A stretch of DNA of 64,000 nucleotides, taken from positions 2,852,001 to 2,916,000 of the forward strand of contig JAQFVV010000002.1 in NCBI GenBank assembly GCA_028023455.1, in the 5' to 3' direction. This stretch comes from Epiperipatus broadwayi (taxonomy: Eukaryota > Animalia > Onychophora). The notes beneath the pieces were generated by a model. It was not told the origin of the DNA. It was given only the letters and a program-made list of their open reading frames with translations, and ran no database searches. Shown here piece after piece: positions 1 to 64,000 of the stretch. Made by a program: the position numbers and the translations under genes. The number at the start of each line of letters is the position of its first letter. Positions within the stretch are counted from its first letter, which is position 1.

Positions 1-1124
1 TTGACCTCTGCAGTTCATTCACTTCGGGATAAATACGTTGCTTAAAACAAAATTTCTACCATGATTTCAAGAAAAATGCTTCTTTTAGATCCAATATTGG
101 AATATAGTTGGGCTAAAAACTTTGGAAAGATATTTATATTTATTGATGTTTATTTTATTTATTTTAAAAAGTACTTAAATTAATCAATTATTTGTTTAAT
201 AATAGACCTGATTTAAATCTTAAAGAATTATTAATTAATGAAATACTTCATTAAAAAAAACCCACTGCTTGTTATAATGATCAAAACTATTTAAATAAAA
301 AGAATTAGGCATATTTTATAGAATCGAGATAATGATGTTGTTATAAATAATAATAAAACTGTATTAATATACAATTGAATTGATATATGAAAACGATATG
401 ATAAGTATCTAGTATCAGTTATAATTCTTTAAAGGTTGATGAAGTATAGGATGAAGGATAAGTAAAGAAATATGAAAAAAATAATCGATGAAGATTGCTC
501 AAATATAAATTGAAATGTCATATTATAAACATATGGAATTACATGACTAGATTTATAAAATATAATTCATGACTAAAAATTTAATTTTGATATAAATAAA
601 TATGTTCTTATAACGAATAGTATAACTTTCCAATGAAAGATTTAAAAGGAAACATTTAAAATGATAATTCACAAAAAGGATTTGTAAGCTATAATCGTAA
701 AGAATGCGCATAGATTTAAAATTCAGCCTTATGGAATTACAAGATTATTAGCTTTTAGTTCTATATAGCACCACAAAATATTAAAACATTTATATGTATA
801 CAAGTTTTTGTTATGGACAGTTTTATGTTTACTTTCATTGTGATTGGAGGAGAAGAAGTATCTAGAAAATTAAAGTACAGTTTTTTCACTGAAACTCTCA
901 ACTTCTTTTGTTGTCAAAGAAATTAATTCCTATGTGTTTAGGTTTAAAGTTCAAGAAAGAAGAGATCTATTGATATATTTAGTTTTTAAAAAATGAATTC
1001 ATTCATTATAATGGTATGATAAAAAGTGAAAAGATATCATTTCGATTCATAAAAAAATTTTTTTTTTAATTTTTAGGCAAAATATAGAATTAAGATAAAA
1101 TTAGTTTTTTTTATATATATCAAA

Positions 1125-1196
1125 TGCGTTGACTGGGAAATGAACCCAGGCCAGTTGCTTGGAAGGCAGCCATGCTAACCACTAGGCCACCAACAC
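1125..1196 (-). pseudogene. tRNA-Gly(TCC) copy, probably a pseudogene with CpG decay
   Basis: Reverse complement reads GTGTTGGTGGCCTAGTGGTTAGCATGGCTGCCTTCCAAGCAACTGGCCTGGGTTCATTTCCCAGTCAACGCA: 72 nt, cloverleaf, anticodon loop CT-TCC-AA. The T-loop is TTCATTT rather than TTCGANT. Confidence 0.8.
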
Positions 1197-1850
1197 TTGA
1201 CTAGTTTTTTTATTATTATTTTAAACTTTTGACTATGTTGGAGATACTAAAAGTAATAAAGTATGATATATATTAGATATATCTGGATTTATTATTTTAT
1301 TCTGTAATTAAAGAAATATTTTAAAAAAATTATAAATTATAATGTTTAATAAACATTGAAAAATGTTATTCCTAAGAAAAGCATAATACAATCTCATAAT
1401 TTAATATAATAAAATATTTTGTAATATAACATTGGTTATGTTATTAATATTTGTTTTGTATTATTGGCTGTTTTCATAAAAGAGAATTCAATATTCAGAA
1501 TTAATGATATATTGGGTCCTCACTTTCTTTATATTAGAAGTGAAATTGTATAGTGATAGTATTTCTTACTGCAAAAGTATATTAGTTGTAATGGTGTCAG
1601 GAAAAGTTTTATTTATTCATTATATGATTAATAGTGTGTAATTGGTTAACTCTGGTAAGAGGCCAATGGTTTAATAAGTATTCATTGAATATAGTTAGGT
1701 AGGTAACCAATAATATTCCCATAAGTGCTATAAAATAATAAGCCACGATGAAATATTTCATGTCAATGTTAGTGAAAACCTTTAGGTTATATCTACCTAT
1801 TTAATTAATTCATTAAACCTCATTGGATAATACATGCTTAAATATTTTAT

Positions 1851-2465
1851 TAAACTATGCACTAGGGAGGATACATCATTTGTATTGTATTATTCTTACA
1901 AAAGATTGGGATCTTGTGTCTTCAAAATGGGAAGAAAAGAGAATTATATAAGTTCATAATATTCATGTGAAAGCAAATGGCCAATGTTGTAAATGGTTAT
2001 GTATTTTAAATAATACCATGAAATGAAATCAAATAAAAGAAAATCACTTGAGCATAAAATGTTTTAATGATATTGATAAATACATTAAATAAAACTGTAT
2101 ATATTTTTAGTTTATAATTTATATTTAATATATTTCATTTAAATAATAAATATAATTTGATTAAATTATTAGTGTATATTATATATAAGACTATATTTAA
2201 GAAAGATGAATATATAATAAGAATCAAAGTGATATCTTAAGTATAGATGTAAGATATAATGTAAATGTCAAAATAAGAGTCATAGATCAATTCATAGATC
2301 ACATGACCCTATCTCTTAAGCTTGTAAGTTATAAACAGTGAGGATTGCCAATTCCTCTACAAGCTTTATGATAAATGTTTAGCCAGAGCCAGCACTTATA
2401 AACTATGCACTAGGGAGGATACATCATTTGTATTGTATTATTCTTACAAAAGATTGGGATCTTGT
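1851..2465 (+). repeat. Identical 67-bp direct repeat (1851-1917 and 2399-2465)
   Basis: taaactatgcactagggaggatacatcatttgtattgtattattcttacaaaagattgggatcttgt occurs twice, 548 bp apart. Confidence 0.95.
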
Positions 2466-5400
2466 AAATGTGTTTGATATTATATTAAAGAATTATTAAT
2501 TTTAATTTATTTAATTTTTTTAAAAATTACAATCAATTGTATTTATAAAATTAATAGTTATTACTTGTTGATAAAACATCATAAATAAATTATTTTTTAA
2601 ACTAAAACTATTGTCTGGTATTATTATTTTTTCTCTTGAGTCTTATTATCATATCATAAATTTTGAAACAATAGCACAAAATCTTGTTTAAATAAATATT
2701 GTTTTATAATCTCCATCATGTACATTAATAAAAGCATATAATAATGTAATTATTATACTTAAAGAATTTCAAGCTTTATGTTTTTAATGTTTAAAGAATT
2801 TAATATATGGAAAGCTAGATTATAAATGTATATTTTGGTAATTGTTTAAAAGAACAAGAATAGTCTAATGGATCCACATATGAAAAGAAAATATATATTT
2901 TAGTATCATTAAAATTATCTTATATAATTTATAAGTTAAAAATAATAATTTAAATTGTAAAAGGGACTATATTAATAAAATTATTATTTTCATTTCTTTG
3001 TATTTGTTAATATGTAATGGACTTAAATGTTATGAATATTATATTTCAGGAATAAATGATAGTAGTATGATTAGAAAATATAGATTACTTGATGAAATCC
3101 TAAGAAAATAATTATTCAATATGATTGTTATTATTATTATAGAAAGTTCAATAGTAAGGATAATCAAGTTAATTGTAATTTTATGAGGTTTTATTTAATC
3201 TTATGAATAATTAAAAAACATAATATAATTAAAAATATTAAGGTGTAATATGATTGGATTATTATTGTTATTATAATATTATAGGTTGTGGAATCTTAAT
3301 AAAATTCTTATTTCATTATCTAGGTTAGAAGTATTCCAGTTATAAATAAATAGTAAACCCTGAGAATCTATGAAAGTATTTTTGCATTAAAATGTAAATT
3401 TGATTTTAAAGTTATTAAAAGGATAAGATATTATTTAGGAGTATTATTGATTATTAAATAAGTTAAATATTATTCCAAGAAGTTAAATTATTGTTAGTAA
3501 AGTTAGTCACTGATTTATTGTAAGGATTCTGAAATAGCTAATAATATATCATAATATAATCTTTTGCAATATTCAATGATATTGGATAGGTACTTTGTAT
3601 GAATCCAATTACTTTTATAGCTAACCCTAGATCTCATGATTGTTTAAATACCATAGGATTTTAAATATTATTATAAAGATAAATAAGATTTTATATCATT
3701 AGATTAATATTATTGATAATATCTTTTTGGTTATTAATTAATTACTTGACGCTGAGCTAGGTTTTTTTGTTGAATTTTATTGATGGTCATTTAATAAATA
3801 ACTTTTTGGAAGGTTACAATATGTAAAAAGAAAAGTTAATAACCAAACACTATTCTAGATATTTTCAAGTCCCTAAACTATATCTTGTCAGTTATTACAT
3901 TTGATGTCTGCAGAAAAGTTAATACATCTATTAGTTTGTTTACATTAAAACATACTAGAAAAGTCAATATGAAATGCAAATTATTATGACCAACTATGTT
4001 AAAGGACACTTACACATATATTCTAATAAAATAAATTAATATATAAGTTTCAGTAAAATAGCTGGCAGTGCACCAGGCTGCCAAAAGTACAATGCAGACA
4101 TTCAGTAACATGACTTAGAAGACTGCTCTATATAATTAACATGGATAAACTATTATATAATATAATTAGATTTTAAATCATTTTTACTTTTATAATCTGA
4201 AGTCTTTTTTATCTATTTGAATAACTTATACATACAATACTTATTCTTGATTAAAATAATTGATAACTAATTTATCAGAAAACATCCAAAGGTATTTATT
4301 TCATCTTTAATTATAGAGACCTACTTATGTTAGACTTCAGTCTATTTTAATTTTGTAACCTATATAAACTTGGAATACTACTTATGGCTCACTAATTCTA
4401 CAATAAAGGTTATCTTTATTGTTGTTGATGATCACTTTCTCTTTTTTCAAGTTATTGTGAATATTTACAATAATATCTATATACTATATTTTTAAAATAA
4501 CATAGTCATTACCAAACAATTCAAATTAAATCCTTTCTTTAGCAATAGTTTTGGAAAGAATGATTTATATTTATTTTCAAGACTTGTCAGCATCATTTTA
4601 AAATATTATTAAATATGGCCAAGATGATGATTAGTTAATAAATAAACAAATGAAATGTAAGATAGCAAAAGCTTGCTTTTCTTAACTCTTTGCACTTATA
4701 AGATCTTTAATTTTTAATGTCATTTCCATATAAATCCACTGATATATTTTTGGCTAAAACTACTCAACTCTACACTGAAGAGAATAATCAAATGCCAAAA
4801 TTACATTTGAAGTTTCATCTCATACTCACATTCTATCATCAATTTATTAAGTTTTTTGTTTCAAATATTTTCATCAAGGCAAAAATATACATTTTATTAT
4901 TTAAAATCCTGCATTTTAACTGTTAGTGTTTTTACTAATCTGTTTTAACAATTTATCTTTTATGACTGTTTTCTGTGATTTTTCCAGCACCATGTTTAAT
5001 ATTAATATCTCACACAACTATATTAAAACTTAAGATATTATAGGTTTTTTTTATATTCCTTATAACTCTATGAAAAAGCTCTAAGATATTTTACATTTTG
5101 ATGTAAAACACTTATCTTAAGATTATTTAATATTCAAAGTAGTGGTTAAGAAAAATGACATAGAAATAAAAAAATCATAAAATGATAACTGATAAAAAAA
5201 ACAGATTATTAAAACCTGTGTTATTTAAACGACAGAATTTTTTATGTAGAAATATATATCATTGCTTTCTGACAAATTAATAATAAAAAAATATAAGAAA
5301 AAAACTTTCAGTACAATGTTGTCTATTTGAATTTTTTCATTAATGTGGATTTTATCATTCATAGCCATTAAAAATCAGAACTCAATTGACTGATGAAGAT

Positions 5401-6616
5401 TATATTAAAATCTTAAGATCTTATAGAGACAGAATAATGAGAAAAATTTGCTATTTCTCTCATATATTCTTATTTGATTAACTGAAATTATTTCATCAAA
5501 TTCATCTACCTGCATATATACATATTAAGAGAATAAAACTGATTTTTGTCAGAGCTAGATTGGTTCTGCAAATACAAAATATTACAATTTATCATACTAT
5601 TGGTTTATTTTCATAAATTCTCTTTTTTAATGCACAATTCAACGTACTGATGTAATATTATATATAACATGGTGGACTAATGTGAGTGCAGTTATTTTGG
5701 TGAATAAACATAAGCAATGAAAAATAGAATTCAAAAACTTTTGTAAAATTTCAATATTCTGTAGACAGATTAAAATCTGTATTTGCAAAAAATTCAGTTA
5801 TTTGTAATTGAAATTTTTGCATTGACAATGTTTTATTTTATATGTGGAAAATAATTTAAACAAAAGTACCTAAGAGGCATATTTTATAAATATGAATACA
5901 ATTTATTAAATAAACAATATAATTATGTTAACATGCATATGATATGGAAAGTTGGCCATTCACATTGGAACATTAATGTTGTGTGACTTAAAAATTTTAA
6001 CTATAAAATGCTACTCAGGTAGACATGCTATGATCTGCTATAGCTATTATTTATTATTATATATTGGTATTTTTAATATTGTAAGATTTACTCTACATCA
6101 ATAATTTTCCCAATTAGGAATATTAAATTCTAAGTGAAAATCTCAATAATTTTGTCAATCAAAATTTTCCCCTTTTAGTCAATATGATAAGCACTTATTT
6201 AATTACTATGATAATAAAATCATTAGCAGTTTTCTCTTTCATGAATATTTAGTTCTTTAAAAAATTTTCTCTGAGACAAAAGACAATAAACATTTTAAAA
6301 ATTTCTGATGAATCCTATTATCTTAACAAGTTATAGTAGAAGATTAAAATTATGTAATTAACACTAAGATAAACTTCCAATACAGCTGCTTCAAAATAAA
6401 TAATTTAAAATGTGTATAAAAAAATAAAATGTAAATTACAATTTTTTTAAATTTTACAAACAAATAAATCCATATATGCATACTTTTAGCTTCTCTTGTT
6501 ATTAACATTGTTCATAACATGTTTTGATATAATTCATATATCTTCCTTTTTTCTATTTATTATTAATATTGCATTCTCAAAAATTTTAAATAAATACTAA
6601 TTTTAAAATGGGTTAA

Positions 6617-6688
6617 AATAATAATAATAATAACAATAATAATAATGATGATGATGATGATGACAATAATAATAATATTATTATTATA
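6617..6688. repeat. (AAT)n/(GAT)n compound microsatellite
   Basis: Read directly from the sequence. Confidence 0.9.
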
Positions 6689-7029
6689 CAGCAGAAAGTC
6701 TTGATATTGCTGGTAAGTAATACTAAGGTAGTTGGGGCTCAAACCCCTAAAAAACTAACAATAATGCCACAACATAAAAGTAAACGAATATATATAGTTT
6801 GAGAAAAACAAAATAAACCTTTTTTGAAACAATAGTTAATGAAATCCATGAGAATATCATCAAAAAAATCCTTATATTACCAAGGAAAAAAGAAATGGAG
6901 ACAATAATACCATGTGATCGACTAGTTGGCATCAATATGGTCACTGCAATGCATAAAAATTTAGACACAGTCTAATCTTATACAAATGCTAATATGCAAG
7001 CAATTAGTTTAAAAAATAATCCAACTACA

Positions 7030-7800
7030 ATAAATAATAAAACAGTTCTGGGATTTAGAAAAACAAATCCAAATGGCATAAAACCATTAGATTTAAAGAT
7101 TCAGGTGAACCAAGACTGATTGTGTGCTAGAGAGAATAAATAAACACTTTAATAACATGATCCCAAGGGGACTATATGCAATGTTCAAAAGATTTTTTCC
7201 CCACATTCGATAGTAATAATTGCCACAGACACAAATATATCACTGTATCCTTTTCCATGCTCATTATTATATCAAGCAAAAACATTTTATAGAAAACTCA
7301 GAAATAAACAACCTAAAGACAATATGAAATACCTATCAATTCCTTTTATACATAATGTTACCTCAAATATTGCAAAAAAATTGCCTAACAATTTCAAATT
7401 TAGCTTCAGAACACCTCCCAATACTAACTGACTAATAAATAATTCCAAAGATACAATAGAAAGAGATCAAGCCCCTCATGTGGTCTATAAAATGGCATGC
7501 CCTCAATTAGGCTGCCAGGCATCTTACTACGGTGAGACTCGGGCTAACCTTAATACAAGAATTTACCAACACAGGTATGTATATAACAGGGTTAAAAATA
7601 AAAATGAAGGAACATCTGTATTCTGGGATCACCAAGCAGCTACAGGCCATGTATTTGAACCTTGTTCTGCCCAAATAGTTTGTACAGAGAAGAGTAATGC
7701 CAAAAGAAAAGTTAAAGAGGCTTTTTACATTGGAAATGATCTCAGTGCCATTAATAGAAGAGAGGCATGCTTTGCTCTCTCTAAACAATGGACTAATTAA
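7030..7800 (+). mobile_element. Penelope-like retroelement, 3' part (RT thumb, linker and GIY-YIG endonuclease), decayed
   Basis: Reading frame ...KYLSIPFIHNV...SKDTIERDQAPHVVYKMACPQLGCQASYYGETRANLNTRIYQH matches the PLE GIY-YIG pattern VVY.I.C..C...Y.GET...L..R...H. Stops and frameshifts lie upstream. Confidence 0.85.
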
Positions 7801-7857
7801 ATATTCAAACTCATCTGCATATGTGTACAATAAATAACAACAGTATTCATTCACAAA

Positions 7858-7902
7858 GCTATGAGTATGAGATTCCAACATTAAATCTCGAAAGTGCTAA
7901 GC
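7858..7902 (+). ncRNA. Minimal hammerhead-like motif with a variant core (A3-U8)
   Basis: GCT-ATGAGTA-T-GAGATT(ccaacatta)AATCTC-GAAA-GTGC-TA-AGC. It lies 60 bp after the PLE stop codon. Helix I is only 3 bp. Confidence 0.45.
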
Positions 7903-8930
7903 AGACCGATTACACATTATTTTAAGTATAATTATAGCTTCACTAACGAATGCGAAAAAAGTCGCATATTTATAATAACTGAAAACAAACCGTGGGAAAC
8001 GATGGCAAAAATTGCAGACCATCCAAATCCAAGATACCTCGCTATTGAGTTCTTTCATATTGGTCAAAAGAACCGATTTCAGAACCAAATCAAAACATTA
8101 TGCAATTGCACAATTGTTATAGTAGATCAAGATCGTCAAAATCACATTACAAAAATAATAACAATAAATACATACTTTGGATACATGATACAAGACTATC
8201 AAAAAATGATGGACTCATTTGGTAAAGTAATAACATTTCAACCAATATACCTCAAAGACACACCAATACCAATATATAGAAATAGTTTTGACTTTAAGCT
8301 AAAATTATACAAAGGCATTGATCCAGATCTACATCAACACAGATTGCAAATAAGGGGACTATGCTGTGAGTATATATAAGAGGTTTAAAACCACAATGTT
8401 ATGTATGTGGAAAGCATGATCACCTAGTTATACAGTGCCTGGATAACCAACTTGTATAGGTTCAGATAGCAAATAATCAACACATCCAATGCCAACATGA
8501 AGATTTCAACAATCCATAGACCACCACTAACAACTCAAGCAATCAATATGAAAACAAAAACAATCATGGTACAAATTAAACTTCTGAAAATAGTCATGCA
8601 GAAAAAGCACAAATATACTTGATTCTACAATAGATGGTTTAAATAAAATAAATGAAAGCACCAGTCAAATGGATCAAAATCAAACACAAATCTTATGTGA
8701 TGTATCACAAACATCAGTCATATCAATCACTAATATGACAGATTGAAATCCAGACATACCCAATGAAACATATAGCTGCACAAAAACAAGCACACTGCAT
8801 GTAATTATAAACAAAATATCTAAAAATATTCTGGAGGCACTAACTCCATGCCTCCCTCCTATAGAAGCAACATCATCAGAAGTCAAAAAACCTGGTTCCC
8901 CAAGGAAAAATAAATCTAAAAGAGCCAAAC
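7894..8930 (+). mobile_element. ORF1 (gag-like) of an L1/Tx1-type non-LTR retrotransposon, disrupted
   Basis: ORF 7894-8379 continues after a frameshift into a CX2CX4HX4C zinc knuckle (CYVCGKHDHLVIQC, ~8397-8438), followed by a low-complexity tail. First ATG is at 8001. Confidence 0.75.
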
Positions 8931-9065
8931 CAGATGAAAACTACTCTGGCAGAGGACTTCATAGACATGGAGTTTGATGGTAATCAAGCCATTGATAAAT
9001 GCTCACCATGCTTTAGAGAATATACAAAAGCTTTACAAAGACTTCAAAACCAAACAATCACGCTA

Positions 9066-9700
9066 ATGAAGTTAAAAATAACAGCATTTAATATTAGAGA
9101 ACTTAACTCAATCACAGAACTACATCAGCTAAAACAATGAATAAAGATCACACAACCTCATATACTAGGACTTTTAGAAACTAAAATCTATAGTAGCTTA
9201 TAAATTGACACCTCAGTATATCTAAGTAGGGAAGGTTACTGTGCATGCTCTAGAGACACATGATAATAGTCAGGGGATACTGGACTGCTTATAACACCAG
9301 ATTGTCCATTTGATTCATTCAAAATCCTATATATTGATGCAAATCTACTAATAGTAACTTTTAGTCATCAAATCATACTAAACATTATATGTGTGTATAT
9401 CCCACCTGGTCCTGGAATTGTCTCAAACATATTAAACATAAACTAGCTACTTGGTTCTAGTTCACATCCAACTATGCTAATCTGCAATCAGTAGCTAAGA
9501 ATGACAAGAGCTAAATATGTCCATAATGGTGTGCCTCTTAAAATATACATTATTTATATATCTCTCATGAAACTTCATTACATATAACAACTCTGTACCT
9601 TCAACTATCTTGAGACTTTCTCTTTTACCAAAGTTGAGATGATCATGGCTACATATTTCATGGAATCAAACTACTTATTCTGTAAAAAAAATTCTCTAGA
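9066..9700 (+). mobile_element. ORF2 N-terminus (APE endonuclease) of the same non-LTR element, truncated
   Basis: MKLKITAFNIRELNS...PHILGLLETK...NIICVYIPP match the APE motifs (S/T.N..G; .L.ET; ..VY.P). Contains stop codons. Confidence 0.75.
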
Positions 9701-10298
9701 TATAAACTTTTATTATCATAAGACTTGTCATTATTCTTTTCATTTACTATATAATTCTCTTTTAAATAAAATTCATCCATTAAGTTAACTGTGCCTTCTT
9801 CACCATTTCTGTTTATGTAAATTTATTATTATTACTTACATCTGTTATAGAATTCACTTTTAAATAAGTTTCATCCATTAAGATAACTTACAAAAAACAT
9901 GATAAAACAGAAAGCCAATACCATTCAAATAAATAAATAATAGGTTTTAAATGTATATTTCTCATTGAATTGTTACAATGTTTATAATCATAAGTATGGT
10001 ATTTAACAAATAGAAAATATAGTAAATTAATAAAATACATTTTATAATAACACTGTAGTTTTGATGGTGAAGATAAATCCCAATTTTGGTATGATAATAA
10101 TAATTCACAAAACAAATAATTTCACGAATGAGTGCTATGTATTTAATAACCATAGTATAATAAAATTATATATATATCTCATAACTTGCTTTTAAGCCTG
10201 CATTTAAATGATCACTAGATGGAGCTTACTAATAGCTCTAAACAAGCTTTATTTTTATAAATGCTGAAAGAGAAAGAATTCAAAATCTTTATCATTAA

Positions 10299-10360
10299 GA
10301 CCTTACCTCTAGACCAATTGTTTTTGAGATTATGGCTCACCTCAGTGGAGGGCTGAATCT
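10299..10360 (-). ncRNA. Type I hammerhead-like motif in the left arm (degenerate)
   Basis: Reverse complement: CTCCA-CTGAGGT-GAGCCATAATCTC-AAAA-ACAATTGGTC-TAGAG, a decayed copy of the right-arm motif. Confidence 0.5.
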
Positions 10361-10758
10361 CTAAAAACTAGATCTAAAATACTAACTCAAAAGTCAGCAC
10401 TTATAAAACACGTTTCTAAGAATTTGAAAGTATGAACTTTTCAGACATGTAAATGTTTTCAAATCCAGCTTTGCAAACCAGATAGCTATATGGTCTGAAT
10501 TCAGCTCAGTTTTACCGAAATTTATAACTTGTTTTATTAATTATTATAAGTGTACCTTTGATGGTTTTTGCAATGCTATATTGCAGAGGCTATTACTATA
10601 TAGTGAAACTGAGCTGAATTCAGACTCATATAGCTATCTGGTTTGCAAAGCTGGATTTGAAGACATTTACATGTCTGAAAAGTTCAGACTTTCAAATTGA
10701 TAGAAACATGTTTTATAAGTGCTGACTTTAGAGTTAGTATTTTAGATCTAGTTTCTAG

Positions 10759-10820
10759 AGACTCAGCCCTCCACTGAGGTGAGCCATAAGCTTGAAAACA
10801 ATTGTCTGGAGGTAGGGTCT
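10759..10820 (+). ncRNA. Type I hammerhead-like motif in the right arm
   Basis: Helix I CTCCA/TGGAG, core CTGAGGT, helix II GAGC(cataa)GCTT, GAAA, palindromic helix III ACAATTGT, GTC cleavage triplet ending at 10806. Confidence 0.65.
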
Positions 10821-10966
10821 TACCGATAGAGATTTTGAATTCTTTCTCTTTTAGCACTTATAAAAACAAGCTTGTTTAGAGCTATTGGTAAGCTCCATCT
10901 AGTGATCATATATATATATATATATATATAACCACTAAATAAATATCTAATATTTTTTTATTTTAG

Positions 10967-11104
10967 GCTATTCTAGGGCAAGGAACTGATAACCATTTAT
11001 TTGGTTTAAAACAAATTGCTATAGAAAATGATATATCTATTCCAGATATGTTCGAAGATGAATCGTACAAATTAAGCAATCATTTTACCTTATCTACAAG
11101 TCAG
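10967..11104 (+). CDS. ChAT: Choline O-acetyltransferase, penultimate coding exon
   Basis: ttttag|GCT...CAG|gtaaat, 138 nt, phase 0/0. Translates to AILGQGTDNHLFGLKQIAIENDISIPDMFEDESYKLSNHFTLSTSQ. DNHL and SN.F.LSTSQ favour ChAT over CrAT (DRHL). Confidence 0.9.
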
Positions 11105-11771
11105 GTAAATATTATTAATTATTTGCTAAATTATTTTTTAAGAATTTGCTAGACAATTTAATCCAACATTAGTATTATTGCTTTTGTTATTTTTTAATGA
11201 AATAATACTTGAAATTTGAAAAAATATATTAGAAAATTGAATGATAAATATGGCTGTTACTACAAAAGTCAAAATTTATATGCATACTATATAAAATAAA
11301 TAAGAGTACCTTTAAAATATGCTACATAATCAAATTCTCAAAATGGTTAATAAACAGATTTTAATACCAATTTCATTAAGCTTTTTTATTGTTATTGAGT
11401 TACAACTCATGAAAAAAAAATTTCAGAGAGAGACAAAAAAAATTGATGAATGCAAGCATTATTAAGTAATGTAAAAAGTACTATATCAAATAAATATTAA
11501 ATAATTGAATCTAAAGTATCACATGATGTCAGCTCAAATATTACTCTTTTAGTAGCATATATTTTCATCTTCACTATGCCACTTAGTGTAAGTTTTAGGA
11601 TGAAATGATAAATTCCAGATGGCATGCTTAATAAATCCCTATTCTATGCTTTTCTGACCAAAATCTCCAGATTAGTTTCATCAGTGATGAGCTTTGGATC
11701 TTGCTTCAGTGCAACTGGAACTTTAAAATTTAATAAACTTTCCTTCTTGTTACTATTGCTTATTTCTATTT

Positions 11772-12023
11772 AATATTTACTGCATATTGTTATTCAGAGA
11801 TGTTAGAATTAATGTAATTCCCTAATAGATTTACTAGCACAGTTTCTAAACAGAAATTAATAAACCCTTTACACATACACTGTACTGTTATATTAATCAA
11901 TTTTGTTTTTGTTGAATGTAAAGGGTATTTACCTTCTGTTTAATATAGTAAACTGTGCTAGTCAATGTATAAGTCAGTTACATTAACTTTAACATCTTTG
12001 AATATTAACATGCAGTAAATATT
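11772..12023. repeat. Imperfect inverted repeat (arms ~11772-11873 and 11917-12023) in the ChAT intron
   Basis: aatatttactgcat...ctagcacagttt...aaacccttaca-like left arm pairs with tgtaaagggt...aaactgtgctag...atgcagtaaatatt. Confidence 0.85.
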
Positions 12024-13382
12024 AAAATATTGTTAAGTATAAAAGTAAATGGAAGTAAAGTGAAAAATAATATCCTCATGCTCTCATTCCAAGATAATTG
12101 TTTGGCCTATATAATTGAATTTAGGTACAAAAATAAGATGGCCATTCTTATCTTTTCAAAGTCTCTATCTTGTGCATTGGATTAAGAGTTTTCTCACATT
12201 CAACAAAAGCAACAGTGACTTAATATAACAATACAACCTTATGTGCTAAGGGTTGATTACCTCCTGTTTAGAATCACAGTTTGAAACTAATAATTACATT
12301 ATTATCTTTAATAAATTCTATAGTTATTAAACTTCTTTATTTATTTTCAGATTTTATTGTTGGTATTGTACAGAATCCATTTCAGTCAGTCTATGATATA
12401 AACTTTAATTTAATTTTTTTTTGCCAGAAACTCATCCTGTCTATTTTGAACATTTTATTTTTACAGTTAAACCTTTTTGTACATAATATATTGATAATCT
12501 TAACATTATTTATTATATAAGCATTTTAGTGATATATATTTTAAAATTTAATATCTGAAATTTTAAAAACATGAAAATACATTTTTAAATGGAGTTCTTA
12601 TCTACAACAATAGTGCTTTGAATCATTGAATAAATTTATCTATTCAAAGAGTTACTAGAACAAAATATTAGATAGTTATTGAACAATTTTTTCTATTCAA
12701 AAAATTAGTAGAATAAAATAATATATATTATCATCAAAGAAAGAAAAAAAAATTATTAAAAGTAAAAATATTATTTATTGTTATTAGCATTTTAAAAAAT
12801 AATTATTTTACCATTTGACAAATACAATTTTATGTTTGGCAAATAGAGACTGCTTTCTCAATGTTATAATGAACATTTTAAGAGTTGTTGTTTTTTTTAA
12901 ATAAATGTTTTCAAAGAAAATCCTTTTGTAGTAACATCTCTTTTTTAAGTGAAAATAATCTTTAGTCTGCAAATATATTACTGATAATTACAATTGTTCC
13001 AGTATTTAACATTGGCTAAATCACTCGGACAATCAGAAATTCTCATTTCTATTGATGTCTAGTTCATCTCCTTTGTGATATAAAGGCTATTGTCATTGCC
13101 TAAAAGACCTGTATAATTCTGACATCTTTAGATTTTTTCAAATAATATATTTAAACTGAAGATGTGGAACAAAAAAACTTCAGGTTGTGATGAAAGGTTA
13201 TAGATAAGCTTAAAAGAATGTAGAGAATATATAGCAAGTACAGAACCATTATAATACCAAAATTATTAAAATATACATTAAAAGGACCATGATTTTAGTG
13301 TTACTAACAGGAATATTTTAATTCTAACGAAAATCAGCAACTATTGAATCCAAAAAAAGACAATAGAGAATTATATTTGTGT

Positions 13383-13623
13383 ATATATTTTGGACTATTT
13401 CCATCACTTAATATGAGTATTCAATGTCTTTGGAAAAAATTAACTTTATTTAAATATTCCAAATACATTCAACTATTAGTAATAACATGCAGGTTAGTAA
13501 ATTCATATACTAATCTGCATGCTATTATTAACAGTTGAATGTATTTGGAATATTTAAATAAAGTTAAATTTTTCTAAAGAAATTCAATATTCATATTAGA
13601 TTATGAAAATAGTCCAACATATA
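13383..13623. repeat. ~240-bp near-continuous hairpin in the ChAT intron, related to the Penelope 3' tail at 38.1-38.2 kb
   Basis: Arms 13383-13485 and 13525-13623 pair. The inner CATGCAG-GTTAGTA/TACTAAT-CTGCATG extends the stem to a loop of ~8 nt. Confidence 0.85.
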
Positions 13624-14588
13624 AAAACAACTAAAACACCATCATCACAAACCTTCAGGATAACAATAGAGAATGTATACTTATTTGGACAGAAAAAAAG
13701 TATTTTTCACTTGTTCAATATAGGTTTTTCTTTGCTTTATAAAAACCGAAAAATAATTTTACATTTAATTTGTTGAATAATATGTTTAATGTTTTTGACA
13801 TAATCTTTTTGTGTGACATTATTAGTTATATTTCTTTAAAAAAAAAAAGGATTTTTTATTTTTTATTTCCTTTTTTAGCATTTAAAGAAAAATAAAATTA
13901 TTATAAAAATAAACTATCAACTTTACAAATAAAATACAAAATAGTAATAAATAGATATAAGTTAATAAAACAAAACACTTTACTTAAGCACTTAAATGAA
14001 TCTAAGGGAAAAAGTATTTTCTAAAACATCTACAATTTTGAAATTAATTTTATTAAAGAATAAATTAAAATAAAAACATTTTTAGAAATATTTAAATTCA
14101 AGATTTATTTACAAAAAAAGCAACAAAAATAGTAAGAAAGGTTTTGTCAATAGGTGTTTGTTGTTTCATTCAGTAAATATTCAATTGATCAACTTTTGGC
14201 TAGAAAGCTAATAAATTCAAATAATATCTAAATGTCTTATTAAGATACAAAAATATGTAATGTTACTTTAATTTATTTGAAATTTAAACATCATTCTACA
14301 TTTTAATATTTATATGATACTCTAATTTTACTTAAACCTATAATGGATAGAACTACCCTTCACTGTCTCTATATATATTTATCTATTTTTCATATATGTA
14401 ATTAAACATTTATATATATATGCAAATGCAAACATATCTATATACAAGAAAAAAATTAAAAGAAACCTTTTTTTGTTAAATATATCTTGAAAAATAATTT
14501 TAAAATTAAATAAAATTTGTTTTTGTTTTTTTTTTTTCAATTTTTTATTTAATTATAGCAAATATAAAACAGATTTTTTTTCTTTTAG

Positions 14589-14927
14589 ATTCTTACCACT
14601 ACAGATTCTTTCATGGGATATGGTCCTGTTGTACCTGATGGATATGGAGCATCTTATAATCCTCATCCAGATTTTATTCTTTTTGTTATATCTTCTTGGA
14701 ACAATTGTCCTGAAACTAGATCTGACTTTTTTGCTTGGAGTCTAGAAAGTAGTTTAATGCAAATCTATGAATTATGTTTGAAAACAAGTGAGAAAAGTAA
14801 TGTTTACAAAGAAAGAAAATTATCTAACGATGACCAAAATGGAAGTCCAAAACGAGGCAAAATTAGAAGTCCAATGCATGGTAAAAATCGAAATAGAAAA
14901 ATATCCCAAGATGCTCCTAACCAGTAA
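14589..14927 (+). CDS. ChAT: Choline O-acetyltransferase, terminal coding exon
   Basis: tcttttag|ATT CTT ACC, in frame with the previous exon. ILTTTDSFMGYGPVVPDGYGASYNPHPDFILFVISS...CPETRS matches the ChAT C-terminus (TDSFMGYGPV, YNPHP). Confidence 0.92.
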   Translation: MLTTTDSFMGYGPVVPDGYGASYNPHPDFILFVISSWNNCPETRSDFFAWSLESSLMQIYELCLKTSEKSNVYKERKLSNDDQNGSPKRGKIRSPMHGKNRNRKISQDAPNQ

Positions 14928-17900
14928 TCTCCACAAAAATATTTAAATAATTTTAGACATAATGAACGGGTATTTGTATATCTGATTATATTTATCTAAT
15001 ATTTTATTTTCTTAGGTCAAATAATATTTATTGTTAAACTAATATTTTCAAATTCAAGAAAATGTCAACATATATTTACATATGAATTCTATTTGGAGAA
15101 TTAATTTGTAGATACAAATCGTTTATATTTTCTAACTAATAATTTCACCAATATCTAGAATATTGTTAAAAATGAAAAAAAAAAAGTCTTAGAATATCTA
15201 ATTATTTCTAAATACATAAATTAATTTAAATGTTAATCATTAGAACAAGCAATTTTATACATTGTTTTTATTTATTTTTGATGTTGAAATAAATATCATT
15301 TATATAAAATTTAAAAAATTTTATGTTTAAAGAGGTATGCTTTTGTGCATCTCTCAAACTTGATGAAACTATCGTGTAACTGAAGCAATACGATATAACA
15401 ATAGATTGTGGCTTTTAGTCTTTAGAGAAATAATGAAAACTTCTGTTGACCAGAAAGTGTGATAATTGTGTGTATGCATATATGTGTAAATATAGAAATG
15501 TGTGTATTTATCATTTTGTACAAAGACTATAGTTACTTTTTAAATGCAATATTTACTCTTAATGTTTTTCATTCACTTTTTAAAATTAAATATTAAGAAA
15601 TCAGTTATTATCATTATTTTTGTTTTGTATTGCTTACAGCTGTTATGTGTTATTAAGCATTTTAAATGTACATATATCTTAGAGAGTTATGAATAATGAT
15701 CTTTTTATAGCAATAACTTAATTTTACATTTGTCTAATTTGCAAAAATTAATTTTGAATTATAATTAGTATTTTAACAACAATTTAGATTTTAAAAAATT
15801 GTAAAATATTTATAGTTTTTAGAATGTCTAATTAATAATCTATATCAATAAAATTAAAATAGTAACTTCAGAAATCAGATAGTAATAAATAATATATAAA
15901 AGAACAAACTAATTAAATTAAAATAATTAAATAACATGTCGTTAAGGCACATCTGTCAAAGATTTCAGCCTTTCACGTTATTATAATTAAAGTTCTAAAA
16001 TTTATTGTAATAAATTTAATAGCACATTCTAATTATTGCTAAAAAATTTCAAAATTGAGTCACTTCTCTTTTTTACATTGTTCTTAATACAATATAATAT
16101 GGTAAGAAAAATATTTGAAAAAAATTAGAACTACCATGACAAAATAAATGCTGATATATATACTATATAAATATGTAATAATATTATAAAACATTAACTT
16201 ATTTGTACCATCAATAAAAACATAATTCTTTAATTTACAATATTTGATAACAAATATCACCTAATCTCTGGACATATCTTTCTATCAGATACAATCAAAG
16301 ATGTCAGCAGCCAGGACCTTATAAAAAAAGAAGATAATATCTAGACAAACATCATTGCAACATTCAATTTGATATTAATATTTAAATGTAATTTTTAGTG
16401 ATAATTTAATTAATCTTTTTGTATTGGCAGATTGTTAAAAGACAAGACAGAATTCATAATAAAATCATAACAAAAAATTGTGTCTGATCAGAGATGTAGA
16501 TAATGCAAGTAAACATCATTAAATATTACATATTTAAATTGTGTTCAATTAGTCATTTATATATTCAAATACTATTTGAAATCAAGGTTATTTATAAAAA
16601 TGAATTTGATGAACAGTTCTGCCTTGGCTATTAACATAAAATTAATACACAGTAAGTTTACTTAAATTATTACTAAAATAAATGTTCAAACTTTAATATA
16701 AACTTGAATATTGAAGTTATAGTTCAAATAGAAATTGAATTGCTATGTTTTACATAATGACAATTACTTTCCAATCTACCTGTCTGTGTGGTTATGATAG
16801 AAACATACATTTAGCAGCTATTAGTAGACTTTTTCATCAAAGATTTTTGTTTCAAAAATTGTAAATTTTTGTAACTGGTATAAGTTAACATTATATATAT
16901 ATGTACATGCACATACAAGTATTCAAAAAACTAAAAATACATTAATATTAAATAATTAAGAGCCAAGAATTTTACATCATCATTATATTATTTGATTATA
17001 ATAAGTATTGACTTTATGTGAATCTGCATTAAATATTATTTGATTATTATTTATTATCTTTACATTATCAATTTTCTTATGCAGCATTCATAAAACTTTT
17101 TTATATGCATAAATATTAAAAATTTCTAAAGTTATGATAATCAAAAAATGACCAAAATTTTCTGATTAATTAAACAATAAACATACCTTTCATTGAAACT
17201 TTATAATCATTGTAATATGTTTCAAATCAGTGAGATTTTCTTTTTATTAACACAATAATGAAAGTGAAGATTAACTAAAAACAATAATGATGAATGAACA
17301 AATAGTTTATTAAATAAATTTTGTGCTGATTTTATATAAAATATTATCCAAATAGATGATTATGCTTTATGGTTGAGGATAATTGTGTGAAATAAATACC
17401 CTTTAATTTATTAAAATAATTTAATAAAGTTTTAATATCTAATTCATTTTTATGCTTAATGAATTGGGAATTTTAATTATCTTTGGTGTATGTATATACA
17501 TATATATTGGTAATTCTAATATTCTCACTGATAAATGATGAATTCATAGTATTATTTCCAGAAGCTTCAATGAAGAAAAAATATAATAGCTAAATAGCTG
17601 ATGTTTCAGTGCAATAACAAATACTTTTCTCAGAGCTTCTTCTTTCTCAAATCATATATATATATTGTTGCAATCAAATATTATTTTTTACCTTTTTTTT
17701 AACAAGATAACAATCAAATTTACAGTTATGTAAAAATTATACAACTTCAATATAAACTTATTTATTCCGTACTATGCTATATTGTTTTATTTATTTTTTT
17801 AGTTTATTTTTTATGTGAAAATTATTTATTATATATAATTCAATTTGTTTACCCTCCTGCTAAAGATATCAGAATATTAATGAATATCCAGCAATAATGT

Positions 17901-19645
17901 TTATTTTGAATAGAAGTTACAAAAACATGCATTATATATATGTATATCAATTCAATAAAGAAAATATATGTATTAGTGATGAAATTTTCTTTAATTTGTT
18001 AACTAATTTTATAAGCACAACCTGTGATATTTTACCTCTGTGTGTCTGTATTCATACATATATGTAAAATACATATATTAATATGTATAGGTAATATATA
18101 TATATATAGATATGTATAACCACTTCAAACATTTTTTAAAAAATACTATAGAACTTTAAATATTCAGTAGTTATTGTTGTCAATATTCTATTAAAGTAAA
18201 TTTTGCTTGAGAACATACAATCATATTCAGAATTATTTTTTTTCAACTGAATTTTTTAATTATGTTTTTGTTTAACTTTTAATCTATTTCTGTCTATGTA
18301 TATATCCATAGTCTATTAATAATATCATACAAGTAATATGATTAGAATATATTTAATAAATCGTCTTACTTGTAATAAAAATTTCTATGTCGTAATGCCT
18401 TAACTTCAAATGTATAATTCAAACTTCTCATTATTAGACAAGCATAAATGAAAATATAATAAATTAATAGCTTTACAGTTTCATTGTTTAATAAAGAGAA
18501 AATGATTGTTAGATTTGAGATAATAACTCTGAAGCTATTCGGTTATTGAAAACTTATTTCAATATTAAGAATGATTGGAATATTAGTGAAACGAATGCGT
18601 GACTTTTGATTTACTTTTGACTGGTATTAGTAATTTTGAAAATGTGTAATTTTGTTTTTTGTTATATTAACTTGTTTAGTCTTTGGCAATTTGATATATG
18701 TATGTGTGTGTATATATACCATTTAAATATTGTATTTATATGTAAAATAAATAGATAGTTAAAAACTATAATTAAAAATATTTAAAAAATATTGTAAGTA
18801 AATTCATTAGTTACACTTTATTTTTTTTATAACTGACTGTTTATCTTATATTACATATATGTATAAAGATCTGATAAACTTTGTGTAATTTTTTTTTAGA
18901 AAAATTAATGTTTTGTGGATGCAAAATATATCAATTTTGATGAGCACGCAGTATTTTTTTCAAAAATTTAAGCTATAAATAAATTATTGTGCTTCTTAGG
19001 TTTTGTCATTGTACATATATATACATAGTGTGATTCATAATTTTGCAATATAAGATGTAATGTTAGAATATAGGAAAAGCACAGAAATAACTTGACAGAA
19101 TACAATCCGCACTTAATGAGATTTAGAATTCTTTTAGGTTTTAATACTCTCAAAATGGGTTTGTAATGTAAAATTTATTAGTAACCTGTATCACATATAA
19201 AATTTTTATATTGTTGCAATATTAAGATGCATTTAGAAACTTAACAAAATAATACCTTAAATATATTTTTATTTTTGTATGGTAACATAGTCATTATGAA
19301 TTTTCACATTATGTGAAGTTGTCTTTTTTTGAATTTGTATTGTTACACATGAATTATGTAAAGATTAATTCTATAAAATGTTAGTAACTTATAAATATAG
19401 AATGTACAATTTTAATCACATATAAATATATAATGAAATTGTATTTTTTAGTTATTTGGTTTATGAAATGATTTCTAATAACAGATGTAAAAAGTACATT
19501 TTATTATTTACTTCTTCTGTAATTTTAGAAGTTATTTGTTGATTATAGAAAATAAAATTATATAATTATATAGTTGAACAATCTATCTTGAAATTTTATG
19601 ACTGGATATCTTTATATTCATTCTTTAATCATTAATGTTTTATAA

Positions 19646-19925
19646 TTGTTGTTGTTGTTGTTGTTATTATTATTATTATATTATTATTATTATTATTAGT
19701 AGTAGTAGTAGTAGTAGTATAGTAGTAGTAGTGGTAGTGGTAGTGGTGGTGGGGGTGGTAGTAGTAGTAGTGGTAGTAGTGGTGGTGATGGTGGTGGTAG
19801 TGGTAGTAGTAGTAGTAATATTAGTAGTAGTAGTAGTAGTAGCAGGAGCAGTAGCAACAACAGAAGCAGCAGCAGTAGTTACAATATTATTATTAGTAGT
19901 AGTAGTAGTAATTCATAGTAGTGGT
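19646..19925. repeat. Compound trinucleotide microsatellite (GTT/ATT/AGT/GGT/GCA)
   Basis: Read directly from the sequence. It accounts for the spurious poly-Val ORF. Confidence 0.95.
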
Positions 19926-21597
19926 AATAGTTGTAGAATTGAAATTATGGCTCTACATAGATTGTTATGTGATAGAATGTTAAAAACTGCATCTTAAGTT
20001 CAATGGGTCATGCTCAACTCTATCACATCTAATGTTTACATTTTCTATGGATCCCCTCCAAACTATCTGCTTATTTTTTAATTTGAAATTATAGATATTA
20101 ACTTTGTTATTGCTTAAATAATAATTTATTAGTGTATCTAGTTTTTAATAACATGAATTAATGATATATAAAATGATAGCATCATTCTTTATTTAAAATA
20201 ATTTCATAAAAATCTAAAATAAATGTGTTGCAAGTCTTTCTCAACACTTATATCTCCTAATTTGATAACAATTGAATATTACTAGTTATTTAATATACTT
20301 TTTACTGTTCTTATATTTTTCTTTTTTATTAATTTGGTTATTTTTAACTATCCTACAATAATCTTTATATATAAAATAAATTTAGCAGCAATATATTTAA
20401 ATGAACAAATTTTTTTTCCAGCAATATAAGGTCATCAGAAATTAAATTATAATTTAATACAAATAATGTTTAAAACCTATTCTAACAATATTTTAAAAAC
20501 ATGAAGTAATAAAAACTACAAAAGAAAAATGAAAAAAATATTTTCAATTATAGTAATCCAAACATTCTTTGCTCTCATTCTTAATATATTTTTATTAAAT
20601 TATAATGGCTTTCTTGATTTAGTGCATTGAGAAAGTGATGGCAAACTAGTTCTGGCTGAAAGATTCTGATTTCTGGATGTCATATGACACCCCTGACAAC
20701 TAACCATTTAAATAATAATGATCTTTATTAGTTAGCAAAATAACAAATTGAATATCGTAAGTTTATGTGTTTTATAATTTAAAAATAGTTTTAAAATATA
20801 AATAATAACACAATATATTTTTCATACATTATAATTTTGTTAATCATAATTTGATTCATAATTTTTAAAAAAAATATTTTTTTTTTAATAAACAAAACTT
20901 TATATTTTTTATTTAGTCATTTATTTATTTTTGATTATGTTCTTAGCAATGGAATTACAAATTTTATTATATTCATCTTTTTTTTAATACAAAATTTGAA
21001 TTTGTTTTATAAAAAAATATTTTATTATAATTTATTGTTTTTACTGCTATTCCTAAGGAGTCTTGCTAGATTTCCTTTTTTTTTTTTTTTACTTACCATA
21101 CATTCTTTAAAAAATTTTAAAGTTTTTTCTTAAAATTTATCTTTGAATTATTTAATACATTATAAAAATTATTTTTTAAAAATTTTATGTTAAAAAATTA
21201 TTATTAATTCAATCAACTAAAAATTTTAAGAAAGGAATCAATGTGTCACATTATGGAAAGAAATGTAATCAAAAAGACTAACCCCTCAATTAAAAGCAGA
21301 TTTTTTATACATAAAAATGTGTATTTTTAAAATATTGTAGCTGATATAGAACAGTGGAGAGATTTTAGGCATTTTATTCTTCCTTAAAAAATATATCTAA
21401 AAAGAACAATAAATGAGAGTTAACAAGTTACTGGTTTATATTTAAAATAATAGAAACTGAAGTTAGAAGAAAGTAATCCAGAATCATTAAAAATAAATCC
21501 TGTTTATAAATAAATACTAGGGAATTATCTCATGCATGGCATTTGATTCTTAGGCTGATGTGAATGATATAAATTTATGGATGGTATCTAATACTAT

Positions 21598-21752
21598 GAT
21601 TATAAAAGACCCAGAAAGAGACCACATGTAAGATGGATGGATGAAATAAGAAAGTGTGCAGGGGTGATGTGGAGAAGAGAAGCTAAAGATCGGAGATGGA
21701 TTAAATTTAGAAAGACCTTTATCCTGCAGTGGATTGAGAATGGTTGATGATG
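21598..21752 (+). mobile_element. 3' end of an RTE-clade LINE with a (TGA)n tail
   Basis: KRPRKRPHVRWMDEIRKCAGVMWRREAKDRRW...FILQWIENG* matches the RTE C-terminus. ATCTAATACTAT occurs at 21586-21597 and 21753-21764 (possible TSD). Confidence 0.75.
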
Positions 21753-22666
21753 ATCTAATACTATATAATACTGTATATTTTAAATGTATATAAAAATTAA
21801 TAAATATAACGCTTTCAAACTATATGTACAAACTTTATTTTCAAGTATCACTGAATAACTTATTTTCATCTTTTATATATATATGTAATGATAAATTATT
21901 AAAGGTGATATTAATGTTATAAATAACTATAAAAAAGGGAAGGACATTTAGTTATTTTCACAAACAACTTCAACTAGAATCTTTAAATTTGCGAAACAAA
22001 AATTGGAAGATGATTATAAATTAACTAAAAAACTTCTACTTTGTAAGAATTATTATCACCATTAATTAATAATTTATTGTTTTATTATTATTACATTATT
22101 TAATCTATAACAGATATTTTATATATACAAATATATTCTATGTGATGTGAGTTTAGTTCATAATGTGCTGTTTTTAATTGGTGTTTTGTTAAAATTACCT
22201 CACAGCTGGAATTTATTTTTAATTAATAGACACAGAACAGAGAAAATCTCATTAAAATATTAAAATTTAATTTAAAAATATTCTAGAAAACTACACAATA
22301 TATATATATGCACAGTATGTACATACACCATAATATATTTTTATTTAAAATTATAAATAAAATAATTAATATAAGCATAGAATATTTTACAATTACAAAC
22401 AGATTTATTTATGGCATTCTTTTACAAATATGATTTTAATGACAATAACTTATTTAATAATACAATAATCTTATTATCAAAAACTTATTCATTTAACTTT
22501 ATTAAAAATCAAATCAATTTTTATATACATAATCATTACTTTTAAAGCTTTATTTGTTATACGTTAGAAAATATCATGTTTATCCTATTCAATCCATAAT
22601 ACAAATTTAAAAAAAAGCTTGTCCTCTTACTTTAAATGAAAGTGAATATCAATAAGTAAAACCGTA

Positions 22667-22776
22667 ATTACACCTAATTGTTATAATGCATATTAATCTT
22701 GAGTTTTTAAACATATGTGTGAGTGTACAATTTATATATACATATGTGCGAACATTATGCAAATATTAGGTGTAAT
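22667..22776. mobile_element. Small MITE-like element with 11-12-bp TIRs
   Basis: ATTACACCTAAT ... ATTAGGTGTAAT, with TAA on both sides if the TIR is taken as 11 bp. Confidence 0.4.
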
Positions 22777-23018
22777 AAAAATTGATAATAAAATGTAAAA
22801 ATACAATATTTAAATAATATTAAATTGATTCATTACCGTATTTATGATGAGTTGTAATATTTTAATCATACCATTTATTTATATATATGTAAGCTAGAAA
22901 ATTAAAATTTTATTTATTTACTACTTTTTAATTTTTACTATATTTTTCAAATTCACATCACATGACCACCACTTCTATAACTGTCTTAAAATAGGCAAAA
23001 CTCACTATATGTATTGCT

Positions 23019-23085
23019 CTCAGATCCAAGACTCCTCACTGATGAAGGCCACAAGCCAGAAACTAGTCTGGGGATATTGGATGAG
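23019..23085 (+). ncRNA. Type I hammerhead ribozyme (PLE/retrozyme type)
   Basis: Helix I CTC-ag-ATCCAA-gac-TCCTCA pairs with TGGGGA-ta-TTGGAT-GAG. Core CTGATGA, helix II GGC(cacaa)GCC, GAAA, palindromic helix III ACTAGT, GTC cleavage after 23068. Confidence 0.85.
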
Positions 23086-24205
23086 TAGACACTAGATGGG
23101 GATTTTATGCACAGGCCTCCTGGCATCCATTGATTACTCTATCTTGCTGTGTGCAGCAATACGTATAATGAGTTTTGCCTGTTTTTTTTTTCAAATTCCT
23201 CTAAGTGAATTGGTTAATATTAAGCCAGCTAATACAGCAGCTTCACTTCAAATCAAATTATATATTACATGCCTTATTTGATTAAATTTTGATTACAGCC
23301 TTTTTATTTAGTTTTTAATTTAGAAGACCTTTAAGCAGATTTAATAGAAGTAGAAGTTTGTGTTCCCTACAAGATCTTACTTCCTTGCATAATAATCTAA
23401 GCAGACACTTTTTGATGAGAAATTTTCCTCTATAATGATATATGCACCAGACCCAGATGGCAATTTTTTTCTTAAAATAAGGTGTAGCTTTTTAATTTAA
23501 TATGCTAATTACATTTATTTCAATTTTAAAATGTAAATAAGTTAAATTCCATTTAAGAATTTAAATCATTATAAGAAAAAATGATATAAGTGCCATCAAG
23601 TGATACTTTTCATTTGTTATTGTTAATATCATACTTTCATACAATATTTAATAAAAAGTTATTAATCTTTAAACGTACATTTTAAAACAGGTAACATGGT
23701 GAATATAGTAACTATTTTTAATGTGTTTTATTTTAATAATTTCAATATTATTTATTCTATGTTTAATTTTTACATTATTTAAAAAATTTGTTTTAAATTT
23801 GTTTTTTAATGAAATATAATCTTAAAAATAATACATAAACTTTGGAAATAAAAAAAGAGAAATAAACATACAAAATCTATTTTTAACAAAATAAAATTAT
23901 TCTCAACAAAGTTTCTATCAATAAAATGAATTTAATAAAAATATATTCAAGATTTATTTTTTAAATACTAATATTCAACTTATAATTACAAAAACAATAA
24001 AAAATAACATTGAAGTGACATTTTGTTATAACAATATGAAGTTTGTTATTTTAAAAATAAGCCCTTCATATTTGCTGTAACTGATTGTATTTCAGCTAAA
24101 AAACAAAAAAATATTTTAAAATAAAAAAACTGAATGAATAGATCACTTACTTATGAAAAATGAAGATTGAATGAAATTAAAAAAAAAAAAATATTAACCC
24201 CTTAT

Positions 24206-24221
24206 AAAAAAAAAAAAAAAG

Positions 24222-24258
<37 letters not shown>
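24206..24258 (+). repeat. 53-nt poly(A) tract containing one G
   Basis: Read directly from the sequence. Confidence 0.9.
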
Positions 24259-24261
<3 letters not shown>

Positions 24262-24299
24262 CTATTTTGTAATAGTAAATTAGAATTTATCATAAAATT

Positions 24300-25515
24300 T
24301 AGATCTTCAATTGGTGGATGGCATATGAGACATTCCTTTCTCTATTTATATGGTTGTCTCCTTCATTTAATTTTGTTTTGACTGTGCTTTTGAGAAGGAT
24401 ATTTTAAAGGATGAGTTTGATCTTCTTATATAAGTATTATCAAACTGTAGCTTGAAATTGTGGATGATCTATCTTGTTTTTCTCTGACTGTTCTTTATAC
24501 ATGTTACTGAAGTCTACTAAAGTTAATAATTCTGCCATTTCTTTGATTGAACACTAGCTGTTTCCAAGCATTATCGGTTGGACTGTGAATGACATCTTGT
24601 TGTATATAATCTGAATAATTGTTTTCTTCTAATAAAGAAAATAAGAGACCTCAATTTGGATGGCTCTTGATAAAAAATGAGTATATATTTCTGTTATTTT
24701 TGGATATCTTTCTTGAAATTCTGTGCACCCTAAAAGCTTTGCGTATTTGCATATCAGCCCCAAAAGTCCAAGTTTTCATTCCTGATGCATGCCATCAGTC
24801 TTTAGCTGCTCTGTGAAGAAGATAACATGTGACAATTGAATTTTTGTTTTTCTCTAAATGTTAAAATCAAATAGTTCTCTCAAGCTTTCCATGTGCTTTC
24901 AAAGGGAATTCTTTGGCTCTGGGCTTATATTATTTATCACATGATCACATTTCCTATACTAGCACATTAATTGTTGATAAACAGAGCAAAACTCTCCATA
25001 CAGTATTGCCACCTGTGCTAAACAGAGTAATCAATGAATGCCAGAAGGCTTGTGCATAAAATCCCTATCTAATGCCTACTCATCCAATAAATGTGATCAT
25101 GTGATGCTTAATGGTTTAACACCAATCCTGCCTAATAGGATAGTGGTGGCTATGGTTGTAAAAGAGCCAAAGACACCAAAATGTATGGGTGCTGAACTGA
25201 GTTCAGACCCATATGACTATATAAGCTATTGAGCTTAGATTGAAAATATTTTTTGTGTTTTCAATTTCATTCTCATAGTTTTGTAGTTAAGTGGAGATAA
25301 AAGGTGGCTTCTGGAGGATTGCATTAGATCCTAAGATCTAGGTGCAATGCTCTCAGATCCAAGGCTCCTCACTGATGAAGGTCACAAGCCAGAAACTAGT
25401 CTGGGGATATTGGATGAGTAGGCACTAGATAGGGACTTTACACAAGCCTTCTGGCATCCATTGATTACTCTGTTTAGCACAGGTGGCAATACTATATGGA
25501 GAGTTTTGCTCTGCT
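24300..25515 (-). mobile_element. Probable Penelope-like 5' end with an inverted pLTR tail
   Basis: 24981-25089 is the reverse complement of 25409-25513. A decayed minus-strand frame HVIFFTEQLKTDGMHQE*KL weakly resembles the PLE N-terminal H..FL..C......PKGL.L motif. Confidence 0.5.
25352..25418 (+). ncRNA. Second copy of the type I hammerhead ribozyme
   Basis: Same fold as 23019-23085 with a few substitutions. GTC cleavage after 25401. Confidence 0.85.
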
Positions 25516-27285
25516 TATATTATTTATTTAACTACTTTCATTCTTAGATTATTTAATTTCATTCTTCTTTACTGATTCCATTACAAAAAGTTTTTTATGC
25601 TTTGATAAATTTTCATAAATGGTTTCAAAATTACATATATCTCCAAACTTTCAATTATGACACCAGTCTTCTCGCATAGCATCCAATCATTGTTGTACTT
25701 TTTTTTTTGTCTATATCATTCCTTCTAATCAACTTTTTAACCATCACTTAGTCAAATTGTTTTTCACGGTGTGTTTATTTTTATATTGAGTCTCTTGTTG
25801 ATAGCACAACAACTAATAAAATATCAATATAATGAATAGCTGCAGATCTGTAGATACGACCAACATCAATCACCAGAAGATGCAGATAGATACAGTTTAA
25901 AATTTCCTATTTCTACTTGTAAGTGGTATAATTCTGCTGCTCAATAAAACCAGTCTTTATTGGATGTTCAAGATACTGATACCTATAATAATTTTAAGTT
26001 TAGGTTCCACAGATCTTTGTGAACCCTGAGATTTGTTCATTGTATAAGATTGTAGCATGGGTCCAGTGATAAGTAATAAATAAACTCTAAAATAAATCAA
26101 TAATAAATATTTACTACCAATTCATTTACTTTTACATTATAACATTGCATCTGTGTTATAATTTACAAGCAACTTTTTATTATTTAAAATTCACAAAGTC
26201 TACAATGAAATAAAATAATATATATTGATGCATAATAACTCACATTGATATTATGTTTATATACCATTCCATTGTCTGCATACGATCAGACCATATTTAT
26301 AATCTTCCAATAATATATTTAGCTTTATTTACACACATCTGTTGACTATACATATTAAAATTAAGTCAAATATGTGTACAAGTACAATTGCAGACAAACT
26401 TAACATAAAGTTTTGCTCAATACATATTTGTAATTATTCTAATACACATTCAAAAACATCTCTAATAGATCATCATCATATAAATAAATAAATAAGCACA
26501 TATGTCATTAAACATTAGGAAATACTTCAAAATTCAAATAAATTATATAGATAATTAATAACTATACCAAAATACTACTTTAAATATAAGAACGGACTCA
26601 TATGCTTTTATAATATGTATGTAAAAGTGAGGTGGATAAATTTCTTACATACATTACAATTTCATCGATTTCAATATTTGCAGGCTATACAGATGTGTGT
26701 AAACATTACATATATCCACTAGAAATGAAGTCCATTTAAATATAAGTCTACTTATATTAAATTCACAAAGCTCTAACAGATTACCAATCAATCCTAATAA
26801 AATATTTAATAAATCTAATAGTATCACTGAATTTCAATCTGCAATAAATGATTCCCATTGGTATATGCATAATAAATCTTGCTTATCTAATATACTTTAA
26901 TAAATATTATAATCTAATAAGTATTGATAACAATAATAGTAACAACAATTAGTATTAATGGGTAAATTCTGGAAGCTATCTAATGATTTTCGTTAAGTAA
27001 ATTAAAGTAAATAATTATTGTGTTAAGATTATTCTTTACAAATCAACTTTTATTTTAACTCTTAAAATTAAAATGACTATGCTAAAAGTTGTTGCTAGAC
27101 ATATTGAAAATAATTAAGTCTAACTTTACACATGATAATTGTTAATTCTAATATACAAAAAAAAGTAAGAATCAAATAGGTAAAAAATGCAACAAAATAA
27201 TAATGTAAAATCTTTAGATACAAAAGAAAGTTCATTTTAAAATTTATAAGATAAAGTACCAAAAGTCTATAAATTTAAAATGTCT

Positions 27286-29231
27286 TGTTGTGTGTGTGTG
27301 TATATATATATAAATATCCTTATTAATAATGTGGTATGTGTGTATACACATTGGTGCGTATAGACAGTGTCACTGCACTACAGAAATAGTAATGACATGC
27401 AGAAAAGAAAATTAGTTTACTGCAAGAAATAATAGACTAAAATCTAACCTTATGCAAATTAGAAAAGTTGATAAAAATGCCTCTCAAATTGTGTTCTGTG
27501 AGTCTAGTTCAGTCAGCAGTATCTAGAGAAATAATAATGTAAAGAGCGAAGGGAAAAAGCAGCCTAAAAGCAGACTTGGAAAATTCTAAGTGTAGAGTAA
27601 ACCAATATTATTAACAGTAAAGAAGAGCTTTAGTCATAATTTAATTAGAATATCAAGAGAAGTGTGAGTGCAATAAGGTGTTTACAGAACTAAAGCTGGA
27701 AAGACATTTAATTAATTAATTAATTACAGAGATATGAATTGGTATGTAATCTAGATTGATCCTGTAATCAAATAGAAATTATCCAGTTGATTTACCAATC
27801 CTATTCACTAATATTATTGTTATTCAGAGAAAATAAACTCTTGAATTTATTGTTAAACTTTTTGTGTTTTGTTTTAAAGTAATTATGTGGTGCAATCATT
27901 GAAGTAACCTGTGAAGCCAAAAATATATATCACTGAAGTAATCCTAAAGTAATCTGTTGTAGAGAAGGGGATACAGCACATATTGATGCCAACTTATCAC
28001 TCTCAGACAAATGGAATAGTGGAGAAGAGAACACAGTTGCTGAAAATTGCATTAAATAAACAGGAACATGAAGCACTTACATCTGTGATGTTTTATCAGC
28101 ATTTTACACTCAGCTCTTTTACAAAAAAAAAAACACCCATGGAAATTTTTAATGAAACAGTGTGTGAGAACACACTTATCTATTTTAATTCCAGATAAAA
28201 TAAAAAAGAAATATGGAAATTTGGTAAATATTAGATTTAAAATTAATCAAACCTTAAGGATTAGAGATATAATTAAGAAAAAAATTGCTACTGGAAAAAA
28301 TAGTAAATTAGAAAATGAAAGTTTTAAGATGCCATGTTAAGCATATAAAAAAATGACAAACTGAAATAATAGATGATATAGTTACTACTTCAGCTACAGT
28401 GAAAAATAATAACACTGATATTTCTAATAACATGGAATTAGAAACACAAGATAATTCTTCTTCAAGAGAAAGCTATAGAAGTAAATAGTGAATAGGAAGA
28501 GAAGACTACTGACTAAATGAAAAGAAAATTAACCTCAACAAGGCCTTACCATGTGCAGAGGAGACTATTAAACAAGATTATACTGTAAATAAAGCAAAAA
28601 CTGCAAAAAATGTCCATGTAAATAAAATTCTGTTTATTTCTGGAGTGGAACAATGTTGTATACTGATTGGATGAATGTATACCTTTATTAATAAAGTTGT
28701 ATGTATGTGCGCAGGCTGGTAGTATAGGTTGTGTTAGTTTTCTCCAGAAATAATAATGCTATGCAGAAAAATAAAATTAGTTCACTGCAAGAAATAAGAA
28801 GCTAATTTGCATATCAATTAAGTCTAAGTGCAAAGTTAATAAAAATGCCTGCAGAACTTCAAATTGTGTTCTGTCAGTTCAGTTCAGTCAGTGGTGTCTA
28901 GAGAAGTAGTAATGTGAAGAGAGAAGGAAAAGGCAAAAGATAAAAGCAGACTTGAAAAACTCTGTAGAGTAAACCAGTATTAGCAGTAAAGAAGAACTTT
29001 GGTCATAATAGAATTAGACTACCTCAAGAGGGGTGTGTGAGCAGCAAGATGCTTACAGAACTATAGTTGGAAAGAGTAATATATTAATTATCTATAGAAA
29101 TATAAACTTATGTGAGCAATTAGCCAGTTGATTTACTAATCCTATCTACTAATGTTATTGTTGTACAGAATAAACAAACTCTTGAATTTATTGTTAAACT
29201 TTTTGTGTTTGGTTTCTTTAAACAAATTACA
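27286..29231 (+). mobile_element. Internally deleted Gypsy-type LTR retroelement (LTRs ~27286-27887 and ~28654-29231)
   Basis: Two diverged ~580-600-bp direct repeats, both starting TGTTG. TGG PBS-like start at 27888, purine tract before the 3' LTR, and integrase remnant TYHSQTNGIVEKRTQLLK (YHPQTNG.VER motif). Confidence 0.85.
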
Positions 29232-29699
29232 CAATTATCCAGCTGCTGCCAGAATATAGTTGGTCCTTGATATATTATGTCTTTTATAAGATTATCTAAA
29301 ATTCTAGAAGAATAGCAGTTTAATATTCAGCAGTTACCATGGCAGTCTGTAGTTGCAATATTCTTTTTATTTTATGTACATTTTTATTTTAGAGCTCTTA
29401 CATTATACAAAGTTCATAATGCAGGATCCTGTGGTTTTCCTGAGCTATGTCTGATTATTTTTATCACTATTACTTTTTCCACAAAATTAAAGGGCTGATT
29501 TTTAAAATTGAAATCAGATTATTCACCAATTCTGAATGGTTAATCTTTGTCATAATTGTTTTTTCATCAGTGGTAATCATTTATTTTAATTTAGCATGTA
29601 GTTGATTAAGTGCTCCTGAGATTACTCCTACTAAAATTAGTGATATGCCCAGGGTATATCTGAATAAACTAGCTGTCATAGGAAAGATTCACACTGCAC

Positions 29700-29790
29700 T
29701 AGAGAAGTTTATATCAATTACATATTACCTTGCAACTTTTGTCTGACCCACATAGCTATGGCAATATTCACAATCAGCATGAAGAATAAT
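29700..29790 (-). mobile_element. Penelope-like GIY-YIG fragment cut by the hAT insertion
   Basis: The minus frame reads ADCEYCHSYVGQTK (C..C...YVGQT). Confidence 0.4.
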
Positions 29791-29805
29791 AAGAATAAGA
29801 TCAAC

Positions 29806-32300
29806 TAGGGATTTGCAAACTTTTGGGACTGAAGAGCCAAATGTGACACACAACAATTTAAAAATTATTGGAGAGCCATGAATATATTTTTACAAATAAG
29901 GAAATTTAAAGAAATACTGTAACAAGTTACAATATTAAATATATCTTTATTAAATGTAGATTAAGTCACATGGAAAATTGCTAGCATTGGTTTTAATAAA
30001 TATGAACAATGAGCTTACATTTTCTTAGAAAGTTTCTGTATGTCCGTTTGATAACTAGCTAGTGCTTTTTAATTTAAGGCATGATTCCAAGTTGTCATCA
30101 GTAATTTTGTTCCTCAATTTACATTTAATAAAATTAATGTTAGAAAATGATTGTTCACATAAGTATGTAGATCCAAAAATACTGAGAATACCAAATGCAA
30201 ATTTTTTCAACTCATGATATGAATCTGGAAGATTAATCCAAGTAATAAAAATCATAAAGTCTGCCTTCTGTGGGTTTTTTATAGCACTCTGCTGGTTCTG
30301 TGAAAGCAGACTAAATTTTTCTTTTTCAAGTTCTTCCATATATAGGTGAACAAATTTGGAGCTCCATAAATCTTTGCTTGTCAAGTCCAGTAATTGTACT
30401 TCAAAATTACCTGCGTCAATATCAATTGGGGAAAATTTTAATTTTCTCACATTGGCATTAAGAGAATTTGTAATAAAAGCTAGAGTTGCTTTATCATTTC
30501 TAAATTCCTGAAACCTTTGAAGAAAAGATTCTCTTATGTTTAAAATTGTTGTCTTAAAATAATCTTTGTTTATGAGGGCATTGTTTTCTTGACAATATTG
30601 AGACAAATTTGGAAAATGAACTAAAGTTCGCCTATCTAAATCTTTATCAAATAGAATCAATTTCTTTTCAAACAAAATAATTTCTTCTACCAATGAAAAA
30701 GCAGTATTTCCTTTCTCTTGTAATTTATGATTGAGCTGATTCAGTTGTGATGTAATATCGATCACGAAATAAAATTTTTGCAACAACTGATATTTTGTTA
30801 ATTTTAAATATTAAACACCCTTGCTGTCGAGAAATAGTTTGATTTCATTTATGCAAAGAGTTTTAACATGTTGCCTCTGGAAAGCCATAAAACACTGTTA
30901 TATTGGAGATGATCTGAATACTCACTCTCCATTTCACATAGCAACACTTTAAATTGTCGGTGGTTGGGTCCTCTTGCTGCAATAAAATTAATTTATCTTG
31001 GTACCAAGTCCATAACTTTACCAATTTCTTCTGGAAATGTTTGTGCACAAAGTACTTCCTGGTGAAGTATACAATGGAAAGTAATCACTTCATTAATGTT
31101 TTCTTTTAAAATTGAAACAAACCCCTTTTTCAATCCCATCATACTTTTGACCCATCAGTTGCAATTAACACAATTTTATCAAGTATGGTATGGTTTTTTT
31201 CCATGCCGTCAATGACAGCATTTGATATGTTCTCTCCTTACATTGGCCCTTGAATGGCAATATTCCTAGAAGTTCTTGGACCCTCAGATGATATATACTA
31301 CACATAAAGGGAAATCTGGGTTGTGTTCTTGATGTTGAAAGACTCATCCACTGCAATTGACAAAGCTGAACATAATTTAATGTCCTTGTTTTGTTGGTTG
31401 CCACATTTAAGGCCATTTTAACTGTCCTATCTGCTACTGTTTTGGCATATAAAATCTCTGTTTTATTTTTGAAATCATGAAAAAGTTTTTCAGATGCTTT
31501 AATAAAACAAAATTTTATGTACTCACCATCTGTGAATGGTTTTCCTCTTCTAGCAATTTCCTGAGTTACTATGAAGCTTGCAATAGTAACGTTATTGGCA
31601 GACTGTCTCCAATAATCAAATATAAAACTTGATTTTTTAATATTTTTCTGATTGCTCTTTTTCTTGTATCACTAACAGAACATTTTATGGCAAATGAGGC
31701 ATGTTTTGTCATGAAGTATCTCTCCAAATTACACTTCTTGTTTTGTGCCAGTGTTTCTTGGCAAATTAGACATGTTGGAAGGCATTCCGAATTCACAATA
31801 AATGTGAAAGATTCAGTTTATTCAGTTTTAAAATCATGATGCTCATCCAATGTTTTTCTCAGTCTTTTTTTTTTTTGTAGTCATGTTGAAAAACACTTTT
31901 AAATATTGTATTTTATTTAATATGTTATATCCACATTTGCACAACTACACAAAAATGATACATTCCTCTTCTAGATTGTGAATTCACATTTGGCCATTGC
32001 TAACATTGTCTTATCCATCAGGGGGTAACCATGTGCTCACTTATTAATTGCAAAGTTTTGCTAGAGTTATAAAACATATAAAATCATAATTATATTAATA
32101 ATTTTTTTTTAAAAATTTTATAAATTGAAACTATGATAGTTTTATTTTCAATTTTACTACAAAGTAGGAGGTCTATATATCCTGGATTTGTCCTGATTTT
32201 ATCTTTATTTTTTATGATTTCATATTGCAATGTTTTGGATTTTTTTTTAATATTTGTTCCAATTAGGCCCTGTAGAAAAATATAGTCATTACTGAAGAGC

Positions 32301-32339
<39 letters not shown>

Positions 32340-32383
32340 AAAGAACCACATATGGCTCATGAGCCATAGTTTGCTGACACCTG
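29806..32383 (-). mobile_element. Full-length but inactivated hAT DNA transposon (SPIN/GTF2IRD2/EPM2AIP1-like transposase, ~30055-31884)
   Basis: TIRs TAGGGATTTGCAAAC and rc CAGGTGTCAGCAAAC. 8-bp TSD AGATCAAC/AGATAAAC (7/8 match). Motifs CLICQE...NLERYF..KH and FGSTYLCEQSFS. Several stops and frameshifts. Confidence 0.92.
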
Positions 32384-32739
32384 AGATAAACAATAAGATA
32401 AGTAATAAGATGAATTGATTTATCTAAAGAAATGTTAATATCTTAATTTGTAAGAAAAAGTCATTTTAACAAATATCTATCTCCGGACTAATAAAATATT
32501 TATAACAAAAAAAGAATATGCACATCTAATGAAATTAATGTTTACATGTATCATATTACAATTATAATTTTAGAGTTAATTAGTTTTTTTAATAACTATA
32601 TAATATAAATTTCTCATTTTGTCTGAATTTTAATTACATATGATAAATCTTGATTAAATTCAGGAAAAACAAAATCTTACATATATATGTTATTCAGTGT
32701 TATTCAAAAGAGAAGAAAAATATATATACATATTAAACA

Positions 32740-33054
32740 CTATACAGGTATTCAGGGTGTGGGAATATCAAATAGCCCCATGGATGGGCGTACAAACACA
32801 GGAAAAAAAATCTACTGTAGCGGTCGAAAATGTATGTCCATCCAACAAGATTTAGAATCTAAGCAAAAGTACCCCGAATCCAATCATGCCCGAGATACAC
32901 AGGTCAGGAGCAATCATGAATTCTAACCAATTTGCCCATTCCTAAAATTTATAACACTATGGACAACACTCTACAGTGATACTACATAAATTAATTATTT
33001 CCGGGCCCAGTGCTACATCGTTTTGCATGAGAACTCAGCTGATGATGATGATGA
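32740..33054 (+). mobile_element. Possible 3' end of a non-LTR retroelement with a (TGA)n tail
   Basis: EYQIAPW-like post-RT motif and a terminal GATGATGATGATGA. The similarity is weak. Confidence 0.3.
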
Positions 33055-33717
33055 AAGATTGAAAGATTGAGTGAACCCAAGACATAAGTTAAAACATACA
33101 TCAATAAATATATTAATGAGATTCGAACAACTGGATTAAGTTTAAAAACATAACTATTTATTTTAACAGAAATTCAAAATTTTATATATGTATACTCAAT
33201 TTCACGCACTTAAAACTTAATTTTCATTACAAACATTTAAAAAAAACTTGGTGGAATTATTTTTTATTTAGACAGATATGAATTTAGTGCAGCGGTTACA
33301 ATACTGAACTAAAATAGGTTTTATTTAATATTACAAAAATAGATCTGGGAGGTTGGTGTATTTTTATATTTAGAAACACATGTAAAAATATAATAATAAG
33401 AGTTTCGCTGATTATAGAACTTGAATATAATGCTCTTGGCATTGGATACATTTTTTCATTTATAGATTTTATTTACAACACTAAAATGAGGATACATTGT
33501 GATCAAAATATATATTTAAAAAATTTACTTATTTTACATTTTAGACAGGAAAACTATAATTGCGGGAAGCGGAGGGCAGCTTCATGAGAGGTTGGATTTA
33601 AACTCCAACGGAAAATATTACAAGAGAAAAATGTTTCATTATCACATATCATTATGATTTATTTTGTCAAACAAGCTAAAAGAAAAATGAACTATAAGAA
33701 ATTGTGGTGTTAGCATA

Positions 33718-33951
33718 ATGGCCGAATATCTGTGGATCCAATATTTTGAGGTGCTTTATCATAATAATACGGAAGAAAACAGTCTAGACGACTTGCTACC
33801 CCACATTTTGTGGAAATCAGCTGACAAAAGATCCTCGGACGGAGATACAATCGGCCGAACTTTGCCGGAATTATCCCATGCATTGCTCTCATTATGCGAG
33901 TATATATATAGATATGGTCTAGGAACATTCATCGTCCTATTTACGACCTGA
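33718..33951 (+). other. GC- and CpG-richer segment with overlapping short ORFs; possible exon of an unidentified gene
   Basis: 77-aa + ORF with a good start context (cataATGG). Minus-strand acceptor ctctttgtttcag|G at 33947. No recognisable domain. Confidence 0.3.
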
Positions 33952-36900
33952 AACAAAGAGAAGCTGACTCAGGCATTCTGAAGCACATCTCTAGATAAAG
34001 CTTAGTAATATGAAAAATGGCCTATGCTAACAATGCTTTTAAAAATAATATGAAATCATTCAGTTTAAATATTAACTTACAGCCTTAAATGGTTTAACAA
34101 ATACGTAACGATATGTTAAAATAAAGTCATTTATCAGAAGTTAAAACTATTATTAATGAAGCATGCATTTCTCCCCCTTCTTTAATCAATACTATTTTGT
34201 TTAAATATATAAAAAAAAAACTAAAATTCATGCACTTAAAAGTGCGAACAACAAAGTAGAATTTGTTCAACCGCCTTTTTGGCAATGATGATGATTAAAG
34301 AGATTAATAAAACTAATGGACACCAAAATCCACCCCAGATTGAAAAATATTTATACATTTTGTATAATTTTACGGTAAAATATATTTTAAAAAAAAGCAT
34401 ATATTCATTTTACAAGAAAGACTCAGACTTACAAACTATTTAGAATTAAGAACTTATTAACCCCCCCCCTTACTAAGTTCGTAAAACCGGGTTGGATTTG
34501 CATTTAAAAATAAAAGTTTAGTGAAAAATATAAAAATATTTAAAATAAATTATAACCGGATTAAATTATAGAAGAAAGTAAGAAGCGTGATTTGGATGAA
34601 ATATTTTACAATAATATTAGTTAGGGTTATAGAGAATCGATAACAAAAAAATAATTATTAGTTTTAACGTACTCACCAATGAGTGAGTTAAAGAGATTAA
34701 ATATATAGAAAACATTAATTTAAAGAGAGTTTACAAGTTATAATTTAAGTAGTACGATTATAATGATTTTTGGCTGGTTATCTCAGCATTCTATGGAATA
34801 CAGATGAATTTTCTGTGACAGGCGGCATTCTTTGACATGTCTCTTGGCCTCTGCAGTTCTTGGATGGCACAGGAACACTTGAATGGTAGAAGCTACATCG
34901 AGCATGGCGAAGAGTGGAGCTAAAGACAGACGGGAAGGCAGCTGAAGCCCCTCAAAAATTATACAGACATGAAATCGGTTAAAGACTATTGACCTAACTC
35001 TCTGGCACAATAGATTTTTAGGCCCTATTTATACAAAACTTTGAGGTGTTCAAAGAATGTTTTTTAATTAAACTTCTTATCTTTAATTTACAGAAATGTT
35101 TTACCTATTGTTAGTGGAGATGCAATCACTAGATAAGTATCCAAGAATAAATTCCAATCTATTTCTAGATTAGAAATAGATTTGATAAAAATGTTAATCA
35201 CTAACTAAAATCAAATAGCTTTGTTTTAAATTTTACTTTAATTTAAAAATTCCTTTTTAATTATGAAACAAAGTAATGTTCCAGCCCCTTTAATTATTCT
35301 TGGACAGTCGGTGATTGAATCTTCCATCTTGAATTTTTATGTGTTTATAAATGAAAAATATTAAAAAATAAATAACATATAGTTAAGAAAAAATACAAAA
35401 TTATTTACAAGATTTGTTTGTGCTTTTATATATATATATATATAAAAGCTCCGTTAATATATGTACATATCTGAGTCGCATCCATAAAAGTTAATATTTA
35501 AAATTAAAGAAACTTTTTTTTATTTGAGATTTGTATTTATAAACTTTTATAAACGCTTCTCAGAAACATACGTATAGTTTATATACATGTGACAAAAAAA
35601 CAGTGAGTTAAGTGGTAGACCAGTGGAGCTCGATCTTGGGCTAAGATTGACTGCTACATGTATAAATGTAAATCAGAAGAGATCATCCCTAAGGGTTTGC
35701 AGTTAAAACCTCCTATTTCTTCCAAGAGAGCAAATGAGGCCTTATTGAGAGAAAGTATAAAGGTTCAGCGATTTACCAAGTATCAAATATTGTGATCTAT
35801 TAGAAATGTGGAATCATTTCTACAAAACAAAGTTACAGATGAAGATATCTCAAAAATTTGTCAAGCAGTGAAGAGATCATATTGTAAGTTACATGGAAGG
35901 ATAAAAGAACTTCAGAAGAAGAAGCTTGTAAATCTACATGGGCAAGTCAAAAGTAATACTACTCTATCCTCATCATCAGTGAAAAATCTTAGTTCTAAAC
36001 ATCTTATTGATTGTGAATTATCAATTCTTAAAAAGGTTTGAATTTCACCATTATACCATCTACTGTCCCATTATTGGATGTAATGGCCACCACTGATGAG
36101 ATGACCCAAAATTTAAACTGCAGAAGAAGCAGCAGAGTTACACTGGAGAGTAAAAAGAACATTTGAAACACATCAAGTGCACAATCAGAAGTCAAACATT
36201 TCATGTGATGAGAGGAAAGCTATTAAATCTCTTAAACAGGATACATCTATAATCATTTTTTCTGCTGACAAAGGTAACACTACAGTTGTAATGGATAAAA
36301 CTGATTATGATAACAAAATACAAGGCCTTCTTTCAGGAGGCCAAACAATAAAATAGCAAAAAATTCAAGTACAGAGGTAAAAAAAAAAATTAACTTCGTA
36401 TTTCAGCAAGTTTCCTCACCTGTATGGACTGCCTAAAATTCATAAAGACAATGTTCCATTAAGAAATTCACCTTGTCAAAATTTGTCAAGATTTCTTCTC
36501 GAAGTTCTTAGTCCATTGGCATATAAGACACAGTATTTTGTCAGGGATTCTAAGCACTTTGTAGAATTAGTCAGGAACATGAAAATGGAAAGAACTAACA
36601 TATTGGTAAGCTTTGATGTTGAAACTCTGTTTACAAATGTACTATGTGATGAGGCATTGTCTACTGTAAGGAAAAGGTTATATGATGATAATTGTCTACA
36701 AACTAGAACAACTCTACCTATTGATAGTATAATGGAATTATTAACATTCTGTGTAATAACAACATACTTTCAATATAACTCAGAATTCTTTCAACAAAAT
36801 ATGTCACCCTTGCTCAGCAACATTTACATGGAAGAACTTGAAACCATAGCCATAAATACTACTCCATGTTCACCTAAAGTGTGGCTTCGATATGTTGATG

Positions 36901-37917
36901 ATACATTTGTGGTATGGCCACATGGTGAGGTAAAATTACAGTCATTCTGGATGCAGATTAACAACATATCTCTTACAATTAAATTCATGATGGAATCAGA
37001 ACAAGAACAAAAATTGGTATTCTTGGATGTTCTTGTGACAAGACTCTCTCAGGGCAAAGTAAAACCAACAGTGTATAGGAAACCAACACACACTGGCAAA
37101 TACTTGGCATATACATCCAGTGATACAAGAAGCACTAAACAAGGAATTGTACTATCACTATGAAACAGGGCAAAGGAGGTTTGTTCAGAAACCAGTGATT
37201 TGGAAAAAGATTCACATAGAACAAATGCTTATGAAGAATGGTTATCTTTCAGCAGTCATCAGAAAAACCTTCAATAGACAACACAAAGAGACACCAAAAA
37301 TAGAAAACAGTTATTGGTATGGTAGTGTATCCTTAAATACCAGGAATGGTGGACAAGTTAAAAAAAAATCTGCAGTCAGTATAACATTAGAACTGCTTTC
37401 CAAAGCCATACCACACTTCAAGGAATGCTTACTTCTACTAAGCCTAAACTGGAAATGCTGAAAAACAAAAACTGCATCTATGAAATACCATGTGAATGTA
37501 GAAGGAAATACACTGGTGAGACCTGTCGCCCTGCTGAACAGCGATTGAAGGAGCACAAACTAATTGTTAAAAGAGAAAAAACAGATGTGTCTACCATAGC
37601 AGATCATGTATGTACTAATGACCATATGCTTAAATGGGAAAATACAAATGTATTGTATAAAGAGGGGCAAATGCATAGAAGAAAATTCAAGAAAGCTGCT
37701 CATATGACAATGGTAAATAATCCTATAAGTAAACCCAGTGCGGCAATACACAATGTATGGAAGCCTCTAATTAATCTTGCTCTTAGGAAAAAATAAAAAA
37801 TAATAATAATTAGACTCGTTAAAATAAAAATAAAAAATAAATAAATTGGAGGACTCAGGAAGATTTGAACCAACCCTCATATATAAATATATCAAATTTC
37901 TACTATATGTTGCCTTT

Positions 37918-38008
37918 GACAGAATAGCTCAGTTGGTAGAGTGATTGCCTTAAATTCAATATTCAAGAATCTAAAGGTGTGAGTTCAATTTCTAAGTGAA
38001 TATTGTCA
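37918..38008 (+). other. tRNA-like segment (Pol III A and B boxes) inside the PLE 3' region
   Basis: A box TAGCTCAGTTGG at 37925-37936, B-box-like GAGTTCAATT at 37981-37990, and partial acceptor pairing GACAG/TTGTC. Confidence 0.6.
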
Positions 38009-38027
38009 CTGTGCATATAGGCCACCA

Positions 38028-38072
38028 ACACCTGAAGAAGAGTGGAGAATAATACTACTTGAAACGTTGTGT
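38028..38072 (+). ncRNA. Minimal hammerhead motif in the PLE pLTR
   Basis: ACAC-CTGAAGA-A-GAGTGG(agaataata)CTACTT-GAAA-CG-TT-GTGT: helix I ACAC/GTGT, palindromic helix III ACGT, GUU site. Confidence 0.6.
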
Positions 38073-40349
38073 AATTATTAATCTGTATTGTCTATTTGTG
38101 TGTTATTACTAACAAGTTGTTTGTATTTGGAAAGATTAAATAAAGTTTAAAATTTTCTATACATTCAACATTCACTCATAAATGATGGAAATAGTCCAAC
38201 ATATCACATCTTATAATATACCATCATTACAAACCTTCAGACAAATACTAGGTCATGTTGAAGGCTAATTATTTTCTAATTAAAAACTACTAACAAAAAC
38301 TGCACTTGTAAATTATGTTGTTATCAAATTCCTTATTTTTTGTCAATAAAATACTTTATAAATTCTATTTCAATTATTACTAGTACTGATTATTTATTGA
38401 TATGATATGTATAATCTGATTTCAGTTTTGAATTTTGGACAATTATTTATTTTGATATGGTATTTTATTATTATATGGACAAGCAACTGAATACATTAGT
38501 AAAATGTAATTTAGGAAAAAAAATTATGAAAATGATATTTCATAAATAAAAAAAAAGCTAAAGTAATCATAAAATCTTATAAAAGATATGCAATATATTC
38601 AATGGGTAGTAGTTAAGAGAGTTTACAGTGTTCTCTTGTAATAAAATTATTTAGTAGACATTCTTATGTGTTTCTTTAACATATACTGTTGTGCATTTTT
38701 ATACAAAGTTAATTCAGATTTAAGATGTAGGAAATTCAAAAATTCTCTTCATGTGTTCACAGTTTAGTATTTTTCACAAGAAATTTGTATCCTCACTACA
38801 TTAAATCAATAATGTTTTATTTAGCAGTATTTTTCATAGTCCAAAAAATATTAAAAATAATTACTCAATGAAATAGTGTCTAATGTTATCTGTCTTTTTT
38901 TATTACCAATTATTTGTTTAAATACCAGCTTTAATATCAATGAGTGATCATTCTTTACAAACTATAATTATTTTATATCAATATTTGAAACATTTAAATA
39001 TCATTTCCTCAAAGTATTATCAACTTATACTTTATAATTAAATCTGAATTGTACAAATACCCAAATAACTAAATGAACATCCAAATCATTGTGAAATTCT
39101 CAAGATAATTTTTGTATATGTATTAAATAATTATGTATAATTGTTTTATTTCTACTACTTGATAGAGTGTGCTTATTTTATTATGAAGATCATGGAAAAA
39201 AAAATCCAATCCATTTCAATTAAATATGATGTGGCAGTTATTTTCCATGCACATATACCATATACAACATCTACATGTTGGTTTAAGTCTAAATTTCTTC
39301 TAATATTATTTTAAAACATGTTTATTGTTTATTTAATATTGGGGTTATTAATTCAAAATATGTGGACAGTGAAAACAAAATGAAAGAAGATAAAATTTTG
39401 AAAAAACATTCCTACATATCTCATTATAATATAATAAATGTATAGTTGTTCCTTATTTCCCAAAAAATATGCAAAATATAAGCTATAACTGAGCAGCAGT
39501 TAAATCTGCTGAAGGGTCATAATAAGCAAATGTTTGTGGGTAAGCATATTTTTACATTGTCAGGAAGTCTACCTGTACACTGGGAGGAATATGTGCAAAT
39601 AATAACTTCCTTACAATATGATACTATTTGGTGACAGGTGTAAAATCTAATTTAGATTATTTATGAATTGTGTGCCAAGAATGTAAAAATAGTATAACTG
39701 CAATAAATGTTTAAAACTTTTTATTTATATTTGATACTGTTACCTTTATTTATAAATGAATTACATATAGAACAAATTATTTTCTAACAGCTTCAATAAA
39801 ACAGCAATTTACATTATTTTTATAATTTTTTTTACATACCATCGTCAATATATTTGATATATAAATTTTATTTGAATAATAATAAAATATGAGAATCAAA
39901 TCATAAAAAGAACTATTAACCCTTAACCATTACTTTTATTTTCGAATTAGCAGTGTTTATTGGTAAATACGGTATGTTCTAATAAGAAAAAAATATTTAA
40001 ACAAGGGCAAGCTAAATTAAAATTATTAACTGATTTTTAATTGTATATTCCCCTATATTTTTTTTAAATTAATTATTCATTGATAAATTTAATTTGATAT
40101 TTCAAAGTTTAATATCATATATATATACAATTCTGAACAAGATAAATATCCAATTTATTACTTTTATTACTGCATTCGTTTTATTTGTTTTTTTTTGTTT
40201 TTTGTTTTTTGCCCTCTAGTGTCAAAACCACTGCTTTACGAATGTTTTTTGTTTTTGTTTTTCATTAAGGAAAATACACATACAATTACAATATAAATCT
40301 TGTTGGTAAACATTTGTTTGGATTTGTTACACGTATTATGACAATCATT

Positions 40350-41835
40350 AGAAAATAATTTTCCAAATTAGAAAATATACCCGTTTGATACATTAGTTAT
40401 TATTATGACAAATTAATTTCATGATCAGAGCAAGAAGCTCATCGTTTAAACTTAGTCTATAATTATTGTTTTTAAAAATAATTAGTCAAGTAGTCTATAA
40501 TTATTGTGTACTAGTTTTATATCAGAACAACTGGCTCTTTATTTAGTGACTTAGCCAGTGATCATTGTGCAGTCCGTATTTTGATTGGCAGTGATCCTTT
40601 ATCATTCTCCATCTGTTGTGATCATTATTCTAATAATAAAACTATTGCAAGAAATTTTAGTTCCTTCATTTTCCATTGTAAAATTGTTATAGTCTTGATA
40701 ATTTTATAAATTTATTATAATAGGGACATAAATTTTACCTTTTTTACAGCTAATGTCATAGTTGAGCTTAAGAAAAATTGTAATTTTATTCACTTACCTA
40801 TAACAATACATTACTAATATGCCTAATTCACCAAAAAGTTTCTCAACTGAGAAGTCTTTGTTACTACAATAATATTTGACAAAAGTTTATGCAGTTAAGA
40901 CAGATAAGAAACTATATTATTGTCAAGCATGTAAATAAAAATAATTGAAACAAATGATATTAAGGAGGCTTTTAAATAACATCTAAAGACAATGACATTG
41001 CTTCTTAAAACATTTTGTTTCTTAGTATTAAATCAGGAACCCTGTATACTATTGGTTAAAAAGTAATTTTATTAACAATAAGTGATGGATTATGCATTAT
41101 GCTATACAAATCAACATGTAATATCACTAAAAAAATAATTCAGAAATATTATAGGGCAAAGAAGATTTGATATATTGACTTAAGATGTCGAAGACCATTT
41201 TATGTAAGTATACGAAAACACCTCAGTTCTTTTTATAGATTTTTGGCTATAAAATTTACAATATAAAATTTTTTTAAGATTTGCAAACTCATATTACTGG
41301 AGAATCAATATTTCATGCATTGACAAAGTCAGCAAATGAAAAAAAAAATCCTAATATTTTGTCAGTTACTAATAATGATACTCCAGCAATGATATGGCAC
41401 TAAAGAGGTTTTCTTGTATTCACTGTAACTGTCTTATTCAGCTACATTATTTAATCACCAAAAATCTGAGTATATTGAAAATGATGCAGAATTTATTCCC
41501 TGGCTGTTTCATGTACCATTTCTTTAACTGTCAAAAGATGACTGTTAGACCACTTTTATAAATTGTTTAACTAAGTGCTAGATTTTCTTACAAAAAAGAT
41601 GATACTTTATAAGCAAACTTGATTTATTTCAAATGTGATATCTTATTTGACATAGTGTTTTAATAAATTTAATGACACAAATCTACAGGATGGAATAGGC
41701 ATTTAATCAAAACAAAGGGAAATTCCATTAGTTTACAAATGTAACAATAGCACCCATTATTGTTACTTGGAGAGTCTCCATTCTGACTTCAATCAATGAT
41801 TTGAAAATATTATTAAAATGAACATACTTGATTGA
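40350..41835 (+). mobile_element. Decayed hAT (Buster/ZBED8/SCAND3-like) transposase, N-terminal part
   Basis: Remnants TIAEILVPS, SVTNNDTPAM, HCNCLIQLHYLITKNLS, KFNDTNL...LIKTK and [12 protein letters not shown] occur in the expected order. Confidence 0.7.
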
Positions 41836-42411
41836 AACAAAGATAATAAAAGGTAATAGAAAATGTAGTGAGAAGAATCGAGTTAATGTTGCATTTCTTA
41901 CTGCAAATCCTCCCCATAGTCAATTAACAGTTATTATTCCAATATATGGAATTGCTGATAAAAGGTTTGTAATTACGGTTGCTCCTCAGAAAGATATTTG
42001 TCCTCATGGTAGGACATAACCAAGGAATGCTGTTGCTATAGTTAATAGTAGAAGAATAATTCCAATATTTCATGTATAAATTAATTTATATGAGTTATAG
42101 TAAATTCCGCGTCCTACATGAATATATAGACAGATGAAGAAAAATGATGCTCCATTTCTGTGAAAAAATCGGATTAATGATCCATTATTCACATCTCTCG
42201 AGATGTAAATAATGGATCTAAATGCTAGGTCTATGTTATCTGAATAATGTATTGCTAATATAATTCCAGTAATAATTTGGAAGAGTAATGAGATGCCAAG
42301 TAATGATCCAAAATTTCATAAATATGAAATATTAGATGGGGTTGGTAAATCAATTAATCTATTATTTATAATTATTAGTAATGGGTGAGTTTTTCGTTCT
42401 GGTTTTATCAT
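41836..42411 (-). pseudogene. cob: Cytochrome b, 5' half only (mt code 5)
   Basis: ATG ATA AAA CCA GAA CGA AAA ACT CAC CCA...WNFGSLLG...WGQMSFWGATVITNL...[16 protein letters not shown], cut at the insertion junction. Confidence 0.95.
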
Positions 42412-42412
42412 A

Positions 42413-43342
42413 TTATCATAGCTGAATAATTTTATAATTTAAAATAATTATTAAAATTCTTAAGCTAATTGGTAAGAAAACTTTTCATGTTAGAAATATT
42501 AGTTTATCATATCGAAAACGTGGGTAAGAACCACGAATTCAAACAAATGCAAATGAAATTAGTGTTGTTTTAATTATTATGAAAAATGGGAAGTTTATAT
42601 TTCTTCCAAAAAAAATTATAGAAGTAATTATTCTTATTAAGAGAATACTTGAATATTCTGCTATGAAAATTATAGCAAATCTTCCTCTTCTGTATTCTGT
42701 GTTAAAGCCTGAAACTAATTCACTTTCTCTTTCTGCAAAGTCAAAAGGAGCTCGATTAGTTTCAGCTAGAATTGAGGAAAATCAGCAAATAAATAATGGT
42801 AATAAGATTATAAAGTTTCAGATTAATAATTGAGAATTATCAATAATTATAAGGTTATATCTTTCTGATAAAAAGATAATTGTTAATAAAATTAGAGCTA
42901 ATCTTACTTCATAAGAAATAGTTTGAGCTACTGCTCGTATTGTTCCAAGTAAGGAAAATTTTGAGTTGGATGATCATCCAGCTATTATTATAAAATAAAC
43001 TGTTATTCTAGTTATACATAAGAAAAATAATAATGCAAAATTAAAATTTATTGGGTTTCATTTTATTGGGATTAATATTCAAATAAATAATGAAATGATG
43101 ATTCTTATTATTGGTGCAATTAAGAAAGTTATTCGATTTCTTAGGTTTAATGATCTATTTTCTTTACAGAAAAGTTTTATTGCATCACTAATTGGTTGAA
43201 GAATTCCGATTAAACTAATTTTATTAGGGCCTTTTCGGATTTGAATATAACCAAGAATTTTTCGTTCAAGTAATGTTAAGAATGCTACTCTGATTAGGAT
43301 GGAAATTAATAGAATTAAATAGAAAATTAAAGATAAAATCAT
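42413..43342 (-). CDS. nad1: NADH dehydrogenase subunit 1 (mt-derived)
   Basis: 930 nt from ATG to TAA. Motifs [29 protein letters not shown] and [10 protein letters not shown]. Confidence 0.95.
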
Positions 43343-43385
43343 ATTTACGAAACTTAAATTCGTTACATTTTTCTGTCATGAAATT
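43333..43385 (-). tRNA. trnL2: mt trnL2 (UAA), T-arm apparently missing
   Basis: Anticodon arm ACGAA-TTTAAGT-TTCGT; D arm ACAG...TGT. Ends are approximate. Confidence 0.75.
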
Positions 43386-43399
43386 TGTTTAGTGTAAAT

Positions 43400-43468
43400 A
43401 AACTGCTTGTTTGCTTATTGATTGATTTACAAAATCAATATAATAATTTATTTAGAACTATTAGTTTA
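43400..43468 (-). tRNA. trnT: mt trnT (UGU)
   Basis: Anticodon arm TTGAT-TTTGTAA-ATCAA on the minus strand. Ends are approximate. Confidence 0.65.
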
Positions 43469-43512
43469 TAATATTGATTTGTGGAATCAAAGATTAATTG
43501 AAGGGTTTAGAT
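43453..43512 (+). tRNA. trnH: mt trnH (GUG)
   Basis: TTGAT-TTGTGGA-ATCAA, directly before nad5. Ends are approximate. Confidence 0.75.
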
Positions 43513-43527
43513 TTAAATTTAGAAAAA

Positions 43528-45187
43528 ATGTTTTGTTTTTTTTTTTTTGAATATTATTTGTTTGTAGAATTTATTTTTGTAATGAAAAATTAGTTTTTAT
43601 TTTTGAAATTGAATTATTAGAAGTTAATTCTAGAAGAATTATTATAACTATAATTTTTGATTGAATATCAGTAATATTTATAACTGTAATTTTTCTTATT
43701 TCTGGGTCTGTTATAAAATTTAGATGTGAATATATAGGAGAAGAAAAAAATAAGATACGTTTTTGTATTATTGTAATTTTATTTGTTATTTCTATAATTT
43801 TTTTGGTGGTTTCACCAAATTTGATTTCTATTTTATTAGGATGGGATGGTTTAGGATTAGTATCTTATGTATTAGTAATTTATTATCAGAATAATAAATC
43901 AAATAGAGCTGGAATATTAACGATTCTAAGAAATCGGATTGGAGATGTTGCTTTCTTAATTTGTATTGCATTTATATTGAATCATGGTAATTGAAATTAT
44001 TTTTCGATGAGTTGGTTAGATATAAATATTATTAATGTTATGATTGTATTAATATTATTAGCTGGAATAACTAAAAGTGCTCAAATTCCTTTTTCGGCAT
44101 TGGTGCCGCCATAGCGGCACCAACTCCTGTATCAGCATTAGTTCATTCATCAACATTGGTTACTGCTGGGGTTTTTTTATTAATTCGTTTTTCTGAATTT
44201 TTCATAGTAGAAATGTCATTTAAAGTTAGTTTATTGTTTATATCAAGGTTAACTATAATAATGGCCAGAATTGTAGCTAATTTTGAATATGATATTAAAA
44301 AAATTATTGCTTTATCAACTCTTAGGCAGCTTGGGCTAATAATAAGTATTGTATCTTTAGGATTTTCTACTTTAGCATTTTTTCATTTGTTGACACATGC
44401 GGTTTTTAAAGCATTATTGTTTATTTGTTCTGGAAGAATTATTCATAATTTTAATCATGTTCAGGATGTTCGAATACTTGGATTTGTAACTAATCAATTA
44501 CCCAAAGTTAGGATTTGTTTGAATACGGCAAATTTGGCTTTATGTGGAATTCCATTTTTAGCTGGATTTTATTCTAAGGATATAATTTTAGAAATATATT
44601 GTTATAGAAATTGGAATTTTATTTCATTTTTAATATTATTTGTTGCTACTTCAATAACAGCATCTTATTCTATTCGAATAGCTTATTTTTCATTTTGAAA
44701 AAAAATTCATTCAAAGAGAATAAATTCGGTTTTTGAAGGAAGAAGAGATATTAGTGATTCTGCAATAATAATAAGTTTGGGGGCTGTTGTTGGTGGGTCA
44801 ATTTTTAGATGAATAATTTTTAGAAGAGTACCTCATATTGAATTAATTTTTTTATTAAAAATTTTAACATTAATAGTTACTTTTATTGGTGGTGGTTATA
44901 TACTTTGTTTTCAAATAGAGTTTTTTTTTAAAAAAAACTCGTTTTTTTTCTCTCAAATATGATTTTTTCCAAAAATTAGGTCTCAGGTGTTTATAAAATT
45001 AATTATAAAATGAAGAAAGTTTTCTTTTGAAAAAATTGATTCTTTATGAATTGAGTCAATAGGACCTCAAAATATATATTTCACTGTGGTGAAAGGTTCA
45101 ATAATATTGCAAATTATTCAGAAGAATTCAGTAAAAACATATTTGTTTAGGATTATCATTTTGGTTTCTTTTATTATATTTTTTTTA
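43528..45187 (+). CDS. nad5: NADH dehydrogenase subunit 5 (mt-derived, frameshifted in this consensus)
   Basis: LGWDGLGLVSY, NRIGD, TKSAQIPF, APTPVSALVHSSTLVTAG, ALSTLSQLG, CGIPFLAGFYSKD. Frameshifts at the poly-T (43537-48) and at 44100-44110. Confidence 0.93.
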
Positions 45188-45245
45188 TATGAATATAGCT
45201 CTTAGCATATTGTTGAAGACAATAAGATGCAACAATAAATTTTTA
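45188..45245 (+). tRNA. trnF: mt trnF (GAA)
   Basis: TATTG-TTGAAGA-CAATA. Confidence 0.8.
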
Positions 45246-45252
45246 GTTAGAA

Positions 45253-45305
45253 ACTAATAATAACTAATTTAAGAATCAATAAATTGTAAATTTATTAAAT
45301 TTTTA
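45253..45305 (+). tRNA. trnY: mt trnY (GUA)
   Basis: ATAAA-TTGTAAA-TTTAT. Confidence 0.6.
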
Positions 45306-46190
45306 TGACTCGCCTTTTTTTTTTGGCGAGTCGATGTAAAAAAGAATTTGTATTGTATGGGTTAACATATAAAATGTAAAATTTTTTTTGAGAATAATTA
45401 AATATTGGTTATTTTTTACTAGAAAAGTTTTTTTAATAGTAAATATTAAATATGGTTATATATTTAAATTATAAAGTTTAATTTGCGTTTAAAAGTTGAA
45501 TGATTATTTGTAAGCAATTTGCTTTTAATTGTTAATTAAAAAGTTAGCCAGATTTGGTGTACATTGATGATGTATATATATATATATATAAAAACTTATT
45601 GATGCAATTAATATATCAAGGGTATAAGTGATTTCGCGCAAATGCGTAAAATATGAATCGTGTCAAAACAAAAAAAAGTATATTAATGAGTAGAAAATAA
45701 TGACAATAAAAATTAATATTTACATGTTCTAGAATTCGTGGACTTAATTTAATGGTATTGCATAGTTGTATAGTAAAATTTTCTTAAGTAGCGGTTAAGA
45801 GATTTATAAAAATAATTAGATTTTAATCTAATATTTTCTAAATAATACAATAAAACTTAATTGAAATTATTTATTTGACATTAATATAAAGTATATACTA
45901 TCACATATATAACATGATTGTTTTATATTTTTATATAATAGAATTAACCATAATATTAATATATATTATTAATAATATATATTAATATTATGGTTAATTC
46001 TATTATATAAAAATATAATTACATCTAATAATAATTATTTAATTATATTCAAATATAAATAATACTAATTATTTTTTTCTAAATTAAATAATATGATATC
46101 TAATACATCGACTCGCCAAAAAAAAGGCGAGTCATAAAATATATTCATTATTATAATTCTTTATGATAAAATTTTTAGAATTATGTATTA
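45301..46190. promoter_or_regulatory. mt control region (may hide further tRNAs), bounded by inverted stem-loops
   Basis: Non-coding, very AT-rich, with TA repeats. A GACTCGCC-(T/A)n-GGCGAGTC hairpin sits at each end. Confidence 0.8.
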
Positions 46191-46195
46191 ATCAT

Positions 46196-46699
46196 TTAAA
46201 TTAGGGTTCGAATCGGGCCGTCCGAAAGACGGCAGATTTTAACTACTCTAATTAAGCAAAGAAGGAGATATAACGCTAGAAAAATTGTAATTTTTCTAAT
46301 GTTTTCGGCAAAAAATCTTGTATAAGAAAAACTTTGATTTAGTTCAATTTGTTCAAAAAGTTGTATTGAGTCTGAATTAAATGAGAATTCATTTAAAATA
46401 ATTAGTATTGGTGAAAAAATGAAAAATCATCTTATTCAGATTAATTTTGTTGGTCAAGACAATCTAAAAAAAAATTTTTCGTTTCTTGCTATACTGGTAG
46501 TATAGAGAAATAGAATTAAAAGTCCTCCTAAGTAAATTAAAATGATTACATAACTATATCAGAAATTTTGTGAGTTTATTCCAATTAAAATAGATAATGG
46601 AATTACGTAGATGATAATTGAGATTCCTATTGAAATAGGATGATTTATTAGGAAAAATCATATTCCAACAGTTAGTGTTAAAAGATAAAGGATTGTCAT
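46196..46699 (-). CDS. nad6: NADH dehydrogenase subunit 6 (mt-derived)
   Basis: 504 nt from ATG to TAA. Motifs NHPISMG, WYSYVIILIYLGGLLILFLYTTSMASNE and GPIR. Confidence 0.92.
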
Positions 46700-46745
46700 A
46701 AGTTAAATTCTAAATTTAAAATCTTATTGTTAGATTAAATTTCCA
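46695..46745 (-). tRNA. trnL1: mt trnL1 (UAG), truncated
   Basis: TTAAA-TTTAGAA-TTTAA; D arm AATCT/AGATT. Confidence 0.7.
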
Positions 46746-47420
46746 TTTAATCTACTTTGTTTCGACTTTTCTTGTTTTTGCAAGAATGACGGGCGATATG
46801 TACATATTAATGTTAATTTTCAATTTATCATGATAATGTGATTTTACTAGCAAATTCTGTTTTTAAAAATTTTTCAATTTTTTATATATAAATATAGATT
46901 AATGTAATTCATTTCATCTTAATAAAATTGCACCTTGACCTGATTTAATAGGTTATTCTATTTTGAGATTAATTTTAAGTAATTTCGTATACGGTGGTAT
47001 ACAAATAAGTATTAAGTAAGGTAAGTCGTGTGTTGTCGATTTAGAAACAAATTCCTTTGAAAAAGTTAGTACCGTCAAATTTATTTTGTTATGTTTCTTT
47101 GAAATATTATTTTATAGTAGAATAGCAGGGTATCTAATCCTGGTTTTGAACTAAATTTAGAATTATTTTAATAATATTATTATTAGAAATTTCATTTTTA
47201 AGAAAAATATGGTTAAATTTATTTATTCAGAAAAAATTAATTTATAATGACGTATAACCGCTGCTGCTGGCACGTATTTGGCCTCTAATAGTTTTTAGAT
47301 TAAAAGTAATTTATTACTTATGGTTTTGTTAATAAAAGGTTGTTTTTAATTAAAATTTTATGAAAAGTTTAAAAAGTTAATTTGTTTACATAAATTAAAT
47401 AAAAGATTTAAGAATTAGTT
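46746..47420 (-). rRNA. rrnS: mt 12S rRNA
   Basis: Reverse complement contains GTGCCAGCAGCAGCGGTTATAC, AGGATTAGATACCCTGCTATT, TACATATCGCCCGTCA and AAGTCGAAACAAAGTAG. The 5' end is approximate. Confidence 0.93.
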
Positions 47421-47429
47421 TTATAAGAA

Positions 47430-48420
47430 TTGTGTATTTTATATATGAGTATATAATAATTATATTGTTTTAAGTGGTTTTATGTAAAAATTGAAAAGGA
47501 ATTATTAAAATTTATAAAGTAATTTATTGTACTTTTTGCATAATGGATGTATGATTAATGGTTAAATTAATATCTCTAAAAAAATTGATCTCTTTTTTTT
47601 GAAAAATTGTTGCATAAATTTTTTTTAAAAGAAATTTAGAAGTGAAATGCTATCGAAATTTTTGATATATAGTTCTTAAAAATTCACTATAGGTGATTTA
47701 ATAAATTTATTAAAAACATTAATGGTTTAGCATTAATGTTTNNNNNNNNNNNNNNNNNNNNNNNNNNNNNNNNNNNNNNNAAGTTTGGTTAATGTACTCT
47801 TTCCCTACAGTTCAGACGTGTGCTCTTCCGAGGAATTCAGCAAAAGTTGTTTCATCAGTTTATCAAAAACATAGCTTTATGAAAATATTTAGGGTATTGT
47901 CTGCTCAATGAGCATTAAATTGCCATGGTATTTATGACTATGCTAAGGTAGCATAATCATTTGTCTTATAAATTAAGACTGGAATGAATGGATAAATGGG
48001 GCAATTCTTTCTTAGGTTAAAAATTAAAAATAATCTTTTTAGTGAAGAGACTAAAATGAGATTGAGGGACGAGAAGACCCTATTAAGCTTAATATAATTA
48101 TTATGTTGGGGAAACAAAAGAGTATATTTTCTTTTGAAATATTTTTTGATAAATGTTGATTTATTATTAATAATAATAGAATAAGTTACTATAGGGATAA
48201 CAGCATAATTTTTTTTAAAAGTTCTTATTTACAAAGAAGATTATGACCTCGATGTTGGATTAGAAATATTATATGGTGAAGTTGTTGTATAAATTAGTCT
48301 GTTCGACTATTAAATTTCTACATGATCTGAGTTCAAATCGGTGTAAACCAGATTGGTTTCTATCTTCAGATATTTTGTGTTAGTACGAAAGGACCACATG
48401 AAGTTTTTTAATGAGTAGAT
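47430..48420 (+). rRNA. rrnL: mt 16S rRNA (contains an N-gap and adapter sequence)
   Basis: AAGGTAGCATAATCATT, GACGAGAAGACCCTA, AGGGATAACAGC, ACCTCGATGTTGGATT, CATGATCTGAGTTCAAATCGG and TAGTACGAAAGGAC. Confidence 0.93.
47796..47831 (+). other. Illumina TruSeq adapter fragments (assembly artefact)
   Basis: ACTCTTTCCCTACA (read-1 primer piece) fused to GTTCAGACGTGTGCTCTTCCGA (read-2 primer piece), next to the N-gap at 47742-47780. Confidence 0.97.
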
Positions 48421-48482
48421 TGAACTCTTATAGGTGAATATATAGACTTTGGAAGTCTAAGATGAATGATTTTTCAATTAAA
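48418..48482 (+). tRNA. trnP: mt trnP (UGG)
   Basis: TAGAC-TTTGGAA-GTCTA. Confidence 0.8.
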
Positions 48483-48483
48483 A

Positions 48484-48762
48484 ATTTTAATTCCAATTAT
48501 ATTTGTTATTTTTGGTGTTATTACATTTATTATGTATCGGTTACATTTATTATCAATGTTATTAAGATTGGAGTTTATTATATTGAATATTTTTTGAGTC
48601 ATGATGTCATGACTAGTTTTTTTAGGTAAAGAATTATTTTTAAGTTTAGTTTTTTTAACTTTAACTGCTTGTGAGGCTAGTTTAGGTTTATCATTAATGG
48701 TTAGGTTAATTCGTAGTCATGGAAATGATTTATTTAATAGTTTAAGAATTGTTAGATGATAG
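48484..48762 (+). CDS. nad4L: NADH dehydrogenase subunit 4L (mt-derived)
   Basis: HLLSMLLSLEF, ACEASLGLSLMVSLIRSHGND. 7-bp ATGATAG overlap with nad4. Confidence 0.92.
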
Positions 48763-50109
48763 AAATTTTGATAATATTTATTATGTTAGTTGTTATGTGA
48801 GTATTTAAGTTAATACGTTGAGGATTTATGTTAAATGTGATATTAATTATTATAGAGATCGGAAGAGCACACGTTAAATATTTACATGTTTGTATCAAGA
48901 ATTTCTGGCGTATTTGGTGTTGATATGGTTTCTATACCGTTATCAATATTAAGAATATTGACTTGTGTATTAATGATGTTTGCTAGGATAAAAGTTTTGT
49001 TGAAAGATGATTATAAGGATTTTTTTTGTTTATTAATTTTAATCTTGAATGCTGTTTTGTTTTATACTTTTGTTGCTTTAAATATTTTAGTGTTTTATGT
49101 TTTGTTTGAGTTTACTTTAATTCCTACAATTCTTTTGATTATAGGTTGAGGTTATCAGCCTGAACGTTTACAGGCCATGTTATACTTATTGTTTTACACT
49201 TTATTTGCTTCTTTTCCATTATTAATAGGAGTAATTGGAATGTATTGGTGAATAGGAAGAATGTCTATTATTATGTTGATGAAAAGTTATTTTTATATGA
49301 GGGAATTTATGATACTATATTGAGTTATTTGTATGTCAGCTTTTTTGGTTAAATTACCAATTTATGTTGTTCATATTTGGCTTCCTAAGGCTCATGTAGA
49401 AGCACCAATTTCTGGTTCAATAATTTTGGCTAGAGTTTTGTTGAAATTAGGAGGTTATGGTGTTATTCGTTTTTCAATGATTTTTAAAATAATTACAGTT
49501 AAATTTAGTGAGTTTTTTATTTGTTTAAGGTTGTTTGGAGGAATTATAACTAGAATGATTTGTATTCGACAGGTTGATTTAAAAGCATTAATTGCTTATT
49601 CTTCTGTTGGGCATATGGGGTTAATGATTAGATCAGTTTTTGTTATATGTAAATGAAGAGTTAATGCAGCTATTTGAGTCATGGTGGGACATGGTTTTTG
49701 TTCTTCCGGTTTGTTTTGTTTATCAAGAATTTCTTATGAGCGATATCATTCTCGTAGGATGATGGTTTCTAAAGGAATGATTAGGTTATTTCCTAGGTTA
49801 AGGTTGTTTTGATTTTTGTTTGTTATTGCTAATATTGCAGCTCCACCTTCTTTGAATTTGTTAGGAGAAATTGGTGTTATTAATTCTTTGGTTTTTTGAA
49901 ATAACATTAGAATTGGTTTGTTAGTTTTTATTTCGTTTTTTGGTGCTGTATATAGAATGTATTTGTACTCATATACTCAGCATGGTCAGATATTTTTTAA
50001 TTTAAATAGTATGAAATCAATTAGATGTGTTGAGTATCTTTTGTTATTTTTACATTTGTTACCATTGAATTTGTTGTTGTTGAAATCTGAGTTTTTAATA
50101 GTTTATTAG
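48756..50109 (+). CDS. nad4: NADH dehydrogenase subunit 4 (mt-derived, frameshifted by an adapter)
   Basis: [62 protein letters not shown]. Confidence 0.95.
48856..48874 (+). other. Illumina adapter AGATCGGAAGAGCACACGT inside nad4 (artefact)
   Basis: Exact match to the TruSeq read-through adapter. Confidence 0.98.
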
Positions 50110-50152
50110 AATTTTTAATTGGAAATTAAATGTAATATATACTTATATGTCT
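50095..50152 (-). tRNA. trnG: mt trnG (UCC)
   Basis: rc TTTAA-TTTCCAA-TTAAA with D arm AGTA..TAC. Confidence 0.75.
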
Positions 50153-50205
50153 TTTGGATTAATTAAAGCTTTGAAGGCTTTTAGTTTTGTTAACTTATTT
50201 GGTTA
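50150..50205 (-). tRNA. trnW: mt trnW (UCA)
   Basis: rc AAGTTAACAAAACT-AAAAGC-CTTCAAA-GCTTT, a canonical trnW. Confidence 0.8.
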
Positions 50206-50248
50206 TTTTTGAATTATGAATTCAAAAGCTTTTTTAGCTTATTGTGAA
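50195..50248 (-). tRNA. trnM: mt trnM (CAU)
   Basis: rc AAGCT-AAAA-AAGC D arm, then TTGAA-TTCATAA-TTCAA. Confidence 0.75.
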
Positions 50249-50297
50249 CTATAATTTAAACTTCAAAAGTTTAAGTGTCAAACACTTATGAATTTTC
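50245..50297 (-). tRNA. trnQ: mt trnQ (UUG)
   Basis: rc AGTG-TTTGA-CAC D arm, then TAAAC-TTTTGAA-GTTTA. Confidence 0.7.
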
Positions 50298-51288
50298 CAT
50301 ATTTTTTTTTGTTTTATTTTTTGTTAGTATTTAGTTTAATAATTCAGATAAGAATAAGTTCATGAGTTTTTATTTGAGTTGGTTTAGAGATGAATATATT
50401 GTGTATTATTCCTATTTTAGTTAGTGGAATTAAAAATATGAATGAGAGGGCAGTTAAGTATTTTATTATTCAAGTATTTGGTTCAATTATTTTATTAATT
50501 GGGTTTTTTTTAAGGACTATGTTGTTAATAAGTTATTATTATTATGATGTGATTGGATATGTTTTTTGAATATCTATAATATTAAAAGTAGGTGCTGCAC
50601 CTTTTCATTTTTGGTATCCTGGTGTTTTGGAAAATTTAAGATGAATAAATATTTTTTTGATAATAACAGTCCAAACTTTTGGACTGTTATTTATTATAAG
50701 GTATTTATTAAGGTTTAGTATTTATTTAATATTTAGGGTAATATTAAGAGTGGTTATTGGAGGAGTTGGAGGATTTAATCAAGTAATAATACGTAGTTTG
50801 TTTGCATATTCGTCTATTGGTCATGTTGGTTGGATAATTGTCTCTATTATGTTAAGAGATTCTGTTTGGGTTATTTATTATTTGTTTTATTTTATAATAA
50901 TAATATTATTTAGAATTTTATTTTATTTTAATGGGATTGTTTATATTAATCAAATATTTATTTACTTTTCTAAGTTTGAGAAGTGGGTTATTTTGTTAAG
51001 AATACTTTCTTTAGGTGGTTTTCCACCTCTTAGTGGGTTTTTTCCTAAGATTATAGTGTTAAATATTTTGATATTAAAGGGTGAGAAGATTTTGGTGTTA
51101 ATAATGTTAATGGGGATATTGATTGGATTATATTATTATATTCGTTTGATATATGTTAGAATAATGTTTGAGACATTAAGGTCATTATGTTATTTTAAAG
51201 TAAAAAAAAATTTGATATTAGATTGGTGATTACATATTTTGATAATGGTAATATTGTTTATTATTCCTGTTGGAATAATTTGATTTTA
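50288..51288 (+). CDS. nad2: NADH dehydrogenase subunit 2 (mt-derived)
   Basis: WVGLEMN, KYFIIQ, KVGAAPFHFWYP, SLFAYSSIGHVGW, LSLGGFPPLSGFFPK. Incomplete TA stop. Confidence 0.93.
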
Positions 51289-52818
<1,530 letters not shown>

Positions 52819-52819
52819 T

Positions 52820-53497
52820 ATGGCAAGATGAAATGAGTTGATATTTCAGGATGCGTCTTCTCCTTTAATGGAGCAGTTGATTTTTTTTCATGATCATTCT
52901 TTATTTGTTTTAATTTTGATTACAATTTTAATTGGGTATAGAATATTAAGTTTAATTTTAAATAAAAATTTAATGCGATATTTGTTGGAAGGTCAATGGA
53001 TTGAAATGGTTTGAACAGTTTTACCTGTATTTATTTTAGTATTTATTGCTTTTCCATCATTACATTTATTGTATATGTTGGATGAGGTTTCTGATCCATT
53101 TTTAAGAATTAAAGTTGTAGGGCATCAATGATACTGAAGGTATGAATATAGAGATTTTATTGATGTTGAGTTTGATTCATATATAATTAGTATAGATGAT
53201 TTAGAGTTAGGTGATTTTCGGCTCCTTGATGTTGATAATCGGTTGATTTTACCATTTTGTGGTCAAATTCGTTTTTTAATTAGGGCTGCTGATGTATTAC
53301 ATTCTTGAACTGTCCCATCATTAGGAGTTAAGGTTGATGCGGTTCCTGGACGTTTAAATCAGATTGTGTTATATTTAAATCGAGTTGGATTATTTTATGG
53401 ACAATGTTCTGAAATTTGTGGTGCTAATCATAGTTTTATACCTATTGTTATTGAATCAATTCCAATAAATTTTTTTGTTAAATGGATTATAAGGTAA
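52820..53497 (+). CDS. cox2: Cytochrome c oxidase subunit 2 (mt-derived)
   Basis: 678 nt from ATG to TAA. Motifs [24 protein letters not shown] and [15 protein letters not shown]. Confidence 0.97.
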
Positions 53498-53545
53498 AAG
53501 GTATAATTTATAAAAATATAAATATGTCAAATTTAAAATGAATTC
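53496..53545 (+). tRNA. trnD: mt trnD (GUC), truncated
   Basis: TAAAT-ATGTCAA-ATTTA. No trnK precedes it. Confidence 0.7.
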
Positions 53546-53700
53546 CTCAGATGTATCCGTTAAGTTGAATGTTAATAATACCATTAAGACTTTTTGTTAT
53601 GTTAATTTATTTAATTTTAGTTTATTATTTGATTAAATATTTAAAGTATCAGGTCAAATTTTTTAGTCAGAAAAAAATTATTTGTTTTTGGGAATGATAA
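53542..53700 (+). CDS. atp8: ATP synthase F0 subunit 8 (mt-derived)
   Basis: ATT CCT CAG ATG (MPQM). 7-bp ATGATAA overlap with atp6. Confidence 0.92.
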
Positions 53701-54369
53701 TAGGGTTATTTAATGTTTTTGATCCTTCTTCAAGAGTTTATATATTAAGATTAAATTGGATTTCTTTAGTGATTGGAATTTTTTTTATTCCTTTATGGTT
53801 TTGATTAATTCCTACTCGTTTAGTAGGGATTATAAATTTTGTGTTAAATTTTTTAAATAATGAATTTAAAATTCTTTTGATAATAAGGAATATTAAAGGA
53901 ATAACATTAATTTTTATTAGTTTGTTTTTTATGATTATATTGAATAATAGATTAGGTTTGATACCTTATGTGTTTACAAGAACAGCACATTTGTTAGTTA
54001 CTTTAAGATTAGCTTTTCCTTTATGAATTAGTTTTTTGATTTATGGGTGAGTAAATAAAATAATAATAATGTTTGCTCATTTAGTTCCTTTAGGAACTCC
54101 TTCAGTATTAATATCATTTATGGTTTGTATTGAGACAATTAGAAATTTTATTCGTCCCTTAACTTTATCTGTTCGATTAGCGGCAAATATAATTGCTGGG
54201 CAGTTGTTATTAAGGTTAGTTGGAGGTCAAGGAAGAATTTTAGGTACAATAATATTATTTGTTTTATTGTTTGGTCAAACATTATTAATAATACTTGAAA
54301 GGGCTGTTTCTGTTATTCAATCATATGTTTTTGTTGTTTTAAGAAGTTTATATTCAAGTGAGGTATATT
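53694..54369 (+). CDS. atp6: ATP synthase F0 subunit 6 (mt-derived)
   Basis: [33 protein letters not shown]. Incomplete T stop. Confidence 0.95.
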
Positions 54370-55155
54370 ATGATAATACATAATCATCCATATCATATGG
54401 TTGAGTTGAGTCCATGACCAATTATTGGGGCGTGTGGGGCGTTATTATTAACAGCTGGATTAGTAAATTGATTTCATAATTATATAATAGGGTTATTATT
54501 AATAGGAATATTTATTATTCTTTTAACAATAATTCAATGATGACGTGATGTCATTCGTGAAGGAACATATCGGAACTTCATACTACTAATGTAGTATTTG
54601 GTCTTCGATGGGGTATGGTTTTATTTATTTTATCAGAGATTTTATTTTTTTTCAGATTTTTTTGGGCATTTTTTCATAGAAGTCTTGCTCCTACAATAGA
54701 TTTAGGTTCATATTGACCACCATCAGGTGTAATAGTTTTGAATCCATTTCAAGTTCCTTTGTTAAATACTGCTGTATTATTGGCTTCTGGTGTTACTGTA
54801 ACTTGAGCTCATCATAGTTTGATGGAAAGAAATTATATTCAGGGGGTTCAGGGATTATTTTTTACTGTTTTATTAGGATTGTATTTTACTTTATTACAAG
54901 GGATGGAATATTATGAATCAAGATTTTCTATTTCTGACTCAGTTTATGGAACAACGTTTTTTGTTGCTACTGGATTTCATGGATTACATGTAATTATTGG
55001 TAGTAGATTTTTATTAATTTGTTTGATACGGCAATTTAATTATCAGTTTTTCAGAATTGTGATCTTTTGGATTTGAGGCTTCTGCCTGATATTGACATTT
55101 TGTTGATGTTGTTTGGTTGTTTTTGTTTATTTCAATTTATTGATGAGGGTCATAA
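54370..55155 (+). CDS. cox3: Cytochrome c oxidase subunit 3 (mt-derived; two compensating frameshifts)
   Basis: [60 protein letters not shown]. Confidence 0.95.
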
Positions 55156-55512
55156 ATTATAATGTTAGTGTTAGTGATTATATTTTTTGTTGTATTTTTA
55201 ATTGTTTTAGTATTGATAATATTTATGTATTTATTTTCTGAGAAAAGGTATAAAGATCGTGAAAAAAATTCTCCTTTTGAATGTGGATTTGATCCTTTTA
55301 GATCCAGGCGATTACCTTTTTCTTTACGATTTTTTTTAATTGGAATTATTTTTTTGATTTTTGATATTGAAATTGTTTTAATTTTACCTTATCCTAATAG
55401 GATAAGTTAATTCAGGTTAGAAGAATATATTTGGTTGGACAATTATTTTTGTTTATTTTACTCCTTGGTTTAATTCATGAATGAAATCAAGGAGCTCTTG
55501 ATTGAGCAATTT
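55156..55512 (+). CDS. nad3: NADH dehydrogenase subunit 3 (mt-derived; one frameshift)
   Basis: [40 protein letters not shown]. Confidence 0.93.
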
Positions 55513-55562
55513 ATTTACCAAAACAAATGTGTTTAGTTTCGACCTTAAGTGTAACTTGAACT
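55510..55562 (+). tRNA. trnR: mt trnR (UCG)
   Basis: TTTAG-TTTCGAC-CTTAA. Confidence 0.6.
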
Positions 55563-55610
55563 TATATATTTTGTTTTCAAAACAAATTCTTTCGTAAGAT
55601 TAAGAAAAAT
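55550..55610 (-). tRNA. trnS2: mt trnS2 (UGA)
   Basis: rc TCTT-ACGA-AAGA D arm, then TTTGT-TTTGAAA-ACAAA. Its strand and position fit the ancestral cob-S2 adjacency across the circle. Confidence 0.7.
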
Positions 55611-55900
55611 GTAATGAAATATGATACTGATAATACACCAAAGTATCTCCAAAATAACTGAAAGAAAAAAACAACAAACAAGGAATTGAAATTTAAATTC
55701 AAAAATAGCTTCCAATAGTTCTGGTTGCAAAAACAGATTAGTAAACTTTGACCTGAAAGTTTTAATTTCATTTTCTTCACCATATGTGTTTAGAAATCTG
55801 TTAATTAAAAAAGAAACTAATTGCAAATAACCAATTGCAATGATTTAAGAACCAACTATCAATAAATTGATAACAGCACTCCTGCTTCTTCCTTTTCATT
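55611..55900 (+). mobile_element. C-terminal part of the hAT transposase begun at 40350
   Basis: VMKYDTDNTPKYLQ...TTNKELKFKFKNSFQ*FWLQKQISKL*P...KRN*LQIT matches the ZBED8/SCAND3-type C-terminus (ELK.KFK.GYQ.FWLQ). Confidence 0.7.
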
Positions 55901-56779
55901 AAGATTATATTTATTATTATTTGTGTTTTTTTATTTTAGTATTACTCTTCATTATCTTAATTACTATTGTTGATTTTTTTTTTAAAAATTATATTGTCTG
56001 ACTTCAAGATATCTTATTTTTCTCAACATTTCAATTTATTATATTATGAGTTTAAGTAAAATTATAGATACATATAACAGTACTGGTTTAATACACGTTC
56101 TCCACAATTTTGGTTACTAATGGGAGACCCAAACTTCCCACTGACACATCCAAGCAATAAATGAGATCGAACAAACCACAAGGAATTGTGATAGATAGTG
56201 TTCCAAATCTTTTGACCATTTTTTAAAAATTAACACACAAATTTTGTACAACTATTCCTGATCAAATCACATGACTAAACATACAAATTAAAAAATAGAA
56301 AAATAAAATTGCCAAAAAAAACATTTAACCAATCAAAAGATTGTCCATAAAATGAGCAAAAGCTAAAATAAAATTGCATACAATCAAATAAAAAATATAT
56401 GTAACCACTGCCAAAAGAGCATTTGTGTACTGAAAAATAAAATTAAAAAATAAAATTGCTCAAACTAAATGTTTAGTTAGTAAATACTAATGCATATGAT
56501 CAAACAAAAAATGTGTGTACGTGTTAGTCTCTAAAGAAATTTTATTACATGGGCCACACCAATGGTTACAATAGTAAAGCCAAATGAAAATTTGTGATTA
56601 TGTAGCAATTACAGAATTATATTGAACAAATATGTAAATAAAGGTTTATACCCAGTTCCACATAAAGTAGTAGAATTTTACAGAAATATAGACAAATATA
56701 GACATAAAGACTCCATTTCATCAAATATCAGTAAATAAAAAACAGTTCAAATGTACTACTTTTTGAAAACTGTGCAAAT

Positions 56780-57560
56780 GTAATAAATTGTTTTATGATA
56801 TTTCATTAGTGCCAAGCATTTTCCAGGTGAATATGGGAGTGCTTTTTAGAGCATTGAATGGTATAATTCTCAACCTAGATTACATTTTGATTATTACAAC
56901 AATGGAAGCAGAATTGGAAAAGTGAATAGATGTAGTCTGCTCAGAGAAATTGAAGACTAAATTAAATACAAATAAATGTGTTTGGTCCATAAAAAAATAA
57001 AATTTCTTAGATATTTAATAAATTCAAATGACCAATACCCAAACCCCGACAAGGTAAAGACATTTAAAAATGCTGAGAAGTCTAAAAATATAAAAAAAAT
57101 GGTGGTTAAACAATTGGAAATGTGGGAAAAGTCTATGACTTCTTGAACTCATATGCAGATTATACTGGACTATTAAATGGAAACAATATTGATGGTAATA
57201 GACATATATTAATGGTGTAATGAATATAAAATGATAAAAGTATGAGTACAAAATGTACAATAACAGAACTGAATAAAATATTTGCTTCTCATAGTTATCT
57301 GGAGCTAATACTGACAGATAGCAACATAAGTTTTGTGCCACAAAGTTTAAGAATAACTTGCAGTATAAAGGATTAAACATATACTTAATCCAACACTTAA
57401 AAAATGTGTTGAAAAAAATAAAAATAAGAATGTACTGGGAGATTTAATGGATATATTTAAACAAAATTTTACTCCTAGTACTGCCACAAACAAGATTCAA
57501 GCAGAGGTAATTGTGTCTCTTTTTCCACACTTATTTAAGTAAACTATTACCAAACACTAT
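56780..57560 (+). mobile_element. Decayed Gypsy integrase remnant
   Basis: HFPG zinc-finger remnant and TITELNKIFASHSYLELILTDSNISF...GLNI (cf. IF...G.P..IVSDNG.QF). Confidence 0.55.
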
Positions 57561-60500
57561 TTTAAAAAATCAAAATCAAAATTGGGAAAAAATTTCAAAT
57601 AGAAAAAATGTATGAATACATGATCTATTAAAATGTAAACAGATTCCTGGCATAAAAAGAAAGAATTATCAAATCAAAATGGGAGGGAAATGAGGAGACA
57701 CATTAATTATCTTTTCCATCATTATGAAGATACTTTACTGGACATTGTTAGAAATAAAGAAGGTAGCAGTGAAAAAAGATATTTTATTAAATGATCCAGA
57801 TACCTATCTAGATAAAAAAAATAATTGAAGAAAGCATAATGAGGAGATAATTCAGGAAGAACAACAATATTTGCCTACTCCAATAGGTGAAGTGAGAGAG
57901 TTATTCCTGCAGGTATGACAAAGTCAGATTTTAAATATTATGTTTGCTAGTAAATCTATTATTTCTAGAATAGGAGGAGTGAAACATCTTAGCTATAAAT
58001 AAATAGCATTTATTTTGTATATATGTACAGATTATTTTCACTTATAAATATTTTCTCTAATTACTCTTGAAAATCAAAAAAGAAATTGCTACAAGTAGGA
58101 AAGTTAAAATAAACAAAATTTGTATGTAAATCAGAACATTGGTAATAATTGAACAAAGATGTGGAGAAATAACTTCTATGCAGTGACAAGATTGAGAGTG
58201 CTTGAATCATCATAAATGATAATATGGAAGAAGAAGCATTTGTAGTTTGAATAAAAGGTTTTCCAAAGAAAGTATAAATAAATAAAAATTTACCAAATTG
58301 CACATGAGGAATTTAACAACAGTTGCGATGGTGAAGATAAAGTTTAAATTGATTGCACTAAGACGGTGTTTAAATGAGGATCTGTAGGTGATTATTTTAA
58401 TATGGAAATAGTTATTATTTATTAAAGACTTTTAACTTCTAAAGCTAGTTATATATTAAAATATTATAAGTGCTAAAGATAACTTAAAATCTCATATGCA
58501 AATTTGATTTACTCCTGGAAAAAAGATATTATTTCTATTCAAAGTTAAATTGTACTTGTTTAATGTGGATTTTTATTCTTATAGGCTTATGTCATTGTTA
58601 TTCTTATTAATAAATATTGTTATATATATTCTATGCCTAATTTATGCTGTTTTTTTTTTATTATTATCTGACTGGTCTTAAAGAACCTGAAGACATAGCA
58701 GTAACCAGCCAATGTTAGTAAGTGAATATTTTGCTACTCTTAAATGAGGGCTTCAAATGATTTAAAAATTGCCTGGAAATAAAACAATACTGGGAAATAA
58801 TGCATTTTTCTTCTTTGCTTTTAAGAAATCTGTAAAAGAAACTCTTGCTTTGAGGTGGGATGTTTAAAGACCTTTATCATTCTGTTTTAGTTACTACTTA
58901 CTTACCTACATTTGTTTATAAAACAATATTAAATCTTTATGTACTATCTATAATATTACTAATCATTACCTCTTGATGACGTGTTCAGAATTCAACCTCT
59001 ATAGGTTTTTTTCAAAGTGACTAACGATCTACCAACACAATAATACTTTTTTTAAAATATCACCACTATACTGTATTTGATGTCAAAGCTTAAATGTTTA
59101 AATTATGTTTATATATGATTAAGCCTTATTTGTAGTATCTTAAGATGTACATAGAAAATAAAACTCTATAAAATTCATTTTTTCACAAAGAATTTTGATA
59201 CAAATGAATATAAACTATCACTCTTGTCATTCACTTGACTGTTGAAGTAGTATTAAATCTTTACGTATTTTCTAAACTTTTAAACATTACCTATTGATAA
59301 AAATGCCATCCCATTACAATGGTATATAAAGGTTTAATATAACTTTACTTAATTACATATTTATAATATTGATTTTCTTTTCACATTAAGATATTTATAA
59401 AAAAAATGAATTTTTTGATTTGCTTTGTAGATTAATCAATCTGTTAAAAGTAGGGCTGATTAAATATACTCTTTTTTAATGTTTATGTTTTGACATCAAA
59501 TAGAACATGGTGATAATATTTAAATAAGAATAACACTGTTATGTCAATAGACTGTCATTTACTTCTAAAAGTCCTAAACACAGGCACGTGGAGATTTTCT
59601 GATTTTTTAATCAATAGATAACATTTTGAAGTTTAATAAGAAAAACTGTACAACACAAATACATGCGTGTATATGTGTGGTGAAGCCTTTCTGATTATGA
59701 TTAGTTTTAATGACTTAATATTAAAATTATAAAAGATAAATAAATCTATTATAAATAGTTTTGTGATAAGTACTTTTCTTAAATAAAAGATGAAATTAAT
59801 ATTTAGACCAAAAAAAAAGTTACCCCCCACCCCACCCCAAAATAAAAATTATTAGAATGAAGATAACCTTTGAATAATTTTTCAAAATAATTTCAATAAA
59901 ATGAATAAAATAAATATTTCCAAAATTATAAAAAAATATAAACTTGTAGATAAACTTTTGCTAGTTTTCTAGAATCTAGACAATCCTTATAGTCACTTTA
60001 AAAAGCAAAATTAATTGCTTACTGAAGCGGTCATATATATACATCATATATATATATATGCTTCATGTATATATTTTGTTATTAAGTTGAAATATTAAGA
60101 CATTTTTAAAAAATTTAATGTATCAAAAATGTAATTTTATTATTAAATTCGTATGTAATAACTGAAATACAGGCTGCTCATCCCCTACATATGTATTAAA
60201 TGGATTGTGTCCTGTACATGAGGGGTCAGATTGACTTTAGGTCAATGTGGGTGTGACAAGAATCTCGGCCTCAGGGTGGCCTTTGAGCGTTCCATCATCA
60301 GATTTTCAATTGGATGGATGATTGAAGAGTTGGAGGATGGAGAAGATTGAAACCTGTCCATTAAAGTATGAAGATTGTCTATCATTATATATATATATAT
60401 GAGCACTTATTGCATATATGTGTAGAGATGATAATATGGACCAACTGATGATTTCTGGTTTAGCATAAAATACTGATATTGGTGATTATTTATCTTTTCG

Positions 60501-61929
60501 ACATATATGTGTTCAAGTGTATCCGTGTTATGAGATAGAGTGGAGGATTGGGTGAAAGTCTGTGCTCATACATTCTATATATTAAAGTGATATGTGTAAA
60601 AAAAGATGGAGTTTCAAATCAGCAAAGAAAGTTTAACTTTCTAAATTAATTAATTAAAAATCCAATTGATATCAAAAGAATGTATAAATTAAATTCTAAT
60701 TTTATACTTATTTAGGGAAAGGTGTCAAAACATGAAGAATCAGATAAAACCAAAGACATGCGGAATTTAATTAAGAAATGCAATTAGTAAAATTTCAAAA
60801 TTAAATTGCATTAAGATTATATATGTAAGATTATTTTTAGATAATAAAGACAAGAATTTTACTTAAGTTTAATTAATTGATTTAGAGAACAGTGGATGGC
60901 TTTGTTTTGGGTGTTTTTTTTTAGATATATTGTGCCATTACAATTTGGTTACTAGCCAAATTTATAGTAATGTGCATGTAAGAAAGTGTAAAACAAAATC
61001 ATCATCACATTTTTATATAACCATAAAGGAAGTTGTAGGGCATCCAAGTTTAAACCCTACAAGGTCCAGTTCTAAAAGCATCAAACAGAGAAAGAGTGGG
61101 ACAACAATTATATGCTTTACTTGTTTGTGTAGTAATAAATCTCAAAAAGAGCAGTACACACATTTAATATTTAAAATTTTAATTTTTCTTTAAAAAGCAA
61201 AGTTATAACGCATACGTATAGGCAATGTATGTGTAAACTATTTAATTGTTTTATATTTCAAATATTCAACATTTTAACTTTCTTTAAAACTAACCTATGC
61301 TTGATCAATTTTAATGTCTTGTTCTATGCTTCTATTTTGCTTTTCTTTAATTGTAATTGGGATTTAAAAGTTACAGATTTAATTAAATAATAGGGTTATA
61401 ATTACTAAGCTAGCAATTATATTATTTAATGTTAGTTTATGAATGATTTGAAAGAATGAAGGATGTGTGTACATTACATACAGAAATTTACATTTACTAA
61501 ATATTGAAAGAAAAGGAAGGATTAAATCTGTCAAATTATTTTTTTTTGTACAATTTTATGTTAAAAGAGGAAATTGTTTAATCAGATATCTATCTTTGTA
61601 GCAATTTTGTCTTTTTTTAAATAATTGTTTGTCACTTTGGGGAGCTTATAGTGGGTGAGAGCTCTAATTTTGAAATTGTCTTATCTTAAGATCTAAAAAA
61701 GGAAGCTCAAAGATTGGAAATGTTACCTAAATGTAAAAAAAAAAAAAAGAAAGGAAATAAGGATTAAGTCTATTTTTTTTTAAAACAAAAGTGTCTGGAA
61801 AAAGGATTAAACTTTTCAGTTGAAAAATAATTTAGTTGAAAATAAATTAGAGATCTAATTAAAACGAATTTGTCCAAAAATAGCAAGTGACGCTATCTCT
61901 GATTGGTTAAGTTAGCTAAAAATTGGATA

Positions 61930-62560
61930 TAAAAAGCTGTCTGGAATTATTATTTTTATGGTGATTATGATTCAGATTATACTATTAAATTGAATGTTGA
62001 AAATTTAAGAAATGGCTGGCTAGAAAAATTATATGTATGTCCCATCTTTGCCGGACCATCTGGGGGAAGCTGCACATCACATAGGAAAGAAAAGATGTGT
62101 CTAAAATAATATTCTACACCTTTCAACTGACCAGAGAAATAAGATGTTTTTAATAGAAGGAAGAAAGCATTCACCTGTATTCAAAGAAGATGAATTAATC
62201 TACTGATAAATATTAATCATCAAGTCCAATTAATTGTTACAACAACTGATTTTAAACTCAAGAAAATTTATAAATGTGAAAACAACCGCTGTATTTCATC
62301 CACTAAGAATCATGCTTGACAGGAAAAGAAGAAAAATTAATATAATGATTTCCAAATTATCCATTAAAGCAAATAACCTCAATAGAGTCATCATCATCAA
62401 ATAGTTATACACCTCAAGAAAGAGATTGTTCCCTCGTAAAACGGAAATGGTAGCTGCAGAAATATAGACATTATACAAGACAAGTTTGAACCCTTGGAAA
62501 TTTGCCACAAACAAAAGATCGGTAATATGACTTTTTATATCTATTTTCTTTATGATATCA
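61930..62560 (+). mobile_element. Possible Sola-like DNA transposase relic
   Basis: NSYTPQERDCSLVKRK resembles GHSY.P.DRDF..IKR. Otherwise heavily decayed. Confidence 0.3.
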
Positions 62561-63874
62561 GTCTTAATAAACATTTTAGCAATAAAGTGGTATATTTTAT
62601 TTAAAGAACTTTTAAAGACTATTCAGATCGATTAAAAACAAGAATGTCTTACTAATAATAACTTTGAGCTTCATAAATGATCTTGAATGTATGAAAATTA
62701 TTTGTTTATTAATGTTACAGTTATGAAAAATATTAATGTGTAAAACAATTTTTTTTATGGTATTATGATTTTAGTTTTAACTAATATATTATTATTTTGG
62801 TTTTAAATAATATTTTTATCATGGGATAAAACACGCACATACATAATGATATTTTATATGTGTATAATTGCGAGTGAATGTGAAGTAACAAGTAGTGTTG
62901 GAATATTAGATTAGTTTGTTTCAAGTTAAGTATAGCATCTCAGAGGTAGAAGAGAGGAGGGAGAAAATAATTTAAAACTTGTTTCTAAAACTTGCTCTTT
63001 CAATTCTACTAACATTTTTTTTACATTCTATTTACATGTTGGATTTTTAAGGTATGTGTGCTAGTGAGCAGATAATATTTTTTTTCTTGAAATACTTTTC
63101 TCATGGAGTGAAAATCATGGTCAATGTGACATCCAACTTAATACAAAATACATTTGAAGGGAAAGGGGGAAGAACTTGAAAATAATCTGAGGATTGTTAT
63201 ATAATCAATTATTATCATTATTATTATTCATGTCAATTTTCATATTTATCTAGAAATTTTTATGTATATGTTAGAAATGTAGTAATAAATATTAGTTTGT
63301 TTTATTAAACGAGGCGTATCTATTTCATTAAGTGTAGTCTTTGTTAAGTGTGATTATTCATCATCATCAATGGTTGAATATTAGTTATTTAAGATATAAG
63401 TAAGTATGCTAAAATTAAGCAATAATTATGAATTTCTTTATAAAAATTAGTTTTATGTTTAGGCTTAGTCCTAGAGCTGTAGTTGAAACCCTTGTCATTA
63501 TCATTATTATTATCATCAACATCATCGTCATCAACGTTTTAATTAATGAGCTGTTTAACTGTTTAAAGGCCATAAATAAATATTGATTTTATAATATTTA
63601 GTGATTTCTTAGTATTATTATAACCACATCCCGTCATCTATTTCATGCAAGGATGAGTGAATTGCCATCCTAAATTAGTTATATATAATCTGAGCTAGTA
63701 AACTTATAAAAACATTGAAACACATTTGTTATGCTAAGATCTGAGAAATGATTTATGTCTAATATACTCCACTTTGGTTTGAAGATGTTTTACTTTTGCC
63801 TAAATATTAGTGCGTATAGTGATATGGCTCAAAAAGCAAAATCTCTCATTTTTAATTAGAAATAAAGTACCAAA

Positions 63875-63967
63875 AGAGGGGATTCAAACCCGGTACATGT
63901 GAAAGGTTATTAGATATAACCGTGTCTAGATTCAGATAATCTAGTGGTGCCCTGCTAGACCATATTC
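63875..63967 (-). mobile_element. tRNA-derived SINE-like head
   Basis: rc has an A-box-like TGGTCTAGCAGG and a B-box-like GGGTTTGAATCCC ~60 nt apart, with no cloverleaf between them. Confidence 0.35.
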
Positions 63968-64000
63968 ACTTAGTATTTGTTTAAACATGCACTTAACATC

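Follow-up and report, generated by a model that had tools for sequence, protein, structure and literature searches.

The mitochondrial block of ~13.8 kb (about 41,836-55,603) written into the nuclear contig of Epiperipatus broadwayi analysed here (the window, 64,000 nt in length) is best explained as a mosaic made by the assembly and soldered over an older NUMT piece, not as the true sequence of a recent insertion, and we give this reading a probability of roughly 0.55. Because the block carries adapter scars and its right join is missing from short-read contigs, the apparent "fresh insertion" was probably put together by the assembly on top of an older piece of mitochondrial DNA. The locus most likely carries some older mitochondrial-derived DNA, and mitochondrial-type reads would have bridged, filled or over-corrected whatever separates the nuclear flanks, which would leave a mosaic of present-day mtDNA, other mitochondrial-like patches, untrimmed Illumina adapter and small fold-back joins. 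Which software step made this mosaic, and what truly stands between the flanks, we infer.

The block originates from the mitochondrial genome of the species itself. Invertebrate-code ORFs in it cover 13 of 13 mitochondrial protein genes, both rRNAs and tRNAs are present, and its likeness to mtDNA contigs from this organism is 97-99%; within the block GC skew ranges from +0.13 to +0.50, as against about 0 in the left flank. The first-pass annotation, which described an almost whole mitochondrial genome as a circle opened in cob, was right in this (13 protein genes and 2 rRNAs), and its figure of ~550 bp of cob lost also stands: cob (41,836-42,411, minus strand, 0 stops in table-5 translation) retains only its first 192 codons, so that the loss on the 3' side comes to about 555 nt. 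The last 60 residues of the truncated product match Pfam PF00033 (E 7e-20). Beyond it lie nad1 (42,416-43,321, minus strand), a table-5 ORF with 0 stops and typical ND1 motifs by eye, and nad5 (43,520-45,202, plus strand), whose frame is broken at a GC-rich palindrome (44,100-44,123; arm of 10 nt, 7 of them G/C) and switches between KSAQIPFS and AAMAAPTPVSALVHSS. The nad5 ORF at 44,156-44,695 matches ND5 (PF00361), and a protein search with it for the true mtDNA of the species reached a best identity of 63%, none being higher. The non-coding stretch at 45,203-46,198 may be the natural control region; it holds a perfect palindrome of 96 nt (45,923-46,018) as well as a GC-stem hairpin in two inverted copies (45,301-45,338 and 46,104-46,139). 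It is followed by nad6 (46,199-46,702, minus strand), a table-5 ORF of 168 codons with 0 stops that was assigned by eye, and by rrnS (46,770-47,450, approximate ends, minus strand), in which three conserved 12S sites were found at 46,782, 47,122 and 47,255 with 1-3 mismatches. The landmarks of rrnL (47,460-48,400, approximate ends, plus strand) are a 23S-like motif at 47,528, a 16Sar-like site at 47,853 and a 16Sbr site at 48,320, and the gene is interrupted by a run of 39 N (47,742-47,780) and by adapter. The same gene, strand and order continue on both sides of the N run, and no reading frame is at issue across it since rrnL codes for RNA.

The remaining genes of the block, except the last tRNA, lie on the plus strand. 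nad4L (48,481-48,759) is a table-5 ORF with 0 stops, and nad4 (48,756-50,106) is broken at an exact 19-nt adapter piece (48,856-48,874). nad2 (50,294-51,255) contains an in-frame palindrome of 30 nt (50,662-50,691). cox1 (51,262-52,815) has two frame breaks, one at about 51,600, where an extra GA creates AGATCT, and one at 52,574-52,598, where adapter stands in for about 30 native letters and after the first letter of which (52,574) the true mtDNA contigs diverge from the window. cox2, trnD, atp8 and atp6 (52,820-54,380) are all intact. Two local scrambles were found in cox3 (54,367-55,155), at 54,571-54,574 and 55,046-55,064; in run X6, compared with the window, one more A follows 54,571, one more C follows 55,050 and 2 letters are lacking at 55,063, and correcting the window with the letters of this run gives the usual COX3 C-terminus. 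The frame of nad3 (55,156-55,530) is broken at a palindrome (55,388-55,406), and runs X6 and X5 as well as minor contigs of X1 and X3 carry an extra G after 55,404. The last mitochondrial letters belong to trnS2 (UCN; 55,537-55,603, minus strand), called by ARAGORN in mitochondrial mode, which also makes many false calls within genes; its bacterial mode found no tRNA, and nothing in the block matched Rfam. The block has at least seven frame breaks, and each was seen directly to fall on adapter sequence, on a short palindrome or at a locally scrambled site, while about 11 kb of coding sequence contains 0 in-frame stops in table-5 translation; taken together, the block bears no sign of nuclear decay. 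Over the region compared with contigs, its frame breaks are absent from the true mtDNA.

Exact pieces of Illumina TruSeq adapter are directly visible at three sites of the block (47,796-47,831, 48,856-48,874 and 52,574-52,598; chance expectation 0), and none was found in the nuclear flanks within the window. The scar at 47,796-47,831, for which chance expectation is 0.00-0.02, is a piece of the TruSeq universal adapter fused to a piece of the index adapter, 15 nt past the N run. In the bin 52,500-52,699, which holds the cox1 adapter, word depth rises to 1.1 million, about 10 times that of mtDNA; this bin is deep in runs of other organisms too, very deep in that of an unrelated one, and contigs leave 52,598 toward many different places. 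GATCT alone was considered as an adapter mark and rejected, as it is equally common in the flanks; two 2-nt insertions that make GATCT are possibly adapter tails. Adaptor contamination of assemblies is the target of NCBI's adaptor screen, and library-adapter sequence inside an assembled stretch, here exact TruSeq pieces of 14-23 nt, is what was found. One piece lies beside the N run, which could itself mark an adapter that was masked or a join that failed. Unlike usual adaptor contamination, the pieces are confined to the ultra-deep mitochondrial part, and in two genes they take the place of native letters instead of lying at scaffold ends.

The right junction was compared with Logan contigs of the likely source sample (X1, X3), which are contigs and not raw reads, and the comparison covered this side only. 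Word depth of the true mtDNA is at least 25,000, at least about 700 times that of nuclear DNA. The mtDNA contigs of X1, X3 and X6 fit the window up to 55,603 and then differ, the true mtDNA running on from trnS2 into the cob tail. This continuation bears out the cob-S2 adjacency, which the first-pass annotation had seen fitted by trnS2 at the far end of the insert. Its limits for the insert hold as to a block of ~13.8 kb, while the mitochondrial right end that it placed at 55,610 is moved by the contigs to 55,603. From the other side, two flank contigs (X1 record 5, depth 33.7; X3 record 13, depth 43.2) match 55,599-56,180 with 0 mismatches over 582 nt, and the nuclear right flank (55,604-58,280) as a whole is covered by contigs at word depth 21-43 with 0-3 differences; no mitochondrial similarity was found in it. 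The end of the mtDNA and the contig of the nuclear flank have the five letters ATTAA (55,599-55,603) in common. To the left of 55,599 the flank contigs extend into 30 letters that are absent from the whole 64-kb window, so the right flank joins other letters in these contigs than in the assembly. The junction 55,603/55,604 is bridged by none of the Logan contigs listed, in which no physical join of the block to nuclear DNA was found on this side; such contigs can drop rare paths and show presence, not absence, and where a low-depth junction meets a node of depth 25,000, pruning may remove it. At this junction, where the contigs join the flank elsewhere, the claim that the NUMT is genuine, very recent and inserted with almost no loss of target DNA is accordingly left unsupported.

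The 30 letters are cob-like themselves. Compared with the reverse complement of the true mtDNA continuation, i.e., the cob tail, 22 of 30 positions match, a level reached by 0 of 127,942 window positions, and by their letters they resemble a diverged cob 3' end in opposite orientation. This unmatched likeness indicates that the flank really borders on a mitochondrial piece that is old and diverged, which is what would be expected if likeness drew mitochondrial reads into the locus. Elsewhere in the window flanks, old NUMT remains were searched for with phmmer (all block proteins against six-frame flank translations), which found nothing, and with tblastx and relaxed blastn, which returned AT-rich noise only.

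The first-pass annotation took the target of the insertion to be a ZBED8/SCAND3-type hAT transposase gene that stays in frame from one flank to the other, and this target is very hard to credit. It was based on FW...LQ-type residues seen by eye in one right-flank frame. The codon read as W at 41,833-41,835, at the junction, is TGA, which the nuclear code reads as a stop, and the read-through works only if it is taken as W; over the next 105 codons, 7 stops interrupt the frame of the right flank. Pfam gave no hit at E up to 10 for the flank pieces or the joined peptide; tblastn of 41 GTF2IRD2-type hAT proteins against the joined flanks found nothing while detecting a control remnant at 30.0-31.0 kb, and the hAT ORF of the window did not match the flanks either. 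Neither a C-terminal dimerisation domain nor a frame continuous over the joined flanks was found. A true hAT remnant is present in the window at 30,055-30,786 on the minus strand, with the C-terminal dimerisation domain of Pfam PF05699, and such likeness is lacking in the flanks of the block. The contig letters preceding the right flank are, moreover, cob-like and not hAT-like. On the left, the junction zone is 41,806-41,838 and its exact point is uncertain: cob homology is clear to 41,836, and the Pfam Cytochrome_B alignment reaches beyond this limit, to about 41,806, so that the left-flank peptide of the first-pass annotation may be the reverse strand of cob-derived letters. No second copy of the flank element from which an empty site could be read was found in the 64-kb window, and an exact look-up of a right-flank ORF found no record.

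The block differs from deep mtDNA by 13 or more letters private to the window; these fall into clusters, with 5 of them within 31 nt and 5 within 150 nt. Codon position 3 holds 11 of 13 of them (binomial p about 2e-4, calculated by hand), and because of this a "ghost" mitochondrial copy made of sequencing errors only was rejected. Some of the private letters occur in X1 and X3 at depths of 25-250 and others have depth 0; the full allele set of the cluster at 52,357-52,387 is carried by no X1 or X3 contig. Such clustered codon-3 differences fit patches from another mitochondrial-like copy. The codon-3 bias also shows a distinct mitochondrial-like molecule of low depth, and a true NUMT would look alike, which speaks against a mosaic.

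A genuine, recent and near-complete NUMT, end-joined at short shared letters and heterozygous or polymorphic in a pooled sample, is the main alternative; we regard it as possible, and clearly less probable than the mosaic. The adapters, palindromes and N run would then be only local damage from polishing or gap closing under extreme mtDNA depth. The private differences, mostly at codon position 3, and the depths of 25-250 at which some occur in X1 and X3 favour it. Shared stretches of 5 nt such as ATTAA are typical of end-joining, and the one at the right junction counts for a genuine NUMT and against a mosaic. N is absent from both junctions, as the first-pass annotation had noted, which again agrees with a genuine NUMT and speaks against a mosaic. 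On the other hand, the right flank is joined at full depth to other letters; an empty allele would require that the insertion allele lost at least 30 nt, as against "almost no target deletion"; the old cob-like piece ends exactly at the junction, an unlikely coincidence for a random break; and, scars aside, there is no trace of time spent in the nucleus. Full-length NUMTs are reported in arthropods (PMC8138834) and offer a parallel for a genuine insertion. The block is like the large NUMTs reported in springtails (PMC8138834) and in the harvester Leiobunum (PMC13196914) in being near-complete, collinear, N-free at its edges and placed on a chromosome-scale scaffold, and unlike them in carrying adapters, in having frame breaks that are scars and not decay, and in that the right junction tested here is not in the short-read contigs of the sample.

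Two further readings appear improbable. A pure mis-join would set a free mitochondrial contig, or a low-frequency haplotype at nuclear-like depth, between nuclear contigs at a locus without mitochondrial DNA. The inner N run and the pieces that end in adapter do resemble contig ends, and at the mtDNA depth seen here a variant of 0.1% would be as deep as nuclear DNA; yet both flanks are joined without N, and the letters at the right flank are significantly cob-like, so that some mitochondrial-derived DNA stands at the locus. It is similarly doubtful that a young near-complete NUMT landed at the edge of an older cob-derived one, partly replacing it, and is still polymorphic. 

The assembly-made mosaic has a precedent in springtail assemblies, where reads of mitochondrial origin alone had "soldered" two partial NUMTs and the authors split the contig (PMC8138834). 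The present locus resembles that case in having real mitochondrial-like DNA at the flank and an interior from the far commoner mtDNA reads; it differs in that the proof there came from spanning long reads, whereas here short-read contigs at one junction were examined, and in that the old flank piece (cob tail, plus sense) is absent from the window.

For curators, three adapter sites and one doubtful join are to be mended. Taken as written, the block would pass for a very recent, near-undecayed NUMT of 13.8 kb within a transposase gene and so enter into estimates of how old and how large NUMTs are in the species and by what mechanism they insert; given its adapter scars and unsupported junction, its sequence and place are unfit for such estimates without read-level proof. 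If the insertion is real, it would be one more large NUMT, a known kind of feature, and if a young copy did land at the edge of an older one, old NUMT sites would be "renewable" by new mtDNA via short homology.

The mitochondrial block of the window, at ~41,836-55,603, has a plus-strand GC skew of +0.13 to +0.50 versus ~0 in the nuclear left flank, and all 13 mitochondrial protein genes are found in it with long open frames under the invertebrate mitochondrial code. It starts at ~41,836 with the first 192 codons only of cob (minus strand), followed by open frames of nad1 (minus) and nad5 (plus), a 1-kb non-coding stretch at 45,203-46,198 between the 3' ends of nad5 and nad6, the open frame of nad6 (minus), rrnS (minus) and rrnL (plus), then nad4L, nad4, nad2, cox1, cox2, atp8, atp6, cox3 and nad3, all on the plus strand, and trnS2 (minus) as the last gene. 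The nad5 ORF matched ND5 proteins (PF00361) with a top identity of 63%, so a close relative is absent from the searched protein collection. The rRNA genes were located via sites conserved in 12S and 16S, each with 1-4 mismatches; an Rfam search for them gave no match. The gene content bears out the first-pass annotation of an almost complete mitochondrial circle opened in cob, which is short by ~555 nt. Within the non-coding stretch, a perfect palindrome spans 96 nt (45,923-46,018) and a GC-stem hairpin occurs as two inverted copies (45,301-45,338 and 46,104-46,139); to judge from the sequence, the stretch may serve naturally in control or termination, or may be one more fold-back artefact. 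The rRNA genes (46,770-48,400) lie back to back with their 5' ends ~10-20 nt apart, which is an unusual layout.

Exact 19-nt copies of the adapter start were found at 48,856-48,874 (plus strand, in nad4) and 52,580-52,598 (minus strand, in cox1), and a third copy with 3 mismatches at 47,816-47,834; the chance expectation was 0.00, and no adapter piece longer than 10 nt occurs across the 50 kb of nuclear sequence in the window. Every frame break in the block falls on such a scar, i.e., an adapter piece, a short palindrome or a local scramble: a GC-rich palindrome in nad5 (44,100-44,123), the adapter at 48,856-48,874 in nad4, an extra GA at ~51,600 and the adapter at 52,580-52,598 in cox1, where ~30 native letters are replaced, local scrambles in cox3 (54,571-54,574 and 55,046-55,064) and a palindrome in nad3 (55,388-55,406). 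No in-frame stop lies away from the scars in any block gene, and nothing in the block is a sign of time spent in the nucleus; its apparent decay is assembly damage. The 39 N at 47,742-47,780 fall within rrnL (plus strand), an RNA gene for which reading frame is no issue. The two sides agree in gene, strand and order, with a 23S-like motif starting at 47,528 on the left and a 16Sar-like site (47,853) and a 16Sbr site (48,320) on the right, at a spacing close to what we take to be that of insect rrnL. Illumina TruSeq adapter begins 15 letters past the N run and occupies 36 letters, with pieces of the universal and index adapters joined together; the run therefore marks either masked adapter or a point where two short-read extensions failed to meet.

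Logan contigs, assembled sequences in which rare paths of the raw reads can drop out, were compared over 52,300-58,299, and so at the right junction, for runs X1 and X3 (one sample, organism A), X6 (a second sample of organism A) and X5 (organism B). The X1/X3 sample is probably the source of the assembly because, over lengths of 270-1,580 nt, its flank contigs show just 0-3 differences from the window. In this interval the depth comparison proposed in the first-pass annotation gave a word depth of ~25,000 for mtDNA contigs in each of X1 and X3 versus 21-43 for flank contigs, a ratio of at least 700. The adapter bin reached 1.1 million and was very deep in X5 and X6 too; from 52,598 contigs jump to many unrelated places, and past 52,574 the true mtDNA continues with 30 letters unlike the window. 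Relative to the window, two clean X6 contigs (4,181 and 1,791 nt) carry an additional A after 54,571, C after 55,050 and G after 55,404, and are 2 letters shorter at 55,063. These letters keep nad3 in frame and give COX3 its customary C-terminal FGFEASAWYWHFVDVVW...WWGS motif; at the points where the window's genes break, the true mtDNA is undamaged.

The mtDNA contigs of X1, X3 and X6 follow the window up to 55,603, which moves the mitochondrial end from the 55,610 first proposed, and then pass from the end of trnS2 into sequence that reads, on the reverse strand, as the C-terminal end of cob (...FFIKKLLNYY followed by a stop), confirming the proposed cob-trnS2 adjacency. The 592-nt flank contigs, at depths of 33.7 (X1) and 43.2 (X3), match 55,599-56,180 with 0 differences, and left of 55,599 they carry further letters that are not block sequence, with a 30-letter consensus ending ...GTTATTGAATATGGA that is absent from the entire 64-kb window. 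ATTAA (55,599-55,603) is the sole sequence common to the mtDNA end and the flank. Reads spanning the junction had been the check proposed for an insertion; among the matches listed, no Logan contig, a form in which rare paths can be lost, bridges 55,603/55,604, and the flank contigs go into the other letters instead. These agree at 22/30 positions with the reverse-complemented continuation of the true mtDNA, a score reached at none of 127,942 window positions on both strands, and translate as FFGKKLLNM... versus FFIKKLLNYY-stop in mtDNA. The match indicates that an old, diverged cob-tail piece, in plus sense and thus opposite to cob in the block, precedes the right flank in the sample's real DNA, exactly where the assembly places the block. 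No mitochondrial likeness was found in the window's own flanks. A tRNA-Lys-like fold called by ARAGORN in mitochondrial mode at 55,732-55,803 (plus) in the right flank is probably a spurious prediction in AT-rich sequence.

The reading of the flanks as one hAT transposase continuing through the insertion is very improbable. The 'W' said to close the left flank is a TGA codon, and 7 of 105 codons in the right-flank frame are stops. A Pfam search at E up to 10 with the right piece, eight flank pieces free of stops and the joined peptide, its stops written as X, gave no match. The same search detected a hAT dimerisation domain in the ORF at 30,058-30,786 (E 5.5e-05). Neither this ORF nor 41 GTF2IRD2-type hAT proteins, collected with it as query and detecting 30.0-31.0 kb, matched the joined flanks. 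The left-flank peptide may partly be the other strand of cob-derived letters, since the Pfam cytochrome b alignment extends ~12 residues beyond 41,836. The true hAT transposase C-terminal remnant (~30,055-30,786, minus; 243-aa ORF, PF05699, E 5.5e-05) shares up to 60% identity with GTF2IRD2-like proteins, many from spiders, and also from mantis shrimp, beetle, fish and bat, which hints at a widely spread element. Three overlapping ORFs at 36,483-37,796 (plus), 4 kb left of the block, are probably a decayed retroelement, the first having a weak RVT_1 match (E 9e-06, under Pfam's cut-off), and a low-complexity ORF at 19,635-19,997 (plus), with runs of C, Y, I, S and V codons, is simple-repeat DNA and not a gene.

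At 13 listed sites X1, X3, X5 and X6 all agree against the window. With 11 of the 13 falling at codon position 3 and conservative amino-acid changes, these private letters are not random errors; the pattern indicates another mitochondrial-like source whose divergence was under selection, either a rare haplotype or a NUMT that preserves a different one. The letters occur in clusters, with 5 in 31 nt (52,357-52,387), a combination found in full in no X1 or X3 contig, and 5 in 150 nt (52,906-53,056), and almost none follow for 1.1 kb. Private letters would likewise be expected from a real, recently inserted NUMT in a heterozygous or polymorphic state that had deleted at least 30 nt of its target and was heavily damaged locally in assembly, but the new insertion would have to coincide by chance with the exact edge of an old NUMT, and we regard this explanation as possible but rather unlikely. 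We favour, at a probability of about 0.55, an assembly-made mosaic over a locus that truly holds some older mitochondrial-derived DNA; such a locus would draw mitochondrial reads with no coincidence needed. Partial NUMTs 'soldered' by purely mitochondrial reads are a documented case (PMC8138834), the same kind of process as that proposed here. A pure mis-join, at a locus without mitochondrial DNA such as the cob-tail piece, is improbable, though less so than the hAT reading.

Between X6 and the window ~2% of mtDNA sites differ over 52,300-55,603 (65 in 3.3 kb, mostly transitions), and some X6 letters are present as minor variants in X1 and X3; this variation suggests sizeable mitochondrial diversity or pooled individuals. 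Short X1/X3 contigs over 53,067-54,429 are ~90-95% like cox2 and atp6 of the block at depth 34-210, which means that other, older copies of mitochondrial type, whether NUMTs or rare haplotypes, are present in this sample alongside the deep mtDNA.

Follow-up and report, generated by a model that had tools for sequence, protein, structure and literature searches.

The question raised by this locus is whether the unusual mitochondrial gene order found in it is new, arose by accident at insertion or assembly, or is the order that velvet worms are already known to carry. The window analysed is a stretch of 64,000 nucleotides of Epiperipatus broadwayi DNA. At positions 41842-55603 it holds 13 mitochondrial protein genes, both rRNAs and tRNAs. 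The homology of this block to a mitochondrial genome was recognized by its Pfam families and by best database matches, which were peripatid mitochondrial proteins. The block and its protein and rRNA genes are as follows.

41842-55603, plus strand: whole putative nuclear copy (NUMT), 13,762 bases; own-genome matches start and stop there, and the C50 copy served for comparison of the junctions
41842-42411, minus strand: cob, 5' part only, ~190 codons (Pfam Cytochrome_B, 1.8e-24)
42413-43342, minus strand: nad1 (Pfam NADHdh, 9.9e-21)
43520-45202, plus strand: nad5 (Pfam Proton_antipo_M and NADH5_C)
46196-46699, minus strand: nad6 (table-5 ORF; weak Pfam Oxidored_q3)
46751-47520, minus strand: rrnS, 5' end uncertain (530-loop, 790-loop and 1400-region motifs in the correct order)
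47831-48417, plus strand: rrnL, recognisable 3' part, i.e., domains IV-V, 5' limit uncertain (Rfam, motifs)
48418-50109, plus strand: P, nad4L and nad4 (ARAGORN, Pfam), with nad4L at ~48466-48762 and nad4 at 48756-50109 (both Pfam)
50288-55515, plus strand: nad2, cox1, cox2, D, atp8, atp6, cox3 and nad3 (Pfam; ARAGORN for D; atp8 by translation)

The gene map given in an earlier note, made from the letters of the sequence, agreed in order and strand with the results of Pfam, ARAGORN, rRNA motifs, Rfam and the anticodon-arm scan. In the Pfam search of stop-free pieces, 12 mitochondrial protein families were matched, i.e., cob, nad1 and nad6 on the minus strand, nad5, nad4L, nad4 and nad2 on the plus strand, and cox1, cox2, atp6, cox3 and nad3 as noted before. 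The nad5 match includes NADH5_C, the nad4 match includes Oxidored_q5_N, and the nad6 match (Oxidored_q3) was weak. No Pfam match was obtained for atp8, which was identified between D and atp6 by table-5 translation and shows the N-terminal PQM-P--W signature usual for this gene. The 1-nt spacer described between nad1 and cob was confirmed exactly, with the TAA of nad1 at 42415-42413 followed by a single T and the ATG of cob at 42411. The 3' part of cob was lost at the insertion break, and the C50 copy has the full cob of 380 codons.

The note had described an order strongly rearranged against the arthropod ground pattern, strand switches in blocks and a plus strand rich in G+T, and the gene map bears all three out. 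The ground-pattern series nad3 -nad5 -nad4 -nad4L nad6 cob -nad1 -rrnL -rrnS is absent from the block, where -cob -nad1 nad5 -nad6 -rrnS rrnL nad4L nad4 was found. Counted by hand from the gene map, eight of the 15 protein/rRNA gene boundaries differ from the ground pattern. Compared with this pattern in Limulus polyphemus, the nad2-cox1-cox2-atp8-atp6-cox3-nad3 block and the nad4L-nad4 pair are kept, whereas inversion relative to the nad2-nad3 block has affected nad5, nad4, nad4L, nad6, cob and rrnL, rrnS and rrnL stand head to head, many tRNAs have moved, and the strand bias is reversed. The plus strand, which carries cox1, is G+T-rich; its composition is A 32.1, C 8.7, G 16.4 and T 42.8 (AT 74.9%), and its GC skew is +0.305 overall, ranging from +0.21 to +0.40 along the block.

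The tRNA genes and the noncoding elements were placed as follows.

43322-43519, mixed strands: tRNA cluster L2-V-T-H as a whole (ARAGORN, anticodon-arm scan)
43322-43385, minus strand: L2 (ARAGORN)
43387-43403, minus strand: arm of truncated V (anticodon-arm scan)
43422-43438, minus strand: arm of T (anticodon-arm scan)
43450-43519, plus strand: H (ARAGORN)
45187-45613, plus strand: F, Y, a hairpin element, then truncated A, N, I and possibly C (ARAGORN relaxed, arm scan)
45301-45338: GC hairpin element, 38 nt
45875-46198: probable control region
45923-46018: perfect palindrome of 96 nt inside the probable control region
46104-46139: inverted copy of the 38-nt GC hairpin element, also inside the probable control region
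46677-46745, minus strand: L1 (ARAGORN)
50088-50294, minus strand: G, W, M and Q, an overlapping, truncated cluster (ARAGORN relaxed, anticodon arms)
within 55516-55603, plus strand: R, anticodon TCG, arm at ~55529-55545 (read by eye)
within 55516-55603, minus strand: S2, from 55536, cut by the insertion junction (ARAGORN; junction comparison)

ARAGORN in mitochondrial mode detected L2(-), H, L1(-), P, Q(-), D and S2(-), and a relaxed threshold added F, G(-), W(-) and M(-). In bacterial mode, the same program detected no tRNAs. T(-) and Y were added by the anticodon-arm scan, and R was identified by eye, as the window of the scan stopped short of it. The tRNAs listed earlier are thus present, but two groups were missing from the list: V(-), truncated and located between T and L2, and, at 45477-45613 on the plus strand, A, N, I and possibly C. 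Because of the latter, the region previously labelled as control region is in part a tRNA cluster; the label holds for ~45875-46198, which is variable and palindromic. In the comparison of copies, this probable control region was the fastest-evolving stretch of the block, and positions 45450-45575 were 96-100% conserved across old copies. V, A, N, I and R consist of only anticodon arms and short 5' parts, and the predicted cloverleaves of G-W-M-Q overlap. The block has all three clusters, R-S2, L2-V and G-W-M-Q.

The rRNA genes were located by motifs. On the minus strand, universal small-subunit motifs were found at 47255-47273, 47128-47140 and 46787-46799; the plus strand has large-subunit motifs starting at 47853. 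Rfam returned nothing at E<=1 for the whole block; with 1-kb slices, positions 1889-2714 of the LSU model matched 47853-48367 on the plus strand. Neither the SSU nor the 5' part of the LSU was matched anywhere with Rfam. Absence should not be concluded from this, since the 5' domains of mitochondrial rRNAs rarely match such models. From rrnL domains IV-V to the head of the opposite-strand rrnS there are at most ~300 bases, including a hypervariable patch of 40 bases, and a conserved stretch of 300 bases at 45576-45875 has no gene assignment. An extremely short rrnL (~0.9 kb or less), or a split one with its 5' half encoded elsewhere, is quite unlikely. Split rrnL occurs in oysters but is not known from panarthropods.

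The earlier note did not recognise the order and proposed a comparison with myriapod and chelicerate orders. The host is a peripatid velvet worm and belongs to neither group, and the order matches the published derived order of Peripatidae (PMC13116273, PMC2998192); the possibility, also raised in the note, that it was already published for this taxon holds at the genus and family level. Peripatidae are reported to share a single stable derived order, in which R-S2, L2-V and G-W-M-Q form tRNA clusters and the GC skew is globally positive; for E. biolleyi the composition is 32.0, 8.6, 17.3 and 42.1 (A, C, G, T) with a GC skew of +0.334 (PMC13116273). The boundaries atp8-atp6, nad1-L2 and cob-S2 were reported as retained in the re-annotation by Rota-Stabelli et al. 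2010 of NC_009082 (E. biolleyi, Podsiadlowski et al. 2008) (PMC2998192).

Accession serials were used as anchors of this order. The best protein matches were to E. biolleyi, i.e., nad2 62% (next best 42%), nad3 73% and nad4L 79%; the Oroperipatus match of nad4L was 78%. The spacing of the serials was predicted from the window order as a cyclic protein order of nad3, four genes, nad4L, one gene, nad2, five genes and back to nad3. This order was found: in YP_001083072 (nad4L), ..074 (nad2) and ..080 (nad3), nad4L equals nad2 - 2 and nad3 equals nad2 + 6, where the ground pattern would place nad4L at nad2 - 4 in place of nad2 - 2. A second E. biolleyi record, ADK97560 (nad3), ..565 (nad4L) and ..567 (nad2), also fits the window order. 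The comparison assumes that accession serials follow the record order, and the ABF series (289, 290, 292) departs from simple position. By the published text, three accession anchors, the tRNA clusters and composition, the order of the block is very probably the published Peripatidae order.

The reading implied earlier, i.e., a new, unpublished order of an unrecognised arthropod, could draw on the eight differing boundaries and on the list of eight velvet-worm mitogenomes published in 2026, in which E. broadwayi is absent (PMC13116273). However, the host is E. broadwayi, the derived order of Peripatidae is published as family-wide (PMC13116273), and tRNA clusters, skew, composition and the E. 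biolleyi serials all fit Peripatidae, which makes this reading very improbable.

An origin of the order at insertion or assembly had been named in the note as a possibility that would refute it. NUMTs can be rearranged or concatenated, and some copies in this genome are longer than one unit or wrapped around the circle. Nevertheless, at least 10 other copies (C33, C50, C6294, C7925, C12443, C12398, C5, C6225, C12586 and C12571), 85-99% identical and with differing end points, are collinear over 4-10 kb and cover the cob-S2 junction that is absent from the window. One order was found in all copies examined, whatever their age or end points, and scrambling during or after nuclear insertion is therefore extremely improbable. 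Because these copies with different ends are collinear, the order is that of the source mitochondrial genome, not an accident of insertion or assembly.

Both flanks lie in the same contig as the block and contain dispersed nuclear repeats, with hAT and reverse-transcriptase fragments nearby; the right flank begins with 460 unique bases. The scaffold exceeds 31 Mb. There is no 500-N scaffold gap in the window, because its sole N run is 39 bases. A further copy with the same gene order, 91% identical but with other end points and another apparent age, lies on the same scaffold (~C2:8.15 Mb). No empty insertion site was found among paralogous repeats. The source circle is ~14,327 bp, and the block, opened inside cob, is without the 567 bp from the S2 end to mid-cob.

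The block also has ~7 frame breaks. By alignments and exact adapter 12-mers, at least two of them, probably four, are adapter patches. The affected sites are as follows.

47742-47830: 39 N (masked adapter) and 50 bases, standing for 88-89 native bases in clean copies
48855-48873: adapter patch breaking the nad4 frame
51600-51604: probable adapter patch in cox1
52575-52599: adapter patch in cox1
54572: probable adapter patch in cox3
55046-55064: scrambled patch, not recognisably adapter

Positions 47795-47830 are pieces of both Illumina adapters. Since clean paralogous copies have 88-89 native bases there, the flanks of the N gap are continuous and no gene was lost. The break of the nad5 frame near 44101-44110 is a 4-nt gap relative to other copies. 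A natural DNA end as the cause of the adapter hot spot at the rrnS/rrnL junction was rejected, as patches occur at several unrelated sites. The E. broadwayi assembly (~5.6 Gb, 18,588 scaffolds) was made from ONT reads with Flye, medaka/HyPo and SALSA2. Illumina adapter sequence very probably entered the consensus during polishing, and one adapter stretch was subsequently N-masked.

Long stretches of the block are 100% identical to other copies, and more than 80% of the substitutions against other copies are at third codon positions, in both directions. Judged from the sequence, this bias is characteristic of evolution inside mitochondria and not of decay in the nucleus. The bias and the near-identity together indicate that the assembled letters may be a mosaic of insert and organellar reads; the consensus was probably mixed with abundant organellar reads. 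Dating of the insert by identity was rejected, as the consensus looks mosaic.

The same observations bear on whether the assembler stitched organellar DNA into a nuclear scaffold, either by way of chimeric long reads or by following a path in the repeat graph via an older, shorter NUMT. Near-100% identity over most of the block, the purifying-selection signature of the substitutions, adapter patches as a sign of heavy influence of very deep organellar reads, and the all-mitochondrial small contigs in the assembly, e.g., C11771, would agree with stitching. However, each end breaks off cleanly within a gene and borders unique nuclear sequence, all in a single contig and without a scaffold gap. 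In addition, the leftmost ~220 bases retain older character states that also occur in copies of the 91-93% class, which would be expected if reads anchored at the junction represent the true insert, and many undoubtedly old NUMTs show that such insertions are common in this genome. Stitching is thus unlikely. It is very probable that the block is a near-complete NUMT of E. broadwayi carrying the Peripatidae mitochondrial order, and that the N gap and several frame breaks are adapter. The mitochondrial circle would have been opened inside cob and 13.76 kb of it inserted in the nucleus, where the NUMT would have no role, and its gene order would be that of the living mitochondrial genome.

The result has little weight as a discovery; for peripatids, the rearranged order, the reversal of the strand bias and the truncation of tRNA genes have been in the literature since 2008-2011, with family-wide confirmation in 2026. 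Its meaning lies in E. broadwayi, a species without a published mitogenome in the 2026 list, which has the family order, and in its 5.6-Gb genome, where dozens of large NUMTs occur that the genome paper does not mention. Large NUMTs are a potential source of contamination in barcoding and mitogenome assembly. In mitochondrial-like regions of the public assembly, Illumina adapter has been polished into the sequence, and apparent frameshifts and the N gap in such regions should not be taken as pseudogene decay.

The closest known system is E. biolleyi NC_009082, of the same genus, with near-identical composition and GC skew, the same atp8-atp6, nad1-L2 and cob-S2 boundaries, and a circle of 14,411 bp against ~14,327 bp here. 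However, E. biolleyi is another species, its nad2 is ~62% identical in the table-11 reading, and the window holds a nuclear copy without 567 bp. The Peripatidae order of E. barbadensis, Oroperipatus sp. and E. biolleyi shows the clusters, positive skew and truncated tRNAs that are also found here. Standard tools detected 14 tRNAs in E. barbadensis (PMC13116273), the same number as was listed in the earlier note. Velvet-worm mitochondrial tRNA genes are, according to the citation of Segovia et al. 2011 in PMC13116273, truncated and edited post-transcriptionally. The truncated genes are alike in the block, but editing is not visible at the DNA level, and the nuclear copy is not expressed as tRNA.

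The mitochondrial block at 41842-55603 holds open frames of the expected mitochondrial set in invertebrate-mitochondrial translation. Since translation in the tools follows table 11, stop-free pieces were submitted to Pfam. The families found were Cytochrome_B, NADHdh, Proton_antipo_M with NADH5_C (nad5), Oxidored_q2 (nad4L), Oxidored_q5_N with Proton_antipo_M (nad4), Proton_antipo_M (nad2), Oxidored_q4, COX1, COX2_TM with COX2, ATP-synt_A, and COX3, and nad6 gave a weak match to Oxidored_q3. No Pfam match was obtained for atp8 in the block, and its translation carries the customary N-terminal signature. Every family lay on the strand stated in the earlier note, which was made from the sequence alone; the note's gene order was also correct, and its 1-nt spacer between nad1 and cob was exact. 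Compared by hand with the arthropod ground pattern, i.e., the arthropod mitochondrial gene order, the order keeps the nad2-nad3 stretch and the nad4L-nad4 pair (7 of 15 protein/rRNA boundaries); nad5, nad4, nad4L, nad6, cob, and rrnL are inverted relative to the nad2-nad3 block. The note's account of genes moving between strands is a complementary description of the same facts.

The tRNA genes L2, H, L1, P, Q, D, and S2 were detected by ARAGORN in mitochondrial mode, and F, G, W, and M were added at a relaxed threshold. T and Y were added by an anticodon-arm scan, i.e., 5-bp stems flanking 7-nt anticodon loops, and R was recognized by eye in the printed sequence. The earlier map had lacked V (minus strand, between T and L2) and a plus-strand group following Y, made up of A, N, I, and possibly C. 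K, S1, and E were not placed among the tRNA genes of the block. The region that had been mapped as control region is partly a tRNA cluster, 96-100% conserved among old copies, and its variable part is 45875-46198. Inside this variable stretch lies a perfect 96-nt palindrome (45923-46018), whose second arm differs in the copy on contig C12398. A 38-nt hairpin element, whose GC stem is 8 bp long and whose loop is T10/A8, was found at 45301-45338, with an inverted copy at 46104-46139. The two copies, about 765 bases apart, bracket the tRNA cluster and control region, with the palindrome between them.

Motifs of the small-subunit rRNA were found on the minus strand, those of the large subunit on the plus strand. 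In Rfam, the plus strand at 47853-48367 matched positions 1889-2714 of the large-subunit model. Recognizable rrnL is limited to its 3' part, domains IV-V (47853-48417), and at most about 300 bases (interval 47520-47830) separate this part from the head of rrnS. There is very little adjoining space for a 5' half. The interval contains a hypervariable patch (47733-47773) and a possible trnC arm on the minus strand (47604-47620). Elsewhere, no gene is assigned to 45576-45875, a conserved stretch of 300 bases. The simplest reading is a short rrnL of about 0.9 kb, with a split gene as a less likely alternative.

The single N run of the window, 47742-47780, sits between the heads of rrnS and rrnL, outside any reading frame. 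The 50 bases 3' of it are partly native, and 47795-47830 consists of pieces of both Illumina TruSeq adapters. Twenty related loci of the same genome were compared, anchored on 150 bases on each side of the gap. Three clean copies (L002, L012, and L015) have 88-89 native bases in place of the 39 N and 50 bases of the window, and in other copies the site is occupied by 26-47 N or by visible adapter ends. A scaffold gap was rejected, as native bases of the clean copies fill the site and this assembly marks its genuine scaffold gaps with 500 N; no such gap occurs in the window. Because the copies show native bases, N runs, or adapter ends there, the N run is a masked adapter, and both sides are continuous in mitochondrial coordinates. 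The N runs of the other copies likewise look like masked adapters, and adapter sequence was seen at this junction in loci L002, L003, L004, and L014. Directly left of the N run is an 11-bp perfect hairpin (47715-47741), and in L004 a fold-back of neighbouring sequence is fused to an adapter end at this point, which suggests hairpin-related library artefacts.

The block was matched at dozens of places in its own genome with 84-100% identity. In the copies on contigs C33, C50, C6294, and C7925, the 55603 end continues through about 567 bases to the 41842 end. The C50 copy identifies this segment as the 3' part of cob, and cob is intact there, with 380 codons, and directly adjoins S2. Because copies run from the right end of the block into its left end, the source is a circle of about 14,327 bp, and the window copy is this circle opened within cob, minus 567 bp. 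Rearrangement at insertion or by the assembler is excluded because ten further copies, with differing end points and 85% to 99% identity, are collinear with the block over 4-10 kb.

The flanks of the block bear dispersed nuclear repeats. One dispersed repeat of about 70 bases (41765-41834), of which many scaffolds hold copies 86-95% identical, stops about 8 bases or less from the left junction. The sequence upstream also contains a C-terminal fragment of a hAT transposase (30058-30786, minus strand) and a reverse-transcriptase fragment (36483-37160, plus strand). Nuclear mitochondrial copies (NUMTs) arise by capture of mitochondrial DNA fragments at chromosome breaks, and the block would have originated in this way. 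As a nuclear insert it is without function. Across the genome, dozens of kilobase-scale NUMTs have 84-100% identity, and first-look candidates exceed 800 per half genome. Examples lie at C12398:9.84-9.85 Mb, C5:4.30 Mb, C6225:7.96 Mb, C6294:3.14 Mb, C50:7.35 Mb, C33:7.65 Mb, C2:8.15 Mb, and C2:31.55 Mb. Several run around the circle and are possibly longer than one unit. Contig C11771 (6,929 bp; locus L005) is solely mitochondrial, running from nad3/R/S2 via the whole cob to rrnS with 97-99% identity. It displays the cob-S2 junction missing from the window and is possibly a fragment of the actual organellar genome.

The window differs from its nearest copies in clusters: most 200-base windows were 100% identical, and the dense clusters were adapter sequence.

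Adapter sequence in the block
48855-48873, start of the TruSeq adapter, nad4 broken
52575-52599, reverse complement of the TruSeq adapter start, cox1 broken
51600-51604 and 54572, probable short adapter ends, at frame breaks

Two exact matches to adapter 12-mers lie in the window (0.02 expected by chance), and the block contains both. Such adapter in the consensus displaces native bases and breaks reading frames in mitochondrial-like DNA. Frame breaks in nad5 near 44105, cox3 near 55050, and nad3 near 55400 have no visible adapter. The Epiperipatus broadwayi assembly (5,601,407,943 bp in 18,588 scaffolds) was made from ONT reads with Flye, polished by medaka and by HyPo with Illumina reads, and scaffolded by SALSA2; the word "mitochondria" is absent from the text of the genome paper (PMC9985152). 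The adapter patches probably arose in polishing, through untrimmed organellar reads of very high depth.

The remaining scattered substitutions were polarised using older copies. Third codon positions account for 23 of the 28 coding substitutions derived in the window and 26/32 of those derived in other young copies. This excess is the mark of change within working mitochondria. The left-most 220 bases of the block retain older states; over this stretch the window is 99-100% identical to copies whose identity elsewhere is about 93%. Most simply, the consensus would be a mosaic of the true insert and organellar reads. Reads anchored at the junctions would carry the true insert, which is somewhat older, and very deep organellar reads would have overwritten the interior in consensus and polishing. 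The "pseudogene" lesions of the insert are largely technical. Because the consensus looks mosaic, its identity is unfit for dating the insert.

The earlier note did not recognize this order, but it is the known peripatid gene order, carried in a NUMT. For three encoded proteins, the top database hits were peripatid mitochondrial proteins, i.e., nad2 (E. biolleyi, 62%; next best 42%), nad3 (E. biolleyi, 73%), and nad4L (E. biolleyi, 79%; Oroperipatus sp., 78%). The window order predicts, in accession serials, nad4L two CDS before nad2 and nad3 six after, whereas the ground pattern predicts nad4L four CDS before nad2. The E. biolleyi RefSeq serials (nad4L YP_001083072, nad2 ending in 074, nad3 in 080) and an independent second record (nad4L ADK97565, nad2 ending in 567, nad3 in 560) were as predicted from the window order. 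The ABF series of the first GenBank record (289, 290, 292) was left out, being not in simple positional order. The serials agree with the window order at three anchors, short of full proof for the inner cob/nad1/nad5/nad6 order.

According to PMC13116273 (2026), the three sequenced Peripatidae have one stable derived arrangement in common, with a GC skew that is positive globally and with the tRNA clusters R-S2, L2-V, and G-W-M-Q; truncation and editing of the genes limit standard annotation to 13-14 tRNAs. All three clusters are present in the block. Its composition (A 32.1, C 8.7, G 16.4, T 42.8%; AT skew -0.142, GC skew +0.305) is close to that of E. biolleyi (A 32.0, C 8.6, G 17.3, T 42.1%; AT skew -0.135, GC skew +0.334). 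For E. biolleyi, PMC2998192 describes multiple rearrangements, a positive skew in cox1-3, atp6, nad2, and nad3, and conservation of the boundaries atp8-atp6, nad1-L2, and cob-S2; the block shows all of these features.
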